Assembly (NCBI GenBank): GCA_902518895.1
Contig: CABYHL010000002.1
Span: forward strand, 8,680 to 72,679
Source of the DNA: an uncultured Alphaproteobacteria bacterium
GTDB lineage: Bacteria > Pseudomonadota > Alphaproteobacteria > HIMB59 > GCA-002718135
DNA: 64,000 bases
Reading direction: 5' to 3'
Under the pieces are notes generated by a model that saw nothing but the letters and a program-made list of their open reading frames with translations, had not been told where the DNA came from and did not search any database. Position 1 is the first letter of the stretch. Each line of letters begins with the position of its first letter. Both the position numbers and the translations under genes were made by a program. Below are positions 1 to 64,000 of this stretch, piece by piece.

Positions 1-13
1 TTAAATAGCATTT

Positions 14-991
14 CTAACTACCCTCTTCCTTGAGCCTAATTCTAGGATCAATAAAATAATATGTGATGTCTACAATAAAATTTATCATAACAAATATAAA
101 AGCTACCATGATCATATATGCTGACATTATAGGAATATCGACAAAGTATACTGCTTTGATAAATAATGACCCCATGCCTGGCCATTGAAAAACTGTTTCT
201 GTAATAATTGAAAAAGCAATTAACGTTCCGATGTTGATACCTGTAATTGTAATAACTGGAATTAATCCATTTTTGAGCGCATGCTTATAATTAATAACAC
301 CCCTTTTTATACCTCTTGCTTTTGCAAATTTAATATAATCTGTTTGTAAAATTTCCATCATTTCAGCGCGGACTAATCTAATAACATAGGTCATTTGAAA
401 TAAACTTAACGTAACAGATGGGAGTATCAGTGCTTTTAAACCAGAAGTAGTTAAAAATCCTGTAGTCCAAAAACCTAATTGTGTAACTTCACCTCTTCCA
501 AAGGATGGAAGAACTCCTAAAATTACTGAAAACAAATAAATTAACATTATTCCTATAATGAATGTTGGTAAAGAAACCCCTGCTAGAGAAATTACAAGAA
601 TAATATTAGAAACAAAACTGTCTCTGTGAATTCCTGTATATACACCCAAAATAACACCGCTAATGATTGCAATTAAAGCGGAGACGAAAACTAATTCTAA
701 AGTTGCAGGCATTCTTTCTGCAATTAAGTCTGAAACTTCTCTTTTTAATTGGTATGATATTCCAAAATCACCTTGAATTACATTTCCTATAAAACGTGAA
801 AATTGAACGTAAACAGGATCATTTAAACCCAATACCTCTCTAACCTCAGCACGTCTTTCATCTGAAGCATCTTCTCCAGTCATACTATTTACTGGATCAC
901 CAACAAAATTAAATAAGGAAAATGAAACAAAAGCTACAACAATCATTACAAGAATAGATTGAAAGAGTCTTTTAAAGAAATAGCTAAACAT
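14..991 (-). CDS. ABC transporter permease, OppB/DppB type (peptide/nickel family)
   Basis: 325-aa ORF with multiple TM stretches. EAA-loop region 'FAKARGIKRGVINYKHALKNGLIPVITITG' is typical of OppB/DppB. It lies directly downstream of a family-5 SBP gene. Another minus-strand ATG at nt 11 starts a further ORF that runs off the window. Confidence 0.85.
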   Translation of the reverse strand: MFSYFFKRLFQSILVMIVVAFVSFSLFNFVGDPVNSMTGEDASDERRAEVREVLGLNDPVYVQFSRFIGNVIQGDFGISYQLKREVSDLIAERMPATLELVFVSALIAIISGVILGVYTGIHRDSFVSNIILVISLAGVSLPTFIIGIMLIYLFSVILGVLPSFGRGEVTQLGFWTTGFLTTSGLKALILPSVTLSLFQMTYVIRLVRAEMMEILQTDYIKFAKARGIKRGVINYKHALKNGLIPVITITGINIGTLIAFSIITETVFQWPGMGSLFIKAVYFVDIPIMSAYMIMVAFIFVMINFIVDITYYFIDPRIRLKEEGS

Positions 992-999
992 GGTTTAAT

Positions 1000-1023
1000 T
1001 TCTGGCCAGATTACTGGCCAGAA
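1000..1023 (-). promoter_or_regulatory. Intercistronic GC-rich stem-loop between SBP and permease genes
   Basis: Perfect 10-bp inverted repeat TTCTGGCCAG / CTGGCCAGAA with a 4-nt loop, read directly. It sits between the SBP stop (1037) and the permease ATG (991). No U-tract follows it on the minus strand. Confidence 0.7.
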
Positions 1024-1036
1024 AATATAAAATTTA

Positions 1037-2611
1037 TTAGTTTACGTTTGCAAATCTAAATAATGGCTCGTTGTTCATTCTAATTGGAACATCGACATTA
1101 CTTTTTGATGCTTGGTTGACAACTTGGTGATGTAAAGGAAGATATGTTACATCATCTTGAGTAATATCCCAAGCTTCAGCAATCATAGCATTTCTTTTAT
1201 CTTGATCTGTTTCAACACCCATTGCCGCTACTAACTCATCAACTCTAGCATTGCTGAAATTAACTTTATTCCAGCTGCCAGCACTATCAAATAAGTACGA
1301 GTATACGTAGTGACTATCAAAAGTTGGAACACCCCAACCTAACATGTACATGTCACTTGTCATACCATTTGCGTCACCTTCTTTAACTTCTGAGAAGTGT
1401 TGACTTTTAGTTTTTGCATCAAGAGTTACATCAACTCCAATTTTAGCAAACATACCAATTGCAGCAACACAGATTGCTTCATCATTAATATAACGATCAT
1501 TTGGACAATCTAGTGTAACCTCAAATCCATCTGGATAACCAGCTTCTGCTAATAGTTTTTTTGAAAGCTCTGGATCATAAGGTAATCTTTGATCACGCGC
1601 AGCTGTATGACCGTTTACACCAGGAGCAGTGATAATTCCTGCAGGAACACTTTGTCCTCTCATTACCTTATCCTTAATAGCTTCCATATCTAAAGCATGG
1701 TACATAGCTAAACGAACTCTTTTATCTGCAAAAGGATTTTTACCTTTGATATTAGATGAATTTAATTCAGCAGAACCTTGATCCATACCAAAAAATATTG
1801 TTCTATTTTGAGGAGTCATTTTTACACCATGTCCAGCAGAAGATTTGATTCTCTCAATATCTTGAACAGGAACAACGTTTGTGTAGTCAATTTCTCCAGA
1901 CAGAAGTGCTGCAACTCTTGTTGCATCATTTGCAATTGGAAGTAATTCAATAGTATCTACATTGAAAGTACTATCATCACCCCACCAATCATTATTTTTT
2001 TCAAAAACAGTTCTTACGTCCTGTTCTCTAAAAGTAATTTTGAAAGGTCCAGTTCCGTTTGCATTAGAAGCACAATAAGATGTTTCACCTGCATCCCAGT
2101 TGTATGAAACTTCACAACCATTTGCTTTTGCCCAATCTTCAGACATAACAAATATCTGAGTTAATTGATTTAAAAGAATTGGATTTGGTCCATCTGTTAC
2201 AATCTGAACTGTGTGATCAGTTAATGCTGATGCTGATTTAATGCTTTTAATTAAATCTACCATATCAGATGGAGCAGTTTTTGCTCTATTGATACTAAAA
2301 GCAATATCACTAGCTGTTAAATCTGATCCATCATGAAATTTTACACCCTTACGAATTGTAAATATCCAAGTGTCATCAGCAGTTGTTTTCCATGATTCAG
2401 CAAGTTGAGGAAGTATTTCCATATTAATACCTGGAGTTACTAAACCTTCATATACTTGACGTGAAACCATGTGAGTTGGTCCTTCGTTTTGTGCATGCGG
2501 ATCAAGAGTTAAAGAGTCACCAGGCATTGACCATTTAATAGTGTTTGCAAATGCTGGTGAGAAAATACCCATGAAAAGCAAAGACAAAACAATGCTTAAA
2601 GTTTTTTTCAT
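1037..2611 (-). CDS. ABC transporter substrate-binding protein, family 5 (peptide/nickel/opine type)
   Basis: The ORF track gives 1037..2647. I prefer the internal ATG at 2611 (MKKTLSIVLSLLFMGIFSPAFA signal peptide), which is preceded by GGAGG with a 7-nt spacer. Length and composition fit SBP_bac_5. Confidence 0.85.
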   Translation of the reverse strand: MKKTLSIVLSLLFMGIFSPAFANTIKWSMPGDSLTLDPHAQNEGPTHMVSRQVYEGLVTPGINMEILPQLAESWKTTADDTWIFTIRKGVKFHDGSDLTASDIAFSINRAKTAPSDMVDLIKSIKSASALTDHTVQIVTDGPNPILLNQLTQIFVMSEDWAKANGCEVSYNWDAGETSYCASNANGTGPFKITFREQDVRTVFEKNNDWWGDDSTFNVDTIELLPIANDATRVAALLSGEIDYTNVVPVQDIERIKSSAGHGVKMTPQNRTIFFGMDQGSAELNSSNIKGKNPFADKRVRLAMYHALDMEAIKDKVMRGQSVPAGIITAPGVNGHTAARDQRLPYDPELSKKLLAEAGYPDGFEVTLDCPNDRYINDEAICVAAIGMFAKIGVDVTLDAKTKSQHFSEVKEGDANGMTSDMYMLGWGVPTFDSHYVYSYLFDSAGSWNKVNFSNARVDELVAAMGVETDQDKRNAMIAEAWDITQDDVTYLPLHHQVVNQASKSNVDVPIRMNNEPLFRFANVN

Positions 2612-2671
2612 ATTATTTCCTCCATAGAAATTTGATGTTAGACCCATACAACTTCAATGGAAATATTCAAT

Positions 2672-2686
2672 ATTATTAGTATTAAT
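2672..2686. repeat. 15-bp direct repeat copy 1 (ATTATTAGTATTAAT) in divergent promoter region
   Basis: An identical 15-mer recurs at 2707..2721, an offset of 35 bp, in the 105-bp SBP/nth intergenic region. Confidence 0.6.
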
Positions 2687-2706
2687 AAGTGCTATATTTT
2701 GTCATA

Positions 2707-2721
2707 ATTATTAGTATTAAT
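2707..2721. repeat. 15-bp direct repeat copy 2 (ATTATTAGTATTAAT)
   Basis: Identical to 2672..2686. Confidence 0.6.
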
Positions 2722-2752
2722 TTAGACATAACCATGGAGGAGGCTTGATATA

Positions 2753-3403
2753 GTGAAAAAAATAGAGAAGGCACAAGAGATCTCTAGAATACTAAATCGT
2801 ATATACAGAAAAGTACCTATTCCTCTTAACCACAAAAATAAATTTGAATTAGTTGTGGCTGTACTTCTTAGTGCTCAATGTACAGATGAAAGAGTTAATC
2901 AGGTTACACCAATACTATTTAAAAAAGCTAACACAGCTATAAAAATGACAAAAGTGCCTAAAAAAACAATTTATAATATTATCCGCCCTTGTGGTTTGGC
3001 ACCTCAAAAATCAAAAGCAATTTTTGAACTATCAAGAATTCTTGTTAAAAAATTTAAAGGCAATGTTCCAGAAAGTTTTGAGGAATTAGAAAAGTTGCCA
3101 GGTGTTGGTCACAAAACAGCCAGTGTTGTTATGTCTCAAGGATTTGGTCATCCAGCATTTCCAGTTGATACGCACATTCATCGTTTAGCTCAACGTTGGG
3201 GTTTAACAAATGGTAAAAATGTTGCCCAAACAGAAAAAGATTTAAAATATCTTTTTCCAAAAAAATCTTGGAACAAACTTCATTTACAAATAATATTTTA
3301 TGGAAGAGAATTTTGTCAGGCAAGAAGTTGTTATGGTTTGAAGTGTGAAATATGCAAGGTTTGTAATCCAAAGAGAAAAACGCCTATTAAAACAAAAAAG
3401 TAG
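2753..3403 (+). CDS. nth: Endonuclease III (DNA glycosylase/AP lyase)
   Basis: 216 aa with a GTG start 9 nt after GGAGGAGG. HhH-GPD motif 'LEKLPGVGHKTASVV' and a C-terminal Cys cluster 'CQARSCYGLKCEICKVC' consistent with a 4Fe-4S site. Confidence 0.9.
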   Translation: MKKIEKAQEISRILNRIYRKVPIPLNHKNKFELVVAVLLSAQCTDERVNQVTPILFKKANTAIKMTKVPKKTIYNIIRPCGLAPQKSKAIFELSRILVKKFKGNVPESFEELEKLPGVGHKTASVVMSQGFGHPAFPVDTHIHRLAQRWGLTNGKNVAQTEKDLKYLFPKKSWNKLHLQIIFYGREFCQARSCYGLKCEICKVCNPKRKTPIKTKK

Positions 3404-3406
3404 TAA

Positions 3407-3826
3407 TTAAAAAGGCTGAAATACAACAAGTATAAGTATAAAAATCAATATTACTGCTGGAGCTTCATTTGTAATTCTAAAAAACTTAGTGGAGTATTTA
3501 TTTTTATCATTTTTAAAATCATTAAGACATTTTAAACAAAAAAAATGATAGCCAGATAATAAGATTACAAATAAAATTTTTAAAAGCAACCAAGTATCGA
3601 TACCCACATAATGTGTGAGTGTAAAACCTGATATCCACGTCACTATAAAAGCTGGAAACATTATTATTCTGTACAATTTTCCTTCCATTAGTTTGAATGT
3701 TTCTGAGGTTTCTTTTGTAATTTCAGGATTAGCATGATTTACAAACAAACGTGGCAGATATAAAAGTCCAGCCATCCAAGCTATGATACTAAAAATATGA
3801 ATAACTTTAAGAGTATTAAATAACAT
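3407..3826 (-). CDS. hemJ: Protoporphyrinogen IX oxidase, HemJ type
   Basis: 139-aa membrane protein with the signature 'LKVIHIFSIIAWMAGLLYLPRLFVNH'. It is the last gene of the heme operon. Confidence 0.75.
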   Translation of the reverse strand: MLFNTLKVIHIFSIIAWMAGLLYLPRLFVNHANPEITKETSETFKLMEGKLYRIIMFPAFIVTWISGFTLTHYVGIDTWLLLKILFVILLSGYHFFCLKCLNDFKNDKNKYSTKFFRITNEAPAVILIFILILVVFQPF

Positions 3827-3829
3827 TAT

Positions 3830-4639
3830 TTATTCCCATACCGCGTGGGGAGGCATTGACATTAGTATAGCATCAACATTACCACCAGTCTCTAGACCAA
3901 ATTTTGTACCTCTGTCATATAATAAGTTAAATTCAGCATAGCGACTACGCTTAACTAATTGTATCTTTTTTTCCTCTTCATTCCACTCCTTATCCTTAAG
4001 TGCAATTAAAGTATTTTTGATAAACTGATGAAAATAAGTACCTACGCCTTGGACAAATTCAAAATCTTTTCCCCAATCGCCAGTTTGAAGGTAATCAAAA
4101 AATATTCCTCCAACACCTCTTGGTTCGTTTCTATGTTTAAGAAAAAAATAGTCATCACACCATTTTTTAAATTTAGGATAATATGATTTATCATATTTAT
4201 TACATAAAAGTTCTAAACCACGATGATATTTTTCTTCATCCTCAAATATTACACAAGGTGTAATATCCATACCTCCACCAAACCATTCCTGAGTGGTTTT
4301 AATAAATCTTGTATTAAAATGCATAGAAGGAATTTTAGGTGAAACAGGATGTAATACAACACTAATGCCAGTTGCATTATAATTTGGATCTTCTTTAGCA
4401 CCCGGAATAGCATCTCTCATATTTTCGTTAAATGTCCCAGAGACAGTAGAAATATTTACTCCACCTTTTTCAATTATATTACCCTTTATTTTACTCATTT
4501 TACCACCACCATCACCTTTGTGATCCCAGTTAGTTATTTCAAATTGATTTTCATCAATGTTTTGAATAGTTTCAACTAAGTTATCTCGTAATTTTTCAAA
4601 CCATTCTTTTGCAGTATTAAATTTTGGATCAGCAATCAT
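3830..4639 (-). CDS. hemF: Oxygen-dependent coproporphyrinogen III oxidase
   Basis: 269 aa with 'WFGGGMDITP' and 'RGVGGIFFDY' motifs. ATGA overlap with the hemH stop. Confidence 0.9.
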   Translation of the reverse strand: MIADPKFNTAKEWFEKLRDNLVETIQNIDENQFEITNWDHKGDGGGKMSKIKGNIIEKGGVNISTVSGTFNENMRDAIPGAKEDPNYNATGISVVLHPVSPKIPSMHFNTRFIKTTQEWFGGGMDITPCVIFEDEEKYHRGLELLCNKYDKSYYPKFKKWCDDYFFLKHRNEPRGVGGIFFDYLQTGDWGKDFEFVQGVGTYFHQFIKNTLIALKDKEWNEEEKKIQLVKRSRYAEFNLLYDRGTKFGLETGGNVDAILMSMPPHAVWE

Positions 4640-5661
4640 AATGGCCAGCCTTGAGTATGTTTTTTTATCAGATTTACAAATAGGTTTATGTGATCATCGT
4701 GATCATTCAAGCAAGGTATATAATGATAATTTTCTCCACCTGACTCCATAAAATATTCTTTATTTTCTTCTTCAAGTTCTTCAAGTGTTTCAAGACAATC
4801 ACTACTGAAACCAGGAGATATTATATGTATATTTTTAATCCCTTGTTTTGGTAATTCTTTTAATGTTTCACTTGTATATGGCTTTAACCATTCCTCTCTT
4901 CCAAATCTACTTTGGAATGTAGTCATTATCTCATCATCAGATAATCCCATATGTTCTTTGACCAATCTTGTGGTTTTAAGACAAAAGCAATGATACGGAT
5001 CACCATTAGTCAAATACCGTTTTGGTATACCATGATAACTAAAAATAATTTTTTGTGGTTTTGAATTTATTTTCCAAAATGACTTTATTGAATTTGACAA
5101 TGCTTCAATATAATTTTTTTCTTCAAAGTACTGATTGATAAAACGCATTTCAGGTATCCAACGCCATTTTTGTAATACATTTGTTACTTCATCAAATGTA
5201 CTACCTGTTGTTGCAGCACAATATTGCGGATACATAGGTAGAACTAATAATCTTCTTACTTGTTTTTTTTGAAGTTTTAACAAAGCATCTGGAATTGACG
5301 GATTGCCATAACGCATCCCAACTTCAAAAACTATATTTTCATTTTTTGAAGAAAAAGATGATTGAATTTTATTTAGTTGTCTGTTTGCGATATCTAAAAG
5401 CGGAGAACCCTTATCAGTCCAGATTTGTTTGTATGCTTCTGCTGACTTTGATGGCCTTATTTGTAAAATTACTAGCTTCAATATAATTTGCCATAAGATT
5501 TTAGGTAATTCGATTACTCTAGGGTCTGACAAAAATTGATTAAGATAAACTTTTAGTTCTTTTTTATTTGGAGCATCTGGGGTGCCTAGGTTAGTAATTA
5601 AAACACCAATTTTTTCTTTACTCCCATGCTCATAATCTTTTTCACCAATATATTTAACCAT
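4636..5661 (-). CDS. hemH: Ferrochelatase
   Basis: 341 aa with 'IGVLITNLGTPDAP' N-terminus and 'MRYGNPSI' and 'PQYCAATTGS' motifs. Confidence 0.9.
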   Translation of the reverse strand: MVKYIGEKDYEHGSKEKIGVLITNLGTPDAPNKKELKVYLNQFLSDPRVIELPKILWQIILKLVILQIRPSKSAEAYKQIWTDKGSPLLDIANRQLNKIQSSFSSKNENIVFEVGMRYGNPSIPDALLKLQKKQVRRLLVLPMYPQYCAATTGSTFDEVTNVLQKWRWIPEMRFINQYFEEKNYIEALSNSIKSFWKINSKPQKIIFSYHGIPKRYLTNGDPYHCFCLKTTRLVKEHMGLSDDEIMTTFQSRFGREEWLKPYTSETLKELPKQGIKNIHIISPGFSSDCLETLEELEEENKEYFMESGGENYHYIPCLNDHDDHINLFVNLIKKHTQGWPL

Positions 5662-5666
5662 ATCTA

Positions 5667-6665
5667 TTAGCTAAATTCTTTTCTGATATTTTCTATAAAT
5701 AAATGAACATTTTTTTCTGGAGTATTTTTATTAATTCCATGTCCAAGGCCACAAATCCAGCCATTAAGCTTTTCAATTGATTTCATTTTTTTAATAAAAT
5801 CTTTTAAATCATTAAGAAATGTATCTGTTTCACTTAACATTAATTGTTCATTGAAATTTCCTTGAATAAATCCATGTTTTTGATTTTGAAACATAGATTT
5901 AAGATCTATTGTGTGATCATAGCCAAAACCTGCAAAAGGAAAACTGATGATGGAATTTAGATCTGTTAAACTCTTACCTCTTGAATAATAGCCAAGTTTA
6001 TTTGGAAAAGAAATTGCAATCTCTTCCAAAAATTTTGAATAAATTTCATGAAAATTTTTTTTATCTAAATCATACAAGGAGCTATCAAAAATCATGACAA
6101 GTTCAACACCTGCATCTAATTGTAATTGAATATTTTTCTTAAGAAGGGGTAAAAGAATTTTTGAAATAAATTCTAAATTCATTTTAGTGTCGATTAAATC
6201 AGAGTTATTATTTCCAAATGCATATTTTGATAATGTCCAAGGTCCACCAACAAATCCAATTAAACTTTTATTATTTGGCAATTTCTCTTTTGTTATTTTT
6301 ATAGCTTCAAATTGAAATTGCATATGCTCAATGCCACGATCAATATTACTATAATCATTAATGTTTTCTGAATTTATATAAGAATTAAATTTCGGTCCTG
6401 GGTCAAACTTTAATTCTAAACCAAGTCCCTCCAAAATAAATAAAATATCACTGAATAAAATTGCAATATCGTAATCAAACTCTTGTATTGGACCAAAAGC
6501 AACTTCTGCAGCTAGATCCGGAGTTTTACAAAGTTCTTCAAAAGTATATTTTTCTTTGAGCTTAAGATAATGCGAATGGTACCTTCCAGCCTGTCTCATG
6601 AACCAAATGGGTGGTGTTTTTTGAATATTTCTTTTGAGAGCATTTTCGAATAAGATATTTGTCAT
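5667..6665 (-). CDS. hemE: Uroporphyrinogen decarboxylase
   Basis: 'PPIWFMRQAGRYHSHY' motif. The ORF track start is 6695. I prefer the ATG at 6665, which forms an ATGA overlap with the stop of the upstream hemC-like gene. Confidence 0.88.
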   Translation of the reverse strand: MTNILFENALKRNIQKTPPIWFMRQAGRYHSHYLKLKEKYTFEELCKTPDLAAEVAFGPIQEFDYDIAILFSDILFILEGLGLELKFDPGPKFNSYINSENINDYSNIDRGIEHMQFQFEAIKITKEKLPNNKSLIGFVGGPWTLSKYAFGNNNSDLIDTKMNLEFISKILLPLLKKNIQLQLDAGVELVMIFDSSLYDLDKKNFHEIYSKFLEEIAISFPNKLGYYSRGKSLTDLNSIISFPFAGFGYDHTIDLKSMFQNQKHGFIQGNFNEQLMLSETDTFLNDLKDFIKKMKSIEKLNGWICGLGHGINKNTPEKNVHLFIENIRKEFS

Positions 6666-8176
6666 TTTTTGGCTTTTAGTAATTTTTTCTTCCAACTATC
6701 ATAAGATAGCTCAACAAAAAGATTTTTATCATTCCCTAATATTTTACTAATTTCATTGTAAGTATTTCCTGGGCCACAAAAATGATATTTTTCTATAATT
6801 TTAGGATATTTATCAATACTCGCCTTAAAAGCTGAGCTGCTCATCCAATAAAAGTACTTTTTCTTTTCTATATCTATTTCAAAATCGATAGACTCCAATT
6901 GATACGTTTCAATTTTATTTTTTATCAAACTTTCAGGAGATTGAGAATGAGTTAACTTAACCCAAGGATTATTTGTAAGTGAATTAATATCTTTATCAAA
7001 ATCCTCACCCAAACCATCTGAAGTTCCATTAACCCAAATACCTCTTTCAGATAAATTTTTCCATGTTCTTAAACCACTAGTCCAAATAACATTATTTGAT
7101 TTGATTTTTGACCTATCTGGGATTGAGCTAATTCGTGAAACATAAATACATTTATTTTGCAAATTATTTATATCATCGACATTTTCATTTATTTGTTTTC
7201 TAGAAAATATTTTATAATTTTTTAAATTTTCAGGATAAATTTCATCTGTTGTATTACTAGAAAAACTTATATCTTTTGGATCAATAAAATCCCAGCTCTC
7301 AAAATGATTGCCATTTTCATCTTCACCTCTTTTAGATACAACTAATCCTAATTTATGAGAGATGTAAGATACTCCTATTTTTTGGTGACATCCTCCTCCA
7401 TAATTTTTTAAAATATTTCTTTCTTGAATTACATTCGAATAATCTTTGGAAAAATTAATATCATTTAAAATTTCGTTTAGTTTATTATCTTTAATTCTTG
7501 TTTCAATCGCTAGAGCTCCTTGTCCAGGAGAACAAGGGTTTATTGACAATGGTAAAACAGACCATAGACATACGTTAATATATTTTTTCAGAGTTGTTTT
7601 TAATTCATTAAATTCAGAATAATTATTTAAAAGTAATCTATCAATTGCTGCCTTAGCAACAATAAAACCATCACTATTAGGATCTTCCAAAAATTTTTTA
7701 AATCTAGTGGGTATGTTACCTCTTATATTTTCAAAGTAAACTTCATCAAACTTATGTGGAAGATAATTTTCAATAAAATTTTCTAAATTATATTGTCTTC
7801 GAGGTGAGGAGCAAAGAATAGTAATTTTCTTACTATCCATTTTTTTATTTTTTTTTAAGAATAATATATCTCTTTTGTCGGCTCGTTTTAATGTTGCAGC
7901 TATTTTGGTTTTATCACCAACTTCAATTGGAAGATCCTTCCAAGAATGAACAATTATATCACATTTGTTATTTATTAATTCATCTCTTAAATCATTAGTA
8001 AAAACACCTTCTGTTGGCATTTCAGAAAGAGGTGTTTTTAGATCTTTATCTCCTGAAGTACTTCTTGTTAAAAATTCTATTTCTACAAAAGGATATTTTG
8101 ATTGCAAATAGTCGGAAAATTCACGTGCTTGAATTATTGCCAAGTCACTTTTTCTAGATAAAATTCTTATTTTCAT
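6662..8176 (-). CDS. hemC: Hydroxymethylbilane synthase (porphobilinogen deaminase) with about 190-aa C-terminal extension (candidate HemD fusion)
   Basis: N-terminus 'MKIRILSRKSDLAIIQA', 'VHSWKDLP', and the cofactor-Cys region 'GGGCHQKIG' are HemC signatures. At 504 aa it is about 190 aa longer than a standalone HemC. Confidence 0.8.
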   Translation of the reverse strand: MKIRILSRKSDLAIIQAREFSDYLQSKYPFVEIEFLTRSTSGDKDLKTPLSEMPTEGVFTNDLRDELINNKCDIIVHSWKDLPIEVGDKTKIAATLKRADKRDILFLKKNKKMDSKKITILCSSPRRQYNLENFIENYLPHKFDEVYFENIRGNIPTRFKKFLEDPNSDGFIVAKAAIDRLLLNNYSEFNELKTTLKKYINVCLWSVLPLSINPCSPGQGALAIETRIKDNKLNEILNDINFSKDYSNVIQERNILKNYGGGCHQKIGVSYISHKLGLVVSKRGEDENGNHFESWDFIDPKDISFSSNTTDEIYPENLKNYKIFSRKQINENVDDINNLQNKCIYVSRISSIPDRSKIKSNNVIWTSGLRTWKNLSERGIWVNGTSDGLGEDFDKDINSLTNNPWVKLTHSQSPESLIKNKIETYQLESIDFEIDIEKKKYFYWMSSSAFKASIDKYPKIIEKYHFCGPGNTYNEISKILGNDKNLFVELSYDSWKKKLLKAKK

Positions 8177-8218
8177 TACTTATATTTCTATAAATAACAC
8201 TATATTGTAAAATTGGTA

Positions 8219-8782
8219 ATGATTGAATTTAAAGGTACAAAATCTTCGTGGGGCTTGGTTGCAAAACTTTTTCATTGGTCATTGGCACTTCTTCTTTTTT
8301 GGCAAGTTGCAACAGGGATTAGCCTTCATAATATGGAATTTTCTCCTCTTAAAATGGGTTTTATTATTACTCATAAATTTTTTGGTACCTTAGTCTTTAG
8401 TTTAGTTGTGCTTAGATTAATGTGGAAATACATATTTAATACTCATCCTAAATATGAAAATATTCCTTTATTTCATAAATTAGTTTCAAATTTAGTCCAT
8501 TTTGTACTTTATGGTTTAGTAATTCTTATTCCTATTCAAGGTACCTTTATGACATGGCTTGGAGGAGAAGATGTTCATCTCTTGGGATTAATTAAAATAC
8601 CACCTTTAATCGAAGAGAACTTTTTTTTATACCCTCAAGCTCTTGCTATACACTACTACTCAGCACTTATGTTAACAGCTCTTTTTTCGCTGCATATTGC
8701 AGCTGCGTTGTATCATAGATTTATAATTAAAGATAAATATGGTGTCTGGAGGAGAATGTCTTTTAGTAGAAATAAGGTGTGA
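8219..8782 (+). CDS. Cytochrome b561 family protein
   Basis: 4-TM protein with conserved His residues ('LFHWSLALLL', 'ITHKFFG', 'HYYSALMLTALFSLHIAAALYH'). The track start at 8213 is TTG; the ATG at 8219 is preferred. Confidence 0.75.
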   Translation: MIEFKGTKSSWGLVAKLFHWSLALLLFWQVATGISLHNMEFSPLKMGFIITHKFFGTLVFSLVVLRLMWKYIFNTHPKYENIPLFHKLVSNLVHFVLYGLVILIPIQGTFMTWLGGEDVHLLGLIKIPPLIEENFFLYPQALAIHYYSALMLTALFSLHIAAALYHRFIIKDKYGVWRRMSFSRNKV

Positions 8783-8837
8783 CAATTCATTCTATTAAAT
8801 ACTTACAATTAAAGATTGGGTAAGATATCTAATAAAT

Positions 8838-10073
8838 ATGCAATACAAAAATTTCTTTAAATCTGAATTGAAAAATTTAAAAGATCAGGGTCTTTATAGG
8901 GACTTTAGAAATATAGACAGACCTATAAGAAGTTTTCCAAATGCAGATGAAAGTTTCAAAAATAAAGAAAGAGAAGTAGAGGTTTGGTGTTCTAATGACT
9001 ATCTGAACATGAGTCAGCACCCAGAAGTCGTAAATGAAATTGTAAAAACACTACTTGAATATGGATCTGGTTCAGGTGGAACAAGAAATATTTCTGGTAC
9101 ATCAACCTATCATACTGAACTTGAAAAAAAACTGGCAAACGTTCATAATAAAGAGGCGGCATTAGTTTTTGCTTCTGCTTATACAGCAAACCAATCTACT
9201 TTATGGACTTTAGGAAAAAAAATTAAAGATATTGAGATATTTTCTGATGAATTAAATCATGCATCTTTAATACAAGGTATTAAGAATAGTGGAGCTAAGT
9301 GTCATATATTTAAACACAATGACATTGATCATTTAGAACAGTTACTAAAAGAGTCAAATGTAGATAGTCCTAAGTTAATCGTTTTTGAAAGTTTATACTC
9401 TATGGAAGGTATAAGATCGCCTATAGTTAAAATTGTAGAGTTAGCAAAAAAATATAACTGTATGACATATCTGGATGAAGTTCATTCAGTTGGACTTTAC
9501 GGTAAAGAAGGTAAAGGTATTGCAGTAGAAATGGGAGTTGAAGATAAAATAGATATTATTAATGGAACTTTAGCAAAAGCATATGGTCAAATGGGAGGTT
9601 ATATTGCAGCTAGTTCAGAAATAATTGACTATATTAGAAGTTTCTCTCCAGGTTTTATTTTTACAACTTCAATCTGCCCATCAATTGCTGCAGGAGCAGC
9701 TAAAGCAATAGATATTGTTTCTCTGGCAGAACAACTAAGAATAAGAATAAAAGAAAACGCAGCTTTAATAAGAGAAAATTTAGATTCTTTAGCAATCCCT
9801 TATTTGGATACAAATTCTCATATTGTAGCAGTATTAATTAATGATCCTTTTTTATGCAAAAAAGTGTCTAAAGATTTAATTGATGATCATGGTATTTATG
9901 TACAACCAATTTTTTTCCCAACTGTACCAAAAGGTTTAGAAAGACTAAGAATAACTGTTACCCCAAAACATAGAAAAGAGCATATCGAAAATATGATTAA
10001 GGCTCTTGATACAGTTTGGTCTAAAAATAATTTACCAAGAAAAAATATTAATAAATTTACAGCAAATATTTAA
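8838..10073 (+). CDS. hemA: 5-aminolevulinate synthase
   Basis: 411-aa class-II aminotransferase fold. Motifs '[12 protein letters not shown]', '[10 protein letters not shown]' and 'GTLAKAYG' (PLP Lys) match ALAS of alphaproteobacteria. Confidence 0.9.
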
Positions 10074-10972
10074 GTTTTAATATTAACATCAATCTGCCTA
10101 GCAGCAAAACCATAATAAACTACAGCTAAAGTTATTATAAAACCTCCAATTATTACAGTTGTACTTGGTACTTCATTTATTCCAAAAATTGGAAGCCAAA
10201 CCCATAGAACTCCTCCAACAACTTCCATTAACGATAAAAGTGCTAGCTCAGCTGAGGGTAAGTATTTTGCTCCAAGACTGTAAAGTATTAAGCCGGCAGC
10301 AACAATTATTCCATGAAGTATACTCAAATAACTATTTATTTCAGGCATCAGAATGAAAGGGTCAAAAGAGAAGCCTAAAATAAAGAACGCAAATATTGTA
10401 CAAAATAGTCCCGCTAAAACAACTGTTGTGAATTTTGGTGTTTCAGGTTTCCATCTTATTGTTACCGTGTATAATGCAAAACCAGTTGCAGAAATAAATC
10501 CTATTATTGCACCTAAAGCAGTTCCAGAAATACTGTCATTTATAATCATTACGCACACACCTATAAATGCTACAACCATTGCAATTAATGTTGATCTTTT
10601 TAGTATTTCACCAAGAACAAAATAACCAACAATGGCTGCAATAAAAGGCATCGCTGCTAACATAAATAATGTTACGGCAGCCGTAGTCATAGTAATAGAA
10701 AAAATGAACCCAGTAAAAGCTGTTGCTAGAAATAAACCTCCAAGTATAGATGGTATTCCTATTTTGAGAAAATTTTTATAAAAAGCAAAACCTTCCCGAA
10801 AAAATAAATATATAAGAAGAATAATTGAAATTGTTAAACCTCTATAAAATAAATATTGAAAAACATATTGATGACCATCCACCATATATCTAACGGTCAA
10901 CGCTCCAAAACTCCAAAAAATTCCAGCAAGAAATACTACACTAAAAGCATATAAATAAGAATTTTGACTCAT
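10070..10972 (-). CDS. EamA/DMT-family transporter
   Basis: 300 aa, about 10 TM helices, two-fold EamA-like organisation. Its stop overlaps the ALAS stop (TTAA). Confidence 0.8.
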
Positions 10973-11146
10973 TATTAAAAGGTCAAATCATTAAATTTAA
11001 TAAAAGTAAATTAATATTTTAGTTATTTATTTGAATACCTGTTGTTTTACTTCCTGAAATCTTAAAATTAACTTTATTATCATCTTTTCTTTGTATTTCA
11101 GATACGGTTGACATTTTGCAACTGTAAATAAAAAGAAATAAAAAAA

Positions 11147-11650
11147 TTATTGGCAACTGCCTATAGAACCAAGAGCACATTTTTTACCATCTATCCATAT
11201 AGCATTTGACAAATTTGCTTCATCAAAAATTGCACCTGAAATATTAGCACCAAGTAGATTTGCCTCATATAAATTTGCACCTTTAAAAGTCGCTCCAAAG
11301 AGATTAGATCCCTCAAAATTTACTTTTGCAAGGTTTGCATTATCAAAGTTAGCATTATTACAATTTGCTCCTTGTAAATTTGAAGCATATAAATTTGAAT
11401 TACTGAAATTTGAGAAGATAAAATTCCCAATAGATAAATTTGAATTATTAAGTTGAGATTTTTCAAAATTAGATAAAGATAAATTAACTCCTGACATTTG
11501 AGAATTTGCCAAACCAGTACCAGAAAGATCGAGATTTTCTACAAAATTACAATTAGTCCAATCTACCTCATTTGCTGGTTGATCACTGCAAGCAGCAAAT
11601 ACAGGATGTGAGCTAAAGAAACTTAAAACAAATAAAATTAAAAATCTCAT
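11147..11650 (-). CDS. Secreted pentapeptide-repeat protein
   Basis: Signal peptide 'MRFLILFVLSFFSSHPVFA' followed by continuous A(D/N)LxX pentapeptide repeats ('ANLYEANLLGANISGAIFDEANLSNA'). Confidence 0.8.
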   Translation of the reverse strand: MRFLILFVLSFFSSHPVFAACSDQPANEVDWTNCNFVENLDLSGTGLANSQMSGVNLSLSNFEKSQLNNSNLSIGNFIFSNFSNSNLYASNLQGANCNNANFDNANLAKVNFEGSNLFGATFKGANLYEANLLGANISGAIFDEANLSNAIWIDGKKCALGSIGSCQ

Positions 11651-11692
11651 ATTTAATTTTTTATGATTAGTTTATGTTAAATTTAAGGCAAA

Positions 11693-13459
11693 TTAGCGTG
11701 AAGTGAGTTTTAATTCAATCCTTCTATTCTGTTGTAGATCACTCTCAGTTTCTCCATTACTGATAGGATAAAACTCTCCATATCCTGCAGATGCTAATCT
11801 ATTTGGAGGAAAACCTAGATTAAGAAGAAGTTTTAGCACTGTATTAGCTCTAGCTGAAGATAGTTCCCAGTTAGATGGATATCTTATTGTCTGTATAGGT
11901 CGTTTATCAGTATGTCCTTCTACCATAATAATCCAGTCAATATCGGAGGGGATATCATTAGTAGTCTCTTTTAAAGTAAGGCCAATTTCACTTAACTTTT
12001 CTTTACCAGATAGCTGTAAATCTGCTGAAGCAGAATCAAATAATAGCTCTGATTCAAAAATAAATCTATCTCCTACAATTTTAATGTCTTTTCTATCACC
12101 TAAAATAGATTGTAATTTTCCAAAAAACTCAGATCTATATTTTTGGAGCTCAAATACTTTAGATGTAAGGGCTTTGTTTAATTTTTCTCCAAGTACTTCA
12201 ATTTCTAAATCCTTAATTAAAGCCTGACTTTCACTCGCTTCTAAAGCACTATTCAGTAAAGCTATTTCTTTTTGTAAAGTATCAATTTGATTAGAGAGAA
12301 TTTCTACCTGTTCTAATGTTTTTGAAGCTTGTATTTCCATTTTTTCAATTTCTTCAAGTGACGTTTCCATTTGTGCTTGATTCTCTTCTTCTAAAGAAAC
12401 AATTTGATTTTGGAGGAGTTCAAGTTTTTCAAGTTGTTGTTTTTGTTTTTCTTCAGACAAAGACAGTACATTATTTAATTCAGAAATTTTTCCACGAAGA
12501 TTGAAAATAGTATTATCTTTCTGTAATAAATCTTTATTTAATCTTGCTAGTTCTTCATTTTTAAATCTAATTGCATCAAGTTGCTCATTAAGTGATGCAT
12601 CTTTTAAGCCAAGACTATCATTAATCTCTAAAAGATCATTCATAAGTTCTTGATATTGAGATATTTGACTTTGTAGTTCTTCATCTCTCAATGAAAGTTC
12701 AATGTTAGTCTTTTCTAATTCATCATTTAAACTTAGAAGCTTTTCATTTTTATTTTTAATTGCAAGTAACTGCTCTTGAATTCCACCTTCCTCTAAACCC
12801 AAACTTTCGTTAATGGCCATTAAATTTTCATTCTTCTCATTTAATTCTGCTATTGTAGATTTGAGAGATTTTTCACTTTCAAGTAGTTTAAAATTAGCAT
12901 TATCTAATTCTTGATTAAGTATTTTTAGTTGATCAATTCTTGTTGCAAGTGCTTTATTAATTCGTTCTCCGAGTCCCTCGGTTTCAAGTAAAGTAATTTC
13001 TTGTCCTTCATAAGTTTCTAATGCATTTGCAACTATTCTCAGTTCTTTTAAAAGACTACTAATTTGATCGGATAAAGCTATTATATTTTGTTCCTGAACA
13101 AATATTTCTGATCGTTTTTTTGCAACATCAGTTTGTAATTGCTCACTTAATAATTGCTCACTTTGTAAATTTAATTCTGTATCTTCAAGTTTTTTCTCAG
13201 TTTCAGAAAGAGTTGAAAGAGCTTCTTCTTTGTCTTTAGTTTCAATAACAAGTATTTTAGATAATTCATTTATTTTTGTTCTTAAATCTTGAAGCGCCTT
13301 ATCTCGGCCAGATATAGCATCACTAAGATATATTTGTGAAACAGTAAAAACCATTAGCACAAATATGATTACTATTAAAAGAGTAGCTAGAACATCGACA
13401 AAACCAGGCCAAATATTTGTTGTATCAGCAAGTCTATTTCTTAAAGACCTAGTAGACAT
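11693..13459 (-). CDS. MotB/OmpA-like peptidoglycan-anchored protein with about 400-aa coiled coil
   Basis: 588 aa. N-terminus 'WPGFVDVLATLLIVIIFVLMVF' is a single TM with a conserved Asp. Residues about 45-445 are an E/K/L/Q heptad-rich coil. C-terminal OmpA-like domain 'VEGHTDKRPI...NWELSSARANTV...NRRIELKL'. Confidence 0.8.
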   Translation of the reverse strand: MSTRSLRNRLADTTNIWPGFVDVLATLLIVIIFVLMVFTVSQIYLSDAISGRDKALQDLRTKINELSKILVIETKDKEEALSTLSETEKKLEDTELNLQSEQLLSEQLQTDVAKKRSEIFVQEQNIIALSDQISSLLKELRIVANALETYEGQEITLLETEGLGERINKALATRIDQLKILNQELDNANFKLLESEKSLKSTIAELNEKNENLMAINESLGLEEGGIQEQLLAIKNKNEKLLSLNDELEKTNIELSLRDEELQSQISQYQELMNDLLEINDSLGLKDASLNEQLDAIRFKNEELARLNKDLLQKDNTIFNLRGKISELNNVLSLSEEKQKQQLEKLELLQNQIVSLEEENQAQMETSLEEIEKMEIQASKTLEQVEILSNQIDTLQKEIALLNSALEASESQALIKDLEIEVLGEKLNKALTSKVFELQKYRSEFFGKLQSILGDRKDIKIVGDRFIFESELLFDSASADLQLSGKEKLSEIGLTLKETTNDIPSDIDWIIMVEGHTDKRPIQTIRYPSNWELSSARANTVLKLLLNLGFPPNRLASAGYGEFYPISNGETESDLQQNRRIELKLTSR

Positions 13460-13461
13460 TA

Positions 13462-14487
13462 TTATTTTTTAATTTTCTTTAGTTCTATTTCAATTTTCTT
13501 AAAATATTCTTTAATTTTTTTTGATTCTAATATTCCATTTTTGCTTAAAGCTTCTGTAAGGTTCATTAGTGTAGATTGTGTGTTTAATTGTGAAGATAAG
13601 AAATTTGATAATTGTTTATCAAGATTTGAAGAGTTGAAATTGATTTTGTTAAGTATTTCATTGAACTTCTCTAAATTGTTTGAAATTTTAGTTTGATTGT
13701 CAGACGATTTTTTAAAAGCATTTAAGAGGTTTTCTAAGTTATCATAGATTTTTTGAATTGCTTCAACTGTAGGCTTATCTTCTACTTTAGAAAAATCTGG
13801 AGAAGAATTGCTATTAAGGATTTTTTCAAAGTATTGACTAAATTTATTTTGAGCTTGTCCAAGATTTAAATCAAGTAATCCTAATATTAAAGAGCCAGCT
13901 AAACCTAATAAAGAACTGCTAAATGCAATACTCATTCCTTCTAGTGGAGCATTTAATCCATCTTTAAGAGAATTAAAAAAACCTGCAACATTTGTATCAT
14001 CTATACCTAGGCCGCTAATAACATTGCCAACAGATCCAATGGTTTTTAGAAGTCCCCAGAAAGTTCCTAGGAGTCCTAAAAAGACTAGCAAACCTACCAG
14101 GTAACGAGAAGTTTCTCTTATGCTTATCAAAGTCATATCAGAATTCTCTATTAATCTATTTATTGATGAACTTTTAAAAACAAATTTTCCGTCAAGATTT
14201 TTTAATTCAAGAGAAATATTTTTGTCTTGCCCTCTTAAATTAGAGAATGCTTCTATAGAATTTGTAATATTAAAGTTCGAGAAAGATATATATTTATAAT
14301 TCAAGTTAATGAGATGAAAAAAATTAAATATAATACCAATTACTAAAGCCAATAATATTATAATGTTAATAAAGATATTTGATAAAAAAGCATTTTGTAA
14401 AACTGGATATAATAAAACAACAATAAGAAAGACAGCAACCAAGAATATTGATGATCTAATTATGTAATTATTTAAGGATAGTGCCAT
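13462..14487 (-). CDS. MotA/TolQ/ExbB-family proton-channel protein with C-terminal helical tail
   Basis: 341 aa. Two N-terminal TMs, then the channel signature 'LVGLLVFLGLLGTFWGLLKTIG ... GMSIAFSSSLLGLAGSLILGLL', then about 125 aa of N/K/S/L-rich predicted coil. The stop is 2 bp from the next gene's start. Confidence 0.7.
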   Translation of the reverse strand: MALSLNNYIIRSSIFLVAVFLIVVLLYPVLQNAFLSNIFINIIILLALVIGIIFNFFHLINLNYKYISFSNFNITNSIEAFSNLRGQDKNISLELKNLDGKFVFKSSSINRLIENSDMTLISIRETSRYLVGLLVFLGLLGTFWGLLKTIGSVGNVISGLGIDDTNVAGFFNSLKDGLNAPLEGMSIAFSSSLLGLAGSLILGLLDLNLGQAQNKFSQYFEKILNSNSSPDFSKVEDKPTVEAIQKIYDNLENLLNAFKKSSDNQTKISNNLEKFNEILNKINFNSSNLDKQLSNFLSSQLNTQSTLMNLTEALSKNGILESKKIKEYFKKIEIELKKIKK

Positions 14488-14537
14488 AAATAAAAGATTA
14501 TATTACCTATCTTGGAAATTCAATAAATATTGACTGT

Positions 14538-15722
14538 TTAGTTGTATATATAATTTCTTGTGAGAGGCAGATTGTTAATATTCTTTGCTATTTGTATTTG
14601 AAAAACAACATTACCCATATTTACAAAGGAATACTTACTTGCCAATAGATAAAACTCCCACATTCTAAAGAAACGTTGATCAAACATCTTTATAATTTTA
14701 TCTTTATTTTTAATAACATTTTGATACCACTTTGAAAGAGTGTGAGCGTAATGTAGTCTTAAAACCTCAACATCTGTTACATTTATATTAAGTTTTTGTG
14801 TTTCATTCATTACCTCAGATAATGATGGAATATAACCACCAGGGAAAATATATTTTCTTATCCAAGGGCTAGTAGCTGTTGGTTTACCCCTTTGACCAAT
14901 AGTATGCAAAAGAAAAACACCATTTTCTTTAAGAATATCATTAGCTTTACTTAAATAAGTTTTGAAGTATTTAATACCAACATGCTCAAACATTCCAACT
15001 GATACTATACGATCATATTTTTCAGTCTCATTTCTATAATCTTGTAGTGCAAATGAAACTTTATCACTCAAACCTTCTTTTTGTGCTCGTTCAGATGCAG
15101 TTTTAAATTGATTTTCTGAAAGTGTAATTCCTTTAACTTTGGCGCCAGTAGATTTAGCTATTTCAATTGCCATTCCTCCCCAACCACACCCAATATCAAG
15201 AACATCCATATTTTCAGTAATTTGAAGTTTTTTAATTATATGTTCTTTTTTATCTTTCTGTGCTTGATCTAAACTCATATTGGGATTGTGAAAATATGCA
15301 CAAGAATATTGCATATCCTGATCAAGAAATAATTTATATAAATCTTCATTTATATCGTAGTGGTGTGCTACATTTTTTTTTGAATTTACAAGCTGATTAA
15401 TCTGCTGAAATGGCATAAAAATAGAAGATAAATATTCATAAAATTTATAAAACTTATTGTTAGAAATAAAGTCATCGTAACAATTAGTTATTAAATTAAG
15501 AAAGTCTTCTATAGTGCCTTTTTCAATAACTAACTCCTCATTCATATATGCTTCACCTATATGAAGATTAGGGTTTAGGAATAGTTTTCTTTCAATAGAT
15601 TTGTTTTTTAATCTTATACAAACGTGTGGATTTGAATTTCCAAATTTATAAATCTTGTCATTAGAATCTATAATTTCTAATGTTCCATCAAAATTAAGTT
15701 TTTTCAGTATACTGAATAACAT
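14538..15722 (-). CDS. cfa: Cyclopropane-fatty-acyl-phospholipid synthase family methyltransferase
   Basis: 394 aa with SAM motif 'VLDIGCGWGGMA' and CMAS-type flanking regions ('YSCAYF', 'WEFYL'). Confidence 0.88.
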   Translation of the reverse strand: MLFSILKKLNFDGTLEIIDSNDKIYKFGNSNPHVCIRLKNKSIERKLFLNPNLHIGEAYMNEELVIEKGTIEDFLNLITNCYDDFISNNKFYKFYEYLSSIFMPFQQINQLVNSKKNVAHHYDINEDLYKLFLDQDMQYSCAYFHNPNMSLDQAQKDKKEHIIKKLQITENMDVLDIGCGWGGMAIEIAKSTGAKVKGITLSENQFKTASERAQKEGLSDKVSFALQDYRNETEKYDRIVSVGMFEHVGIKYFKTYLSKANDILKENGVFLLHTIGQRGKPTATSPWIRKYIFPGGYIPSLSEVMNETQKLNINVTDVEVLRLHYAHTLSKWYQNVIKNKDKIIKMFDQRFFRMWEFYLLASKYSFVNMGNVVFQIQIAKNINNLPLTRNYIYN

Positions 15723-15808
15723 TTTTTTTTATTTTAAGAAAAACGTCACTTATGTCAATAACTCTAAATTATTAACATTTGATGAGAAAATAATTTGTAG
15801 AGATTAAC

Positions 15809-16033
15809 TTAAGCAGCAATGCGACGATTTTTTTGAGCTTCTTTTTCTTTTTTAAGCTCTTTTTCGTCAATATACGCAACATCACAGTGACTCTGACAAT
15901 AAGGCTTCCCAGCAACGGTATCAGCTTCACAAAAATGAAAATCTTTTTCTTGTGGATCTCCAATTGGCCATTGGCAACTTGAGAAACTGTGCATCACACT
16001 GTTTTGTTTAAAATAGTTTTTTAATATAGACAT
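15809..16033 (-). CDS. Small protein carrying only the GcrA C-terminal Cys-rich motif
   Basis: 'CQWPIGDPQEKDFHFCEADTVAGKPYCQSHCDVAY' matches the conserved C-terminal block of GcrA cell-cycle regulators. The ATG at 16033 (74 aa) is preferred over the track start at 16093. No N-terminal GcrA DNA-binding region is present. Confidence 0.55.
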   Translation of the reverse strand: MSILKNYFKQNSVMHSFSSCQWPIGDPQEKDFHFCEADTVAGKPYCQSHCDVAYIDEKELKKEKEAQKNRRIAA

Positions 16034-16190
16034 AATAATTTTTCTATTAAATTCGAGGTAGTTTATATTTATGAAAAAACCAGTATTCAACATTAAATAT
16101 AAAAAAGTTGTTAATTATCAATATGTTAGTATCTTAATCTTTTTGACCTACTATATGTTGATACATAATTTATAAGAAAAACGAATCGGT

Positions 16191-16373
16191 TTATCGAAAA
16201 AATAAAATTATAAACAATAGTGCCAAAAAAAACAGATAGGATTTGATTACAAAACTTTTAGTTAATTTGGATTTAGGAGGTTTTCTCAAATATACAAAGA
16301 AAACAATAGTACTCCAAAATAATAAAAGTATTACCCAGCCTGTTAAAAATGCGTAATAAAAATCGACAGACAT
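16191..16373 (-). CDS. Hypothetical small membrane protein (2 TM)
   Basis: 60-aa ORF with two hydrophobic helices, 20 bp downstream of msrA on the same strand. No recognisable family. Confidence 0.35.
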   Translation of the reverse strand: MSVDFYYAFLTGWVILLLFWSTIVFFVYLRKPPKSKLTKSFVIKSYLFFLALLFIILFFR

Positions 16374-16393
16374 AAGTTCCCTAAAGAATTAAT

Positions 16394-16855
16394 CTATATA
16401 GCGCAGTGCAAACCTGTTTTTTGGATATATTTTTGATGATATTCTTCAGCTTTATAGAATTCCTTAGCTTCTGAAATTTCAGTAACAATATTTATTCCTG
16501 CATTTTTAGCATATTCATTTTTTGAATGAATAGATTTATTTTTTTGATCTTCGTTATAATAATATATCGCTGATCTATATTGTGTTCCAATATCAGGACC
16601 TTGTCTATTTAAAGTGGTAGGATCATGACACTTCCAGAAAACCTGCAAAAGATCTTCATAAGATATTTTAGAATTATCAAATTCGACTAAAACAACCTCA
16701 GTATGATTTGTATTTCCTTGGCAAACACTTTCATAAGAAGGGTTAATAGTATCGCCTCCAGAATAGCCAACTATGGTATTTATTACACCTGGAGTTTTAC
16801 AAAATGTTTCTTCCACACCCCAGAAACAACCTGCACCAAATAATGCTTTTTCCAT
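16394..16855 (-). CDS. msrA: Peptide-methionine (S)-S-oxide reductase
   Basis: 153 aa with active site 'GAGCFWGVE' and 'GYSGG' and 'HDPTTLNRQGPD' motifs. Confidence 0.92.
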   Translation of the reverse strand: MEKALFGAGCFWGVEETFCKTPGVINTIVGYSGGDTINPSYESVCQGNTNHTEVVLVEFDNSKISYEDLLQVFWKCHDPTTLNRQGPDIGTQYRSAIYYYNEDQKNKSIHSKNEYAKNAGINIVTEISEAKEFYKAEEYHQKYIQKTGLHCAI

Positions 16856-16895
16856 ATTTATAAATATATATGTAATATAAAATATATCAATTTTT

Positions 16896-17477
16896 ATGAG
16901 TCCAAAATTTAAAATTTTAGATAAAAAGAATATTCACGACGGTTTCTTTAAAATGAATGAAGTTACTCTTAAATACAAAAAATATGATGGAAATTGGAGT
17001 AATGAAATAAAAAGAGAGTTATTTGGTGGTGCACAAGTATCCGCAGTCTTACCATATGACCCTGTAAATAAAAAAATTGTTTTAATTCAACAGTTCAGAC
17101 CCGGGACTATTTCTAAAGATAATCAAAATTATCTAGATGAAATAGTTGCTGGAATAATTGACGCTGGTGAAACTCCAGAAGATACCGCCAAAAGAGAATG
17201 CTTGGAAGAAACTGGATGTGAAGTAAGCAATCTTACATCTATACAAGGTTACTTTCCTGCCCCTGGATCGTCTGAATCTTTTTATAATCTTTTTTTAGGG
17301 GAGGTAATTGCTCCAGAAAAAGAAATTATAAGAGGACTAGAGAATGAAAATGAAGATATATTAGTTAAAAGTTATAGTTTTGATGAAGTAAAAACAAAGA
17401 TGAATAAAAAAGAAATTTTAAATGGGCTAACACTAATAGCATTACAATGGTTTTTTTTAAACATTGAAAGAAACTAA
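16896..17477 (+). CDS. ADP-ribose pyrophosphatase-type NUDIX hydrolase
   Basis: 193 aa with NUDIX box 'GIIDAGETPEDTAKRECLEETG' and an NudF-like N-terminal region. Confidence 0.85.
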   Translation: MSPKFKILDKKNIHDGFFKMNEVTLKYKKYDGNWSNEIKRELFGGAQVSAVLPYDPVNKKIVLIQQFRPGTISKDNQNYLDEIVAGIIDAGETPEDTAKRECLEETGCEVSNLTSIQGYFPAPGSSESFYNLFLGEVIAPEKEIIRGLENENEDILVKSYSFDEVKTKMNKKEILNGLTLIALQWFFLNIERN

Positions 17478-17809
17478 GTTCCTATACCTCTTTCATAAGG
17501 TTGAACTAATTCTTTACATATTAAGTTCATATCTAAAGTCTCAACATTTTTATCTATAGTTTGATATTCTTGACACTCATATAATTCGTTGTCTTTTTGA
17601 AGAACTGTAACAAATAAGATTATTGTTAAATCATTTCCAACCTCTATGTCACTTATAGCGTAGCTCTTTACTTCAAATCCTTCATTAATAAGATCTTTAT
17701 AAGATTTTTCTGACTCTAACCATTGATCTATATTTGGATTAGCTATTGATAAGTTAGAAAAAAACAAAAATACAGAAAATAAAAAAATAGTTAGTTTGCT
17801 TTTAGCCAT
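17474..17809 (-). CDS. Hypothetical secreted protein
   Basis: 111 aa with signal peptide 'MAKSKLTIFLFSVFLFFSNLSIA'. No family recognised. Stop overlaps the NUDIX gene stop (CTAA). Confidence 0.5.
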   Translation of the reverse strand: MAKSKLTIFLFSVFLFFSNLSIANPNIDQWLESEKSYKDLINEGFEVKSYAISDIEVGNDLTIILFVTVLQKDNELYECQEYQTIDKNVETLDMNLICKELVQPYERGIGT

Positions 17810-18333
17810 TGCAGTACTTCATTTATATGTTTGTTAGGAGGAAAAATAGGGTAGAATACTTTTTTAACAATATTTTTTTCCACAATAAGAGTTAATCTTT
17901 TAAAATAAATTTTGTTTTCAATTTCAAAATGTGGCATTTTTAATGAATTGAGCAAAATATTTTCTGAATCACTTAAAACATCATAAGGAATTACTAATCT
18001 ATCTGTCATTTCCTTAATGTAATCTATTGTTTGAGTTGATATTCCTATAGGCAGCGCATTGAGTTTGATTAATTCTTCATAATTATCTCTAAAACTACAG
18101 GTCTCCACAGTACAGCCAATGGCGCCTGGAGTTTGATTCCAATTTTTAGGTAAACTTTCATTTGGATTACCTGTCATTGGATAAAAATATAAAATTAAAC
18201 GAAAAGTGTCAGATCTTTTTATTTTTAATAGATTTCCCTCTTGATTTTTAAGAGAAATATCCGGCAAAAACTTATTTAAAAGATGATCAGCTTTTCCATC
18301 ATTTTGCGGTTTAGGAAATTTGCTATAATCCAT
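17791..18333 (-). CDS. Bcp/AhpC-TSA-like peroxiredoxin
   Basis: 'GCTVETCSFRD' CxxxxC motif in a thioredoxin-fold context. The ATG at 18333 is preferred because the track start at 18390 overlaps the divergent ureohydrolase gene. Confidence 0.7.
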   Translation of the reverse strand: MDYSKFPKPQNDGKADHLLNKFLPDISLKNQEGNLLKIKRSDTFRLILYFYPMTGNPNESLPKNWNQTPGAIGCTVETCSFRDNYEELIKLNALPIGISTQTIDYIKEMTDRLVIPYDVLSDSENILLNSLKMPHFEIENKIYFKRLTLIVEKNIVKKVFYPIFPPNKHINEVLQWLKAN

Positions 18334-18381
18334 AGTAATTTGTCTTGTATATTCCAATTCTATATACCATAAGATAGTTTT

Positions 18382-19320
18382 ATGACTCAAATTAAACCTC
18401 TATCTAGTATGGAAACTCCTCGCTTTGCTGATGTTGCTACTTTTTTTCGTTTACCTGTTGTGAAAAATTTAAATAAATTAGACTACTGTGTTGCAGGGGT
18501 ACCATGGGATGGTGGCACTACTAATAGACCTGGAGCTAGACATGGTCCTAGAGAAATCAGAAATGCATCATCACTTGTAAGACTTTATCACCCAGTTTCA
18601 CTTAAGAGTCCTTATGATAAATTTAATATAGCAGATATTGGTGATTGTCCTGTGAACCCAGCAGATTTAGAAGATAGTTTAAATAAAATAGAAAAATTTT
18701 ACTCTAATATTTATAATTCCAAAACAATTCCATTATCAATTGGAGGTGATCATTTAATTAGTCTTCCAATTCTTAGAGGTATTGCGAAAGAAAAACCTTT
18801 AGGTTTATTTCAGTTTGATTCTCATTCTGATACTTGGGATACCTATTTTGGAGGATTTAAATATACGCATGGTACACCATTTAGAAGAGCTATAGAAGAA
18901 AATCTGATAGATCCAAAAAAATATGTAATCCTTGGTCTTCGTGGAGCCTTGTATGACCCTGAAGATTTGAGTTGGGCTAGAGAACAAGGTGTAACTTTAA
19001 TTACTATAGATGATTATTATGAAATGGGATTTAATAAATGTATTGAAAAAATTTATGAGGTTCTAGCTACAACAGATACTTATTTTACATTTGATATTGA
19101 CGGAATAGACCCAACTTTTGCACCAGGTACTGGGACTCCTGAAGTTGGGGGCTTTAATGTAAGAGAAGCACAAACTATTATAAGGGCACTAAAGAAAATT
19201 AATTTTGTAGGCGGTGATGTAGTAGAAGTTTCTCCTCCATTTGATGTTAATAATATGACTTCATTAGTTGGAGCAACAATTGCCTTTGAAATGCTTTGTA
19301 CTATGACAAAAGTAAATTAA
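18382..19320 (+). CDS. Agmatinase/guanidino-acid ureohydrolase (arginase family)
   Basis: 312 aa with Mn-ligand motifs 'GGDHLISLP', 'QFDSHSDT' and 'FDIDGIDPTFAPGTGTPEVGG'. Confidence 0.85.
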   Translation: MTQIKPLSSMETPRFADVATFFRLPVVKNLNKLDYCVAGVPWDGGTTNRPGARHGPREIRNASSLVRLYHPVSLKSPYDKFNIADIGDCPVNPADLEDSLNKIEKFYSNIYNSKTIPLSIGGDHLISLPILRGIAKEKPLGLFQFDSHSDTWDTYFGGFKYTHGTPFRRAIEENLIDPKKYVILGLRGALYDPEDLSWAREQGVTLITIDDYYEMGFNKCIEKIYEVLATTDTYFTFDIDGIDPTFAPGTGTPEVGGFNVREAQTIIRALKKINFVGGDVVEVSPPFDVNNMTSLVGATIAFEMLCTMTKVN

Positions 19321-19877
19321 AATTCTTCAAAATTAGAAGTTCCAACACATAATACATTTTTCAAATTTAGATATTTATCAATATTATCTTTATTGACTCC
19401 ACCTGTTGGTATGAATTTTATATTCCTTAAAATATTTTTAATAGATTGTAATTTTTTATCCTCTCCATTTAAATTAGCTGGGAAAAATTTAATTATTTCA
19501 TAACCTTTTTTACTAAGATGTATGAATTCACTAACCGTCTCAGCACCTGGAATGTAGGATGGATTTTTCATTTCTAATATTTCTTCAATGATACCAGGGG
19601 AAACATAAAAATTAAAATTATGATCTTGACCTCTAATTACGTCTTCTTTTGTTAAAACAGAACCTAGTCCGAATTTACAATCTGAAAAATATTTTTTTAA
19701 TTCTACAGCAATAGAAAAAGATTCTTTTTCTCTTAATGTTATCTCTATATATTCAATTGATTTATTTTGATTTAAATATTTTTTTAATCTTGCAATATCA
19801 CTTTCAAGATTTGTTGTATTAAAAATTGGTAATAATTGTTGTTTATGGAGATCAGATTTTAATTGATTATTTAACAT
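19317..19877 (-). CDS. eda: KDPG/KHG aldolase
   Basis: 186 aa with 'IEITLR', 'IKFFPA' and 'FIPTGGV' motifs. Last gene of the fucoside operon. Confidence 0.75.
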   Translation of the reverse strand: MLNNQLKSDLHKQQLLPIFNTTNLESDIARLKKYLNQNKSIEYIEITLREKESFSIAVELKKYFSDCKFGLGSVLTKEDVIRGQDHNFNFYVSPGIIEEILEMKNPSYIPGAETVSEFIHLSKKGYEIIKFFPANLNGEDKKLQSIKNILRNIKFIPTGGVNKDNIDKYLNLKNVLCVGTSNFEEF

Positions 19878-20763
19878 CTACAATAGCGCCTTTTTTCATT
19901 ACTATTTTAGAACCTAAAGTGCTGCCAGCTTTTAATGCTAAAACTGGATCATTATTTACAATAAAATTAGATAAATAAGCAGCATTAAATCCATCGCCAG
20001 CACCTGAAGTATCAACTACCTTTTTAAGTAATTTATTCTTAAAAACATACTTATTTTTATTAAGAAATACATAGGTAAATTTGGCATTTTTTCTGAATAT
20101 ACTGTGTTTAATTTTGTATTTCTTTACTATTTGCTCATAAGACTTGATACCATTTTTGTTTTTCCAATAACTCATATCTTCACCAGATATAAAACATATG
20201 TCTACAAATTTAAGTACTGAATCAAAAAAATTATTTAAATTTTTTTTATTCCATCGAGTTGGGCGTATATTAAAATCAAAAACAATTTTTATTTTTTTGC
20301 TTTTTAATAGCTTTAATAATTTTATAAAATTATTTAGTTTTGATACATGTATTATTGAGAGAGTTATGCCAGAAAAATAAATGTAATCAAAATTTTTAAG
20401 CTCTTTATATAAATTTATGAAATCAATATTATTGAAGTATTGTTTTGCTGCACTTTCATCTCTCCAATAAAAAAATTGCTTTTCACCATTGTCTTTGTTT
20501 TTTATTAAATATAATCCTATTTCAAATTGATTTATTTGTTTTATATATTTTGTTGAAATATTTTTAGATTTGATAAAATCTAATAGTGATTGATTGATTT
20601 CAGATTTTCCAATAGCACTTAAAAAAAAAGCGTTTAACTTTTTCTTATCAAGATAGTTACAAAAATTAAGTGTGTCTCCAGCAAATGACTGATTGTACAA
20701 ATTATTTTTAACATTTGAAATCTCAATCATTGCTTCACCGATTGAGCATACATTTATTTTCAT
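19867..20763 (-). CDS. kdgK: 2-keto-3-deoxygluconate kinase-like pfkB sugar kinase
   Basis: 298 aa, pfkB family, C-terminal 'DTSGAGDGFNAAYL'. Adjacent to eda. Confidence 0.7.
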   Translation of the reverse strand: MKINVCSIGEAMIEISNVKNNLYNQSFAGDTLNFCNYLDKKKLNAFFLSAIGKSEINQSLLDFIKSKNISTKYIKQINQFEIGLYLIKNKDNGEKQFFYWRDESAAKQYFNNIDFINLYKELKNFDYIYFSGITLSIIHVSKLNNFIKLLKLLKSKKIKIVFDFNIRPTRWNKKNLNNFFDSVLKFVDICFISGEDMSYWKNKNGIKSYEQIVKKYKIKHSIFRKNAKFTYVFLNKNKYVFKNKLLKKVVDTSGAGDGFNAAYLSNFIVNNDPVLALKAGSTLGSKIVMKKGAIVDVK

Positions 20764-20772
20764 GTTTTAATA

Positions 20773-21096
20773 TCAATCGTGGTGAAAAACCTCTTCCATT
20801 ATTGACCACCATTCACCTTTTTTCCTATTTGGGTCTGGAACTTGACATGGTCCACATAAGCTCCACCATTCTTGCACCTTAGGATTTGCTGCCATTAATT
20901 TATTATCTCTTTCAAGATCGTCCCCATGATATTCCATGTATCCAAATAGTGTGTTTTTATGTAAATAGATAGAAAAGTTTTTAAAATTTAGTTCTGTCAA
21001 ATTATCTAAAATCTCAGGCCATACATTTGCATGCAATTTTTTGTATTCATCAATTTTATCTTCTCTAACTCCAAGAGTCATACCTAATCGTGTCAT
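20773..21096 (-). CDS. L-rhamnose mutarotase family protein (likely 6-deoxyhexose mutarotase)
   Basis: 107 aa with 'YKKLHANVWPEILDNL' and 'YLHKNTLFGYMEY' typical of RhaM/YiiL. It abuts the fucosidase stop. Confidence 0.8.
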   Translation of the reverse strand: MTRLGMTLGVREDKIDEYKKLHANVWPEILDNLTELNFKNFSIYLHKNTLFGYMEYHGDDLERDNKLMAANPKVQEWWSLCGPCQVPDPNRKKGEWWSIMEEVFHHD

Positions 21097-22560
21097 TTAA
21101 AGATTTTCCTTTCTATTAATTTTAAAACTAACTGCATGATCACATGGTTTGTTGTCTGGTCTAGTAATATGAAGACCATCTTTTGTTTGTTTCCATTCAA
21201 CTTTTTCATTACTACCAAGAAGTTCAACTGACTCAACCTCATTATCAAAGAGTTTATCCATACTTTCTATGGTAAAATCTTTACCTGGCCAACCTAGTGC
21301 AGTCGCATAAAGTGAATTTCCTTTGGTTGTAAAACGAAAATCTTGAGCTGTATACTTAAGTTTTGCACGATTATCAGAAAATGGACCAGCTTCAGTCATT
21401 TCTGTTGGCCCTTCTCCATATTTATCCCAAGTTTCAGTATCAAAAATTGCTTCTCCACTTACTTCAAGCCACTTACCGATACCTTCTAAAAGGCTTTTGT
21501 CTTCATCTGGAATTGTTCCATCAGGTTTTGGTCCTATATTTAAGAGTATGTAACCATTTTTACTTACATTATCTATTAAGTAATGAACTAAATCAGTTGT
21601 TGATTTGTATTCTGAATCTTTCATGTATGCCCATGCACTTCCATCGTGAACTGTAGTATCTGTTATCCAATCATAATGTGTTAATTCTGATTCTCTTCCC
21701 AATTCAAGATCCAATAACCCAGAACCAGGAGGTAAATCATGCCATTTATAAGATACAACAACCTCACTACCCCATTCTTTCTCTTTGTTATAGTAGTATG
21801 AAAGAAAATCTTTTTTATATTTCTCATGAATATATCTAATACCAAAATCAAACCAAACATAATCTGGTCGGTAATTATCTACTACTTCTTTTAGTCTATT
21901 TAACCAACGATCATGAAAGGCTTTACTAGGTTTATCTTGATATTCTGTCTTTCTACCCCAATGATCTGGATATATTGCTTGGTTATCACTATTATCTAAA
22001 TTGTGAAGTTCACCGTATAAGCCTTCAAATTCTTTTTTTGAAGTATCGAAGTCTTTATTCCAATGAGGAAAAAAATACCAATTTTCAGCATGGTGCATTG
22101 CTACCATATATTTCATACCTTTATTTCTAATTGCTTTTTCTAATTCTCCAACAACATCTCTTTTTGGTCCCATTTTGGAAGCGCACCATTCAGTATCGGA
22201 GCAGTCCCACATTGGAAATCCATCATGATGTTCGGCAACAGGACCTGCAAATTTTGCACCTGAGCGTGAATATAAATCAGCCCATTCTTCTGCATCAAAC
22301 TTTTCAGCAGTAAACATTGGAATGAAATCTTTGTACCCAAATTTTGAAGGATGGCCAAAATGTTTAACATGATGATCAAATTGTGGACTCGGTTCTCTAT
22401 ACATCCAATAAGGATACCAAGTAACATTTGGTCCAGCCGCAGGAACTGAGTAAGGTCCCCAATGGGCATAAATTCCATATTTAGCTTTTTTAAACCAACT
22501 AGGAGTTGTATGTTGTTTTATAGACTCCCATGTAGATTGATATTGCATTCCTATACTCAT
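21097..22560 (-). CDS. Alpha-L-fucosidase (GH29), cytoplasmic
   Basis: 487 aa with 'AKYGIYAHWGPYSVPA', 'GAKFAGPVAEHHDGFPMWD' and 'DYVWFD' motifs typical of GH29. No signal peptide. Confidence 0.85.
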   Translation of the reverse strand: MSIGMQYQSTWESIKQHTTPSWFKKAKYGIYAHWGPYSVPAAGPNVTWYPYWMYREPSPQFDHHVKHFGHPSKFGYKDFIPMFTAEKFDAEEWADLYSRSGAKFAGPVAEHHDGFPMWDCSDTEWCASKMGPKRDVVGELEKAIRNKGMKYMVAMHHAENWYFFPHWNKDFDTSKKEFEGLYGELHNLDNSDNQAIYPDHWGRKTEYQDKPSKAFHDRWLNRLKEVVDNYRPDYVWFDFGIRYIHEKYKKDFLSYYYNKEKEWGSEVVVSYKWHDLPPGSGLLDLELGRESELTHYDWITDTTVHDGSAWAYMKDSEYKSTTDLVHYLIDNVSKNGYILLNIGPKPDGTIPDEDKSLLEGIGKWLEVSGEAIFDTETWDKYGEGPTEMTEAGPFSDNRAKLKYTAQDFRFTTKGNSLYATALGWPGKDFTIESMDKLFDNEVESVELLGSNEKVEWKQTKDGLHITRPDNKPCDHAVSFKINRKENL

Positions 22561-22569
22561 ATTATTCTC

Positions 22570-23403
22570 CTATCTTTTTAAAGCACCATCAACAAGCCCA
22601 CTTTGAATTTGATTTCTAAATATTAGGAATACTATCATTGGTGGCATTGTGGCTAACATTAAAGCTGCAGTTTTTAAAGTTGTAGCTCCACTATATTTTC
22701 CTTGGAAAGACATCATTCCAAGAGTTACTGTTCTGAGATCGTGATCATTTAAATAAATTAAAGGCCACATAAAATCATTAAATATCCAAACAAAGTAAAT
22801 TATTGCAACTGTAACAACAGCAGGTTTAGCTAATGGCATCATGATTTGAAAAAATATTACTAAGTCAGATGCTCCATCAATTTTTGCAGCTTCAATTAAA
22901 TCTTTTGGTATTCCAAGAAAATAAGCTCTGAAAAAAAATATAGCAAAAGGAACCCAGGCTAAGTAAGTAAATATTACTGCAAAATATGTATTAACCAAAC
23001 CAATTGTATTCATTATTTTAAAAGCAGGAATTAATATTACTTGTGGCGGTATCATCATTCCTAGAAGGAAATAAAAGAAAATTAACATTCTTCCTCTAAA
23101 TTCAAAATGTGCTAACCCGTATCCAGCAGCACCACAAAATGTAACAATTCCTAAAACTGAAAATGAAGTTATACCAATAGAATTTATATATAGTCTTAAA
23201 AAGTTGCCAGTACCCCATGCTTCAATAATATTTTCAAAAACAAACTTTGTAGGTATTCCAAAAGGGTTATTCGTATAATCTTCCATTGACTTCAATGAGG
23301 TAAAAACCATCCACATAAATGGGAATACTATTGTTATTGCAAATGTTAAAAGTAATGCGTAACATAATACTCTAGCCCAAATTGGAATTTCATTGATACT
23401 CAT
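22570..23403 (-). CDS. Carbohydrate ABC transporter permease (CUT1, MalG-like)
   Basis: 277 aa, 6 TM, EAA loop '[23 protein letters not shown]'. Confidence 0.85.
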
Positions 23404-24284
23404 TTTTCAATCAGTCTTGCAATAATTAATTGAATTGCAGTTACAATAATTACTATGAAAAACAAAAGAACAGCAATAGCAGTACCATAACTGATCTGCC
23501 CTCTTGAAAATCCATGATAATACATATACGTGGCTAAAACTTCTGAAGCATGATACGGACCACCTAAGGTCATTGCATATACTAAATCAAATAATAAAAA
23601 TGCATTTGTTACAGCAAGTATAATTACTACTAATGAAATATTTCTAATTAATGGAATAGTTACAAAACGAATAGTGGCAAAAACAGATGCACCATCAATT
23701 TTAGCTGCTTCAATTAAATCTTTTGGAACTGCTTGTAAGCCTGCTCCAAATAATAAAATAGAAAATCCTAAATCTCTCCAGATATAAACGGTCATCACTG
23801 AATACGTTGCTGTTTCTTTACTTCCTAACCACTGTACATTTTTAAAACTTTCTAAATTTAAAATATCTGCAAATTCGTTAATAATTCCAGTTGTTGGGCT
23901 TAAAAACAATTTAAATAGAAGGCCTATAACTACACTTGAAATTACAATGGGTACAAAGAAAGTAGTTTGAAACAATCTCCATCCAAAAGGTTTTAAATTT
24001 AAAATTAAAGCTATAGCTAAAGCAGTAAAAAATATAATAGCTACAGCACAAAACACAAAAAGCAGATTATTCTGAAGAGCAGTATAAAAAAACCTATCAT
24101 TAAATAATTTAAAATAGTTTGCGAAACCTGCCCACTTAATGTGAGCCCATGAAATACCATTCCAGCGAGTAAAACTAATCCATATAGCCACCAATGTTGG
24201 AATGATCCAAAACATCGTATAGAAGAAAAATGCTGGCCCAATAAAAATTAAATGAGCATATCTATTTGTTCTTTTATTTTTCAT
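23400..24284 (-). CDS. Carbohydrate ABC transporter permease (CUT1, MalF-like)
   Basis: 294 aa, 6 TM, EAA loop '[23 protein letters not shown]'. Confidence 0.85.
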
Positions 24285-24292
24285 ATTTTATC

Positions 24293-24319
24293 TTGAAAGG
24301 ACGTAAAACGTCCTTTCAA
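24293..24319 (-). promoter_or_regulatory. Intercistronic stem-loop between SBP and first permease gene
   Basis: Perfect 11-bp inverted repeat TTGAAAGGACG / CGTCCTTTCAA with a 5-nt loop, between the SBP stop (24337) and the permease ATG (24284). No U-tract. Confidence 0.7.
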
Positions 24320-24336
24320 TTATATACTATTTATTT

Positions 24337-25635
24337 TTAGTACTTAGTTTCTATCAAGTCTATTACACATTGCTCATGATCATCACCAGCTTGTTGAGGT
24401 GTGAGATCACCCGTCAATATACCCTGACTTGCATCCCAAGTATGTGGAACATTACATGCGTAATCTTCTAACATGTCAAGGAATGGGGCTGAGCTTGTAG
24501 ATGAAGCTATAATTGCGCTAATATCTTGAATAATTGGATCATAATCCCAAGATGAAGTATCATGCGTGTATGGAGCTAAAGCTTGAGTCATTTCAGACCA
24601 AACCTTAACTGCAGCGGCACTTGTATAATAATCTAGGAATTTTTTTGCAGCATCAACTGTTCCGTTTGCAACTGCACCTCTAGTAATTGTAAGCACAACA
24701 CTATTGATAACAAGTTCTGTATTAGCACCTGGAGCACCTTCTACAGCAGGAAAAGCCATAACTCCTATTGGAGCATCTGGAGCTTGATCTTTTATCATTC
24801 CTGCTACCCACGATCCGTTAGAGAATATTGGAGCTTTACCTGTAAATAGCAAGCCTGCAGCAGTTGGAAAGTCATCAGCTAAATAGCCTGAAGTAAAATA
24901 TCCTTTGTCTAATAAACTTCTATAAAGTTCCCAAGCTTTAACAGCAGCTGGATCGTTAAATTTCGTTCCTGCTTCTAAAGTAGGGTTATAGGTTCTTAAA
25001 CCAATATTTATGTAATCTTCAGTGCTTAACATTCTTCTTAGTAAGTGATTGTTATAGTGATTACCTGGCCAACCTTCAGAGTTTCCAAAAGCAATAGGAG
25101 TAATTCCAGCATCTAGAAACTTTTGAGCAACACCAGTGAAGCCACTCCAAGTTTCCATTTCTTTAGGATCAATACCCATTTCTTCGAACATATCTTTTCT
25201 GTACCAAATCAAATTTCCAATATGTAAACCTTGCGGTACTCCCCAAAGTTTTCCATCAAATGTATAAACAGATTCAACACCTGGAGCGATTCTATCTGAA
25301 ATTGAATTTACAAAATCAGTAATATCAACCAATCCACCAACTTCAGCATATTGATACATATTTGAACCACCATTGATTGTAACGATATCTGCAGGTGTTC
25401 CTCCAGAAAAAGCTGTTTTCAATGTAGTTTCATAAGGTGTATTTTCATATGCTGTGTGCTCTACTTCGATTTCATCTTGACTTGCATTAAAGTCAGCAAC
25501 AATTTTGTTTAAAGCAGAGAAAGCAGGATCAGCTGCAGATTCACTCCATAGCGATACTTTAGTCTTAGCATTTGCGTGAGCAGAGAAAAAAACTGCAACG
25601 CAGATTGTTAAGAAAAAATTAATTATATTTTTCAT
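24337..25635 (-). CDS. Carbohydrate ABC transporter substrate-binding protein (CUT1)
   Basis: 432 aa with a signal peptide ('FFSAHANA'). The ATG is preceded by AGGAGG. First gene of the fucoside operon. Confidence 0.85.
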   Translation of the reverse strand: MKNIINFFLTICVAVFFSAHANAKTKVSLWSESAADPAFSALNKIVADFNASQDEIEVEHTAYENTPYETTLKTAFSGGTPADIVTINGGSNMYQYAEVGGLVDITDFVNSISDRIAPGVESVYTFDGKLWGVPQGLHIGNLIWYRKDMFEEMGIDPKEMETWSGFTGVAQKFLDAGITPIAFGNSEGWPGNHYNNHLLRRMLSTEDYINIGLRTYNPTLEAGTKFNDPAAVKAWELYRSLLDKGYFTSGYLADDFPTAAGLLFTGKAPIFSNGSWVAGMIKDQAPDAPIGVMAFPAVEGAPGANTELVINSVVLTITRGAVANGTVDAAKKFLDYYTSAAAVKVWSEMTQALAPYTHDTSSWDYDPIIQDISAIIASSTSSAPFLDMLEDYACNVPHTWDASQGILTGDLTPQQAGDDHEQCVIDLIETKY

Positions 25636-25676
25636 TTATCCTCCTCATTCGTAATTAAAGTATAAAAAAAATGTAT

Positions 25677-25690
25677 ACTAGTATACTAGT
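25677..25690. promoter_or_regulatory. Perfect 14-bp palindrome ACTAGTATACTAGT: candidate GntR/FadR-type operator
   Basis: Read directly. The 17-mer ATACTAGTATACTAGTT is identical to the site at 27684..27700. It lies 42 bp upstream of the SBP ATG and 58 bp upstream of the divergent 87-aa ORF. Confidence 0.7.
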
Positions 25691-25747
25691 TAAATCAAAG
25701 ACTATTGATTTATTTTTATGAAATATTAGGATAATTTAAAAATTATT

Positions 25748-26011
25748 ATGAAAAAACAAGATATTTTAATACTATATTTATCAAATTCTAGCTTAGAATC
25801 TAACGTAATTGGGTGGGCAAGACATTATGGCGATAAAAAAAAAATTGGAATGCCAGGTGACAATGATAGCCCACCTTATGAAAAGGGTATTGAAGCAATA
25901 CATGATGGATGGAGATTATTTCAAAGTAGTCAACTGGAACAACATCCAAAAGGTGATGAATATAGAACAGGATATTTAAAATATGAATTTTTTTTTGAGA
26001 AAATAAAATGA
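25748..26011 (+). CDS. Hypothetical 87-aa protein
   Basis: ORF with an ATGA overlap onto the PhyH gene, which implies translational coupling. No family recognised. Confidence 0.45.
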   Translation: MKKQDILILYLSNSSLESNVIGWARHYGDKKKIGMPGDNDSPPYEKGIEAIHDGWRLFQSSQLEQHPKGDEYRTGYLKYEFFFEKIK

Positions 26012-26964
26012 AAAAAAGAAAAAAAAATAATTTTTTATTATCGGATAATCAAATGGCAGAATTCGTTTCTAAGGGATATTTAATTTTTGAAAATATTATT
26101 GATAATAAAACTAATAAAAAATTTTTAAGTGAAATTGGTCATACTTCAACTTCTTTGAACAAAAAAAATACTGATCAAGCTTGGTTAGCAGAACATTATA
26201 ATGAAATTATGAAAACCAGTAAAATACCATTGGTTAAAGCTGGAACACCATTAAAGAAAGCTTATAAAAAAAACTCTGCATTAAATGATGTTATTAATAA
26301 TCCAGTTTTATCAGGAGCAATTAAAAGTTTGGTGGGAGATAGACCAAAGTTAGACCATCATTTTCTACACATAACTTTTCCATCTAAATATTATCATGAT
26401 GCAAATCAAAAAATATCTCAGGGCAATCATAATGATTGCGTAATAGATCCAAGAGAAAAAACTTTTGATATACAATTATTTTATTTCCCAACTGCAGTTG
26501 AAAAAAATATGGGAGGAACAAGATATATTCCTGGTTCTCATTTTAGAATGGTGAATGAGTTTGCTATAGCAAGATATCATAATATTAGAGGGCAAAAGCA
26601 TGTAGTTTGTCCTGCCGGGACCATTATTATTTTTCATCACAATATATGGCATGGCGCCGGAATTAATAATTCTAAAAAAATAAGATATGGTTTTAAAATT
26701 CGATTAATGCCAACACAAAAACAAGTTAAATTATGGACTAACAAAACATATAAAAACAATCATGATGAAGAAGCTCTTTATTGGAATAGAGGTATCGAAA
26801 AAAATAGTATCAAAGAAATTCTTCAAAAAACTGAACCGTGGTTTGAAGCAGATAGTGGAAGATTAGATATTTTAAACAGGATAAGATTATGGCGTCATAT
26901 TACAAATGACAAAAATTTTGATGCTGCATACTGGCTTACGAGAATTGAAAACGATTATAATTAA
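26008..26964 (+). CDS. Phytanoyl-CoA dioxygenase (PhyH) family Fe(II)/2-oxoglutarate oxygenase
   Basis: 318 aa with an HxD facial-triad candidate 'GNHNDCVID' and distal His 'IFHHNIWHGAGIN'. Confidence 0.7.
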   Translation: MKKRKKNNFLLSDNQMAEFVSKGYLIFENIIDNKTNKKFLSEIGHTSTSLNKKNTDQAWLAEHYNEIMKTSKIPLVKAGTPLKKAYKKNSALNDVINNPVLSGAIKSLVGDRPKLDHHFLHITFPSKYYHDANQKISQGNHNDCVIDPREKTFDIQLFYFPTAVEKNMGGTRYIPGSHFRMVNEFAIARYHNIRGQKHVVCPAGTIIIFHHNIWHGAGINNSKKIRYGFKIRLMPTQKQVKLWTNKTYKNNHDEEALYWNRGIEKNSIKEILQKTEPWFEADSGRLDILNRIRLWRHITNDKNFDAAYWLTRIENDYN

Positions 26965-26969
26965 TAATA

Positions 26970-27671
26970 TTAATTTATAATATCTTTATACTTTTTAGTT
27001 TTTTTTATAAAATCTGTATATCGTTCTAAAGAAGAAATGTGTTTTTTCATTGATTGAACTACTTTTAGCATATTTTTAGAAGTTAGATGTTTGACTATTT
27101 CTTGATGATCTTTTATCGCTTGTAAAGGCCCAAATGTATTATCGTCCTCATGTAAATATGAAATATTTCTTACTCTATCAATTTGAGTATTGATCTGAGA
27201 AATAATTTGCCATGAAATAGGCATTTTTGCTTGTATTGCTAAGGTTTGATGAAACATATTATCAAAATAAAATACTTTTCTAAAATTTTTTTTCTTAAGA
27301 TTATCTAAAATATTTAGATTAATTTGCTTTAGTTTTTTTAGTTGAGTTGAGTTAATATTATGAGATAGTTGTTCAACAACATTTGTCTCTAAAACTGATC
27401 TTATTTTATTTGCTTCACTAATTTGATTAGTATTAATTTTAGAAACTATGGATTTAACCTGAGGAATAGTATTAATTAATCCTTCATTTTCTAATTTTTT
27501 TAACGCATCTCTAATTGGAGTTCTACTAACATTAATGATTTTTGAGAGTTCACCTTCTGAAATTTCAGTAAGTGGATATAACTCGGTTGAAATTATTTTT
27601 TCTCTTAAACTTAAATAGATTTGTTCTCCAAGAGATTTTTTTCTATCAAGATGTATTTTAATTTTTACCAT
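26970..27671 (-). CDS. GntR-family transcriptional regulator (FadR/FCD subfamily)
   Basis: 233 aa with N-terminal wHTH 'LSEGELSKIINVSRTPIRDALKKLENEGLI' and a helical C-terminal FCD-like domain. Confidence 0.85.
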   Translation of the reverse strand: MVKIKIHLDRKKSLGEQIYLSLREKIISTELYPLTEISEGELSKIINVSRTPIRDALKKLENEGLINTIPQVKSIVSKINTNQISEANKIRSVLETNVVEQLSHNINSTQLKKLKQINLNILDNLKKKNFRKVFYFDNMFHQTLAIQAKMPISWQIISQINTQIDRVRNISYLHEDDNTFGPLQAIKDHQEIVKHLTSKNMLKVVQSMKKHISSLERYTDFIKKTKKYKDIIN

Positions 27672-27685
27672 CTAATTTTAAAAAT

Positions 27686-27699
27686 ACTAGTATACTAGT
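27686..27699. promoter_or_regulatory. Perfect 14-bp palindrome ACTAGTATACTAGT: candidate GntR operator (autoregulatory/divergent)
   Basis: Identical to 25677..25690. It lies 15 bp upstream of the GntR ATG and 61 bp upstream of the divergent hydroxylase gene. Confidence 0.7.
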
Positions 27700-27759
27700 T
27701 TTTGAAAAGGAATTATTTTATTTTGGTATGTTTCATTTTTTTATGTATAATTAATTTAA

Positions 27760-28752
27760 ATGAATGAAGAAGATTATGGCTATAGAAATGAAAAGGGTTT
27801 CTGGATACCTAATGAATTGCTAATACCAAAGCCAGTATTAAAAGATATTTTTAACTTAAATAAAATTTTTAAAAATATATTTGGTTTGCCGGGTTATCTT
27901 TTTCCATATAATATTTTGTGGGCCTTAATGGCACTTTTAGTTTGGTTTTATTTTACCCCAGACATTAAAACTATGAAAAATTTTAATGTTGATTGGTGTC
28001 TATACATTTATGTAAGGAATGCAGTCATTATTTTTTTATATACTAGTTTTTTTCATCTATATTTATATGTCTTTAAATTTCAGGATAATAATTTTAAATA
28101 CAATTTGAGCCCGCTAGAAAATAGAAGTTCAAAGTTTATATTTAAAAATCAATTTATTGATAATTTAATTTGGACTTTTTTAAGTGCTGTACCAATTTGG
28201 TCAGCCTATGAGATTACATTTTTTTGGATGTTTGCTAATGGTTATATTATATCAATTAATTTTGGATCAAATCCAATTTATTTTATTATATTATTTCTTT
28301 TGATACCCATTTTTCATAGTATTCACTTTTATTTTACACACAGACTACTTCACACAAAAATTCTTTATAATATTGCCCATAAAATACATCATCATAATAA
28401 TAATCCTGGACCTTGGTCAGGATTATCAATGCATCCGATTGAGCACATAATATATTTCTCAGGTGTTTTTATTTATTTATTAATTCCAGCGCACCCTTTT
28501 TTAATACTTTATCATATTTTCTATGCTGGAATTACACCTAATGCTGGTCACAGTGGTTATGATAAAATTATTTTTAAAAATGGAAAATGGCTACCATGTG
28601 GAGATTATATGCATTACCTGCATCATAAGTATTTTGAATGTAATTATTCATCAGGGAATACAACTTTTTTAGATTATATTTTTGGTACTTTTCACGACGG
28701 ATCAGATATTAGTACAAAAAAAACCTTAGATAGAATGAGAAAAAAAGTTTAG
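27760..28752 (+). CDS. Fatty acid hydroxylase/sterol desaturase-superfamily membrane di-iron enzyme (paralog A)
   Basis: 330 aa, multiple TM, His boxes 'HFYFTHRLLH', 'HKIHHHNNNPGPWSGLSMHPIEH' and 'HYLHHKYFECNY'. Confidence 0.75.
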   Translation: MNEEDYGYRNEKGFWIPNELLIPKPVLKDIFNLNKIFKNIFGLPGYLFPYNILWALMALLVWFYFTPDIKTMKNFNVDWCLYIYVRNAVIIFLYTSFFHLYLYVFKFQDNNFKYNLSPLENRSSKFIFKNQFIDNLIWTFLSAVPIWSAYEITFFWMFANGYIISINFGSNPIYFIILFLLIPIFHSIHFYFTHRLLHTKILYNIAHKIHHHNNNPGPWSGLSMHPIEHIIYFSGVFIYLLIPAHPFLILYHIFYAGITPNAGHSGYDKIIFKNGKWLPCGDYMHYLHHKYFECNYSSGNTTFLDYIFGTFHDGSDISTKKTLDRMRKKV

Positions 28753-29759
28753 CTTTTTTTACCAAATAATTTTTCATGAGTTACTTTAGTTCCATCATGA
28801 AAGGTGCCAAACCATTTGTCAAATGGATGTGTAATTTCACCATAGTTGCATTCAAAATACTTATGATGAAGATAATGATAGTATCCCGCACTTGGCACAG
28901 ATTTACCTGTTTTTGGGTTTACAATTAATCTTTCATAGCCTGAATGACCTTTTTGTGCACCAATGGTTGTATGAATTCCTTGATAAATAAAATGAATTGG
29001 ATGTGACGGAATAATAAAATGTACAAGTATAGTTGTAAGATAAAAAAAATGCTCAACTGGATGCATCGATAGTCCAGACCAAGGACCGACATTTACATTT
29101 TTATGATGAAGATAATGGAACCATTTATATAAAAAACTAAAATGCATAATACGATGGAAAAAATAGAAATGAATATGTTGTATCATTGGTACAAACAAAA
29201 CTAACAGAACAAAATAAATTATTATGAAAGGAGAAGAAAACCAATCTTTAATAGGAAATAACATATAGTCATTTACAAAACACCATAACATTAAAGATTC
29301 ATAAAATGTTTGAATAGGTACGGCACTAAATAAACTCCAAAACATATTTTCTTTAGTTTGCGAACCAAATAGCCAATTTTTTCCCTTTCCTAATGGTCTT
29401 AAATTAAATCTGTATTGATCTTTTTGAAAGCGGTAAACATGAAGATAGTAGTGCCAAACACTAGAATAAATTAGTACAAAAATAAAGTTTCTAATAAATA
29501 TTATCCCAATCCAATTAAAGCTTAAAGTGGACAAAGTTTCGTAAGAAGGAAGCAGAAAAAGATATGAGAGTAACGCTAAACTAAAATGTAATGCTGCCCA
29601 TGGAAATATGTATCCATCTGATGGATGAAATAACCATTTTAAAAATTTTAGAGGTTTCGGAGGCCAAACAAGAAATGGGATTTTATTATGATCAAGTTTA
29701 CCAGGAGCCCAACCTCCTCCACTATTTATAAGTTCATCATTATTAATACTTGTTTTCAT
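28749..29759 (-). CDS. Fatty acid hydroxylase/sterol desaturase-superfamily membrane di-iron enzyme (paralog B)
   Basis: 336 aa, collinear with paralog A. His boxes 'HFYFFHRIMH', 'HYLHHKNVNVGPWSGLSMHPVEH' and 'HYLHHKYFECNY'. Confidence 0.75.
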   Translation of the reverse strand: MKTSINNDELINSGGGWAPGKLDHNKIPFLVWPPKPLKFLKWLFHPSDGYIFPWAALHFSLALLSYLFLLPSYETLSTLSFNWIGIIFIRNFIFVLIYSSVWHYYLHVYRFQKDQYRFNLRPLGKGKNWLFGSQTKENMFWSLFSAVPIQTFYESLMLWCFVNDYMLFPIKDWFSSPFIIIYFVLLVLFVPMIQHIHFYFFHRIMHFSFLYKWFHYLHHKNVNVGPWSGLSMHPVEHFFYLTTILVHFIIPSHPIHFIYQGIHTTIGAQKGHSGYERLIVNPKTGKSVPSAGYYHYLHHKYFECNYGEITHPFDKWFGTFHDGTKVTHEKLFGKKS

Positions 29760-29782
29760 ATGACAAAATATTAAAATTTAAA

Positions 29783-30544
29783 TTATACACTAACCCAACC
29801 ACCGTCAATTGAATAAGAGGAGCCAGTGATATTCTGAGCATCTTTAGAAATTAGAAAATTTACTAAAGACGCGATTTCTTTACCGCTTACAAATTTTTGA
29901 TTAGGATGCTTTTCAAAAAGTAAATTCTTTTTTTCTATTTCTATTGAAGTTTTATTTTTAGATGCTAGTTTTTTTATTTGTTTTTCTACTAAAGGTGTAA
30001 GTACCCATCCTGGACTTATAGCATTACAAGTAATTTTGGTTTTAGATAATTCTAACGCAATTGCTTTAGTTAATCCAATCAGACCGTGCTTGGAAGCTAC
30101 ATAAGCTGATTTGTTTTCTGAAGCTACTAATCCGTGTACTGAGGATATATTAATAATTCTGCCTGAATTATTCTTTTTCATTACGGGAATAATATATTTA
30201 GAAGTTATAAAACTACTTGTTAAATTTATATCAATAACTTTTCTCCATTCATTTGTTGGAAAATTTTCTATTTTAGAAATATATTGAATGCCAGCACAAT
30301 TAATCAATATATCGATTGTTTTAAACTTAGAAATAATTTGTTGAATTTTTTTTTCTGTTTTTTTAATTTCTAAAAGATCAACTTCAAAATAAAAAATATT
30401 TTTTTTAATTTTTTTAAAATTTATTTTAAAATCTTTTTTTAAAGTTTTATCTAAAATTATTATGTTGAAATTTTTTTTTTCAAAATAATGGACTATTTCT
30501 AGGCCAATACCACCCGCACCACCTGTAATTAAAATATTTTTCAT
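29783..30544 (-). CDS. SDR-family oxidoreductase (3-hydroxybutyrate-DH-like; candidate 2-keto-3-deoxy-L-fuconate dehydrogenase)
   Basis: 253 aa with 'TGGAGGIG', catalytic 'YVASKHG' and C-terminal 'IDGGWVSV'. Last gene of the L-fucose operon. Confidence 0.8.
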   Translation of the reverse strand: MKNILITGGAGGIGLEIVHYFEKKNFNIIILDKTLKKDFKINFKKIKKNIFYFEVDLLEIKKTEKKIQQIISKFKTIDILINCAGIQYISKIENFPTNEWRKVIDINLTSSFITSKYIIPVMKKNNSGRIINISSVHGLVASENKSAYVASKHGLIGLTKAIALELSKTKITCNAISPGWVLTPLVEKQIKKLASKNKTSIEIEKKNLLFEKHPNQKFVSGKEIASLVNFLISKDAQNITGSSYSIDGGWVSV

Positions 30545-30565
30545 TATTAAAATTATAAATGAAAA

Positions 30566-31390
30566 TTAAAGATTGTAAAAATTTTTTGCATTTAATGAAA
30601 AAATTTTGTTTTTTTCATCTTCCGAAAAAGAGGAGCAATAATCCATAGCTAAATCAAACCAATTTCCATATGAATCTGCCATAGTTAATACGGGCCAATC
30701 ACTTCCCCACATTAATTTATCTGGACCAAATAAATTGAGAATAAAATCTATATAAGGATCTAATTGATTTTTTTTATAATCTTTACCCACTTCAGTAACA
30801 ATTCCTGAAAATTTACAATGAACGTTATTAGCCTTTGATAATTCAGTCATATCTTTTTTCCATTCATCAATTTCTGAATTTATTATGACGGGTTTAGCAA
30901 TATGATCTATTACGACTGGTAGAAAATCATATTTATTTACAAATTTTATTAGGTGCTTAAGATGATTTGGCCTAACTAAAGCGTCAAATGTTAAATTTTT
31001 TTTATTCATATATTTTAAATTTTCACTGAGATTTTCTTTTAACATCCATTCGTCATCTTGAATATCATGTATCATTGGTCTGAAACCTTTTAAAAAATTA
31101 CTTTCACAAAGTTTATCAATATCATCCTTAGCTTTATCGTTATCTAAATCAACCCAACCAACAACACCTGCAATAAAATCATGCTTGGATGCTAAACTTA
31201 AAGTGAATTCTGTTTCTGCTACTGTATCCGCTGCTTGAACAATAACTGTTTGGGTTATATTTTTATCTTTAATTAACGGTTCAAGATCTTCCGGAAAAAA
31301 ATCTTTATATAAAACTTTCATATCTGGAGTCATCCATGAATAATCTCCTCTTGAAAGTTTCCAAAAATGTTGATGACTATCTACGTACAT
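30566..31390 (-). CDS. Amidohydrolase_2 family lactonase (candidate L-fucono-1,5-lactonase)
   Basis: 274 aa with N-terminal 'VDSHQHFW', plus 'DHIAKP' and 'WGSDWPV' motifs of the metal-independent amidohydrolase-2 lactonases. It abuts the fuconate dehydratase gene. Confidence 0.72.
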   Translation of the reverse strand: MYVDSHQHFWKLSRGDYSWMTPDMKVLYKDFFPEDLEPLIKDKNITQTVIVQAADTVAETEFTLSLASKHDFIAGVVGWVDLDNDKAKDDIDKLCESNFLKGFRPMIHDIQDDEWMLKENLSENLKYMNKKNLTFDALVRPNHLKHLIKFVNKYDFLPVVIDHIAKPVIINSEIDEWKKDMTELSKANNVHCKFSGIVTEVGKDYKKNQLDPYIDFILNLFGPDKLMWGSDWPVLTMADSYGNWFDLAMDYCSSFSEDEKNKIFSLNAKNFYNL

Positions 31391-32677
31391 TTATTTCCAA
31401 TATTTTCCATTATTATAATCAAACTCATTAAGAGAACTATCCTTTATTTTTACTGAGTATCCTGGATTTGTTGGGGTTACATATCCACCATCTTTTATTA
31501 TTGCTGGATTTACAAAATGTTCAGAGCAGCTTTCAGCATATTCACTTAATAATAAATCGTGATTAGATATTATAAACTTATTAATTAGATTAAGATGTTG
31601 AACATATTCACATAAACCGACGCCGCCAGCGTGAGGAATAACTGGGGTATTATACTTACTTGCTATTAAAAGAACTGGTAAAATTTCATTAATACTTGCA
31701 ATTCTACAGCTATCAATTTGACAATAATCTAAAGATTTATTTTCTATAAATTGTTTAAACATAACTTTATTTTGTATCATTTCTCCAGTTGCTAGGTTAA
31801 CATCTGGATGTGCATCTTTAATTTTTTTAAAACCTAATACATCATCAGGATTAGTTGGTTCTTCATAAAATAAAATATCAAATTGTTTTAATTTTCCAAT
31901 ATTTTCAATTGTCTCATTAACACTCCATATTTGATTTGAGTCTACCATCAATTTATTGTCATTACCTATTAATTCTCTTACTAACTTACAGCGATGAATA
32001 TCCCTTTCTATATCTTGACCAACTTTCATTTTAAAATGAGTCCAGCCCTTAGATAAATTTTCTTGAACTAGCCTTTTCATTTTTTCATCTGAATATCCTA
32101 ACCATCCTGCAGCTGTTGTATATGCTGGAAAAATAGTAGAATTTAAATCGTCTAAATTTGAAGGTAGATTTGTTTTTTTCTGATTAATTATTTTAGCCGC
32201 TTCATCTTTAGTGATGACATCATCAATATAAGAAAAAGAAAGTTTATCTAATAAATCTCTTGTTTCTAATTCTATTATGTATCTCCATAGTGGCTTTTTA
32301 TGGAATTTAGAAATTAAATCCCATATTGCATTAAAAAAAGCTGCTGCTGCAAGATGTGTAACACCTTTTTGTGGTCCTACCCAACGCAATTGACTGTGGT
32401 TTGTAATTTTTTCCCATATCGATGCAATATTCTTTTCTATTTCCTGAATATCTTTTCCAATTATAAATTCTTTGAAATATTCTATGACTGTACAACAAAG
32501 ATCATTACCCTTTCCAATTGTAAAAGTTAGACCAATACCATTTAAATCTTCTTGATCTGTAAATATTGTCACGTAGGTTGCAGAGTAATCACAATCTACA
32601 TGAACTGCATCAGTCCCCAAATTATCTTTTGAGGTTGGAAAACGAATATCCTGAGTTTTAATATCAATTATTTTCAT
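31391..32677 (-). CDS. L-fuconate dehydratase (enolase superfamily)
   Basis: 'DIRFPTSKDNLGTDAVHVDCDYSATYV' matches the FucD/ENOSF1 N-terminal signature, and length is about 428 aa. The ATG at 32677 is preferred; it forms an ATGA overlap with the upstream AKR stop. Confidence 0.8.
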   Translation of the reverse strand: MKIIDIKTQDIRFPTSKDNLGTDAVHVDCDYSATYVTIFTDQEDLNGIGLTFTIGKGNDLCCTVIEYFKEFIIGKDIQEIEKNIASIWEKITNHSQLRWVGPQKGVTHLAAAAFFNAIWDLISKFHKKPLWRYIIELETRDLLDKLSFSYIDDVITKDEAAKIINQKKTNLPSNLDDLNSTIFPAYTTAAGWLGYSDEKMKRLVQENLSKGWTHFKMKVGQDIERDIHRCKLVRELIGNDNKLMVDSNQIWSVNETIENIGKLKQFDILFYEEPTNPDDVLGFKKIKDAHPDVNLATGEMIQNKVMFKQFIENKSLDYCQIDSCRIASINEILPVLLIASKYNTPVIPHAGGVGLCEYVQHLNLINKFIISNHDLLLSEYAESCSEHFVNPAIIKDGGYVTPTNPGYSVKIKDSSLNEFDYNNGKYWK

Positions 32678-33675
32678 ATTGGGCATCTTTCATCAATTAA
32701 TTTTTCATTAAGTAAATCTTTCCATAAATCTTCAGGAATAGGAAAATTTAAATAATCTAAATTTTGCTTTACTTGCTCCACTCTATCCATCCCCAAAATC
32801 ATGGAAGTGACAAGTTTATTTGTGTAACAAAATTGAATTGCTGCTGCTGGAACAGGTACCTCATATTTTTTACATATATTAGCAATTTTTAAGTATCTTT
32901 GTTTAACTTCTTCAGGAATTTTATCATAAAAGTAGGTAATATTTTCACCCACACCTTTAGCTAAAATTCCAGAATTAAAAATTCCAGCAAGAATAATGCC
33001 TATGTTGTTTTTTTCAGCAATTGGGAAAAAATCATTTAAAGCATTTTGATCTAATAATGAATATCTACCTGCTAGAACCATGCAATCAAAATCGCCAGCA
33101 TTAGCAAATCTTGCACATATATCAGAATCATTTACACCTACGCCAATAGCCTTAATTACTTTTTCTTCTTTTAGTTTTTGAACGGCTTTATATGCTCCAT
33201 CCATTGCTAATTTAAAATAATGATCAACCTCGTCACCAAAATTAAATCGATCTACATCATGAATTAAGCAAATATCTACTTTTGAAACAGCTAATCTTAG
33301 CAATGATTGTTCAAATGCTCTCATCACACCATCATAAGAATAATCTAAATTAGGAGAAAAATTTAAACTTCCTGCAAATCTTCCCCTATCTATACTTTCT
33401 TTTTTTGCTGGAGTAAGATACCTGCCAACTTTAGTTGATAAAAAATAACTTTCTTCATCTACAGTTTTTAAAAAGTTACCTAATCTGTGTTCACTTAAAC
33501 CATAACCATAAAGCGGAGATGTATCGTAAATATTAATACCCTCGTTATAGGTTTTTTCTAGAATATCATAACAATTTCGTTCATCGAGATTTTCAAACAA
33601 ATTACCTAAAGGTGCTCCGCCAAATCCTATAGCGGTTAAGTTTATATTTGTATTTCCGAGTTGTCTTTTATTCAT
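32674..33675 (-). CDS. Aldo/keto reductase (candidate L-fucose / D-threo-aldose 1-dehydrogenase)
   Basis: 333 aa AKR fold ('GFGGAPLGN', 'DTSPLYGYGLSE', 'LIHDVD'). Operon context with FucD and the lactonase. Confidence 0.75.
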   Translation of the reverse strand: MNKRQLGNTNINLTAIGFGGAPLGNLFENLDERNCYDILEKTYNEGINIYDTSPLYGYGLSEHRLGNFLKTVDEESYFLSTKVGRYLTPAKKESIDRGRFAGSLNFSPNLDYSYDGVMRAFEQSLLRLAVSKVDICLIHDVDRFNFGDEVDHYFKLAMDGAYKAVQKLKEEKVIKAIGVGVNDSDICARFANAGDFDCMVLAGRYSLLDQNALNDFFPIAEKNNIGIILAGIFNSGILAKGVGENITYFYDKIPEEVKQRYLKIANICKKYEVPVPAAAIQFCYTNKLVTSMILGMDRVEQVKQNLDYLNFPIPEDLWKDLLNEKLIDERCPI

Positions 33676-35176
33676 GAATATTCCTCATAATTGATGAACT
33701 CATTTCTTCATAGCTATGATTATTTATTGTTTCACCAACTACTTTAAAATCTTTCATCGTTATAATTCTATCAGCTAAACTAATCATTTCAGGCATATCA
33801 CTAGTTATTAGAATAATCGATGTACCTTTTAAAGATAGTTCAATAATTAATTCATGAAGGTAAGATTTTGTTTTTATATCAATACCAACTGTAGGTTCAT
33901 CAATAAATAATATATCAGTTCCAGAAGCAAGCCATTTAGCTACACTAATTTTTTGCTGGTTACCTCCAGATAAATTAGAAACGATTTGTTGATATGAAGG
34001 TGTTTTTACTTCAAGTTGTTTCACATATGGATCTACTTTATTATAAACTATTCTATCATTTAAAAAGGATAATATTTTTTTCAAATTTGACCAGACTGTT
34101 ATTCCAGCATTGGATAAAACATCATGCATTAGAATTAGTCCTTCTTTTTTTCTGTCTTCACTTATGTATCCAATTTTATATTTTTCTAGCGCATCTTTTG
34201 GAGATTTAATTTTAATTTCTTTATTGTTGAGTAAAATTTGTCCAGAATTAATTTTATCAAGCCCAAGGACACATTTTATTAATTCCGTTCTTCCTGCCCC
34301 AACTAAACCGTACAATCCAAGTATTTCACCTTTTTTTAAATTTAAATTAATATTTTTATGACCAAGGTCAGTGTTTATTGATTGTAGATCTAGTAAATTT
34401 TCATCCGTAAAATCAATATCCTTCTTAGATTTAATTATTTGCTCATCCCTACCAATCATTAATTTAACAAGTTTCTGTCTGTTAAGATTAGTGATTTGTT
34501 CAGATTCACAAGCATTTTTACCATCTCTCAAAACAGTGACTTCATCACAAATTTCAAATACTTCCTCTAATTTGTGACTAACAAAAACTATACTTACATC
34601 TTGCTCTGCAACTAATCGTTTAAGTAATGCAAATAAATTTTTTGTATCTTGTGGGGATAATGATGAAGTTGGCTCATCTAATAATAGTATTTTTGACTCT
34701 AAGGATAAAGCTTTAGCTATTTCACACAGTTGCATTTTTGCAACTGTTAAATCTGAGACTATAGTATTTGGGTCTATGTCCAACTCCATAATATCAAGCC
34801 ATTTTTTTGATTCTTTTGCAACAGTATTATAATCTATTAAACCTAAATTATTTTTAGGAAGGTTAGTTAACATTAAATTTTCACCAACTGAAAACCTCCT
34901 AATTAAATTTCTTTCTTGGTGCACAACTGAAATTCCAGCATTCATTGCTTCATTGGGTGACGAAAAAGACTTCTCTTGATTATTTAAAAATAGTTTTCCT
35001 TCATTTTGGTTATAAACTCCTGTTATAATTTTAATTAATGTAGATTTACCTGCTCCATTTTCACCAAGAAGTGCATGGATTGATTTTTTTTTGAGTTTAA
35101 AATTTGCATTATCAAGTGCTTTAACACCTGGAAAATTTTTTGTAATATTATTAAGTTCTAAAATATAATCACTCAT
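33668..35176 (-). CDS. Sugar ABC transporter ATP-binding protein (CUT2, duplicated NBD)
   Basis: 502 aa with two Walker A sites ('GENGAGKST', 'GLVGAGRTE') and signature 'LSGGNQQK'. Confidence 0.9.
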   Translation of the reverse strand: MSDYILELNNITKNFPGVKALDNANFKLKKKSIHALLGENGAGKSTLIKIITGVYNQNEGKLFLNNQEKSFSSPNEAMNAGISVVHQERNLIRRFSVGENLMLTNLPKNNLGLIDYNTVAKESKKWLDIMELDIDPNTIVSDLTVAKMQLCEIAKALSLESKILLLDEPTSSLSPQDTKNLFALLKRLVAEQDVSIVFVSHKLEEVFEICDEVTVLRDGKNACESEQITNLNRQKLVKLMIGRDEQIIKSKKDIDFTDENLLDLQSINTDLGHKNINLNLKKGEILGLYGLVGAGRTELIKCVLGLDKINSGQILLNNKEIKIKSPKDALEKYKIGYISEDRKKEGLILMHDVLSNAGITVWSNLKKILSFLNDRIVYNKVDPYVKQLEVKTPSYQQIVSNLSGGNQQKISVAKWLASGTDILFIDEPTVGIDIKTKSYLHELIIELSLKGTSIILITSDMPEMISLADRIITMKDFKVVGETINNHSYEEMSSSIMRNIHE

Positions 35177-36137
35177 CTGAAAAAACCTTTGTTCTTCTCT
35201 CTTCTCTATATTCTCTGTATCTATTTATAAATACTGCTAATAAAATCATAAAGCCTAAAAATATTTGAACAAAAAAAGGATCAATTTTAAAAATAACTAA
35301 AGCTTGAGAAATTATAGAAACTAATATCACACCAAAAGCAGTAGCAATAACATCTACTTTTCCTCCAGCCAGTATAGCGCCTCCAATTACTGGTGCAGCA
35401 AATGAAGGTAACAACCACGAATCTCCTATATTAGGTGTCCCAAGTTGTAATCTACAAACAACTAACATTCCACCTATGGCTGCCAATAGACCGGATACAA
35501 CATGAGCATAGATAACTATTTTTGTTGAAGATATACCTATTAATTCTGATGATTGAACATTATTACCATATGCTAGCATATATCTTCCAAGAGATGTTCT
35601 ATTCATTAAAATCCACATCAGAACAGTTATAATAATTGGAATGATTACTAAGTAAGGTATAGGGCCAAAGATTTTTGCGTTTCCAAAAAATTTTACAGCT
35701 TCGGGAATTTCATAAAAAGGTTGAGCCTCTGTTATTCCTAAATTCATTCCTTTAAAAATGTAAAGTGTAGCTAGGGTAATAATAAAAGCTGATATGCCAG
35801 TTTTAACGGTGATGTATCCATTAATAAAACCACAAGCAAGACCAATTAATAATCCAATAAGAACAGCAGGCAAAATAGACATACTATAAACTTCCATTAG
35901 GCCAGTAAATGAAATTGCAACTAAGCCTCCAATTGCTCCAACAGATAGGTTCATTTGACCAATTGCAATGATAATCATTTGTGACATTGCCACAACGAGC
36001 ATCAAACTAACACTCAGCATTAAAACATATAAGTTAAATGGAGAAATAAATGCAGGTTTAAACAATGAAATTAAAATTGAGCCAAAAATTAAAACTAAGC
36101 CAAGTCCAAACCAATCTTTTTTTAAAAGTGCGCTCAT
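35169..36137 (-). CDS. Monosaccharide ABC transporter permease (RbsC-type)
   Basis: 322 aa, about 9-10 TM, BPD_transp_2-like composition. Confidence 0.85.
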   Translation of the reverse strand: MSALLKKDWFGLGLVLIFGSILISLFKPAFISPFNLYVLMLSVSLMLVVAMSQMIIIAIGQMNLSVGAIGGLVAISFTGLMEVYSMSILPAVLIGLLIGLACGFINGYITVKTGISAFIITLATLYIFKGMNLGITEAQPFYEIPEAVKFFGNAKIFGPIPYLVIIPIIITVLMWILMNRTSLGRYMLAYGNNVQSSELIGISSTKIVIYAHVVSGLLAAIGGMLVVCRLQLGTPNIGDSWLLPSFAAPVIGGAILAGGKVDVIATAFGVILVSIISQALVIFKIDPFFVQIFLGFMILLAVFINRYREYREERRTKVFSDE

Positions 36138-37120
36138 GAAACAATTGAATTTTTAACAGTAAAATATTCTCTAGCTCTATCTAGAAGAACAGCTCCCAAT
36201 AATATAATGCCAAGAAAAAATCTTACCCAGAATTCACCAACATCGATTAGGTATAATCCATTATTTATTAATGTAACAAGAATTGCTCCTAGCATTGTTC
36301 CAAAAACTGTAACCTTGCCTCCAGAAAGAAGTGTTCCACCTAATACTGGAGCTAAGAAAGCTGGTAATAACCAATCAAATCCTAAATGACCAGCCATAGA
36401 CGGAATTGCAGCTCCAATTCTTGCTGTTAACATAATACCCGCAAGTGCTGCTAAGAAACCTGAAAGCATATGACAATAAATAAACATTCTATCTACAGAA
36501 ATACCTGATAATTCTGCAGCATCAGGATTAGCTCCAGCTGCAATAAGCTTTCGTCCAATATCAGTGTATTTAAATATGTAATAGAGAACAAAACAAGTAA
36601 GCACACTAATAATTAGTAATGGTGAAATATATTTGTTAAAAAGTTTTAAACTTCCAAAATCTGTAAAAGCCTCTGGTAATTTTCTAAATGCTTCTGCTTC
36701 AGTGAGCAAGGTCATGAAGCCAAAATAAATACTCATCGTTGCCAGTGTAACAATGAAACTGTGAACGCCCGTTCTGACAGTAACAAATCCATTAATCCAA
36801 CCTAGGAATGAACCAAAAGCTAAAACTAAAATAATAGTTAAAGAAATAGGAATCCCCATACTTTCCATACACCAACCACCAAACATTGCTGCAGAAACAC
36901 CTAAAGCACCTAGAGATAGATTTAAACCTCCAGTAAGGATAACTACCATCATTGCTAAACCAATCATTATATCCAGAGCGACTACTCTTGAGAGAGCATA
37001 AATATTAAATCTTGAAGTAAATCCATCAGTTGAAAAGGAAAAAATACAAATAAATACAATTACCAATATAAGTAAACCAAACTGATTAGTTTTTACAAAA
37101 TTAGGAATTTTATTATTCAT
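36134..37120 (-). CDS. Monosaccharide ABC transporter permease (RbsC-type)
   Basis: 328 aa, a paralog of the downstream permease. Its ATG directly follows a terminator U-tract. Confidence 0.85.
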   Translation of the reverse strand: MNNKIPNFVKTNQFGLLILVIVFICIFSFSTDGFTSRFNIYALSRVVALDIMIGLAMMVVILTGGLNLSLGALGVSAAMFGGWCMESMGIPISLTIILVLAFGSFLGWINGFVTVRTGVHSFIVTLATMSIYFGFMTLLTEAEAFRKLPEAFTDFGSLKLFNKYISPLLIISVLTCFVLYYIFKYTDIGRKLIAAGANPDAAELSGISVDRMFIYCHMLSGFLAALAGIMLTARIGAAIPSMAGHLGFDWLLPAFLAPVLGGTLLSGGKVTVFGTMLGAILVTLINNGLYLIDVGEFWVRFFLGIILLGAVLLDRAREYFTVKNSIVS

Positions 37121-37144
37121 AAAAAAAGGGGGCTTAATGCCCCC
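37121..37144 (-). terminator. Intrinsic-terminator-like hairpin inside the operon (GGGGGC-ATTAA-GCCCCC-U7)
   Basis: The minus strand reads TAA-AATAATAT-GGGGGC-ATTAA-GCCCCC-TTTTTTT-ATG. The stem is all G/C, and the 7-U tract abuts the permease start codon. Confidence 0.75.
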
Positions 37145-37152
37145 ATATTATT

Positions 37153-38181
37153 TTAACTTGGACAGTTTAGATATGTGCTATCAAAAGTTTCTAAAATCTC
37201 TAAAGAAATTCCTCTCATAGCCATAACGTATGTATCAACATCGCTAATATCAACAAATACAGTACCTGAATCAATAAATTGATCAGTTTGTGCAGTTGAT
37301 TTCCAAGGTGCATCAGCTTTGAACTCACAACCTTGTCTAACTTTGTCCATTACATATGAACCAATGTAACCTTGTCCATATGGGTTTTGAAGCATAGTTC
37401 CGTGAACATAACCATCTTTAATAGCTTTTAAAACTACTTCGTCATGATCAATACCAACCATTTTAATTCTTTTATCGCCCATATTAGTTAAAGCTTGTGC
37501 TGCTACAACAGCAGGAACCCAAGCAGTAGTAACAATACCATCTACTTCACTTCCTTGAGCCGCCATGAAAGCATTAATTTTTTCATCAGCCGGTTCATAA
37601 GCATCAATATCAGCAATAACTTGAATAATTTCTACTCCACCACCTGCTTCTGAAACAGCTTGTTCAACAGCATTGATTCTTAGAGTTGTATTTGGATCAA
37701 CTAAGAAGCCAGTAAAGTGAGCAATTTTTCCTTTGCCGCCTAAAGCTTTAATTAATTCTTTTGTACCAAGATAAGCTGAGTGACCAGTGTCCGTTCCAAA
37801 ACAAAATTTTGCTTGAGTTGGTTGCTCAACACAACCTGCTAAAGCAGCTGTTGGTATACCAGCATCATCTAGTTCACCTAAAATTTTATTTGTTCCAACT
37901 GCATCACCAGGGAATACAAGTACTGCATTGTAACCTTGGCCAACTAAACTTTCAATTAACTCATTTTGTTGACTTAGATCCCACTCTGCAGGGACTCTGT
38001 AATCTGCTTTTCCTAAACCAAAGTCTTCTACAGCATCTAAACCTGCTTGTTCCCACGCAGCAAAATATGGGTGTGGGCCACCAGGGACTAGAGCTACTTT
38101 AGTAACACCATGACCACCTGCAAAAACAGGTGATGCTAGTAAAGCAAAAAAAGAAGTTAAAAATATAATAAATTTTTTCAT
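37153..38181 (-). CDS. Monosaccharide ABC transporter substrate-binding protein (type I PBP)
   Basis: 342 aa with signal peptide 'MKKFIIFLTSFFALLASPVFA'. The ATG is preceded by AGGAGG. First gene of the L-fucose operon. Confidence 0.85.
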   Translation of the reverse strand: MKKFIIFLTSFFALLASPVFAGGHGVTKVALVPGGPHPYFAAWEQAGLDAVEDFGLGKADYRVPAEWDLSQQNELIESLVGQGYNAVLVFPGDAVGTNKILGELDDAGIPTAALAGCVEQPTQAKFCFGTDTGHSAYLGTKELIKALGGKGKIAHFTGFLVDPNTTLRINAVEQAVSEAGGGVEIIQVIADIDAYEPADEKINAFMAAQGSEVDGIVTTAWVPAVVAAQALTNMGDKRIKMVGIDHDEVVLKAIKDGYVHGTMLQNPYGQGYIGSYVMDKVRQGCEFKADAPWKSTAQTDQFIDSGTVFVDISDVDTYVMAMRGISLEILETFDSTYLNCPS

Positions 38182-38285
38182 TATTCCTCCTTAAATTATT
38201 TTTAATGTAAGCAGAATTAGAACTTAAATCAACAAAAATAAAATAAAGTATTTATTTATAATTATATTGATATTACTATTGTCGC

Positions 38286-39473
38286 ATGCTGTATTCATTT
38301 AGATGGTTTGGTCATAATGATCCTTCAAAATTAGATCAAATTCGACAGATAGGTGTTGAAGGAATCGTATCATCACTAGCACAAATAAAATATGGTGAAA
38401 AATGGTCTGCATTTGAAATTAAGAAAAGAAAGAAATTTATTGAAAGTTTCAAAATTAATAACAATAAAAATTTAACTTGGAGTGTTGTTGAAAGTCTTCC
38501 TGTTCATAATGATATAAAAAAGAGATCAGGGAGATACAAATATTACATAGATCAATACAAAGAGTCATTGATAAATTTAGGAAAGAATAAAATTAAAAAT
38601 ATTTGTTACAATTTTATGCCATTGATTGATTGGGTGAGAACAGATTTAAATCATCAACTACCAAATGGAGCATTTGCTCTAAAATATAATCATCTTCATG
38701 TCTGTGCATTTGAAAATTTTATTTTGAAATCTAAAACAGCAAAAACAAGGTATTCATCCAAAGACATCCATACTTCAAAAAAAATATTACAAAAAATGAA
38801 TTCTAGTGATTTAAAAAAACTTAAGATGTCTTTACTTGGAGGGTTAGCTGCAAACGATAGAAAGTATACAATTAAAGATTTAAATTATGAGATTGATCAA
38901 TTTGCAGAATTAAATCATAGTGATTTACAAAATAATTTAAAAGATTTTATAGAAGAAATTTATCCAATCATAAAAAAATATAATATTCATTACAATATTC
39001 ATCCAGATGATCCTCCATATAATGTTTATGGATTACCAAGAATTGTTTCTAATGAGAAAGATATTAATTTTATTGTGAATATAAAAAAAGATATAAATGT
39101 AGGTTTAACTTTTTGTACAGGATCCCTTGGTGTTAATAAAAAAAATAACTTAGTAAATATAATTAAAAAATACGGATCTTATATAAATTTTATTCATTTA
39201 AGAAATATAAGACACATTCCAAATTCTCTCGATTTTTATGAAGATGATCATCTTAATGGAAGCCTGGACATGGTATCTATTGTTAAAGCAATATTAAAAG
39301 AAGAAAATAAAAGGAAAAAAAATAATCACCCTATTAAACAAATTCCTATGAGGCCTGATCATGGGCATACAATACTTCATGACCAATTTAATTCAGTAAT
39401 ACCTGGATATTCATTATTAGGCAGAATGAAAGGGCTAGATCAGCTTAAAGGTGTAATAAAAGCTATAAATTAA
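38286..39473 (+). CDS. uxuA: Mannonate dehydratase
   Basis: 395 aa. N-terminus 'FRWFGHNDPSKLDQIRQIGVEGIVSSL' parallels the UxuA N-terminus. Confidence 0.8.
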   Translation: MLYSFRWFGHNDPSKLDQIRQIGVEGIVSSLAQIKYGEKWSAFEIKKRKKFIESFKINNNKNLTWSVVESLPVHNDIKKRSGRYKYYIDQYKESLINLGKNKIKNICYNFMPLIDWVRTDLNHQLPNGAFALKYNHLHVCAFENFILKSKTAKTRYSSKDIHTSKKILQKMNSSDLKKLKMSLLGGLAANDRKYTIKDLNYEIDQFAELNHSDLQNNLKDFIEEIYPIIKKYNIHYNIHPDDPPYNVYGLPRIVSNEKDINFIVNIKKDINVGLTFCTGSLGVNKKNNLVNIIKKYGSYINFIHLRNIRHIPNSLDFYEDDHLNGSLDMVSIVKAILKEENKRKKNNHPIKQIPMRPDHGHTILHDQFNSVIPGYSLLGRMKGLDQLKGVIKAIN

Positions 39474-40512
39474 TTTTTACCTTATATTTATTTGCTAAAA
39501 ATAAAAAATCAGTTTTTAATTCCTTATCTATTGGAATACCTGTTTTTAATCTATTTTTAGAAGTAATTTTTTCCTTTTCTCCTGGATATAAAATCGGATT
39601 ATTATTTTTTTTTGACTTTTGCTTTTTTAAATCATTTATATAGTTTTGCATGCCGTTAAAATATTGTTTTTTTGTTGTGAAAGCATTTAATGAAATGGCA
39701 ATTAAGAAATGTCCTAACTTTCTTGGTGTACTAAAATCTGGTCCAATCATTGATAATAAACGATATCCATGAGCCATACCAATAAGAGGTCCACACATTA
39801 TTTCTACCGAAGAAGATAATCCAAAACCTTTATATCCATATTCTTTACCTCCAAGTGGAGCCAAAGAAACAGCGTTATAAGGGTTAGTTGTGTAATTTCC
39901 GTATTTATCGAGGGCAATCTCAGAATTTAATTTAGTAGAATTTGCTCTGGCTCTCATAACTTTATTCCATGCTATCGAAGTTGAAGAAAAATCAGCATGT
40001 AAAAAGTCTTTATTACCTATTGGTGCTGTAAAAGAATAAGGATTAGTCCCGTGAAAAGGTTTCTTACCATTATAAGGTATGGCAAAAGCATCTGAGTGTG
40101 TAAATGAAAAACCAACGCAGTCATTTTGTGCAATATCCATAGAATATACACCTGCGGCACCATAGTGTGAGGAGTTGATTATACCTATTGAAGCAATTCC
40201 ATTCTTCTTTGCCATAGATGATACTATTGCTGAAGCCTTTAAAGCTGCAACATGTCCTAAGCCATCATCAGCATCATAGACAGCTACACCTCTATTTTTT
40301 TTTATAAGCTTCATTTTAGGTTTTGCTTTTATTCTTCCGTTTTCAATACATTTTACATAATGAGAAAATAATCTAATACCATGACTGTCCACACCTCTAA
40401 TAGAAGAATCTAAAAGTGATTTAATAAGTAAATTTCTATCTTTTTTTGGAACAGATAGTTTTGAGAAAATGCTATCAAAAAATTTATTTATTTTGTTAGG
40501 TAAAATTTTCAT
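39463..40512 (-). CDS. Malate/L-lactate/sulfolactate dehydrogenase family (Ldh_2) oxidoreductase
   Basis: 349 aa with 'RGVDSHGIRLFSHYV' and 'HYGAAG' motifs of the Ldh_2 family. Confidence 0.8.
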   Translation of the reverse strand: MKILPNKINKFFDSIFSKLSVPKKDRNLLIKSLLDSSIRGVDSHGIRLFSHYVKCIENGRIKAKPKMKLIKKNRGVAVYDADDGLGHVAALKASAIVSSMAKKNGIASIGIINSSHYGAAGVYSMDIAQNDCVGFSFTHSDAFAIPYNGKKPFHGTNPYSFTAPIGNKDFLHADFSSTSIAWNKVMRARANSTKLNSEIALDKYGNYTTNPYNAVSLAPLGGKEYGYKGFGLSSSVEIMCGPLIGMAHGYRLLSMIGPDFSTPRKLGHFLIAISLNAFTTKKQYFNGMQNYINDLKKQKSKKNNNPILYPGEKEKITSKNRLKTGIPIDKELKTDFLFLANKYKVKINL

Positions 40513-40513
40513 C

Positions 40514-41944
40514 TTATGAAATTATTTCTTTTAATAATGATTTTAAAGGATTTTCTTTCATTAAATTTATATTTTTTTTGACTGCTGTTAACATTTTTTC
40601 TTTTTTACTTTCAGATAGATTAAAAATATTTTTGTTATTAACAATTTCTTCAAAAAAATTACTCTTATTGTTTTTATAAACTTTGTAGAAATATTCATTA
40701 TTAGCATCATCCAGTCTATTTTGATCTTCTTCAATAATTTGAAATAAAAAAAATAACCAACAAGATATAATAAAGTGGATGTATTTAGTTTCACCTTTAT
40801 TATTATTATAAGTATCAAGTATTCTAATGGGTATTTTTAAAGATCCATCCATAGCAATTCTTAATAATTTATCTTCTATGAAAGTATTTTGAAATCTTTC
40901 CAATATTTTGATTTTATATTCATTAATATTAAAATTATCTTTAGTTTCTAAAGTAGGTAATACTTCCTTATCTAAAAAATTTAAAATGAAATTATAAATA
41001 TTTTCATCTTTAATTGCTTCATGAACATAAGTGTATCCACACAAATGACCAATATATGCTAATACTGAATGAGACGCATTGAGAATTTTAAGTTTAATAT
41101 TTTCATAAAATTTTACATCATCAACAAACTTAATTTTATTGTTTGCTAAAATATTTTTTAGTTCATTATTTTTTGATTGAATGTACCAATCTCTATAAGG
41201 TTCTGTAACAACAATTGCATTATCAAGATAGGGTAAGTTAAAAAATTCAGATTGCTTATTATTATTTGGTACAATTCCATCAACCATAGATAATGGAAAT
41301 TCAATATTTTCTTTAAACCAATCTAAACATTCAGGATATTTTTTTTCTATAAATTCCTTGATTAAATTTTGTAAAATTTTTCCATTTTCAGATAAATTAT
41401 CACAACTCAGTACAATTAATTTTTTCTTATTTTGTTTATATCTTTCTATTATTCCAAAACCCAAGTGACCTATCATAGTAGATAGATCTTTGTCCTCTAG
41501 ATCATTTTTGATTTCATTTGAAAAATTCAGTTTTTTATTTCTATCAAAATGATATCCTTTTTCTGTGACAGTAATAGTGATTAGTTTGATTTTTTCTGAT
41601 GCTATTAAATTTCTAATTTCATTCTTGTTATTTAAGCCAAATAGTATTTTTTTTATTGGATTTAAAATATCAACTTTTTTGTAGTTATTTGATACCCTTA
41701 CTAAAGTATACAAGTAATCTTGCTTTTTCATTTTTTTGTTTGTTTCGTCTGATCTTAAATTAACCCCAATTATGGAAATATTTTTATTATTTTCTAATAT
41801 TTCATGAATATAAAGCGCCTGATGTGCTCTATGAAAGTTACCAACACCGAAATGCACTATAGAGTCTTTATTATTATTAATATTATAAGTTGGAAAAGAT
41901 TGTTCTTTTAATAGATTTCTGTTTATATTTTTATTTAATTGCAT
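40514..41944 (-). CDS. uxuB: Mannitol dehydrogenase family (fructuronate/tagaturonate reductase-like)
   Basis: 476 aa with 'VHFGVGNFHRAHQA' N-terminal dinucleotide/substrate motif. Context with uxuA. Confidence 0.72.
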   Translation of the reverse strand: MQLNKNINRNLLKEQSFPTYNINNNKDSIVHFGVGNFHRAHQALYIHEILENNKNISIIGVNLRSDETNKKMKKQDYLYTLVRVSNNYKKVDILNPIKKILFGLNNKNEIRNLIASEKIKLITITVTEKGYHFDRNKKLNFSNEIKNDLEDKDLSTMIGHLGFGIIERYKQNKKKLIVLSCDNLSENGKILQNLIKEFIEKKYPECLDWFKENIEFPLSMVDGIVPNNNKQSEFFNLPYLDNAIVVTEPYRDWYIQSKNNELKNILANNKIKFVDDVKFYENIKLKILNASHSVLAYIGHLCGYTYVHEAIKDENIYNFILNFLDKEVLPTLETKDNFNINEYKIKILERFQNTFIEDKLLRIAMDGSLKIPIRILDTYNNNKGETKYIHFIISCWLFFLFQIIEEDQNRLDDANNEYFYKVYKNNKSNFFEEIVNNKNIFNLSESKKEKMLTAVKKNINLMKENPLKSLLKEIIS

Positions 41945-41974
41945 ATTAGTATTTAAAATATACTTAAACGGAAG

Positions 41975-42727
41975 ATGATCAATAAAATATATAAAAGTGT
42001 CTTAATAACAGGTGCCTCAAGTGGTATTGGATTAGAAACTCTTAAAAGATTTTTTAAAGAAAAAATAAAAATTTATGCTCTTGATAAAGATATTTCAGCA
42101 TTAGAGAAATTAAAAAAAAAATATAAATTTGAAATCATTCAAATTGATCTTTTTAATACTGATCAAATTTATGAAAAACTTACTAAACTTAACGTTGATA
42201 TTGTAGTTTGTAATGCTGGTATTGGAAGAGGAGCAGAAGGTATATTAAAAGCGTCAAGACAAGATATTGAATTATCTACAAGATTAAATGTTGAGTCATA
42301 TCTTCATACCTTAAAAGCTATTGTTCCAGGAATGATAAAAAGAAGAAAAGGTCATGTAATTTTAATGGGATCACTTGCGGGTCTATATCCACAAATGAGT
42401 ACTGTTTATGGTGGTCAAAAAGGCGCTGTCCACAGAATTGCTCAAAGTTTAAGAATTGAACTTAGTGGATCAAGAGTGAAAGTTTCTGAAATATGCCCTG
42501 GAAGAACTAAAACAAATTTTGGTAAAGCTGCTTTTACAGATAAAAATAAAGCAAAAAAATTTATGTCTGGTTTTACTCTTCTAGAGCCAAGAGATATTGC
42601 TGATGCTATAATGTTTGCTTTAAGTGTTAGATGGCGAAGCAATATCAGTACCATTGAAATCTCTGGTACAGAACAATCTCCAGGCGGAGTACCAATTATT
42701 CCTGTTAAAGACCCAATATTGAGTTAG
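41975..42727 (+). CDS. SDR-family oxidoreductase
   Basis: 250 aa with 'ITGASSGIG' and catalytic 'YGGQKGA'. Confidence 0.8.
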   Translation: MINKIYKSVLITGASSGIGLETLKRFFKEKIKIYALDKDISALEKLKKKYKFEIIQIDLFNTDQIYEKLTKLNVDIVVCNAGIGRGAEGILKASRQDIELSTRLNVESYLHTLKAIVPGMIKRRKGHVILMGSLAGLYPQMSTVYGGQKGAVHRIAQSLRIELSGSRVKVSEICPGRTKTNFGKAAFTDKNKAKKFMSGFTLLEPRDIADAIMFALSVRWRSNISTIEISGTEQSPGGVPIIPVKDPILS

Positions 42728-42731
42728 AAAT

Positions 42732-43940
42732 TTATTTAATTCCTAAAAAGGTCTTGGCATTATTAATTAAGAGATTGTTCAAATCTCTGTTTATAATTTC
42801 CTTACTTAAAGGATAGTTTTTTTTAATTAAATGCTCATAATTTTCTATCATTACTGAAGATAAAATTTCTTTAAAATGAGACCATTTATATATTAATTGA
42901 TCTGTAATTCTAGCATCAGAATGTTGAGGAATAAAGGACAGACCTAATAAATCCATTCTCATTTTTAAAATTGGTTCAATTATACTTGGTTGATTCATAA
43001 ACCACCAGAAACCAAAAATTTTTAAATTTTGATGTTTTCTTCCTAAAACAGTAAGTTCATGTTGATCATTTAATGACAAACAAGTTACTAAGAATTTATT
43101 TTTAGGATAATTATTACAAAGTTTAGATAAATCTTTTAAATCTATATTTCCAATTCCATCACCTGCTTCATCAAAATTCTTGTTTACTCCTCTTTTAACT
43201 CCCAACATTAAAGATAATGGCAGATTCTTTTTTAATAACCATTTTAATATTTCTTTCCATAAATCGCTATTAAGAATTTCTCTAAATTTTTCCGTATCTA
43301 AAGAAATTGCAGCATAAATTGGTTGAGATTTTTGAAAACAGAGTTCTAAATAATCAATTATTTGAATAAATTTATTTGAAGTTTCATTACTGAAATTTTG
43401 AGCTATTGAAATTGATTTATTAAATTCCAACATTAGACTATCCAATCTCAATGAAGAACGATATCTTTTTTTATCCCATGCTTCAGAAGAAAAAATTGAC
43501 CATTCATCTTCATCAAATGGATTATTTGTCATAACTATTGAATCTATATTACTTTTATTGAATATTTCTTTATCAGTTAGCTTTAAACCAGCGTACAATT
43601 CATTTATTTGTAAAAAATTTTTATCTTTTATCGGAATAGATAATGATTCTAAAATTGTTAAAACTCCTTTGCAAGCTTCAGATATTGGAGTTCTTTTATT
43701 AAATAATTCATTCCATACGATTTCAGCCTTCTGTAATTTATCTAATGATTTAAATTTATGAATATCAATATTTGTTGTAACAAATAACTCCGCAATTAAA
43801 TAATGATAATTTAAAGTTTCTACAAGTCCGCTTAAATAATAGTTTTCATGCTGGGGAGGAAATAAATGTGTATGAATATCTAAAATTTTAATTTTGTTTA
43901 ATGTATTTTCTAGAATAGTTTGAACTTCTACTTTTTTCAT
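42732..43940 (-). CDS. Amidohydrolase-superfamily protein, short uronate-isomerase-like
   Basis: 402 aa. N-terminal 'ILDIHTHLFPP' metal-site motif, and an overall layout like divergent short UxaC-type isomerases. The assignment is tentative. Confidence 0.55.
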   Translation of the reverse strand: MKKVEVQTILENTLNKIKILDIHTHLFPPQHENYYLSGLVETLNYHYLIAELFVTTNIDIHKFKSLDKLQKAEIVWNELFNKRTPISEACKGVLTILESLSIPIKDKNFLQINELYAGLKLTDKEIFNKSNIDSIVMTNNPFDEDEWSIFSSEAWDKKRYRSSLRLDSLMLEFNKSISIAQNFSNETSNKFIQIIDYLELCFQKSQPIYAAISLDTEKFREILNSDLWKEILKWLLKKNLPLSLMLGVKRGVNKNFDEAGDGIGNIDLKDLSKLCNNYPKNKFLVTCLSLNDQHELTVLGRKHQNLKIFGFWWFMNQPSIIEPILKMRMDLLGLSFIPQHSDARITDQLIYKWSHFKEILSSVMIENYEHLIKKNYPLSKEIINRDLNNLLINNAKTFLGIK

Positions 43941-44947
43941 TTATCGATTCTCAATTTTGCCTTATCTGGAATTGCATGCTCTAAATTTCTGGGTTTTTTA
44001 TTCTTAAGTATCCTTGATATATCATCAAACATCATATCTCTAATTTTCATATAAGAAAAATACATTCCTCCTGCTAAATGTGAATTAAAAATAATGTTAT
44101 TTTTTTTTCTCAAAAAAGAGTCTAATGGTACAGGCTCTTCAGGAAAAACATCTATTGCCGCTCTAAAATATTTTTTTTCAGCTAATTCAACAAATGCCTC
44201 AAAATCCACAACCTCTGCTCTACTTATCAAAATAACTGAGGCATCTTTTTTAATCATTTTTAACTTAGTTCTATTTAATAAATTTATATTATCTTTTGTG
44301 ACACCAGATAAAATAAATATAAATTGATTATTTTTTAATATTGAGTTTAAATGTGTCTTTCTGACATTAAATTTATCAAATTCTTGTTTTGTTAACCATG
44401 GATCATAGGATGAAATTTTACAATTAAATGGTTTAAGCAGCTTAATAAGAGATTTAGCTAGATTCCCAAATCCAATAAAACCTACATTTGCATCGTATAA
44501 ATTATATGAATTTCTATTTCCCTCAATTCCATATTTTTCTTTAGCAAGAATAAAATCTCTATGATTTACATAAGTATTTCTTGATAGCGCAATAGCATGA
44601 CCAATGCATGCTTCTGCTACAGCTGGAGCCATAGCAGGAGCTGCAGATAAGACATATATTCCTTTTTTATATGCTTCTTTATAATCAATATTATTTTCCC
44701 AATTTCCCTTAACGTTAATAATTGCTTTAAGTTTTTTGGATAATTTTAATCTTCTCCTGTCCATTGAAGTTTGACCTACAATAATTTCTACATCTGGTAA
44801 AATACTCTCAACAATATTTATTGGTGCTCTTTTACCGAAATAAGTTTTTAATCTAGAAATTTTTTTTAATTTTTTTTCTAAAGTTGATGATAAGACCATT
44901 TCTTTAGTTCTAGGATAAGGGTCAAAAAAAATTAAAGGCTTTACCAT
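43937..44947 (-). CDS. D-isomer-specific 2-hydroxyacid dehydrogenase
   Basis: 336 aa with NAD motif 'GFIGFGNLAKSL' and C-terminal 'FNSHLAG' His region. Confidence 0.75.
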   Translation of the reverse strand: MVKPLIFFDPYPRTKEMVLSSTLEKKLKKISRLKTYFGKRAPINIVESILPDVEIIVGQTSMDRRRLKLSKKLKAIINVKGNWENNIDYKEAYKKGIYVLSAAPAMAPAVAEACIGHAIALSRNTYVNHRDFILAKEKYGIEGNRNSYNLYDANVGFIGFGNLAKSLIKLLKPFNCKISSYDPWLTKQEFDKFNVRKTHLNSILKNNQFIFILSGVTKDNINLLNRTKLKMIKKDASVILISRAEVVDFEAFVELAEKKYFRAAIDVFPEEPVPLDSFLRKKNNIIFNSHLAGGMYFSYMKIRDMMFDDISRILKNKKPRNLEHAIPDKAKLRIDK

Positions 44948-46038
44948 TAATTCTTATTGTATTTTTTAGGTATCCAAGATTTATAATAAATACTCTCTTT
45001 TTTTATTGGTAAAATGATATTTTTATCTTCATTAAATGATTTATAAACGGCAGTTACAAATTCTATTGATTTTCTTCCATCATATAAATTTACCTCATTA
45101 CTTTTTTTTCCTTCTAAGTTGTTAGCAATCTCGCTAAATAAACCTGCATAACCGGATTGAATGTTTTCAACGTTTCTAATCACTTCATCAATTTTTTTTT
45201 GTTCATTTGGTTTTCTGGCCTCAAAAGTCCAAGTATCTTCTGCAGGTTTATAAGGTGAATTTCCTGAAGTGGCCGTTAAATTCTCAAATGAAAACTTTAG
45301 TCTTGAAGTATCATTTGCAGCTCCTAGAGTAATTGAGCTAGTTACAAGAGAGCCATTTTGCATTTGGATTGATAGTGCTGCACAATCTTCTACTTCTATA
45401 TTATTTACTCTAGTTGATAATTTTGCATAAACAGAAAATATCTCACCAAATACCATAGTTAATAAATCATGAATATGTATAGCGTGACCAAGAATAGCCC
45501 CTCCTCTTTCACCCTTCCATGTTCCTCTCCATTCATTATCGTAATAATTTGAGTCCCTATTCCAATATGTCTCTAGAGAAGCAACAAAAGGTTTTCCTGC
45601 TAACCCACTTTCTATTAATAAGTTTAATTGTTTTGTACCTTTACCAAATCTATATTGAAAAACAGGGTAAATATTCTTTTTTGTTATTTGAGAAATTTTT
45701 ATTAATTGGTCTACTTCTTCAAGACTACCTGCTAATGGTTTTTCACAAATTGCATGCTTACCTGCTTCTAAGGCTTTTTTTACATATTCAAAATGTAAAT
45801 CAGGAGGTAAACATATATCAATCAGATCTATTTCATCATCGTTGAGAACTTCTTCATAATCTTCAGTTATTTTTGTATTATTGTTTGAAATTAATCTCTT
45901 TGCTTTATCAACATCTAAATCACAAATATATTTTACACTAAATCTATCCAATTGCGTATTAAATGCATTCAAGTGTTCTTTACCAATACCCGCTCCAATT
46001 ATAGCTACTTTAAAAAGTCTATTGATCATTTTCTGCAA
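44947..46038 (-). CDS. Gfo/Idh/MocA-family oxidoreductase
   Basis: 363 aa with 'VAIIGAGIGKEH' Rossmann and 'AICEKPLA' motifs. An alternative ATG at 46029 is possible. Confidence 0.75.
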   Translation of the reverse strand: MQKMINRLFKVAIIGAGIGKEHLNAFNTQLDRFSVKYICDLDVDKAKRLISNNNTKITEDYEEVLNDDEIDLIDICLPPDLHFEYVKKALEAGKHAICEKPLAGSLEEVDQLIKISQITKKNIYPVFQYRFGKGTKQLNLLIESGLAGKPFVASLETYWNRDSNYYDNEWRGTWKGERGGAILGHAIHIHDLLTMVFGEIFSVYAKLSTRVNNIEVEDCAALSIQMQNGSLVTSSITLGAANDTSRLKFSFENLTATSGNSPYKPAEDTWTFEARKPNEQKKIDEVIRNVENIQSGYAGLFSEIANNLEGKKSNEVNLYDGRKSIEFVTAVYKSFNEDKNIILPIKKESIYYKSWIPKKYNKN

Positions 46039-47029
46039 TTATTTGAGCTTGCAATGCAAGCTCCATTGATAAAAATGTAATTTTTTGTGATGTTGCCGTT
46101 TCAGTTCTGTTTAATACATCACTTATTAAGTTTGAAAAATATGGAAGCTTTATATTGCTACAATCAATGTATTTAACTTCTGTATTGTTTGCATAAAATA
46201 AATGATCCCCCGAAGATTTTTTGGCTATGTCTGTATATTTTCTAAGTTCAATATAACCTTTATCACCTAGTATAAATAATCTGCCATCTCCCCAAGTTGG
46301 TAAAGCATCTGGAGTAAACCAATCTAATCTTATATATCCATGACCAGAGTTTCCAGTCAAATTTATTTCGCCAAAATCTTGGAAACCTTTTTTTTCTGGT
46401 ATACTAGAATTTTGCACTAACGCATGGTTTATTTTTGCAGTAGTTGATCCAGTAAAAATTAAAAACTGATGCACTTGATGAGAGCCAATATCAGTTAATA
46501 TTCCCCCATAAGATTCTCTATCATAGAACCAATCTGGTCTTGCATAATTACCTTTCCTATGTGGACCTGTTCCAATAGTTTGTACAACTTTCCCTATTAC
46601 ACCACTATTGACTAAATCTTCCGCTTTTGCAACAGCTGGAACTTGAAATCTTTCAGAAAAGTTTACTGACCATATTCTTCGATGATTTTTTACTACTGAT
46701 TTAATTTGTTCAAGTTGCTCTAAAGTTGTGCATCCTGGCTTATCAACCATTACATCCTTTCCATTTTGCATTGCTAAAATTGCTAATTCAGCTCGATCTT
46801 TAGGTATCGAAGAAATTAAAATCATATCAATTGTATCATCTTCAATTATTTTCATTTTATCTTCAACTTTAGATAGGAAAGGAAATTTATCTTGAAAAGT
46901 TTTATTGTTATTTGTTTCTTCTTTCGTCCACCAATAATCACATGTGCAGCCTAAATTTAACATTTCGCTAAGCATATCGTAAATATGGCCGTGATCGATT
47001 CCCAATACCCCTAGTTTTAACTTTTTCAT
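46019..47029 (-). CDS. Gfo/Idh/MocA-family oxidoreductase
   Basis: 336 aa with 'LGVLGIDHGH' and 'VMVDKPGC'. Confidence 0.75.
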   Translation of the reverse strand: MKKLKLGVLGIDHGHIYDMLSEMLNLGCTCDYWWTKEETNNNKTFQDKFPFLSKVEDKMKIIEDDTIDMILISSIPKDRAELAILAMQNGKDVMVDKPGCTTLEQLEQIKSVVKNHRRIWSVNFSERFQVPAVAKAEDLVNSGVIGKVVQTIGTGPHRKGNYARPDWFYDRESYGGILTDIGSHQVHQFLIFTGSTTAKINHALVQNSSIPEKKGFQDFGEINLTGNSGHGYIRLDWFTPDALPTWGDGRLFILGDKGYIELRKYTDIAKKSSGDHLFYANNTEVKYIDCSNIKLPYFSNLISDVLNRTETATSQKITFLSMELALQAQIIAENDQ

Positions 47030-48090
47030 TAAATTTCCTCTCTTTTTATTCTCATTTGTTTTTTTGAAGAATATTCAAGCATAGATATTAATCTATGAAC
47101 CTCTATTGCAGAACTTATTGAAGCTATTGGTTCTCGTTTCTCTTTAATTGAGTTCTGAAAATTTAAAATCATATCTCTATGCCAATCACTTGTGAATGCC
47201 ATGGGATCTGCTCCTGCTCCTGAAGATTCTTCATCCCCTATAGTTTCTTCTTTTCCATTTCGCCAAAATAGTTTTAAAAGATTAGATTTTAATAAAACTG
47301 TTACATTTTTATAATGCAGAATTATTTCTTCTGTTCTTCCTGGATAGGATGCAGTTGAAGCAAATAATGTGCCGAAGACTTGATCTTCAAATTCTAATCC
47401 TGCACTTACGAAATCTTCAGACTCCATTGAATGAAAAGAGGATGTTTTATTCATTGAGGTAACAGCATTAATTTGTCCCGTAAACTGTAAAGCAAGATCC
47501 AAAGTATGTATTGCTTGGCTTATTAATACACCACCTCCATCTCTACTGTAAGTTCCCCTTCCAGGTTGATCATAGTAAGATTGTTCTCTCCACCATGGGA
47601 TATAAATTTCAACTGCAGATAATTTTCCAATTTTTTGAAAATCTTGAGATAATATGTTTTTCAATTTTAAAGCAGAGGGTCTTGCTCGATGTTGGAGCAT
47701 AATTCCAATAGGTATTTGAGCTTTTAGACTTAAAATTTCAATTTCTTTTGCATTAGACAAATTCCTTTCAATTGGTTTTTCCATTAATATAGGTATTTTA
47801 CTTTGTATTAATTTTTTAACTATTTCAATTCGTACATTTGGTGGTGTAGTTAAAATTGCAAAATCTATAGAATCATTATTACAAATTTCATCAATGCTAG
47901 AAAAAATTTTAATATTTTTAAAAATCTCAATTTGATTGCTAGATAAAAATTTATTACTTGAATTAATATTTGAAGCAATAATTCCTATAACAGATATATT
48001 ATTTGACAATGAATTTAAGGCTTCAACATACACTTTACTTACCATGCCTAATCCAATAAGGACAACTCCATATTTTTTAGAAGCGTTCAA
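47029..48090 (-). CDS. Gfo/Idh/MocA-family oxidoreductase
   Basis: 353 aa with 'VVLIGLGMVSK' and 'ILMEKPIE'. Confidence 0.75.
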   Translation of the reverse strand: MNASKKYGVVLIGLGMVSKVYVEALNSLSNNISVIGIIASNINSSNKFLSSNQIEIFKNIKIFSSIDEICNNDSIDFAILTTPPNVRIEIVKKLIQSKIPILMEKPIERNLSNAKEIEILSLKAQIPIGIMLQHRARPSALKLKNILSQDFQKIGKLSAVEIYIPWWREQSYYDQPGRGTYSRDGGGVLISQAIHTLDLALQFTGQINAVTSMNKTSSFHSMESEDFVSAGLEFEDQVFGTLFASTASYPGRTEEIILHYKNVTVLLKSNLLKLFWRNGKEETIGDEESSGAGADPMAFTSDWHRDMILNFQNSIKEKREPIASISSAIEVHRLISMLEYSSKKQMRIKREEI

Positions 48091-49169
48091 AGTTTTTTAC
48101 TATTCAAAATTTTTTCAGTTTCACTGTCAAATATATGTATTTTTTCATTATCAAATGAAACTGCAATTTTTTGATTTCTTTTTAAAGATACTTGATAAGG
48201 CAGTTGTACAGTAAGTGACTCATTAGACTCTAGTTTTAAATAAATATATGTAACAGATCCTAGTTGTTCAAAATTATCTATAATTGCTTTTAAATCACCT
48301 TCACCCTCAAGAGATACATCTATATGTTCAGGTCTAATTCCTAATATCAATTCACTGTTTTGATTATCATTATTATAAACTGATTTAATATGATGATTAT
48401 TTACTATTGTAAGACCATCAGGCATTTTTTTTGCATTTATAAAATTCATTTGTGGAGCACCAATAAATCCAGCAACAAATTTGTTAGTAGGATAATTATA
48501 TAATTCCAAAGGTGTACCAATCTGTTCAATTACACCATCTCTCATTACGACAATTCTGTCTGCCATTGTCATAGCTTCAATCTGATCATGTGTTACATAA
48601 ATCATTGTATTTCCAAGTTCTTCATGCAAGTCTGATAATTCGACCCTCATTTGCATTCTTAATTCTGCATCTAGATTTGATAAAGGTTCATCAAATAGAA
48701 AAATAATTGGTTTTCTTACTATTGATCTACCTATAGCAACTCTTTGTCTTTGGCCTCCGGATAATTGTCCTGGTCTTCTTGCCATAAGTTCTTCAATTCT
48801 TAGTAATTTTGCTGCGGATTTAATTCTTTCTTCTATTTCACTCTTATCTATTCTTAAATTTTCTAAACCAAATGAAAGATTTTTTTTAACTGACATATGC
48901 GGATACAAAGCGTATGATTGGAATACCATCGATAAATCTCTCTCTGAGGCCGGAATATTATTAACGAGTTTTTCTCGAATAATTATGTCTCCTTCTGTAG
49001 GAACCTCTAGACCTGATATTATTCTTAAGAGAGTTGATTTTCCACAACCAGAGGGTCCAACAAATACGACGAATTCTCCTTCATTTATTTCTAGGTTTAT
49101 ATCTTTTAAGACTTTTACATCACCAAAAGATTTAAATATATTTTCAAGTTTTAACGCTTTTGCATTCAT
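48087..49169 (-). CDS. Carbohydrate ABC transporter ATP-binding protein (MalK/UgpC type)
   Basis: 360 aa with 'GPSGCGKST', 'LSGGQRQR' and 'LFDEPLSNLD', plus a MalK-like C-terminal regulatory domain. Confidence 0.9.
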   Translation of the reverse strand: MNAKALKLENIFKSFGDVKVLKDINLEINEGEFVVFVGPSGCGKSTLLRIISGLEVPTEGDIIIREKLVNNIPASERDLSMVFQSYALYPHMSVKKNLSFGLENLRIDKSEIEERIKSAAKLLRIEELMARRPGQLSGGQRQRVAIGRSIVRKPIIFLFDEPLSNLDAELRMQMRVELSDLHEELGNTMIYVTHDQIEAMTMADRIVVMRDGVIEQIGTPLELYNYPTNKFVAGFIGAPQMNFINAKKMPDGLTIVNNHHIKSVYNNDNQNSELILGIRPEHIDVSLEGEGDLKAIIDNFEQLGSVTYIYLKLESNESLTVQLPYQVSLKRNQKIAVSFDNEKIHIFDSETEKILNSKKL

Positions 49170-50245
49170 TATTTCAGTCCTGTTGTTGCTATACCAGTAG
49201 TTATATATTTTTGAAGATAGGCAAATACTATTGTTACTGGAATTAATGTTGTAACTGTCATTGCTAAAATATAATTATAATCAGTATCAAATTCTCCAGC
49301 AAATGTTGTTAAGCCAATTTGTAAAGTATGTTGTTGAGGATCTGATATTAAAACAATTAATGGCCATAAGAAATCGTTCCATCTCCATATAATACTTAAT
49401 ATAGCTAATACTGATAAGGCTGGTAGAGATAGTGGCATAACTATTCTCCAATATATTCTCCATTCTGATGCTGCATCCATTCTAGCAGCTTCAAGAAGTT
49501 CATTTGGGATAGTTAACATATACTGTCTTAATAAAAAAACACCTGTAGGTGTAGCAGCTGCAGGAATTATCACACCCCATAAAGAACCAAATATACCAAA
49601 TGACCAAACTACAAAAAATAATGCAACTAAAATTATAGTTGATGGTATCAATAATGTTGCGACTATTAAAAGAGTAAATGTTAGTCTTCCTTTAAACTCA
49701 TATTTAGATAGAGCAAAAGCAGCCATTGAATTGATTATTAGAGTTATAGCAGTAGCAACTACTGTAATGAAAATACTATTAAAAAAATATGTAAAAAATA
49801 AAAATCTTTCTTGTCCATTTATTCTTAGTATGGGATCTAAATAATTTTCAATTGATACTCTTACATTTTCTTTAGGTGTAAGTTTCTTTTTTTCAATTTC
49901 AAATACTTCAGTAGGATTTTCAATAGTGGCTACTTTAGTAATTTTTTTTGTTGGTCCTGCCTTAAATACAATCTGATTGTTTTCAGATGGAATCTCATAT
50001 AAAAATTTTTCACCTACATTTTCAACAATAGTAGTGACATGCTCATATGGAAATACCCTTGTATCAAATTTTTCTAGTGACTCTTTTGATTTAAATGAAC
50101 TTAAAAGTGTCCATGTCACAGGAAGAAAAATTATTATAAATCCAAAAAGAAGATAAATATATGAAATAATATCTTGAACACCTAATCTACTCTTATTTTT
50201 AGATCCCTTTGTGGCAGTTAAAAATTTAAATATTTTTTTTGACAT
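49169..50245 (-). CDS. Carbohydrate ABC transporter permease (CUT1) with large loop after TM1
   Basis: 358 aa with EAA loop 'LLEAARMDAASEWRIYWRIVMPL'. About 90-aa soluble insert after the first TM. Confidence 0.8.
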   Translation of the reverse strand: MSKKIFKFLTATKGSKNKSRLGVQDIISYIYLLFGFIIIFLPVTWTLLSSFKSKESLEKFDTRVFPYEHVTTIVENVGEKFLYEIPSENNQIVFKAGPTKKITKVATIENPTEVFEIEKKKLTPKENVRVSIENYLDPILRINGQERFLFFTYFFNSIFITVVATAITLIINSMAAFALSKYEFKGRLTFTLLIVATLLIPSTIILVALFFVVWSFGIFGSLWGVIIPAAATPTGVFLLRQYMLTIPNELLEAARMDAASEWRIYWRIVMPLSLPALSVLAILSIIWRWNDFLWPLIVLISDPQQHTLQIGLTTFAGEFDTDYNYILAMTVTTLIPVTIVFAYLQKYITTGIATTGLK

Positions 50246-50250
50246 TTCTT

Positions 50251-51693
50251 TTAAAGCTCTGATTGTTTTCTTGTGATATATAATTGAAAAAAAGTAAATA
50301 TGGCTATTACAATTGCCATCAAAACAGATGCAGCAGCTGCACCTCCATAATTTGGAGATGAACCAGCCGATACAGTAAATGCTTCTTCATAAATATTTTG
50401 CACCATCATAAATGTTTCCTTTCCTGGACCACCACCAGTAAGTAAATAAACTTCATCAAAAATTTGGAAGCTTCTTATTAGACACAAAACTACAACAACA
50501 GTAAATGTAGGCATAAGAAGAGGAAAAGTAATTCTAAAAAAAACTCTTGTAGGTTTTGCTGCATCCATTTCTGCAGCTTCGTAAAGATCCTTTGGAATAG
50601 CCTGTAAACCGGCTAAAATAATTAACATATAAAAACCCATGTGCGACCAACAAAAAACAAATACTAACCAAAAGAATGGCCATCCAGATTTTGGAGTAAC
50701 TAGCCAATTTATTGGACGAAATTTTCCAAAATCAAATACACTATCAAATTGTATTGTAAGTAATAGCAATGATGAAATTAAAGCCAAAAAAATAGTAATT
50801 AAATAACTGAAGCTATTTTCATTAATTATTAAATATACATAAATGAAGGTAAAAAATAACCCAAAGTAAATATTATAGTGAGATAAGCTTTCACTGACTA
50901 AATATATTGGATTGGACCAAATAAATATTAAAAAAAATACAGCAGCAAAAACAAAGGACCAAGATACAGATATTTGTTTTTTTGGTTTTATTAATTTTTG
51001 AAGAATAAAAATTAAAACTATACCTATTATGACCGTAAGAATAATATCAAAACCAGCTTGACCAGCGATTAAATTTATTCCTTTAATAGAGGACCCAACT
51101 ACATCGTTCAAAACTCCTTTTCTGTGAAGAACCCATGTCCATATATTTGCAATTACTACAGGTGAAAGTAATACAGGATAAAAAAATACGGCTCTCCAAA
51201 ATCCTCTACCAATAAATGATTTATTAAGTATTACTGCTGTTGTAAGAGCTACAATACACATTATTGGGACCTGGAAAAATACAAAAGTAAATGTATTATA
51301 TAGTGAATTCCAAAAATCATAACCAGCATTAGAGCAAGTTGATGGATTGAAAATAGACTCACAATCAAATATATCTAAATAATGCTTCCAACCTACATAG
51401 GGTCTTTTGTACAATAAAATTGAATCTCCACCAGTTAATGATACCCAAAAATTCAAAATGACTGGTAAAAAAGTAAATAGACCGAAAATTAGAAGATTTG
51501 GAAGTAAAAGAGCATATGGCACTCCAGATTTACCCCATATTTTTTGAGACAACTCAACTGGCAAGCCTATTAGATCAACAAAGAACTGAGGTATTTGATA
51601 AATCTTGTACTGTCTTTCTTTAAAAAGCCAAAAACCTCCTAAAAAAATCCAAGCTAATAAAATTCCTATTAAAAAACTTCCAGTATAATTCAT
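50251..51693 (-). CDS. Carbohydrate ABC transporter permease (CUT1), enlarged, extra TM segments
   Basis: EAA loop 'LYEAAEMDAAKPTRVFFRITFPL'. The track start at 51711 is a TTG inside the hairpin; the ATG at 51693 (MNYTGSF) is preferred, giving 480 aa. Confidence 0.8.
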   Translation of the reverse strand: MNYTGSFLIGILLAWIFLGGFWLFKERQYKIYQIPQFFVDLIGLPVELSQKIWGKSGVPYALLLPNLLIFGLFTFLPVILNFWVSLTGGDSILLYKRPYVGWKHYLDIFDCESIFNPSTCSNAGYDFWNSLYNTFTFVFFQVPIMCIVALTTAVILNKSFIGRGFWRAVFFYPVLLSPVVIANIWTWVLHRKGVLNDVVGSSIKGINLIAGQAGFDIILTVIIGIVLIFILQKLIKPKKQISVSWSFVFAAVFFLIFIWSNPIYLVSESLSHYNIYFGLFFTFIYVYLIINENSFSYLITIFLALISSLLLLTIQFDSVFDFGKFRPINWLVTPKSGWPFFWLVFVFCWSHMGFYMLIILAGLQAIPKDLYEAAEMDAAKPTRVFFRITFPLLMPTFTVVVVLCLIRSFQIFDEVYLLTGGGPGKETFMMVQNIYEEAFTVSAGSSPNYGGAAAASVLMAIVIAIFTFFQLYITRKQSEL

Positions 51694-51700
51694 AGGGTAT

Positions 51701-51725
51701 GTAGGCCGCAATAAGTGCGGCCTAC
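51701..51725 (-). promoter_or_regulatory. Intercistronic GC-rich stem-loop between SBP and permease genes
   Basis: Perfect 10-bp inverted repeat GTAGGCCGCA / TGCGGCCTAC with a 5-nt loop, between the SBP stop (51737) and the permease ATG (51693). Confidence 0.7.
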
Positions 51726-51736
51726 CTTAATGGTTT

Positions 51737-53023
51737 TTACTGACCTGTTTTCTCAGCAATTTCAGACTTAATTCTTTCAATTGCTGTATCAAGATCATAT
51801 TCACCGTTCATAACACCACCCAAATATTGGGTTGTAGCATTATAAATTACAAATCCAAATTTACTTCCTTGTAGTTGATATGCTTGAGGAGTTTCTTTTG
51901 CAGCTCTTGCAGCATCTGCAGCAAAAACATTAAGTGCATTAGAAACAGATTCACTAGCACCAGCTTCAGAATAATCTATTCCTTCAGCTTGAATTTGAGC
52001 ATGAGCAGGAATAGCCATTCTGTAAGTATACCATTCTCTAGCTTGTTCATATTCTCCTAGCCAAGCTACAAACTTTGCAGCAGCTTCTGCATTTGGTGAA
52101 TGGTTAAAGGCAACAAATCCTGAACCACCTGGCATAATACCACATCCTGCAGGACCACAAGGAACTGGAACTTTAGTCCATTCAAAACTGTCTCCAACAC
52201 TGTTCATAACATTAGTAACATTCCAAGATCCAGACATATAAAATGGTACGTCTTGATTAAAAAACATTTCGTTACCGTTTGCATATTTAGATCCTGAAAC
52301 AGCTGGCCAAATATCTGCAGGCATTAAACCTTCGGCATGCCAATCAACCATTTTTTGTGCAAATGTTTTAAAACCATCGTCAACAATCATATTACCGTTT
52401 GAGTCAAAATATTTTGCTCCATATGACATAGCCGGTCCAGCCATTCTATGACCAGAACGATCCATAACCATACCAGCATAACTTCCAGTATTTTCCATTA
52501 CCTGCCTTGTAGCATCAGCCCAATCATCCCAAGTTGCACCAGCAGAAGGTACTTCAACTCCAGCTTCTTCAAACATTGATAAATTTACATAAGGGCCTGT
52601 GACAGTCATCTCGTTGTGAAAACCAAATATACCATCAGGTTTTCCAGCTCTGTACCAAGGTAAAACTCCACCGTATTGTTTATTCCATTCTGCAGCATCA
52701 ACATATGGGGTTAAGTCTACATAATAAGGGTTTAAACCTCCAAGATCAGTTATTTTACCAATATCAGGTCCTGAACCTGCTTCTAATTGAACCGGTAGTT
52801 GTTCTCTAATAACATTGTAACCAACTAAATTTATTTCAATATTAACGCTTGGTTCCACTGATTTATATTTTGAAATCAAGTTTTCCATTAGCTCAACTTC
52901 TGGTCCGTCAGCACTCATCATAATAGATAAATTAGTAGAAGAAGCTGCAAATGAAGTTGATAAAATAAACAAACTTGTAATAAATACAGATAGTTTATTT
53001 TTTGTTTTTAAGAAAATTTTCAT
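51737..53023 (-). CDS. Carbohydrate ABC transporter substrate-binding protein (CUT1)
   Basis: The ATG at 53023 (MKIFLKTKNKLSVFITSLFILSTSFA signal peptide) is preceded by GGAGG. The track start at 53053 adds 10 unlikely residues. Confidence 0.85.
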   Translation of the reverse strand: MKIFLKTKNKLSVFITSLFILSTSFAASSTNLSIMMSADGPEVELMENLISKYKSVEPSVNIEINLVGYNVIREQLPVQLEAGSGPDIGKITDLGGLNPYYVDLTPYVDAAEWNKQYGGVLPWYRAGKPDGIFGFHNEMTVTGPYVNLSMFEEAGVEVPSAGATWDDWADATRQVMENTGSYAGMVMDRSGHRMAGPAMSYGAKYFDSNGNMIVDDGFKTFAQKMVDWHAEGLMPADIWPAVSGSKYANGNEMFFNQDVPFYMSGSWNVTNVMNSVGDSFEWTKVPVPCGPAGCGIMPGGSGFVAFNHSPNAEAAAKFVAWLGEYEQAREWYTYRMAIPAHAQIQAEGIDYSEAGASESVSNALNVFAADAARAAKETPQAYQLQGSKFGFVIYNATTQYLGGVMNGEYDLDTAIERIKSEIAEKTGQ

Positions 53024-53114
53024 AATTCCTCCATTAATTATTAAACCATACAATCACTGTATTTCATGTCAACAGTTAGTTAAACTTATAAATTGTTAAA
53101 TATTTGTTATTTTT

Positions 53115-53942
53115 TTATAAAATTTTATTCAGAAAATTATCAACTTTTTTCCTAAATTTTAAGGTTTCTATGTGGCCTGATTTTCTTTCCACACAAAACT
53201 CTAGATTGGCTTCACTTTTATTTTTTCTATAAATTGTTTCAAGTTCATTCTTTGAAATATAAAATGATTTAAAATCAGTAAATTTATCTTTTAAGCCTAC
53301 ACATATTAATTGATTTCTAGGTGCAATAAGACCAGCAATTTTTGCAGTACTAAATTTTTCTAATAAACCTGGTACGGTCATATAATGCCCATGTCCATCA
53401 TGTGTTTTTTTTTTAATCAAATTTCTAAGATCTGCAAAAGAACACAAATGTATTGAAGCTGTTATTCTTCTATCTAAAGCTGCAACCCAATAGGAATGAG
53501 TTGCACCCATAGAAAAACCAAATGTTATTATTTTTTTTTTATTTATAGATTTATGTTCATATAGAAAATTTACCCCTAATAATAATTCTGAAATCATTTT
53601 TCCAAATAAGTTTTTTCCATTCCAACTTAAAGATTTTGATAAACTAGATTCATTTGGTATTTGCCTACTTCCAAAAGTTGGCATTTCAATACATAAAACT
53701 GCTATATTCCTTTTTAAAAAAAAAGAGGCATAATTTGATAAAAGTGCTGATCTGCCATTTAATAATTCATTTCTTCCTATTGAATAGTTACCTCCATGAG
53801 CATGACAATATAAAACTGCTGGAAAAACATTTGTTTGATCTGGTTTTATAAAATAAAAAGGAATTCTTTCTTTTTTATTTTTAATAAATATCCAATCCTC
53901 TAAAACATAATTATTCCAATTTGTCTTTGAGATTAATTTTTT
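53115..53942 (-). pseudogene. Alpha/beta-hydrolase (dienelactone hydrolase/carbohydrate-esterase-like) lacking a canonical start for its N-terminal third
   Basis: The track ORF (53115..53684) starts at an internal Met and contains 'GFSMGA' plus a C-terminal His. I translated the same frame upstream. It stays open to 53942 and encodes the oxyanion-hole region 'PAVLYCHAHGGNY', but contains no ATG, GTG or TTG. Confidence 0.5.
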
Positions 53943-54080
53943 TTAAAAAAATTATTTTTGTTATCAATTTTTAATAAAGTTAGTAAATTTTTTCTTAAAT
54001 ATGTAGAGTTCAAATTAAAATCCTTTTAAATAATAATAAATTAAACTACTATTTCAAAATATAATTAAATTGAAGAACAA

Positions 54081-55454
54081 ATGATTGGTTATTTAAGTTT
54101 AGGCAGAGATACTTTTGATATTAAGTACGCTAAACAAAAAATTTACAATATATCTAAGATACTTAAAAAACTTGATTACAAAATTTCTGAATTCGATAAA
54201 TTAATTTTATCACAAAATGATGGGGATAAGGCGATTAAGTATTTTAAGAATAAAGAATGTGATAAATATATAGTTATTCAATCTACGTTTACAGATGCCG
54301 AATTTATTCTAAAATTTGCCTTAAAATTTAATAAACCAATACTTTTTATTTCAATCAAGGAACCAAGAAGTGGAAAAAGATTAAGATTAAATTCTATTTG
54401 TGGAGTAAATTTAGCATTACATGCTTTAGGCAAAAATAATAAAAAGGGAGAATTTCTAATATTTGACAATAACTCAAGAACTATTAAAGAAAAAATAAAA
54501 GATTTCGTAGATCGTAAAAGCATTGGCAATTTAAATTATTTAAAAAAAATAACCACTAAAAATAAAAAAAATATTATTCCAAAAATTGAAAAATTAAATT
54601 TAGGATTAGTGGGAGAAAGACCAAATGGTTTTTACACATGTGATTATAATGAGTTAGAAATAAAAAATAGACTTAAAACAAATATTAAAAAAATAAGTCT
54701 AGATAAATTATTTGCAGAATCAAAAAAAATATTTAAGGAAGAGTTAAATCACACAAAAAATAAAATAGGTAATTATACCTCAGGTTTAGAGAAACTTAAC
54801 TCAGTTGAACTAAATAAAAGTCTTTCAATTTTTCATGGTTTACAAAATATAAAGAAGGAAAAGGATATTGATTCTTTTGCAATAAGATGTTGGCCAGAAA
54901 TGTTTACTAAATTTGGATGTGCTGCGTGCGGTCCTATGGCTATGCTTAATGAAAAAAAAATTAGCTCAGCATGTGAAGCTGATGTATTAGGCAGTATTAG
55001 TTGCAGAATTCTAAACCAAATCAACAATAAACCATCATTATTAGTTGATATAGTGGATTTAGATTATAAAAAAAATAATGTTGTTTTTTGGCACTGTGGG
55101 CTTGCACCAATTAGTATGTCAAATAAAAAGAAATCTAAAGCCATTCTTCATTCTAATAGAAAAAAACCACTGTTGTTTAATTTTGCATTTAAAAAAGGAA
55201 AGATAACGATATTTAGAGTTTCAAAATCCCGTAACAAGCTAAAATTTTTTATTTTAAAAGGAAAAGTTTTGGATGAAAAAAATTCTTTTTCTGGAACATC
55301 TGGTGTTGTTTCATTTGGTAAATCTACTACAAGAATTATTGAAGAATTTTTGCTTAGTGGAATGGAACATCATATTGCATTTACTTATGGAGATATATAC
55401 GAAGATCTATTATCATTAGGTAATAAATTAAAAATACCAGTATACACTTTATGA
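54081..55454 (+). CDS. L-fucose/L-arabinose isomerase-family protein
   Basis: 457 aa with 'SACEADVLGS', 'VFWHCG' and 'MEHHIAFTYG' motifs that resemble FucI/AraA catalytic and metal residues. Confidence 0.7.
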   Translation: MIGYLSLGRDTFDIKYAKQKIYNISKILKKLDYKISEFDKLILSQNDGDKAIKYFKNKECDKYIVIQSTFTDAEFILKFALKFNKPILFISIKEPRSGKRLRLNSICGVNLALHALGKNNKKGEFLIFDNNSRTIKEKIKDFVDRKSIGNLNYLKKITTKNKKNIIPKIEKLNLGLVGERPNGFYTCDYNELEIKNRLKTNIKKISLDKLFAESKKIFKEELNHTKNKIGNYTSGLEKLNSVELNKSLSIFHGLQNIKKEKDIDSFAIRCWPEMFTKFGCAACGPMAMLNEKKISSACEADVLGSISCRILNQINNKPSLLVDIVDLDYKKNNVVFWHCGLAPISMSNKKKSKAILHSNRKKPLLFNFAFKKGKITIFRVSKSRNKLKFFILKGKVLDEKNSFSGTSGVVSFGKSTTRIIEEFLLSGMEHHIAFTYGDIYEDLLSLGNKLKIPVYTL

Positions 55455-56542
55455 ATCAAAAAATTAAATATGCAATAATTGGTACTGGGGCAATGGGCAG
55501 AGAGCATATTAGGAACATTGAAATCATTGAAAATGCAGAAGTTGTTGCTTTGTGCGATACATTTGAGGGTTCAATAAAAGCAAGTTATGAATTGGCTAAC
55601 AATAAAGGTATTAAGTGTTTTAATAATATAGATAGTTTGATTAAAGATGATAGTGCTGATGCTTATGTTATTTCTACACCAAACTTCACACATATAGATG
55701 TAATTAAAAAAGTTTTAGTAGCAAATAAACATCTCCTAATAGAAAAACCAATGTGTACAAATGTTGATGACTGTTTTGAACTACAAAAAATTACTAAAAA
55801 TTATAAAAGCACAATTTGGATAGCTATGGAGTACAGATACATGCTCCCTGTAAGTAAAATGACGGAATATATACATACGAAGAAAATTGGTGATCTGAAA
55901 ATGCTAACTATAAAGGAGCATCGTCAGCCTTTTTTAGAAAAAGTAAGAGATTGGAATAGATTTTCCCGAAATACTGGTGGAACGCTTGTTGAAAAATGTT
56001 GTCATTTTTTTGATTTAATGAGACTCATCATTCAAAGTGAACCAACTAAAATATTTGCAAGTGCTGGACAAGATGTAAATCATTTAGAAGAGAGTTATAA
56101 TAATGAAGTACCAGATATTATAGATAATGCATTTGTAATTGTTGATTTTAAAAATGGTGTAAGGAGCACTTTAGATTTATGTATGTTTGCTGAAAATACA
56201 GATTTACAAGAGGAATTTTGTGCTGTTGGAAACTTAGGTAAAATAGAGACTGGAGTGCCATCTAATAAGTCTGGTAAAAATTCTTCTACTTTAAGAATTG
56301 GTATGAGAAATCAAAATAGTCCTATTCTTGAAAATATTACAGTAGATAAAAAAATATTTGATGCTGGTCACCACCATGGATCAACATATTATGAACATTT
56401 AGGTTTTATAAATAGTATAAATAATAAGCTGCCTGCGGAAGTTTCAATAAAAGATGGTCTGTATTCTGTTGCTATGGGCCAAGCAGCTGAGATATCGGCA
56501 AAAGAAGGAAGAGTAGTTGAAATGAGTGAATTTAATCTTTAA
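55451..56542 (+). CDS. Gfo/Idh/MocA-family oxidoreductase
   Basis: 363 aa with 'YAIIGTGAMGREH' and 'LLIEKPMC'. ATGA overlap with the isomerase gene. Confidence 0.8.
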   Translation: MNQKIKYAIIGTGAMGREHIRNIEIIENAEVVALCDTFEGSIKASYELANNKGIKCFNNIDSLIKDDSADAYVISTPNFTHIDVIKKVLVANKHLLIEKPMCTNVDDCFELQKITKNYKSTIWIAMEYRYMLPVSKMTEYIHTKKIGDLKMLTIKEHRQPFLEKVRDWNRFSRNTGGTLVEKCCHFFDLMRLIIQSEPTKIFASAGQDVNHLEESYNNEVPDIIDNAFVIVDFKNGVRSTLDLCMFAENTDLQEEFCAVGNLGKIETGVPSNKSGKNSSTLRIGMRNQNSPILENITVDKKIFDAGHHHGSTYYEHLGFINSINNKLPAEVSIKDGLYSVAMGQAAEISAKEGRVVEMSEFNL

Positions 56543-57467
56543 GGCTTTGAAAAAATTTATTTGTTGTATCAACTATAAAATTACTTACTCTGGTATTTGA
56601 CTCTTCAGTTACTCCTGCTGTATGTGGAGTTAAGATACAATTCATATTTTTAGTGATTTTTTTATAGAATTCTTCGTCAATAGGTTCATTCTCAAAAACA
56701 TCTAACGCAAAACCAGATATGATATTATTTGAGTATGCGTCTAGTAAGTCTCTTTCATTAATTATTCCACCTCTTGAAGAATTAATAATAATAGGTTTTT
56801 TTTTTATTTTGGAGAAAACTTGTTTATTAAACATATATTTAGTTTCTTCACTTAAAGGCACGTGTATTGAAATAATATCTGATAACTTCAAAATCTCATT
56901 GAAAGATACTTTTTTTACATTGAAACTCTCTATTTGTTCAAAAGAAATAAATGGATCGTAAGTAATAAATGAAACATCAAATGAGTTAGCTAGTTTAAAA
57001 ACTTTTTTTGCAATGTAACCAAAACCTATTAAACCTAATGTCTTCCCTTTCAACTCATTTGTGACAATAGTATTCCTTGGCCAATTTCCTTTTCTAGTCT
57101 GATCACTCACAATTAAAGTTTTTTTCAATAATATTAGAGAAGAATTAACCACATATTCAGCAACAGAGTCTGCATTCATACCTGTTGCTGGTTGAACAAA
57201 TATATTATTTTTATTACAGTATTCAGTGTCTATGTTATCAAGACCAACTCCTAGTCTTCCGATATATTTTAAATTAACTGCTTTTTCTAAAATACTTTCA
57301 TCTAGATTTGTTTTATTTCTTACAATTATTCCATCAAAATTATGTATTTCTTTTTCTAAGTAATCTCTATTTTGCCAAATTTCCTCATTATAAATTATAT
57401 TAAAATCTTTATTTAAATTATTTAAAACTTGCTTATCTAAAAATTCAGTAATTAAAATATTTATCAT
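56532..57467 (-). CDS. D-3-phosphoglycerate dehydrogenase-like 2-hydroxyacid dehydrogenase
   Basis: 311 aa with 'LGLIGFGYIAKKV' NAD motif, 'SRGGII' and 'LTPHTAG'. Confidence 0.8.
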   Translation of the reverse strand: MINILITEFLDKQVLNNLNKDFNIIYNEEIWQNRDYLEKEIHNFDGIIVRNKTNLDESILEKAVNLKYIGRLGVGLDNIDTEYCNKNNIFVQPATGMNADSVAEYVVNSSLILLKKTLIVSDQTRKGNWPRNTIVTNELKGKTLGLIGFGYIAKKVFKLANSFDVSFITYDPFISFEQIESFNVKKVSFNEILKLSDIISIHVPLSEETKYMFNKQVFSKIKKKPIIINSSRGGIINERDLLDAYSNNIISGFALDVFENEPIDEEFYKKITKNMNCILTPHTAGVTEESNTRVSNFIVDTTNKFFQSLKD

Positions 57468-58372
57468 TTAATTTTTTTTATCTTTATTTTTTTTAAAAAT
57501 TTATTTACCATATTTTTTTTTGGTATTGAGTATATTCCTCCCTTTTTCATACATTTTAATGTTGCGGTTGCTGCTGCTAACTGAATACTTTGAGAATTTG
57601 ATTTATTTAATGATAGAGCTGTTGCAAAAGCACCATGAAAAACATCTCCTGCACAATTTGTTTCAGTTGTTTTTACCTTTGGAACTTTACAATGATATAA
57701 AGAATTATTTTCAACCCAATATACACCTTTAGATCCCATAGTAACTGCAACAAATTTATTTGTTTCGTTGAATATTTGAAAAAGAGCTTTTTGCATATTG
57801 ATATTTTTTTTATAAGTTTTCAAACCTTCTTCAGAAAATATAGGGTGAGAAGCTTTGTTAACGATTTGAGAAATTTTATTTGAACTTTTAAAATTATCTA
57901 AATCTGCAACACATTTAATATTTTTTTTATTAGTATTAATAGCAATATTAAAAGCCATATCTATCCATCTCATATCTATTGAATAAATATCTTGTTTTCT
58001 AAAATTTAATTTCGGTATTTTCTTATAATCAAGTAGCTTTGGATCATTGTAAGCTGCTAGTAATCTTTCACCCTTTGTATCCTCAATTACAAAGCTTTGC
58101 GAAGACTGACATTTTTTTATAAAAATTGATTTACTAATATTGATAGAAAATTTTTTTAATTCATTTTTTAAAAAGACTGAAGAATCATCATCTCCAAATT
58201 TTCCAATGAATTTTGATTCAGATCCTAAAATTTTTGCAGTAAATGCTGATACTGCTGCTGACCCACCTAATCTTTTATCAATACCTCTAGATAAAACTTT
58301 AATTGGTTTTTTCGGAAATTTATCTATCCTACTTATGTAATCTGTAAATATTGATCCTGCACAAATGATCAT
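57464..58372 (-). CDS. pfkB-family sugar (ketose) kinase
   Basis: 302 aa with 'LGGSAAVSA', 'GKFGDDD' and C-terminal 'NCAGDVFHGAFATAL'. Confidence 0.8.
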   Translation of the reverse strand: MIICAGSIFTDYISRIDKFPKKPIKVLSRGIDKRLGGSAAVSAFTAKILGSESKFIGKFGDDDSSVFLKNELKKFSINISKSIFIKKCQSSQSFVIEDTKGERLLAAYNDPKLLDYKKIPKLNFRKQDIYSIDMRWIDMAFNIAINTNKKNIKCVADLDNFKSSNKISQIVNKASHPIFSEEGLKTYKKNINMQKALFQIFNETNKFVAVTMGSKGVYWVENNSLYHCKVPKVKTTETNCAGDVFHGAFATALSLNKSNSQSIQLAAATATLKCMKKGGIYSIPKKNMVNKFLKKIKIKKIK

Positions 58373-58382
58373 AAAATATTAA

Positions 58383-58952
58383 TTAAAGGTATTTAACTAT
58401 ACCGATAAACTTTCTAAACCTATCTCTTATAGTTATAGGATTGATTGGAATAGGATCAATTTTAACATTCCCAGAATTGATCTTTGAAATTATTACATAT
58501 GAATTATCTTTATCATCAATAGCTTTGTTCAATGCATTTACTGTTTCATCTCCAGAACATTCAACTACATTTTTACAACCAGCGCCTATTGCAACATCTT
58601 TTAAAGAAGTATTTTCATCAGTAAAAGTTCGTTGATCTCCTGTTGATCCATATGATCCATTATCAATTATTAATAAAGTATAATTTGATGGTGCTCTATT
58701 GCCAATTGTTGCTAGTGTATTCATATTCATTAAAACAGATCCATCACCATCTATACTAATAACATTTTTATTTTGAGATAATGACAAACCTAAACCAATA
58801 GAAGAGGACAAGCCCATACTGCCTAACATATAAAAAAAGTTTGGTTGATCGTTAATTTTATATAATTCTTGAGATGGAAGACCTATATTACAAATAACTA
58901 AGTTATCTTTAAGAATATTTTGAATTTTATTTAATAGGTCAAAACGGTTCAT
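58383..58952 (-). CDS. ThDP-dependent 2-oxoacid decarboxylase, beta subunit (ComE/sulfopyruvate decarboxylase-like)
   Basis: 189 aa with ThDP-binding motif 'IDGDGSVLMNMNTLATIG...IIDNGSYGSTG'. Confidence 0.75.
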   Translation of the reverse strand: MNRFDLLNKIQNILKDNLVICNIGLPSQELYKINDQPNFFYMLGSMGLSSSIGLGLSLSQNKNVISIDGDGSVLMNMNTLATIGNRAPSNYTLLIIDNGSYGSTGDQRTFTDENTSLKDVAIGAGCKNVVECSGDETVNALNKAIDDKDNSYVIISKINSGNVKIDPIPINPITIRDRFRKFIGIVKYL

Positions 58953-59449
58953 GTATCATCTTTCATTAAATTGAAATCACACAATATAGCAACTGGAGAC
59001 TCAACAACTTTTGCATGTTTGCTAAATGTTGAAATTTTCTCGAGATCATTATCTGAAGAACAATGCAACATAGGTATTCTTAACGTTTGTAAAATATCTT
59101 CAGTTATTTTAGCCATTCCGCCTTGTGCCCCTACTGGCTCACCTGGTGTACCTCTGTAACTAATTAGAAAAACAACAGGCATTTGATATAATTGTAATAA
59201 AGATACAATTGCATTCACTGAATTTCCAATTCCTGTATTTTGCATCATTATACATGGGAATTTATTTCCTAAATAAGCTCCAGCACAAATACCCATGCCT
59301 TCTTCCTCTCGTGGTACAGCCGAATAATAAACATCCTTATCATTTTCAAGAATATCAATCATATTAGCTAACAACTTACACGGAACACTTAAATAAAAAT
59401 CTACTCCACCTTTTTTTAAATTATCGATGATTTTTTTACTAATTTTCAT
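58949..59449 (-). CDS. ThDP-dependent 2-oxoacid decarboxylase, alpha subunit (ComD/sulfopyruvate decarboxylase-like)
   Basis: 166 aa with a pyrimidine-binding domain 'PREEEGMGICAGAYLGNKFPCIMMQNTGIGNSVNAI'. 4-bp overlap with the beta subunit gene. Confidence 0.75.
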   Translation of the reverse strand: MKISKKIIDNLKKGGVDFYLSVPCKLLANMIDILENDKDVYYSAVPREEEGMGICAGAYLGNKFPCIMMQNTGIGNSVNAIVSLLQLYQMPVVFLISYRGTPGEPVGAQGGMAKITEDILQTLRIPMLHCSSDNDLEKISTFSKHAKVVESPVAILCDFNLMKDDT

Positions 59450-59495
59450 TTATGCGGATGTCTATAGATATAAAATGATTAAACAATAAATTAAT

Positions 59496-60548
59496 TTATT
59501 TAAAATCATTTCTTAATTTTATTTTAGTGTTTGAAGTATATTTTTCACCTTTTTTTAATATAGTTGATGGAAAATTTGGTTGATTAATAGCATCGGGGAA
59601 GATTTGTGTCTCTAAACACATTCCATATTGTAAACCATAATTTCTATCATGTTTTCCATTGTATGAGTCTTTCATCATATTCCCAGTATAAAATTGTATT
59701 CCAGGTTGATCAGTTGAGTATTCAACTCCCATACCAGTAATTTTACTGTAGATGGAAGCTATAGATTTATCAATAGAATGATCTTTGAGAACATAATTGT
59801 GATCGATGCCACCACTTTCTAAAAAAGCATTATTTATTTCAAATGAATTATTAAGATCATATTTTGTATTAACTACATCAAATAGCTTTCCTGTAGGAAT
59901 TGAACCCTCGTCTATTTCACAAATTTGATTAGATGATATTCTGACAACATGATCAGTAATATTTTTGTAATTATCTTTATGGCCATGGAAATTCCAATAG
60001 TTATGATTAGTCATATTAACAATAGTATCTTTATCTGTAGTAGCATTAAAGGAAATTAAAATTTCGTTATTGTTATTAATCTCATAAATAGTTTTACAAT
60101 TTAAGTTGCCTGGATAATTTTCTTCTAAATGTTTAGATTGATAAGTGAGCTCTACTTTTATACTTTCACTTGTTTTTTTAATATCACTTATTTTCCATAT
60201 CTTTTTATTAAAACCTTCTTTCCCTCCATGAAGATGATTTTCAGAATCATTAGAATATAAATTATATTCTATTCCATTCAAAAAAAATTTGCTTTTTCCA
60301 GTACGATTACAAACTCTTCCAATAATAGAATTAAAATATCCATTAGCTTCCAGGCAATCATCTAAATTACCATAACCTAATAAAACATCCTCTGTTTCAG
60401 AAACATTCGAAGAAGTTGGAATACAAACTTCACTCATATAACCACCATAAGTATAAAAACTAAAACTATAATTGTTTGAGTTAATAATATTAACTATGTC
60501 AATATCTAAACCTTTATCATTTTGAAGTTTGGTAATTTTATATTCCAT
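59496..60548 (-). CDS. galM: Aldose 1-epimerase (mutarotase)
   Basis: 350 aa with 'NHLHGGKEGFNKKIW', 'TNHNYWNF' and 'CLETQIFPDA' motifs. Confidence 0.85.
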   Translation of the reverse strand: MEYKITKLQNDKGLDIDIVNIINSNNYSFSFYTYGGYMSEVCIPTSSNVSETEDVLLGYGNLDDCLEANGYFNSIIGRVCNRTGKSKFFLNGIEYNLYSNDSENHLHGGKEGFNKKIWKISDIKKTSESIKVELTYQSKHLEENYPGNLNCKTIYEINNNNEILISFNATTDKDTIVNMTNHNYWNFHGHKDNYKNITDHVVRISSNQICEIDEGSIPTGKLFDVVNTKYDLNNSFEINNAFLESGGIDHNYVLKDHSIDKSIASIYSKITGMGVEYSTDQPGIQFYTGNMMKDSYNGKHDRNYGLQYGMCLETQIFPDAINQPNFPSTILKKGEKYTSNTKIKLRNDFK

Positions 60549-61447
60549 TATGTTTTCCTTAATCTTTGAAAATTATTTTTTCTTTGTTGAAGATAAATGA
60601 TTAATCCACCTAAAACTATGAAAAAAGCGCCAGGGAAGAGTTGATCAACTGGCCATTCTGCAAAAAATATCCAACCTAAAATAAGTGCAAAAAATATCTC
60701 AATATAATCAAATGGCATAATCTTACTAAGTTCTGCTTTTCTAGCACCATATATTAAAAGTAAAGTTCCAGATCCTCCTGCAATCCCCATTACACAAACT
60801 ACTAAGAAATCATTTATACTTTTGAAATTTTCCCACATACCAAAAAATACCACTAACATACATGCAACTATGATTGTTCCTGTTTGACCATACAAGTTGA
60901 TAAGTGGTGAAGGAACATGATCCTCAAAACTTAAGGATGTTACCCTTGCTAAAGAATATCCAAAAGCAGCAAGTATAGGAAGTAACAACATATAATTAAA
61001 GTCTGATGACCAAGGTTGCATAATTAAAACGATACCTACAAAACCAGAAATTACTGCACTCATTTTGTACCAACCAAATTTTTCACCTAATAAAGGAATT
61101 GCAAGAAGGGTAACCATCATGGGCCCAGTGTATTCCATGGTAGCTACTAAAGCAAAAGGTAGGTAGGCATAAGAAGTATAGAGACACAATTGAGCCAATG
61201 CTACAAATACTCCGCGGAATAATCCTAACTTCCATTGTGTTATTTTTATTTGTCTACCATTTCGATGCCAATCATTTGAAAAATATAAAGCAATAACACA
61301 TGGAATCATTCCAAATAAATTTCTAAAAACAGAAAGTTGAGCTGCTGGATATTCGTTTCGTAAAAACTTTATCGCAATCCCCATACAATCCAATAAAAAC
61401 AAACCTGAAAGTGATAATATAACAGCTAAAAATAAATTATTTTTCAT
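60548..61447 (-). CDS. EamA/DMT-family transporter
   Basis: 299 aa, about 10 TM. 1-bp overlap with the mutarotase gene start. Confidence 0.8.
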   Translation of the reverse strand: MKNNLFLAVILSLSGLFLLDCMGIAIKFLRNEYPAAQLSVFRNLFGMIPCVIALYFSNDWHRNGRQIKITQWKLGLFRGVFVALAQLCLYTSYAYLPFALVATMEYTGPMMVTLLAIPLLGEKFGWYKMSAVISGFVGIVLIMQPWSSDFNYMLLLPILAAFGYSLARVTSLSFEDHVPSPLINLYGQTGTIIVACMLVVFFGMWENFKSINDFLVVCVMGIAGGSGTLLLIYGARKAELSKIMPFDYIEIFFALILGWIFFAEWPVDQLFPGAFFIVLGGLIIYLQQRKNNFQRLRKT

Positions 61448-61460
61448 TAATCATAATCTA

Positions 61461-62519
61461 TTATTCTAAAATAATTTCTTTTCCTACTTCTTGACTTTTA
61501 TAAATTCCATCTAAAATTTTCATTACTTGTAGAGAGTGTTCAGCCGGAATTGTAACTGGTTGATCGTTTGCAACAAACTCTGCAAACTCGATACATTCTT
61601 TGGCATGAGGTTCAATAGTGTCTTTTAAATTTCCTTCAATTTTTTTAGTTATATGAGTTTGAGAATTAATATCATTTTTTATAATCTCACAATTAGGCCA
61701 ATGCAAACCAGCTTCTCTTCCGTATAACCATACCTGCATATCTTCTATTTTATCTTCTGGCAATTTATGATGAAGCATCCAAGATACTTCAAGCATCAGG
61801 GTTGCACCATTTTTAAACCTAACAAACGCAGCTGCAAAATCTTCAACGTTCATTGCTTCCTTATCGTACTCTCCATTGTAACTAAAAGAATTTGGCTGCT
61901 TTGCTAATTCTGTTTTTGACACACCCGTCACAGAAAGTGGTTCTGGATTGTTCATAAACCAAAGAGTTAAATCTAACACGTGCACCCCTATATCAATACA
62001 AGGCCCTCCTCCTGAATTTTCTTTTTTTAAAAAACCAAGTGAGACTGGTAAAAAATTTCTCCTAAGCATCCAAGAACGTGCATGATATATCGAACCAATT
62101 GATGTGGATTGATCTTTTATTAATTGAGAATCTTTTCTGAATCTAAAGTGTTGAGCACACATTAATTTTTTATTCGTTTGATCTCTTACTTCAATCATTT
62201 TTTTTATTTGTGAGGCATTTGGAGCTAAGGGTTTTTCACATAAAACATCTTTACCTGCTTGCATTGCTTTAATTGCTAAATCACAATGATAGTTATTAGG
62301 CGCACAAATATCTATTACATCTATATCTGGATCATTAATCATGTCTAAGGGATCAAGATATAATTTTTTTATTTGATTTGTATTACCCCAATCTTCGAGA
62401 GTTGATTTGTTTATATCAGAGCCTGCTATTAATTCAGCATGTTCTGACAGGTGCCAACCAGGTACATGTAGCTTTGCAATGCCACCGACGCCAATAATGC
62501 CAACTTTTATTTTACTCAT
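61461..62519 (-). CDS. Gfo/Idh/MocA-family oxidoreductase
   Basis: 352 aa with 'VGIIGVGGIAKLH' and 'VLCEKPLA'. Confidence 0.8.
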   Translation of the reverse strand: MSKIKVGIIGVGGIAKLHVPGWHLSEHAELIAGSDINKSTLEDWGNTNQIKKLYLDPLDMINDPDIDVIDICAPNNYHCDLAIKAMQAGKDVLCEKPLAPNASQIKKMIEVRDQTNKKLMCAQHFRFRKDSQLIKDQSTSIGSIYHARSWMLRRNFLPVSLGFLKKENSGGGPCIDIGVHVLDLTLWFMNNPEPLSVTGVSKTELAKQPNSFSYNGEYDKEAMNVEDFAAAFVRFKNGATLMLEVSWMLHHKLPEDKIEDMQVWLYGREAGLHWPNCEIIKNDINSQTHITKKIEGNLKDTIEPHAKECIEFAEFVANDQPVTIPAEHSLQVMKILDGIYKSQEVGKEIILE

Positions 62520-62535
62520 ATTTATATTTTTTAAT

Positions 62536-63525
62536 TTAGATATTTATCCATTTTTTTTCTTTTTCTGATTGGTAAATTGATTCCATTATACTACTTCTCA
62601 ATGCTGCTTCTGAAGGAGTAACTAGGTTTTTAGTATTGTTATCAATTAATGAATTGAGAAACAAATCAAATGCATGAGGCAATGTTTCTGGTAAATTTTC
62701 TTCTATTCTTTCTATTTTTTTACCTTCCTTATTTTCGTTTATAATTAATTGCTCATTCGTTGTTCTTGCGTGAGCTTTCGTTCCACTTACAAAAATAGTA
62801 TAAGGCTGAGCTACATCTATCCATCCCGCAGCAATACTAGCTATCAACCCGCTTTTAAATTTTATTAAAGCTTCTCCACTTTCTTCACAATCTGGATATT
62901 GATTATATACTTTTGTAAAGGTTGCGCTCACTGACTCAACATCAGAAAAAAACCATAAAAGAAGATCTAAAACATGTGTTCCTAAATCACCAAAAGCTCC
63001 AACGCCTGCAACCTTAGGATCTGTCATCCATTGATAGTTTTTGAAAATATCCCTCATAAGACCATCGTGACAATTAATGAGTCGAATTCTTGAAATTTCG
63101 CCAAAATAATTCGCAGCAATTAATTCTTTAAGTTTTATGTAAACAGGATTGCTTCTCATGAAATATCCAGTTTGAAAAATAATATTTGAAGACTCAATAA
63201 GATTTGCCATTTCAAAAGAATCTTTTTTTCCTATCCCCAAAGGTTTTTCTATAAAACAGTTTTTTTTATTCTCGGTAATCTGTTTAACTAATTCATAGTG
63301 CAAATTAGTTTCTGAACACACAATAACACCATCTAAATTAGGTTCTTTCAATAAATCAATATAGTTATCATAATTTTTACATTTCAGTTTTTCTGAGTAA
63401 CTTTTTGACCTGTTCTTGTCTTTGTCCCAAACACCAATACAATTAATTTTAATGTTTGTAATTACCTTAGAAATAAAATTTGGTGTATGAATATGAGAGG
63501 TTCCAATAAATGCTATATTTTTCAT
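62536..63525 (-). CDS. Gfo/Idh/MocA-family oxidoreductase
   Basis: 329 aa with 'IAFIGTSHIH' and 'CFIEKPLG'. Confidence 0.8.
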   Translation of the reverse strand: MKNIAFIGTSHIHTPNFISKVITNIKINCIGVWDKDKNRSKSYSEKLKCKNYDNYIDLLKEPNLDGVIVCSETNLHYELVKQITENKKNCFIEKPLGIGKKDSFEMANLIESSNIIFQTGYFMRSNPVYIKLKELIAANYFGEISRIRLINCHDGLMRDIFKNYQWMTDPKVAGVGAFGDLGTHVLDLLLWFFSDVESVSATFTKVYNQYPDCEESGEALIKFKSGLIASIAAGWIDVAQPYTIFVSGTKAHARTTNEQLIINENKEGKKIERIEENLPETLPHAFDLFLNSLIDNNTKNLVTPSEAALRSSIMESIYQSEKEKKWINI

Positions 63526-63543
63526 TACAGTTATAAAAACTAC

Positions 63544-64000
63544 TTATAGAGCACAACACTGATCGACCCAGTGACCTGGTTCAACTTCAATAAGGCCCAT
63601 TTTTATTTCTCCACCTTTGCAATCTACTCCAGGATTAGGACATCTGGTTCTAAACACACAACCTGGAGGTGGATTTAATGCACTAGGAATTTCTCCCTTT
63701 AGTTCTATAGCTTCAGATCTTTTCTCTGGATCAATTGATGGAATAGAAGATAATAGTGCCTTTGTGTAAGAATGTTTTGGATTCTTAAATAATTCTCTTG
63801 AGGGTCCCATTTCAACTATGTGCCCCAAATACATAACTGCAACAACATCACATACATGAGCTACTACACTTAAATCATGACTTATGAATAAATAAGTTAA
63901 GTTAAGCTCGGTTTGAAGTTGTTTTAAAAGATTTAATATATCTGCTTGTATTGATACATCTAAAGCAGCAACACTTTCGTCTGCTACTATAAATTTTGGA
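63544..64000 (-). CDS. Opp/Dpp-type ABC transporter ATP-binding protein (C-terminal part; 5' end beyond window)
   Basis: The track ORF starts at an internal Met. The frame stays open to the window edge and reads 'LTYLFISHDLSVVAHVCDVVAVMYLGHIVE', with an OppF-type C-terminal Cys-rich tail 'PPGCVFRTRCP'. Confidence 0.8.
   Translation of the reverse strand, partial: PKFIVADESVAALDVSIQADILNLLKQLQTELNLTYLFISHDLSVVAHVCDVVAVMYLGHIVEMGPSRELFKNPKHSYTKALLSSIPSIDPEKRSEAIELKGEIPSALNPPPGCVFRTRCPNPGVDCKGGEIKMGLIEVEPGHWVDQCCAL

What the first reader, a model, noticed from the sequence alone, without database searches (positions are those of the whole stretch)
11147..14487. Orphan stator-like module: MotA/ExbB-type channel plus MotB-type anchor with a giant coiled coil, plus a secreted pentapeptide-repeat protein
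Seen in the sequence. A 341-aa protein has the MotA/TolQ/ExbB channel signature ('LGLLGTFWGLLKTIG ... GMSIAFSSSLLGLAGSLILGLL') and a helical tail of about 125 aa. Two base pairs downstream is a 588-aa protein with a MotB-like N-terminal TM bearing the conserved Asp ('WPGFVDVLATLL'). It then has about 400 residues of uninterrupted heptad-rich coil and a C-terminal OmpA-type peptidoglycan-binding domain. Another 42 bp downstream is a signal-peptide pentapeptide-repeat protein. No flagellar, TolR/TolA/TolB/Pal, TonB/ExbD or gliding genes are nearby, and SAR11-like organisms are considered non-motile. At 0.15 nm per helical residue, a 400-aa coil would be about 60 nm, well beyond a typical periplasm width. 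The rod must therefore fold back, lie along the wall or oligomerise. The protein combines TolA-like (long helix), Pal-like (OmpA) and TolR/MotB-like (Asp-TM) elements in one chain. The layout is the inverse of Zorya, where the A subunit carries the long tail. This looks like an uncharacterised PMF-driven envelope machine.
Basis: partly seen in the sequence, partly recalled or inferred. Interest (0 to 1): 0.7.

Follow-up and report, generated by a model that had tools for sequence, protein, structure and literature searches.

The report
Conserved alphaproteobacterial stator-like motor pair
Two adjacent SAR11-type genes encode a non-flagellar relative of the flagellar, Tol/Ton and Zorya ion-driven membrane motors, inherited across Alphaproteobacteria, whose wall-anchoring subunit carries a very long rod that varies in length only in whole coiled-coil repeats; its function is unknown.

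Summary
Gene A (341 aa) is a divergent MotA/ExbB/TolQ/ZorA-type channel subunit: it falls below the Pfam threshold, but its predicted fold matches only A subunits of 5:2 motors, with ZorA and ExbB first. Gene B (588 aa) has an Asp-bearing TM, a ~400-residue coil and an OmpA domain. It passes the curated cut-off of NCBIfam NF006543 (PRK09039, "peptidoglycan-binding protein").

The A-B pair is not an orphan. It is vertically inherited in Alphaproteobacteria (Rhodospirillales, Sinorhizobium, Acetobacteraceae), usually in an efp-suhB-…-A-B-…-rpmE housekeeping context. The "motAB" genes of non-flagellated Komagataeibacter hansenii very probably belong to the same family. Published work there reports changes in cell length and colony spreading, and polar localisation.

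The pentapeptide gene is lineage-specific and not part of the unit.

New here: the spacing between the TM Asp and the C-terminal domain ranges from 166 to 489 residues, yet 22 of 28 distinct spacings share one value modulo 7. The rod is therefore free in length but locked in heptad phase.

Most likely this is a PMF-driven 5:2 complex anchored to peptidoglycan, of unknown housekeeping function. It is neither flagellar, nor Tol/Ton, nor Zorya defence.

The parts
13462..14487 (-). Gene A: 341-aa channel (A) subunit of the MotA/ExbB/TolQ/ZorA superfamily, 4 TM, N-in/C-in
   Evidence: ORF. PADLOC ZorA HMMs E=7e-13 and Pfam PF01618 at 16.5 bits, below threshold. AF2 pLDDT 88.5. All 50 top Foldseek PDB hits are 5:2 A subunits, with ZorA and ExbB first. 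2094 representatives at 50% clustering.
14035..14103 (-). A TM3 (residues 129-151) with the invariant GLxGTFxGL motif (G138 L139 G141 T142 F143 G145 L146)
   Evidence: Invariant columns in the 53-sequence alignment A1. The Pfam MotA_ExbB match covers residues 132-155.
13867..13938 (-). A TM4 (residues 184-207) with invariant M185 F189 S192 G195 L196 (P181 lies just before it)
   Evidence: Alignment A1; hydropathy.
13465..13866 (-). A cytoplasmic helical tail (residues 208-341). It is shorter than the family consensus and lacks the terminal ELRxEIRLLxRTI motif.
   Evidence: AF2 helices 238-316 and 323-340. Alignment A1 shows the C-terminal motif missing in the window protein. The charge distribution supports a cytoplasmic location.
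11693..13459 (-). Gene B: 588-aa anchor (B) subunit, a member of NCBIfam NF006543 (PRK09039.1-2)
   Evidence: 357.7 bits against a cut-off of 305. PADLOC ZorB3 E=5e-22.
13328..13411 (-). B transmembrane helix (residues 17-44) with WPGFVD and Asp22
   Evidence: The W[PA]GF[VI]D motif is present in the B proteins extracted from the fetched loci by a search that required that motif (about 80, near-identical SAG copies included). It is also present in all 120 non-SAR11 homologues tested independently. W17 P18 G19 F20 V21 D22 are invariant in alignments A3 and A4.
12101..13327 (-). B periplasmic segmented coiled-coil rod (residues 45-453), with hinges at 153-159, 220-224 and 283-288
   Evidence: AF2 secondary structure. 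Heptad phase track. Heptad-multiple tandem-repeat indels in orthologues. Spacing modulo 7 statistics.
11696..12082 (-). B OmpA/MotB-type peptidoglycan-binding domain (residues 460-588)
   Evidence: PF00691 E=1.2e-15. The closest solved chains are the MotS, MotB and PomB C-terminal domains, with 9ljk MotS at E=3e-17. AF2 gives an alpha/beta fold.
11147..11650 (-). Gene C: exported pentapeptide-repeat protein (167 aa). It is a lineage-specific neighbour, not a core part.
   Evidence: PF00805 E=1.2e-21. N-terminal hydrophobic segment, residues 3-22. Conserved Cys after the signal peptide and a conserved C-terminal Cys pair in 13 orthologues. Syntenic in L001-L079. Absent in L089/L090 and in all non-SAR11 loci.

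Best explanation
A and B are the SAR11-type versions of a conserved, chromosomally inherited alphaproteobacterial two-gene module. The module most likely assembles as an A5B2 ion-driven (PMF) complex of the MotAB/ExbBD/TolQR/ZorAB kind.

Shown from sequence and models:
- A has the A-subunit fold, with invariant polar and Gly/Pro residues in its last two TM helices.
- B has a single TM with an invariant Asp near the cytoplasmic face, a long periplasmic coiled-coil rod and a MotB-type peptidoglycan-binding domain.
- The two genes are 2 nt apart here, and they are adjacent in every locus examined except one, where an IS element lies between them.
- The rod is a segmented coiled coil. Its length differs three-fold between lineages, but nearly always by whole heptads.

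Inferred:
- Protonation and deprotonation of Asp22 drives A5 around a B2 axle.
- B2 is held on the wall by a parallel dimeric coiled coil, and that coil needs its heptad seam kept in register from TM to OmpA domain.
- As in ZorA, the cytoplasmic helical tail of A is the moving output or input element.
- The rod is longer than a usual inner-membrane-to-wall distance. It must therefore span an unusually wide (possibly polar) periplasm, or bend at its Gly hinges and lie obliquely under the wall.

Inferred weakly:
- The cellular role is housekeeping, linked to envelope, cell length, division or polarity. This rests on the conserved housekeeping synteny, on retention in a streamlined genome, and on the Komagataeibacter phenotypes (elongated cells on overexpression, polar GFP foci, altered colony spreading and cellulose texture).

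The pentapeptide protein is an exported neighbour acquired within the SAR11-type lineage.
For: Fold and family of A:
- AF2 pLDDT 88.5.
- All 50 top Foldseek hits are ZorA, ExbB, TolQ or MotA chains.
- PADLOC ZorA HMMs give E about 1e-12.
- 42 of 53 family members hit PF01618, and about half hit the NCBIfam ZorA models.
- Invariant G138 L139 G141 T142 F143 G145 L146 and P181 M185 F189 S192 G195 L196.

Family of B:
- NF006543 at 357.7 bits, above the cut-off of 305.
- The OmpA domain is closest to the MotS, MotB and PomB peptidoglycan-binding domains.
- WPGFVD with the Asp is invariant in the aligned orthologues and in all 120 distant homologues.

Linkage and inheritance:
- A-B adjacency with efp-suhB upstream and rpmE downstream in Rhodospirillales-type contigs, Sinorhizobium meliloti and Acetobacteraceae-type contigs.
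- CFA synthase-A-B-(C)-EamA in 79 SAR11-type loci.

Rod:
- No proline in the coil.
- Four long helices with three Gly hinges.
- Indels are tandem 7-, 21- and 28-residue units.
- 22 of 28 distinct Asp-to-RYRSEFF spacings (166 to 489 residues) are 5 mod 7, P about 3e-13 under a uniform null.
- Indels occur in one helix without compensation in the neighbouring helix. This argues against a fixed antiparallel hairpin.

Function lead, K. hansenii 'motA' (348 aa) and 'motB' (321 aa):
- 4 TM plus an OmpA architecture, no flagellum, polar GFP, elongated cells (PMC6570709).
- Disruption gives the opposite cellulose phenotype (PMC7347698).
- The primer-encoded termini match the family.
- A 24-nt primer match retrieves contigs whose A and B score 427 and 386 bits against the family HMMs.
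Against: - No experiment or multimer model shows a 5:2 assembly, ion flow or rotation for this family.
- A is below the Pfam and NCBIfam curated thresholds for every named A-subunit family, and the Foldseek E-values are only about 1e-3.
- The B model is a monomer of modest confidence (pLDDT 70, pTM 0.34), so the rod geometry is inferred.
- Six of 28 spacings break the modulo-7 rule. The length classes are not phylogenetically independent.
- The Komagataeibacter link rests on primer termini and a 24-nt match to related contigs, not on the strain's own gene sequences. Its phenotypes come from overexpression and are indirect.
- In one genome an IS element sits between A and B, and in a sibling contig B is fragmentary. 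The pair is therefore dispensable in some lineages.
Confidence: 0.65

Rival explanations
1. It is a Zorya-type anti-phage system, or a remnant of one. ZorAB-like A and B would sense envelope perturbation and signal through the A tail to an effector.
For: The best profile matches of A are ZorA models (PADLOC E=7e-13; NCBIfam ZorA_2 and ZorA_4 in about half of the family). B matches ZorB3 at E=5e-22. ZorA chains top the fold search. A has a cytoplasmic helical tail and a small beta-hairpin in the cytoplasmic loop.
Against: - There is no ZorC/D, ZorE or ZorF/G-like gene. The neighbours are a CFA synthase, an EamA transporter and a pentapeptide protein with no PADLOC hit.
- NCBIfam ZorA_2 gives 11.9 bits against a cut-off of 100.
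- The tail is about 134 aa, whereas the ZorA profiles are 480-1060 positions long and ZorA tail-deletion constructs remove residues 359-592 or 435-729.
- The housekeeping synteny (efp-suhB-A-B-rpmE) is conserved across orders. Defence islands do not behave that way.
- Synteny is fixed in 79 SAR11-type loci.
Confidence: 0.05
2. It is a relic or moonlighting flagellar stator (MotAB), as the PGAP and JGI names 'flagellar motor protein MotA' and 'chemotaxis protein MotB' suggest.
For: Source names. A MotA-like 4-TM topology. B's peptidoglycan-binding domain is closest to those of MotS, MotB and PomB.
Against: - TIGR03818 MotA gives 12.1 bits against a cut-off of 303.8, and the MotB, MotS and MotD models match only the C-terminal domain, far below their cut-offs.
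- The cytoplasmic TM2-TM3 loop is only about 65 residues.
- A 400-residue rod replaces the short plug and linker.
- The family occurs in non-flagellated Komagataeibacter.
- From my own knowledge, not tested here: SAR11 has no flagellar genes, and flagellated Sinorhizobium has separate motA and motB genes.
Confidence: 0.03
3. It is a Tol/Ton-like energiser. The A/B motor would pull on or remodel a periplasmic or outer-membrane partner through the rod. Candidates are the exported pentapeptide protein in SAR11 or the secreted Pro/Ala-rich OmpA-like protein encoded upstream in other Alphaproteobacteria.
For: ExbB and TolQ are among the best fold matches. The TM3 motif GLLGTFWGL resembles, from my memory, the TolQ/ExbB motif. 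A secreted Pro/Ala-rich protein with an OmpA-like C-terminus is encoded just upstream of A in Rhodospirillales- and Acetobacteraceae-type loci. The pentapeptide gene is more conserved than A or B in the distant SAR11-type loci.
Against: B carries its own wall anchor and has no TolR/ExbD-type periplasmic domain. No TolA- or TonB-like gene is adjacent. Neither candidate partner is universal: the pentapeptide gene is absent in L089/L090, and the Pro-rich protein is absent next to the S. meliloti and SAR11 pairs.
Confidence: 0.12
4. It is mainly a passive structural strut or tether between the inner membrane and the wall, a spacer, with A as a membrane chaperone and no energy transduction.
For: The rod dominates the protein. 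Its length is variable but its phase is preserved, as expected for a structural coiled coil. SAR11 is reported to have a very large periplasm (my recollection of Zhao et al. 2017, AEM 83:e02807-16; the paper was not held).
Against: The Asp in B's TM and the polar and Gly/Pro residues of A's TM3 and TM4 are invariant across proteins that share only about 30-40% identity. That is hard to explain without ion conduction or gating. The obligatory A-B adjacency fits a stator-type complex.
Confidence: 0.12

Closest known systems
Zorya ZorAB (anti-phage 5:2 motor; PDB 8qyd, 8qyk, 8vvn)
   Same: Best profile and fold matches for A. A has a cytoplasmic helical tail after the last TM. B has a single Asp-bearing TM plus a peptidoglycan-binding domain (ZorB3 HMM E=5e-22). 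The genes are adjacent in A-then-B order.
   Different: There are no effector genes (ZorC/D/E/F/G). The A tail is about 134 aa instead of several hundred. B carries a rod of 166 to 489 residues that ZorB lacks (the ZorB profiles are 215-293 positions long). The pair is housekeeping and vertically inherited rather than island-borne. It scores below the curated NCBIfam ZorA cut-off.
Flagellar stator MotAB / PomAB / MotPS
   Same: 4-TM A subunit. B has a TM Asp and an OmpA-like peptidoglycan-binding domain, and the closest solved domains are MotS 9ljk, MotB 6ysf and PomB 3wpw. The presumed 5:2 rotary mechanism.
   Different: It fails the MotA equivalog model. The cytoplasmic loop is short, without the torque-generating interface described for flagellar stators (PMC12505986). 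A coiled-coil rod replaces the plug and linker. It is present in non-flagellated organisms.
TolQR-TolA-Pal and ExbBD-TonB
   Same: A's fold and its TM3/TM4 motifs. The idea of coupling PMF to the envelope through a long periplasmic element.
   Different: B is not a TolR/ExbD-type protein. The long element and the wall-binding domain are fused into B instead of being separate TolA/TonB and Pal proteins. A has 4 TMs rather than 3. There are no Tol or Ton genes beside it.
[quoted passage not shown]
   Same: This is the family the window genes belong to. It has the same architecture, the same invariant motifs and the same heptad phase of the rod.
   Different: The SAR11-type B rod is about twice the usual length (spacing 411-488 residues against mostly 215-271). 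The SAR11-type A tail is truncated. The usual efp-suhB and rpmE context, and the upstream Pro-rich OmpA-like gene, are replaced by CFA synthase upstream and a pentapeptide gene plus EamA downstream.

Membership tests
MotA/TolQ/ExbB superfamily (Pfam PF01618; A subunit of 5:2 motors) | Match to PF01618 at or above the gathering score | tested here: not met
   16.5 bits against 22.9 for the window protein. 42 of 53 relatives match at E<0.01, best 5e-6.
MotA/TolQ/ExbB superfamily (Pfam PF01618; A subunit of 5:2 motors) | A-subunit fold (TM hairpin with long helices extending into the cytoplasm) | tested here: met
   AF2 pLDDT 88.5. All 50 best Foldseek PDB hits are ZorA, ExbB, TolQ or MotA chains, with probability up to 1.0, E from 1e-3 and TM-score up to 0.58 on the target.
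MotA/TolQ/ExbB superfamily (Pfam PF01618; A subunit of 5:2 motors) | Adjacent B subunit with a single TM carrying a conserved acidic residue | tested here: met
   B starts 2 nt after A. Asp22 is invariant in the aligned orthologues and in all 120 distant homologues.
MotA/TolQ/ExbB superfamily (Pfam PF01618; A subunit of 5:2 motors) | 5:2 stoichiometry and ion-driven rotation | not testable with these tools
   Only single-chain prediction was available.
Flagellar stator MotAB | Match to the MotA equivalog model TIGR03818 and to the MotB equivalog models above cut-off | tested here: not met
   MotA1 scores 12.1 bits against 303.8. The MotB, MotS and MotD models score 37-100 bits against cut-offs of 250-312, on the C-terminal domain only.
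Flagellar stator MotAB | Flagellar genes in the neighbourhood or genome | tested here: inconclusive
   None among the genes scanned beside the pair, and no stator paralogue in the 64-kb window. The rest of the window and the rest of the genome were not examined.
Zorya (ZorAB plus effectors) | ZorA model above the curated cut-off | tested here: not met
   NCBIfam ZorA_2 scores 11.9 bits against 100. The PADLOC ZorA HMMs give E=7e-13, but only over residues 129-205.
Zorya (ZorAB plus effectors) | Effector genes (ZorC/ZorD, ZorE or ZorF/ZorG) next to ZorAB | tested here: not met
   The neighbours are a CFA synthase, a pentapeptide protein (no PADLOC hit) and EamA. Other lineages have housekeeping neighbours.
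Zorya (ZorAB plus effectors) | Very long ZorA tail (hundreds of residues) | tested here: not met
   The tail is 134 residues. The ZorA profiles are 480-1060 positions long.
Tol-Pal / TonB-ExbBD | TolR/ExbD-type B subunit and an adjacent TolA/TonB partner | tested here: not met
   B's only domain hit is OmpA. No such gene flanks the pair.
NCBIfam NF006543 (PRK09039.1-2) peptidoglycan-binding protein | Whole-protein score at or above the curated cut-off (305 bits) | tested here: met
   357.7 bits. The B proteins of distant loci score 407-490 bits.
NCBIfam NF006543 (PRK09039.1-2) peptidoglycan-binding protein | Pairing with the specific A-family gene immediately upstream | tested here: met
   A-B adjacency in every locus examined. 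The one exception is L086, where an IS element is inserted between them.

The most novel reading that the evidence does not exclude
This would be a housekeeping, vertically inherited sister of Zorya ZorAB, conserved across Alphaproteobacteria and kept even in the minimal SAR11 genome.

It would be a PMF-driven 5:2 rotary unit whose wall-anchored B dimer carries a heptad-phase-locked but length-adjustable coiled-coil strut, matched to the width of the periplasm. Its rotating cytoplasmic A tail would couple envelope state to cell elongation, division or polarity.

That would be a new physiological class of 5:2 motor. It could also be the kind of cellular system from which the Zorya defence system was recruited.
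Probability: 0.3. Interest if true: 0.8.

Novelty: new variant of a known kind. Interest (0 to 1): 0.55.

Why it matters
Ion-driven 5:2 motors are known to power flagella, Ton/Tol transport and division, gliding with type IX secretion, and Zorya defence.

A further clade, conserved through Alphaproteobacteria and retained in SAR11, the most abundant and one of the most streamlined free-living bacteria, implies an important cellular task that is still unassigned.

The family is mislabelled in databases as flagellar MotA/MotB, which can create false inferences of motility in non-motile marine bacteria.

The heptad-phase-locked, length-variable rod gives a directly testable design rule: insertions of 7n residues should be tolerated and other insertions should not. 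It also suggests a possible molecular ruler for periplasm width.

Tried and rejected
- PDB sequence search with A alone found only coiled-coil noise. With the family profile, ZorA appeared only at E=0.18. Sequence alone does not place A, and the fold search was needed.
- The single genome-contig scan, run with B as query, was filled by near-identical SAR11-type single-cell genomes. I could not make a taxon-by-taxon survey of complete genomes. Distribution outside SAR11 rests on metagenome contigs, one mislabelled S. meliloti replicon and source names.
- A tblastn search of B against phage genomes gave only generic OmpA domains, so there is no phage link.
- The promoter and terminator scan of 10000-16200 found fewer sites than the shuffled controls and is uninformative about operon structure.
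- Tandem Repeats Finder found no strong DNA repeat inside the window's own B gene. The repeat expansions are seen in relatives.
- The SAR11 cryo-tomography paper (PMC5244296) is not held. The 'wide periplasm' statement is my recollection and remains untested here.
- Literature searches for a mechanistic study of this family found none beyond the Komagataeibacter papers.
- A fixed antiparallel hairpin for the two equal-length middle helices (160-219 and 225-282) was considered and rejected. Relatives insert 28-56 residues in one of them without compensation in the other.

Full report
**1. The observation**

The window carries three co-oriented minus-strand ORFs at the stated coordinates:
- A, 13462-14487, 341 aa
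- B, 11693-13459, 588 aa
- C, 11147-11650, 167 aa

A's stop and B's start are 2 nt apart. B and C are 42 nt apart. All the quoted peptide motifs are present.

A has four hydrophobic segments and a 134-residue C-terminal tail. The charge distribution places the 61-127 loop and the tail in the cytoplasm, so the topology is N-in, C-in and MotA-like.

B has one TM (residues about 17-44) with Asp22. It has no proline between residues 19 and 503, and it has a C-terminal OmpA domain (PF00691, E=1.2e-15).

C has an N-terminal hydrophobic signal segment followed by pentapeptide repeats (PF00805, E=1.2e-21).

The flanking genes are a cyclopropane-fatty-acid-type synthase (PF02353, E=8e-92) and an EamA transporter. 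No paralogue of A, B or C lies elsewhere in the 64 kb.

**2. What A is**

A is a very divergent channel subunit. Pfam MotA_ExbB reaches only 16.5 bits, below the gathering score of 22.9. NCBIfam MotA1 and ZorA_2 are near noise. The PADLOC ZorA profiles match residues 129-205 at E about 1e-12.

A search of 1.84 billion representative proteins found 2094 relatives at E≤1e-3 (928 at E≤1e-10). Those listed are mostly 350-400 aa long.

A 53-sequence alignment (A1) shows:
- an invariant TM3 motif: G138 L139 G141 T142 F143 G145 L146
- an invariant set in and just before TM4: P181 M185 F189 S192 G195 L196
- a conserved tail, PAYxxALLEQTAE … ELRxEIRLLxRTI, whose last part the window protein lacks

Of the 53 members, 42 hit PF01618 weakly and about half hit the NCBIfam ZorA models.

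AlphaFold2 on this alignment gave a confident model (pLDDT 88.5). In Foldseek against the PDB, all 50 best matches are A subunits of 5:2 motors. ZorA (8vvn, 8qyk, 8qyd) and ExbB lead, followed by TolQ and MotA. The E-values are modest (about 1e-3), but the list contains nothing else.

**3. What B is**

B passes the curated cut-off of NCBIfam NF006543, PRK09039.1-2 'peptidoglycan-binding protein' (357.7 bits against 305). Its C-terminal domain is closest to the solved peptidoglycan-binding domains of MotS, MotB and PomB (9ljk, E=3e-17). PADLOC ZorB3 matches at E=5e-22.

WPGFVD, with the Asp, is invariant in the aligned orthologues. A W[PA]GF[VI]D motif is found in all 120 non-SAR11 homologues returned by a profile search.

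**4. Distribution and context**

[quoted passage not shown] The organism labels are almost all Alphaproteobacteria: Rhodospirillales, Magnetospirillum, Arenibaculum, Sinorhizobium and Shinella.

Outside the SAR11-type clade, the order is repeatedly efp – inositol monophosphatase – [secreted Pro/Ala-rich protein with an OmpA-like end] – A – B – … – rpmE. S. meliloti has suhB – A – B – ABC transporter – rpmE. This is a housekeeping, vertically inherited context and not a defence island.

In 79 SAR11-type loci (B 59-97% identical), the order is CFA synthase – A – B – C – EamA – ALA synthase. A further relative, whose A is 56% identical, has exactly this order but no pentapeptide gene: only 77 nt separate B from EamA. 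C is therefore a lineage-specific insertion and not part of the conserved unit.

C keeps four conserved cysteines and a signal peptide, so it is an exported protein.

**5. The rod**

AlphaFold2 (monomer, pLDDT 70) predicts four long helices: 18-152, 160-219, 225-282 and 289-453. They are broken at conserved Gly motifs: ETEGLG, SLGLEEGG and SLGLKD. The OmpA fold follows. A heptad-phase scan shows about eight phase flips. The rod is therefore segmented rather than 'uninterrupted'.

Among SAR11-type orthologues, B is 567, 581, 588, 595, 616, 623, 630, 637, 644, 651 or 658 aa long. All of these differ by whole heptads. The single exception is 633 aa. The differences are tandem 7-, 21- and 28-residue units in the middle of the rod, for example LEQTNVE repeated.

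I measured the spacing from the TM Asp to the conserved RYRSEFF motif. It takes 28 distinct values from 166 to 489 residues across the family, and 22 of them are congruent to 5 modulo 7. Under a uniform null this has P about 3e-13. The classes are not independent, but each new length needs at least one indel.

Insertions occur in one of the two equal-length middle helices without compensation in the other. This argues against a fixed antiparallel hairpin and for a parallel coiled coil whose seam must stay in register from TM to anchor.

At about 0.15 nm per residue, the spacings correspond to about 25-73 nm, and to about 62 nm in the window protein. That exceeds a usual inner-membrane-to-wall distance. 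The rod must therefore do one of the following:
- bend at its hinges
- run obliquely
- span an unusually wide periplasm

SAR11 is reported to have a wide periplasm. That is my recollection of Zhao et al. 2017; the paper was not available.

**6. Experimental lead**

Komagataeibacter hansenii is a non-flagellated member of the Acetobacteraceae. It has 'motA' (348 aa, 4 TM) and 'motB' (321 aa, one TM plus OmpA) as its only motility-like genes. Published findings are:
- overexpression gave elongated cells, faster colony spreading and looser cellulose
- GFP fusions were polar (PMC6570709)
- disruption gave denser cellulose (PMC7347698)

The published primers encode VTRPTTY, MARRSR and …EFRLTDR-stop. 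These match the family termini MTRPTAY, MARR… and RRIEFRLTDR.

The 24-nt 3' primer core retrieves metagenome contigs with the order suhB – Pro-rich OmpA-like – A (390 aa) – B (335 aa). Those proteins score 427 and 386 bits against the family HMMs, and their Asp-to-RYRSEFF spacing is 166.

The Komagataeibacter 'MotAB' therefore very probably belongs to this family. The strain's own gene sequences were not examined.

**7. Interpretation**

The best-supported reading is a PMF-driven A5B2 complex of the stator kind, anchored to peptidoglycan by B. Its ZorA-like cytoplasmic tail on A would be the mobile element. Its role would be housekeeping and related to the envelope, cell length or polarity.

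- Shown: folds, motifs, linkage, inheritance and rod phase.
- Inferred: stoichiometry, ion flow, rotation and cellular role.

Flagellar, Tol/Ton and Zorya membership each fail at least one defining test. A purely passive strut is unlikely, given the invariant Asp and channel residues, but it is not excluded.

**8. Novelty**

The kind of machine is known. The family is catalogued (NF006543) and has been touched experimentally under a misleading name. No mechanistic description was found in the held literature. A recent survey of non-flagellar stator homologues simply notes many of unknown function (PMC12505986).

The following are new observations:
- the SAR11-type version, with a double-length rod, a truncated A tail and a changed context
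- the family-wide heptad phase lock

I rate it a new variant of a known kind, of moderate to good interest.

Noticed in passing
window 15809-16093 (-): A 94-aa ORF ends in a Cys-rich motif. Its orthologue in L089/L090 (called as 74 aa) has a Pfam GcrA hit (PF07750). It would be a much shortened GcrA-like cell-cycle regulator, lying just upstream of the CFA synthase-A-B cluster.
   Followed up: no
window 6662-8176 (-): A 504-aa ORF that, by eye, looks like porphobilinogen deaminase fused to a second haem-pathway domain. It sits next to a cytochrome b561-like ORF and ALA synthase. The possible gene fusion was not checked with any profile.
   Followed up: no
L045, L046, L055-L075 (B genes), compared with window 12100-13330: The B rod is length-polymorphic among closely related single-cell genomes, through tandem repeats of 7, 21 and 28 residues. 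One example is LEQTNVE repeated up to five times. This could serve as a strain marker and a natural experiment on rod length.
   Followed up: yes
L080 6664-7908, L083 5795-6940, L086 5957-6946, L091 1711-2547, L092 5910-6782, L095 3023-3823: In Rhodospirillales- and Acetobacteraceae-type loci, a secreted low-complexity Pro/Ala-rich protein with an OmpA-like C-terminal domain is encoded immediately upstream of A. It may be a third component. It is absent beside the S. meliloti and SAR11-type pairs.
   Followed up: partly
L086 8158-8985 and L087 8326-8964: In one 4.56-Mb genome, a DDE transposase is inserted between A and B. In a sibling contig, the ORF in B's place is only 212 aa with no OmpA hit. 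The pair can be split or decay in some lineages.
   Followed up: no
L089 and L090, 8754-8831: A SAR11-type relative has the same CFA synthase-A-B-EamA-ALA synthase order but lacks the pentapeptide gene entirely. In the more distant SAR11-type loci, the pentapeptide protein is more conserved (69-87%) than A (56-67%) or B (59-68%).
   Followed up: partly
window 11147-11650 (-) and its orthologues: The pentapeptide protein has a Cys directly after the predicted signal peptide (VFA-AC here, YA-GC in relatives). This fits both a signal peptidase I site and a lipobox-like pattern. There are three further conserved cysteines, including a C-terminal CxLGSIGxC. It could be a lipoprotein or be disulfide-capped.
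   Followed up: partly
database names of relatives: PGAP and JGI label members of this non-flagellar family 'flagellar motor protein MotA' and 'chemotaxis protein MotB'. This could lead to false predictions of motility in metagenome-assembled genomes.
   Followed up: partly

Follow-up and report, generated by a model that had tools for sequence, protein, structure and literature searches.

A candidate sulfoquinovose utilisation cluster with a two-subunit ComDE-type decarboxylase in a HIMB59-order bacterium

The window, i.e., the whole 64-kb stretch of DNA analyzed here, contains a compact gene cluster (Table 1) that most likely enables a bacterium of the HIMB59/AEGEAN-169 group to release sulfoquinovose (SQ) and to break it down to a two-carbon sulfonate. 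With a probability of about 0.6, the cluster serves SQ utilisation via a hybrid sulfo-EMP route that is extended from sulfolactate through sulfopyruvate to sulfoacetaldehyde. SQ is a sulfosugar from plants and algae, and the HIMB59/AEGEAN-169 group comprises abundant open-ocean bacteria with small genomes. The window matches SAGs classified as o__HIMB59; f__GCA-002718135; g__AG-337-I02 (GTDB) at 94-99%. The evidence favors the main idea of a preceding sequence-only reading, which had combined the logic of the sulfo-EMP pathway with a branch to sulfoacetaldehyde formed by a 2-hydroxyacid dehydrogenase and ComDE. All open reading frames were recovered with the positions and strands given there, and Pfam confirmed each family assignment within the cluster. 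The genes are densely packed, with 4-bp overlaps between those for the isomerase and SqgA, for ComD and ComE and for the pfkB kinase and the dehydrogenase.

Table 1 Features of the proposed sulfoquinovose cluster and its surroundings
Feature	Position in window	Strand	Basis
Ldh_2 gene	39463-40512		Family match
CUT1-type ABC importer (SBP, two permeases, MalK-type ATPase)	48087-53053	-	Family matches
189-aa ORF without family match	53115-53684	-	ORF call
Putative SftI/SqvD-type isomerase	54081-55454	+	NCBIfam NF048012, Pfam Fucose_iso_C, fold
Gfo/Idh/MocA protein, GH188-type sulfoquinovosidase (SqgA homologue)	55451-56542	+	PDB matches, active-site residues
PGDH-like D-2-hydroxyacid dehydrogenase	56532-57467	-	Pfam 2-Hacid_dh_C
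Putative YihV-type pfkB kinase	57464-58372	-	PDB match 7AG6
ThDP-binding beta (ComE-type) subunit, 189 aa	58383-58952	-	TIGR03846
Pyrimidine-binding alpha (ComD-type) subunit, 166 aa	58949-59449	-	TIGR03845
GalM-type aldose 1-epimerase	59496-60548	-	Pfam Aldose_epim
EamA-family transporter	60548-61447	-	Pfam EamA
Gfo/Idh/MocA oxidoreductases, two genes	61461-62519 and 62536-63525	-	Pfam

Proposed release, isomerization and phosphorylation of the sugar

The sequence-only reading had noted that no sulfoquinovosidase was visible, a gap that is filled by the SqgA homologue. Its best PDB matches are FlSqgA (8QC2, 349 bits) and ArSqgA (8QC3, 339 bits), while the best unrelated Gfo/Idh/MocA structure reaches only 76 bits. 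The equivalents of the catalytic residues K107, Y136, E189, H193 and H321 of ArSqgA are all retained, as is the entire sulfonate-binding triad R166/L170/K172. Judged by homology and this complete active site, the protein is a homologue of the GH188 NAD+-dependent sulfoquinovosidases, and it would release SQ from SQ glycosides such as sulfoquinovosyl glycerol in an NAD+-dependent manner. Its identity of 46% to each of two characterised SqgA enzymes is below the thresholds of roughly 53-54% used for isofunctional grouping in the literature and thus counts against the sulfoquinovose reading. The dN/dS ratio for the gene is 0.10-0.14.

The sole curated family match for the isomerase in an NCBIfam scan was SftI/SqvD. 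The respective model (NF048012, SftI sulfoquinovose isomerase) covers the protein over its full length with 320 bits against an equivalog cut-off of 700, and Pfam Fucose_iso_C matches with 35.6 bits. An AlphaFold model (pLDDT 83, pTM 0.87) has the AraA/FucI fold, and L-arabinose, D-arabinose or L-fucose isomerases account for all of its top 41 fold matches in the PDB. From this homology we infer a sulfoquinovose-sulfofructose isomerase that would convert SQ to sulfofructose. The evidence favors the role in a sulfo-EMP pathway that had originally been proposed for the protein, but the type is SftI/SqvD (PF02952) rather than YihS. For this reason, the pathway would be a hybrid that draws on the enzymes of both sulfo-EMP1 and sulfo-EMP2.

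The kinase had been likened to YihV, and indeed its closest structure is the E. coli sulfofructose kinase YihV (7AG6, 156 bits), compared with 98 bits for an uncharacterised sugar kinase (2RBC) and 62 bits for the best ribokinase. The catalytic Asp244 of the GAGD motif is kept, as are two of the three residues of the YihV K-R-N sulfonate triad (K27 and R138), the third, N109, being replaced by alanine. The protein is homologous to YihV and probably acts as a sulfofructose kinase forming sulfofructose-1-phosphate; its gene exhibits a dN/dS ratio of 0.05-0.06. The aldose 1-epimerase (Pfam Aldose_epim, 234 bits) had been likened to YihR. The YihR-type model NF011719 yields just 25.6 bits, and the protein is GalM-like instead, with human galactose mutarotase (1SNZ, 202 bits) as its closest structure. 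The gene resides beside that for ComD in the related loci L001, L004, L005-L007 and L013 and is missing in L008. We propose that the enzyme is a sulfoquinovose mutarotase, which would equilibrate the SQ anomers.

The split ThDP enzyme and its dehydrogenase neighbor

The ComD-type subunit scores 160.7 bits with TIGR03845, above the cut-off of 148, and the ComE-type subunit 221.4 bits with TIGR03846, a mere 0.1 bit short of the cut-off of 221.5. On the basis of these scores, the split ThDP enzyme is a member of the sulfopyruvate decarboxylase (ComDE) family and would decarboxylate sulfopyruvate to sulfoacetaldehyde. The motifs previously listed for the alpha subunit are present (REEEG, AGAY and MQN.G.GN, the latter as MQNTGIGN), while the 'NN' listed for the beta subunit is not, its ThDP motif reading GDGS-X25-DN. 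In the ComE-type gene, dN/dS is as low as 0.05-0.06.

The adjacent PGDH-like dehydrogenase (Pfam 2-Hacid_dh_C, 167 bits) may provide sulfopyruvate by oxidizing sulfolactate. Short phosphoglycerate dehydrogenases are its nearest structures (1WWK, 181 bits), and the motifs carrying the catalytic Arg, Glu and His residues read SSRGG, DVFENEP and TPHTAG. We know of no sulfolactate dehydrogenase in the phosphoglycerate-dehydrogenase-like family. In all related loci, the gene is next to that for the isomerase or to those for ComDE, and this also applies to loci without ComDE. A further dehydrogenase gene, Ldh_2, had been pointed out as a ComC-family member. The gene is real; it lies in a hexuronate-type neighborhood and scores equally well as a ureidoglycolate dehydrogenase.

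Conservation, transport and missing steps

The core gene order, isomerase-SqgA on one strand and dehydrogenase-pfkB-ComE-ComD on the other, recurs in loci whose isomerases are 53-59% identical to that of the window, and the arrangement is therefore not a chance juxtaposition. This core is syntenic across genomes of the order HIMB59 and under purifying selection: in the lineage that lacks the aldolase, every gene of the cluster has a dN/dS ratio within 0.04-0.27. More distant loci (39% isomerase identity) unite SqgA, kinase, isomerase and the dehydrogenase found here with an aldolase of the LacD/DeoC type, and one of these loci additionally carries an aldehyde dehydrogenase.

The genes for the EamA transporter and the two distal Gfo/Idh/MocA proteins as well as the neighboring Opp ATPase are lineage-specific and lie outside the core. 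The EamA gene, which may encode an exporter for a sulfonate end product, is present in L005-L008, whereas L004 has a MATE transporter in its place and L001 and L013 have an ABC system. The distal Gfo/Idh/MocA pair is missing from L001, L004 and L008, and, at only 19-24% identity to the SqgA-like protein, its members are not SqgA paralogues. The reading frame running off the end of the window encodes the C-terminus of an Opp/Dpp-type ATPase, the stop codon of which (63544-63546) is 18 bp from the next gene start, as had been reported. The CUT1-type ABC system is divergent from the isomerase operon, and this adjacency is kept in L001, L004, L005, L008, L013 and L095. Its SBP is not close to any solved binding protein, so that position identifies the system as a candidate importer of sulfoquinovosyl glycerol, another SQ glycoside or free SQ.

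Cleavage of sulfofructose-1-phosphate into DHAP and sulfolactaldehyde would require an aldolase, a homologue of which is encoded nowhere in the 64-kb window. The earlier statement that there is no aldolase holds for the window but not for its relatives, as only some lineages lack it. A DeoC/LacD-type aldolase gene lies directly upstream of the isomerase gene in L004 and L095, in the latter split across three frames, perhaps through decay or an assembly error, and a remnant of 54 residues persists in L001. In the window, the aldolase slot is occupied by the 189-aa ORF, which matches no Pfam or NCBIfam family, is confined to the window-type loci L005 and L006 and shows dN/dS values of 0.17-0.19. 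As related lineages encode the aldolase beside the isomerase and the window does not, another part of the genome would have to provide it here. The scanned window ORFs likewise included no aldehyde dehydrogenase, SLA reductase, Xsc or SuyAB. Sulfolactaldehyde would then be oxidized to sulfolactate, a step for which the cluster holds no gene, and sulfoacetaldehyde could either be converted to acetyl-CoA and sulfite by Xsc/Pta or be reduced and exported.

Alternative readings and known pathways

In principle, the operon could combine two separate functions: SqgA, isomerase, kinase and mutarotase for SQ, and the dehydrogenase with ComDE for imported C3 sulfonates (sulfolactate or DHPS products) that stem from other organisms rather than from SQ carbon. 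This is unlikely, albeit the most serious competitor. It would agree with the lack of an aldolase and a sulfolactaldehyde dehydrogenase in the window, i.e., the link between SQ and sulfolactate, and with reports of comDE as an expressed C3-sulfonate gene in the marine Alphaproteobacteria SAR116 and Planktomarina (bioRxiv 2024.12.10.627767). Furthermore, ComDE and the dehydrogenase occur in L012 with neither isomerase nor kinase in view, though this contig begins at ComD and both genes could lie upstream. Against a division of labor speaks that the kinase gene sits between those for ComE and the dehydrogenase, overlapping the latter, in an order kept across lineages, that the dehydrogenase accompanies isomerase and aldolase where ComDE is missing, and that the core has no dedicated C3-sulfonate transporter.

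It is less probable still that the substrate is a non-sulfonated sugar glycoside and that the ThDP enzyme acts on another 2-oxo acid, e.g., hydroxypyruvate or 3-phosphohydroxypyruvate formed by the PGDH-like enzyme. The similarity of the dehydrogenase to phosphoglycerate dehydrogenases, the GalM-like mutarotase, the isomerase score below the SftI cut-off and an island otherwise rich in ordinary sugar genes (fucose, hexuronates) would fit this explanation. The complete sulfonate triad in SqgA, a kinase for which YihV is by far the nearest of the solved kinases and which retains Lys and Arg of the sulfonate pocket, and ComD and ComE scores above and 0.1 bit under the equivalog cut-offs would not.

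We give very little credence to an aldolase-free route in which the ComDE-like enzyme, or a different enzyme of the cluster, cleaves a C-C bond of sulfofructose or its phosphate in a novel reaction. The aldolase is lost or decayed, and the kinase and the ThDP enzyme are nonetheless the most constrained proteins of the cluster (dN/dS 0.04-0.06). The ThDP enzyme, however, agrees with the models for sulfopyruvate decarboxylase, and between lineages with and without aldolase its beta subunit remains 79-81% and its alpha subunit 81-87% identical, so that no change of function is visible. It would be simpler to invoke a housekeeping fructose-bisphosphate aldolase encoded in another part of the genome, and the L012 cluster does contain a class I FBP aldolase. 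Lastly, the split enzyme is almost certainly not a phosphonopyruvate decarboxylase of phosphonate biosynthesis: the two families are related and the annotation of the nearest solved ComE relative (9IZ3, 87 bits) names a putative phosphonopyruvate decarboxylase of two subunits, but the corresponding model (fused-model cut-off 312.5) yields 132 bits for the beta and 99.6 bits for the alpha subunit, far below the ComE and ComD scores, the constant partners are sulfoquinovose genes and, in agreement with the sequence-only reading, there is no PEP mutase among the window ORFs scanned for families (19.3-63.5 kb) or the genes annotated in syntenic loci.

Published pathways support the preferred reading, SQ utilisation extended to sulfoacetaldehyde. 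Sulfo-EMP1 and sulfo-EMP2 differ in their enzyme sets, and the locus would mix both by pairing a putative YihV-type kinase with a putative SftI/SqvD-type isomerase; such hybrids are on record (PMC10665668). The established route for C3 sulfonates leads from sulfolactate via sulfopyruvate (ComC/SlcD) and sulfoacetaldehyde (ComDE) to Xsc (PMC12330013). Neither the combination of genes nor the group of bacteria described here turned up in the sulfoquinovose literature that could be searched. A single operon pair would fuse a hybrid sulfo-EMP pathway with a second tier in which a C3 sulfonate is converted to a C2 sulfonate.

Layout and conservation of the probable sulfosugar region

The genes at about 48-63.5 kb of the window most probably form a cluster for the utilization of sulfoquinovose (SQ), a prediction from sequence to which we assign a probability of roughly 0.85. 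The sequence-only reading, which had proposed a sulfosugar pathway with a branch through the sulfopyruvate decarboxylase ComDE, is supported, albeit with corrections. All open reading frames named in it were found at the positions and on the strands given there, and the family of each was borne out by Pfam. The partial reading frame at the window end is indeed the C-terminus of an Opp/Dpp-type ATPase, its stop codon lying 18 bp before the next start. The sole slip in observation concerned the ThDP motif of the beta subunit, quoted as ending in NN, which actually reads GDGS-X25-DN. The G+C content of the window is about 29%, and promoter and terminator scans were uninformative in such AT-rich DNA (60 promoter-like sites versus 68 expected).

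Features of the window discussed in the text
Feature	Position	Strand	Basis or content
Fucose-type cluster	19317-35176		GH29 alpha-L-fucosidase, RhaM-type mutarotase, enolase-superfamily dehydratase (MR_MLE_C), aldo-keto reductase, SDR, Amidohydro_2
KDPG/KHG aldolase	19317-19877
KDG kinase/KDPG aldolase	19317-20763
UxuA	38286-39473
Ldh_2	39463-40512	-
Mannitol-dehydrogenase-family gene	40514-41944
402-aa protein	42732-43940	-	no Pfam/NCBIfam match
Operon ended by the 402-aa protein gene	43937-48090
CUT1-type ABC importer	48087-53053	-
189-aa ORF	53115-53684	-	no Pfam/NCBIfam match; window-type SAG loci only
Fucose_iso_C isomerase	54081-55454	+	Pfam
Gfo/Idh/MocA, SqgA homologue	55451-56542	+	Pfam, PDB matches
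2-Hacid_dh	56532-57467	-	Pfam
pfkB kinase	57464-58372	-	Pfam
TPP_enzyme_C subunit (beta), 189 aa	58383-58952	-	Pfam
TPP_enzyme_N subunit (alpha), 166 aa	58949-59449	-	Pfam
Aldose 1-epimerase	59496-60548	-	Pfam
EamA	60548-61447	-	Pfam
Gfo/Idh/MocA, second	61461-62519	-	Pfam
Gfo/Idh/MocA, 5'-most of converging array	62536-63525	-	Pfam

Homologues of the isomerase are plentiful: of the 8,000 marine metagenome candidates scored, 1,223 reach E <= 1e-10. In the related marine loci L001-L004, L008 and L013, whose isomerases are 53-59% identical to that of the window, the same core is kept, consisting of a divergent ABC importer, the isomerase-SqgA pair and the converging genes for the 2-hydroxyacid dehydrogenase, the pfkB kinase, ComE and ComD. 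Conservation does not extend to the EamA gene, the two distal Gfo/Idh/MocA genes or the Opp neighbour. The more distant loci L009 and L010, whose isomerases are 39% identical to that of the window, bring SqgA, the isomerase and the same dehydrogenase together with a TRAP transporter and a LacD/DeoC-family aldolase; L009 additionally encodes an aldehyde dehydrogenase and a pfkB kinase. In locus L012, ComDE, the dehydrogenase, a Gfo/Idh/MocA gene and an ABC system are linked to a class I FBP aldolase.

Further genes accompany some of these loci. In L009 (5956-7719) and L010 (7116-8879), the gene for a MauG-like di-haem protein separates the TRAP transporter from the kinase or aldolase gene, and in L010 a fold-type II PLP enzyme, PRK08197 'threonine synthase' (12388-13614), follows right after the PGDH-like dehydrogenase; it might hint at a sulfopyruvate-to-cysteate branch. 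In L013, a related SAG, genes for an AptA-type omega-aminotransferase, an alanine dehydrogenase, a Pta-like protein and a PotD-like ABC system border the cluster at one end (1-8405), and a sulfatase comes after sugar ABC genes at the other (17995-19269). Relatives have the APS reductase AprA close to this aminotransferase module.

Predicted release, isomerization and phosphorylation of sulfoquinovose

The gene next to the isomerase had been taken for a generic oxidoreductase, and no sulfoquinovosidase had been seen in the region. This has to be revised, because the encoded protein is a homologue of the NAD+-dependent GH188 sulfoquinovosidase SqgA, as judged by PDB match scores (8QC2, 349 bits; 8QC3, 339 bits; next unrelated Gfo/Idh/MocA structure, 76 bits) and conserved residues. 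The matched structures are those of the Flavobacterium (8QC2/8QC8) and Arthrobacter (8QC3/5/6) enzymes, the founders of family GH188 (PMC10755693). In the HMMER alignment, all catalytic residues of Arthrobacter SqgA (K107, Y136, E189, H193 and H321) are kept, as is the whole sulfonate-binding triad of R166, L170 (backbone) and K172; the stretches holding these residues read EKP, MEYRYM, EHRQPFLEK, LVEKCCHFFD and HHHG. Identity amounts to 46% with both the Arthrobacter and the Flavobacterium enzyme, which is under the thresholds of about 53-54% used in the literature for isofunctional grouping and ocean surveys (PMC12780224, PMC10755693), and to 43% with a third solved homologue, 8ZN9. Algal homologues that are 31-47% identical to RdSqgA are reported to be active (PMC12780224). 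Homology together with the complete residue set leads us to predict that the enzyme releases SQ from its glycosides. The five other Gfo/Idh/MocA genes of the window were rejected as additional sulfoquinovosidases, their products being only 19-24% identical to the SqgA-like protein. The GH31 gene in L008 is a doubtful candidate for a YihQ-type sulfoquinovosidase, its best matches being generic alpha-glucosidases. No match to a solved SQ-glycerol binder was found for the binding protein of the divergent ABC importer.

The only curated family matched by the isomerase is NCBIfam NF048012 (SftI), with 320 bits over the full length versus an equivalog cut-off of 700, while the Pfam Fucose_iso_C domain (PF02952) scores 35.6 bits versus a cut-off of 29.3. 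There is no relative in the PDB at the sequence level, and an identical-sequence look-up found no record of the exact sequence. In a Foldseek search with the AlphaFold model (pLDDT 83, pTM 0.87), the top 41 hits are all L-arabinose, D-arabinose or L-fucose isomerases (E 1e-17 to 4e-11). The protein thus appears to be an SftI/SqvD-type isomerase of the AraA/FucI fold, with a presumptive specificity for SQ. PF02952 isomerases act as SQ isomerases in the sulfo-EMP2, sulfo-TAL and sulfo-TK pathways (PMC10665668).

For the kinase (Pfam PfkB, 124 bits), a likeness to the sulfofructose kinase YihV had been suggested, and the alignment agrees with it. The best structure is E. coli YihV (7AG6, 156 bits), followed by 2RBC (98 bits) and ribokinases (62 bits at most); the catalytic Asp is kept (AGDVF). 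Of the sulfonate triad K27-N109-R138, K27 and R138 are conserved in all HIMB59-type homologues, where N109 is Ala; in the more distant L009 kinase this position is Asn. Since the protein is far closer to YihV than to ribokinases, it is a predicted YihV-type sulfofructose kinase. The same proposal for the mutarotase did not hold: it scores 25.6 bits with the YihR-type model NF011719 (cut-off 251) versus 228-258 bits with GalM models, its best structural match is human galactose mutarotase, and it is hence better described as GalM-like.

Aldol cleavage and the proposed branch to a C2 sulfonate

The phosphonopyruvate decarboxylase model TIGR03297 gives 99.6 bits for the alpha and 132.3 bits for the beta subunit of the ThDP enzyme versus a cut-off of 312.5, and no PEP mutase was found among the window reading frames scanned (those at 19.3-63.5 kb, with inspection by eye of the 19 kb before them) or the annotated genes of the syntenic loci; this alternative is very unlikely. 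The models instead favour the originally proposed ComDE identity: the alpha subunit passes the ComD model TIGR03845 (160.7 bits, cut-off 147.95) and the beta subunit falls 0.1 bit short of the ComE model TIGR03846 (221.4 versus 221.5). The enzyme carries its PYR (TPP_enzyme_N) and PP (TPP_enzyme_C) domains on two separate subunits and has no middle domain. Synonymous divergence of comD and comE from the near-identical genomes of two window-type SAG loci, L005 and L006, is high (dS 0.31-0.48 versus 0.04-0.32, mostly 0.10-0.25, for neighbouring genes), and across distant lineages the two proteins are 79-87% identical versus 50-67% for their neighbours. This combination could reflect strong constraint together with recombination or exchange of the gene pair.

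The adjacent 2-hydroxyacid dehydrogenase is PGDH-like (NCBIfam model, 251 bits; 1WWK, 181 bits), and sulfolactate closely resembles 3-phosphoglycerate. A second candidate for this step, the Ldh_2 gene proposed as a ComC-family enzyme, was rejected. It scores equally with two models, reaching 208 bits with that of L-sulfolactate dehydrogenase (cut-off 500) and 206 bits with that of ureidoglycolate dehydrogenase (cut-off 356), and sits between uxuA and a mannitol-dehydrogenase-family gene; because of these indifferent scores and hexuronate-type neighbours it is not counted with the SQ system. In several other marine loci, Ldh_2 homologues of about 30% identity lie close to the aminotransferase module.

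A gene for a sulfofructose-phosphate aldolase was not found in the 64-kb window by tblastn with the DeoC/LacD-type aldolase of L004 and the class I aldolase of L012 as queries. Such a gene is carried by L004, L009 and L010, and in L004 the end of the PRK12858-family (LacD/DeoC) aldolase gene falls on the start codon of the isomerase. In L095, the 1.36-Mb contig ERZ28548058 contig_15296, the aldolase gene is split across three frames, which could reflect gene decay or an assembly error, and in L001 only a 54-residue remnant is left (E = 6e-5). In the window the slot is occupied by the unrelated 189-aa reading frame. Its GFSMG motif resembles the nucleophile elbow of alpha/beta hydrolases, and its dN/dS of 0.17-0.19 indicates purifying selection. 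No aldehyde dehydrogenase (Aldedh) or beta-hydroxyacid dehydrogenase was detected among the window reading frames scanned, so that YihU and SlaB/GabD have no counterpart there; among the compared loci an Aldedh gene is present in L009 only. Relative to SAG loci of 94% identity, the cluster genes of the aldolase-less lineage have dN/dS values of 0.04-0.06 (kinase and ComDE) and 0.10-0.27 (all others). Purifying selection on all genes of the cluster implies that it is in use. After loss of the dedicated aldolase, the window lineage would need either a replacement aldolase or a different chemistry.

The KDPG/KHG aldolase of the window was rejected as a substitute: with a distance of 35 kb and a KDG-kinase-like pfkB gene as its neighbour, it was judged part of a hexuronate route with UxuA, the mannitol-dehydrogenase-family protein and a protein named glucuronate isomerase as partners. 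The latter, the 402-aa protein, has 60%-identical homologues so named by NCBI and JGI. Its gene is the last of an operon that also contains the divergent ABC importer, a second 2-Hacid_dh gene and three mutually dissimilar Gfo/Idh/MocA genes; the module is kept in L001, L004 and L095, and L008 has a GH31 gene instead. Together with uxuA, the mannitol-dehydrogenase-family gene and the KDG kinase/KDPG aldolase pair, this module may constitute a hexuronate route. The fucose-type region looks like an L-fucose utilization cluster. It also contains a GntR/FCD regulator, a PhyH dioxygenase, two ABC systems, a pfkB kinase and the KDPG/KHG aldolase, as well as two convergent reading frames, of which the one scanned belongs to the fatty-acid-hydroxylase family and the other looks like its paralogue.

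Taken together, the route would start with import of SQ or its glycosides by the divergent ABC system (position and family), release of SQ by the GH188 enzyme (homology and residues) and mutarotation (position and family). SQ would then be isomerized to sulfofructose (homology, fold and model score) and phosphorylated at C1 (homology and residues). Aldol cleavage to DHAP and sulfolactaldehyde and oxidation of the latter to sulfolactate would follow, both through genes absent from the window. Finally, the PGDH-like enzyme would form sulfopyruvate (position and family), which ComDE would decarboxylate to sulfoacetaldehyde (homology and model score). We lean towards this nine-step chain as written, with considerably more reserve than towards the assignment of the region to SQ. 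No xsc gene was found within 10 kb in 80 metagenome loci retrieved with the aminotransferase/alanine dehydrogenase/Pta-like module of L013; a Pta-like gene and EamA were seen there, and one locus contained APS reductase. The aminotransferase of this module matches the AptA omega-aminotransferase model and not a taurine-specific one.

Host organism and comparison with known systems

In a genome scan, isomerases 94-99% identical to that of the window were found in the SAGs AG-893-A21, AG-893-F05, AG-457-D17 and AG-894-P19, which are assigned to o__HIMB59; f__GCA-002718135; g__AG-337-I02, genomospecies 1.A (PMC10734472, supplementary table), with about 29% G+C and estimated genomes of 1.5-1.9 Mb (PMC10734472). 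AG-893-A21 and AG-893-F05 are near-complete, at 92-95%. Genomospecies GCA002718135-1.A is widespread and the richest in saccharide transporters (PMC10734472). Neither that study nor the AEGEAN-169 paper contains a word beginning with 'sulfo'. The estimate for SQ compounds in the ocean is about 1.5 Pg C per year, and Roseobacteraceae and Alteromonadaceae are named as their main marine consumers (PMC12780224, PMC13436972). If the cluster works as proposed, a guild of abundant oligotrophs would join them, and surveys with a 54% identity cut-off to Roseobacter SqgA may have left out the HIMB59 genes. Tentatively, and at less than even odds, we propose that members of one of the most widespread HIMB59/AEGEAN-169 genomospecies are primary consumers of SQ glycosides in the open ocean. 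Within one cell they would proceed beyond the C3 sulfonate that is usually excreted, forming sulfoacetaldehyde and then probably acetyl phosphate and sulfite, by means of a new PGDH-family sulfolactate dehydrogenase and another enzyme in place of the dedicated aldolase.

With the GH188 enzymes of Arthrobacter sp. AK01, Flavobacterium sp. and Roseobacter, the window protein shares the fold family, the catalytic residues and the sulfonate triad. It would likewise act as gateway enzyme, a role known for GH188 enzymes in clusters without a GH31 sulfoquinovosidase (PMC10755693). The host, however, is an oligotroph of the order HIMB59 and belongs neither to Roseobacter nor to the relatives of Alteromonas or the actinobacteria. 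With sulfo-EMP pathways the cluster has in common the logic of mutarotase, SQ isomerase, sulfofructose kinase and, in its relatives, a class I DeoC/LacD-family aldolase, and like the documented hybrid sulfo-EMP1/2 clusters (PMC10665668) it pairs an EMP2-type isomerase (PF02952) with an EMP1-type kinase (PF00294). It differs in that the window has no aldolase, sulfolactaldehyde reductase or dehydrogenase, in that the mutarotase is GalM-like instead of YihR-like, and in the added PGDH-like dehydrogenase and ComDE. The term 'sulfopyruvate' is absent from both 2026 reviews of SQ pathways and from a 2026 SIP study. Neither ComDE in a primary SQ operon, nor a PGDH-family dehydrogenase in this role, nor an SQ-utilizing host of the HIMB59/SAR11 type is described in these three sources or in a 2025 Nature Communications study (PMC12780224), subscription journals lying mostly outside the scope of this search. 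The region would represent a sulfoglycolytic gene set whose pathway runs on to a C2 sulfonate, in a host that is new for it and ecologically important. If true, the proposal adds a variant of sulfoglycolysis that ends in a C2 sulfonate via ComDE and a candidate new family of sulfolactate dehydrogenase, and it poses the puzzle of how sulfofructose phosphate is cleaved after loss of the aldolase gene.

In bacterial sulfolactate degradation, as in Roseovarius nubinhibens, sulfolactate is oxidized to sulfopyruvate by SlcD or ComC, decarboxylated by ComDE to sulfoacetaldehyde and passed on to Xsc. The window resembles this route in that a predicted two-subunit ComDE adjoins a dehydrogenase that could supply its 2-oxo acid and in the predicted product sulfoacetaldehyde. 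In contrast, its dehydrogenase is a D-2-hydroxyacid (PGDH-like) enzyme and neither Ldh_2 (ComC) nor the membrane-bound SlcD, the module is part of an operon predicted to serve primary sulfosugar breakdown and not of one for C3 sulfonates, and Xsc is not adjacent. The published scheme for C3 sulfonates likewise leads from sulfolactate to sulfopyruvate, ComDE and Xsc (PMC12330013), and comDE is known and expressed as a C3-sulfonate gene in marine SAR116 and Planktomarina (bioRxiv 2024.12.10.627767). A sulfofucolytic pathway with SuyAB in Paracoccus is reported to join sulfoglycolysis to desulfonation of the C3 sulfonate (PMC12421959). To that extent the two systems are alike, a single organism taking a sulfosugar beyond an excreted C3 sulfonate; in the window, however, the second stage would be decarboxylation of sulfopyruvate to a C2 sulfonate instead of the sulfolactate sulfolyase reaction.
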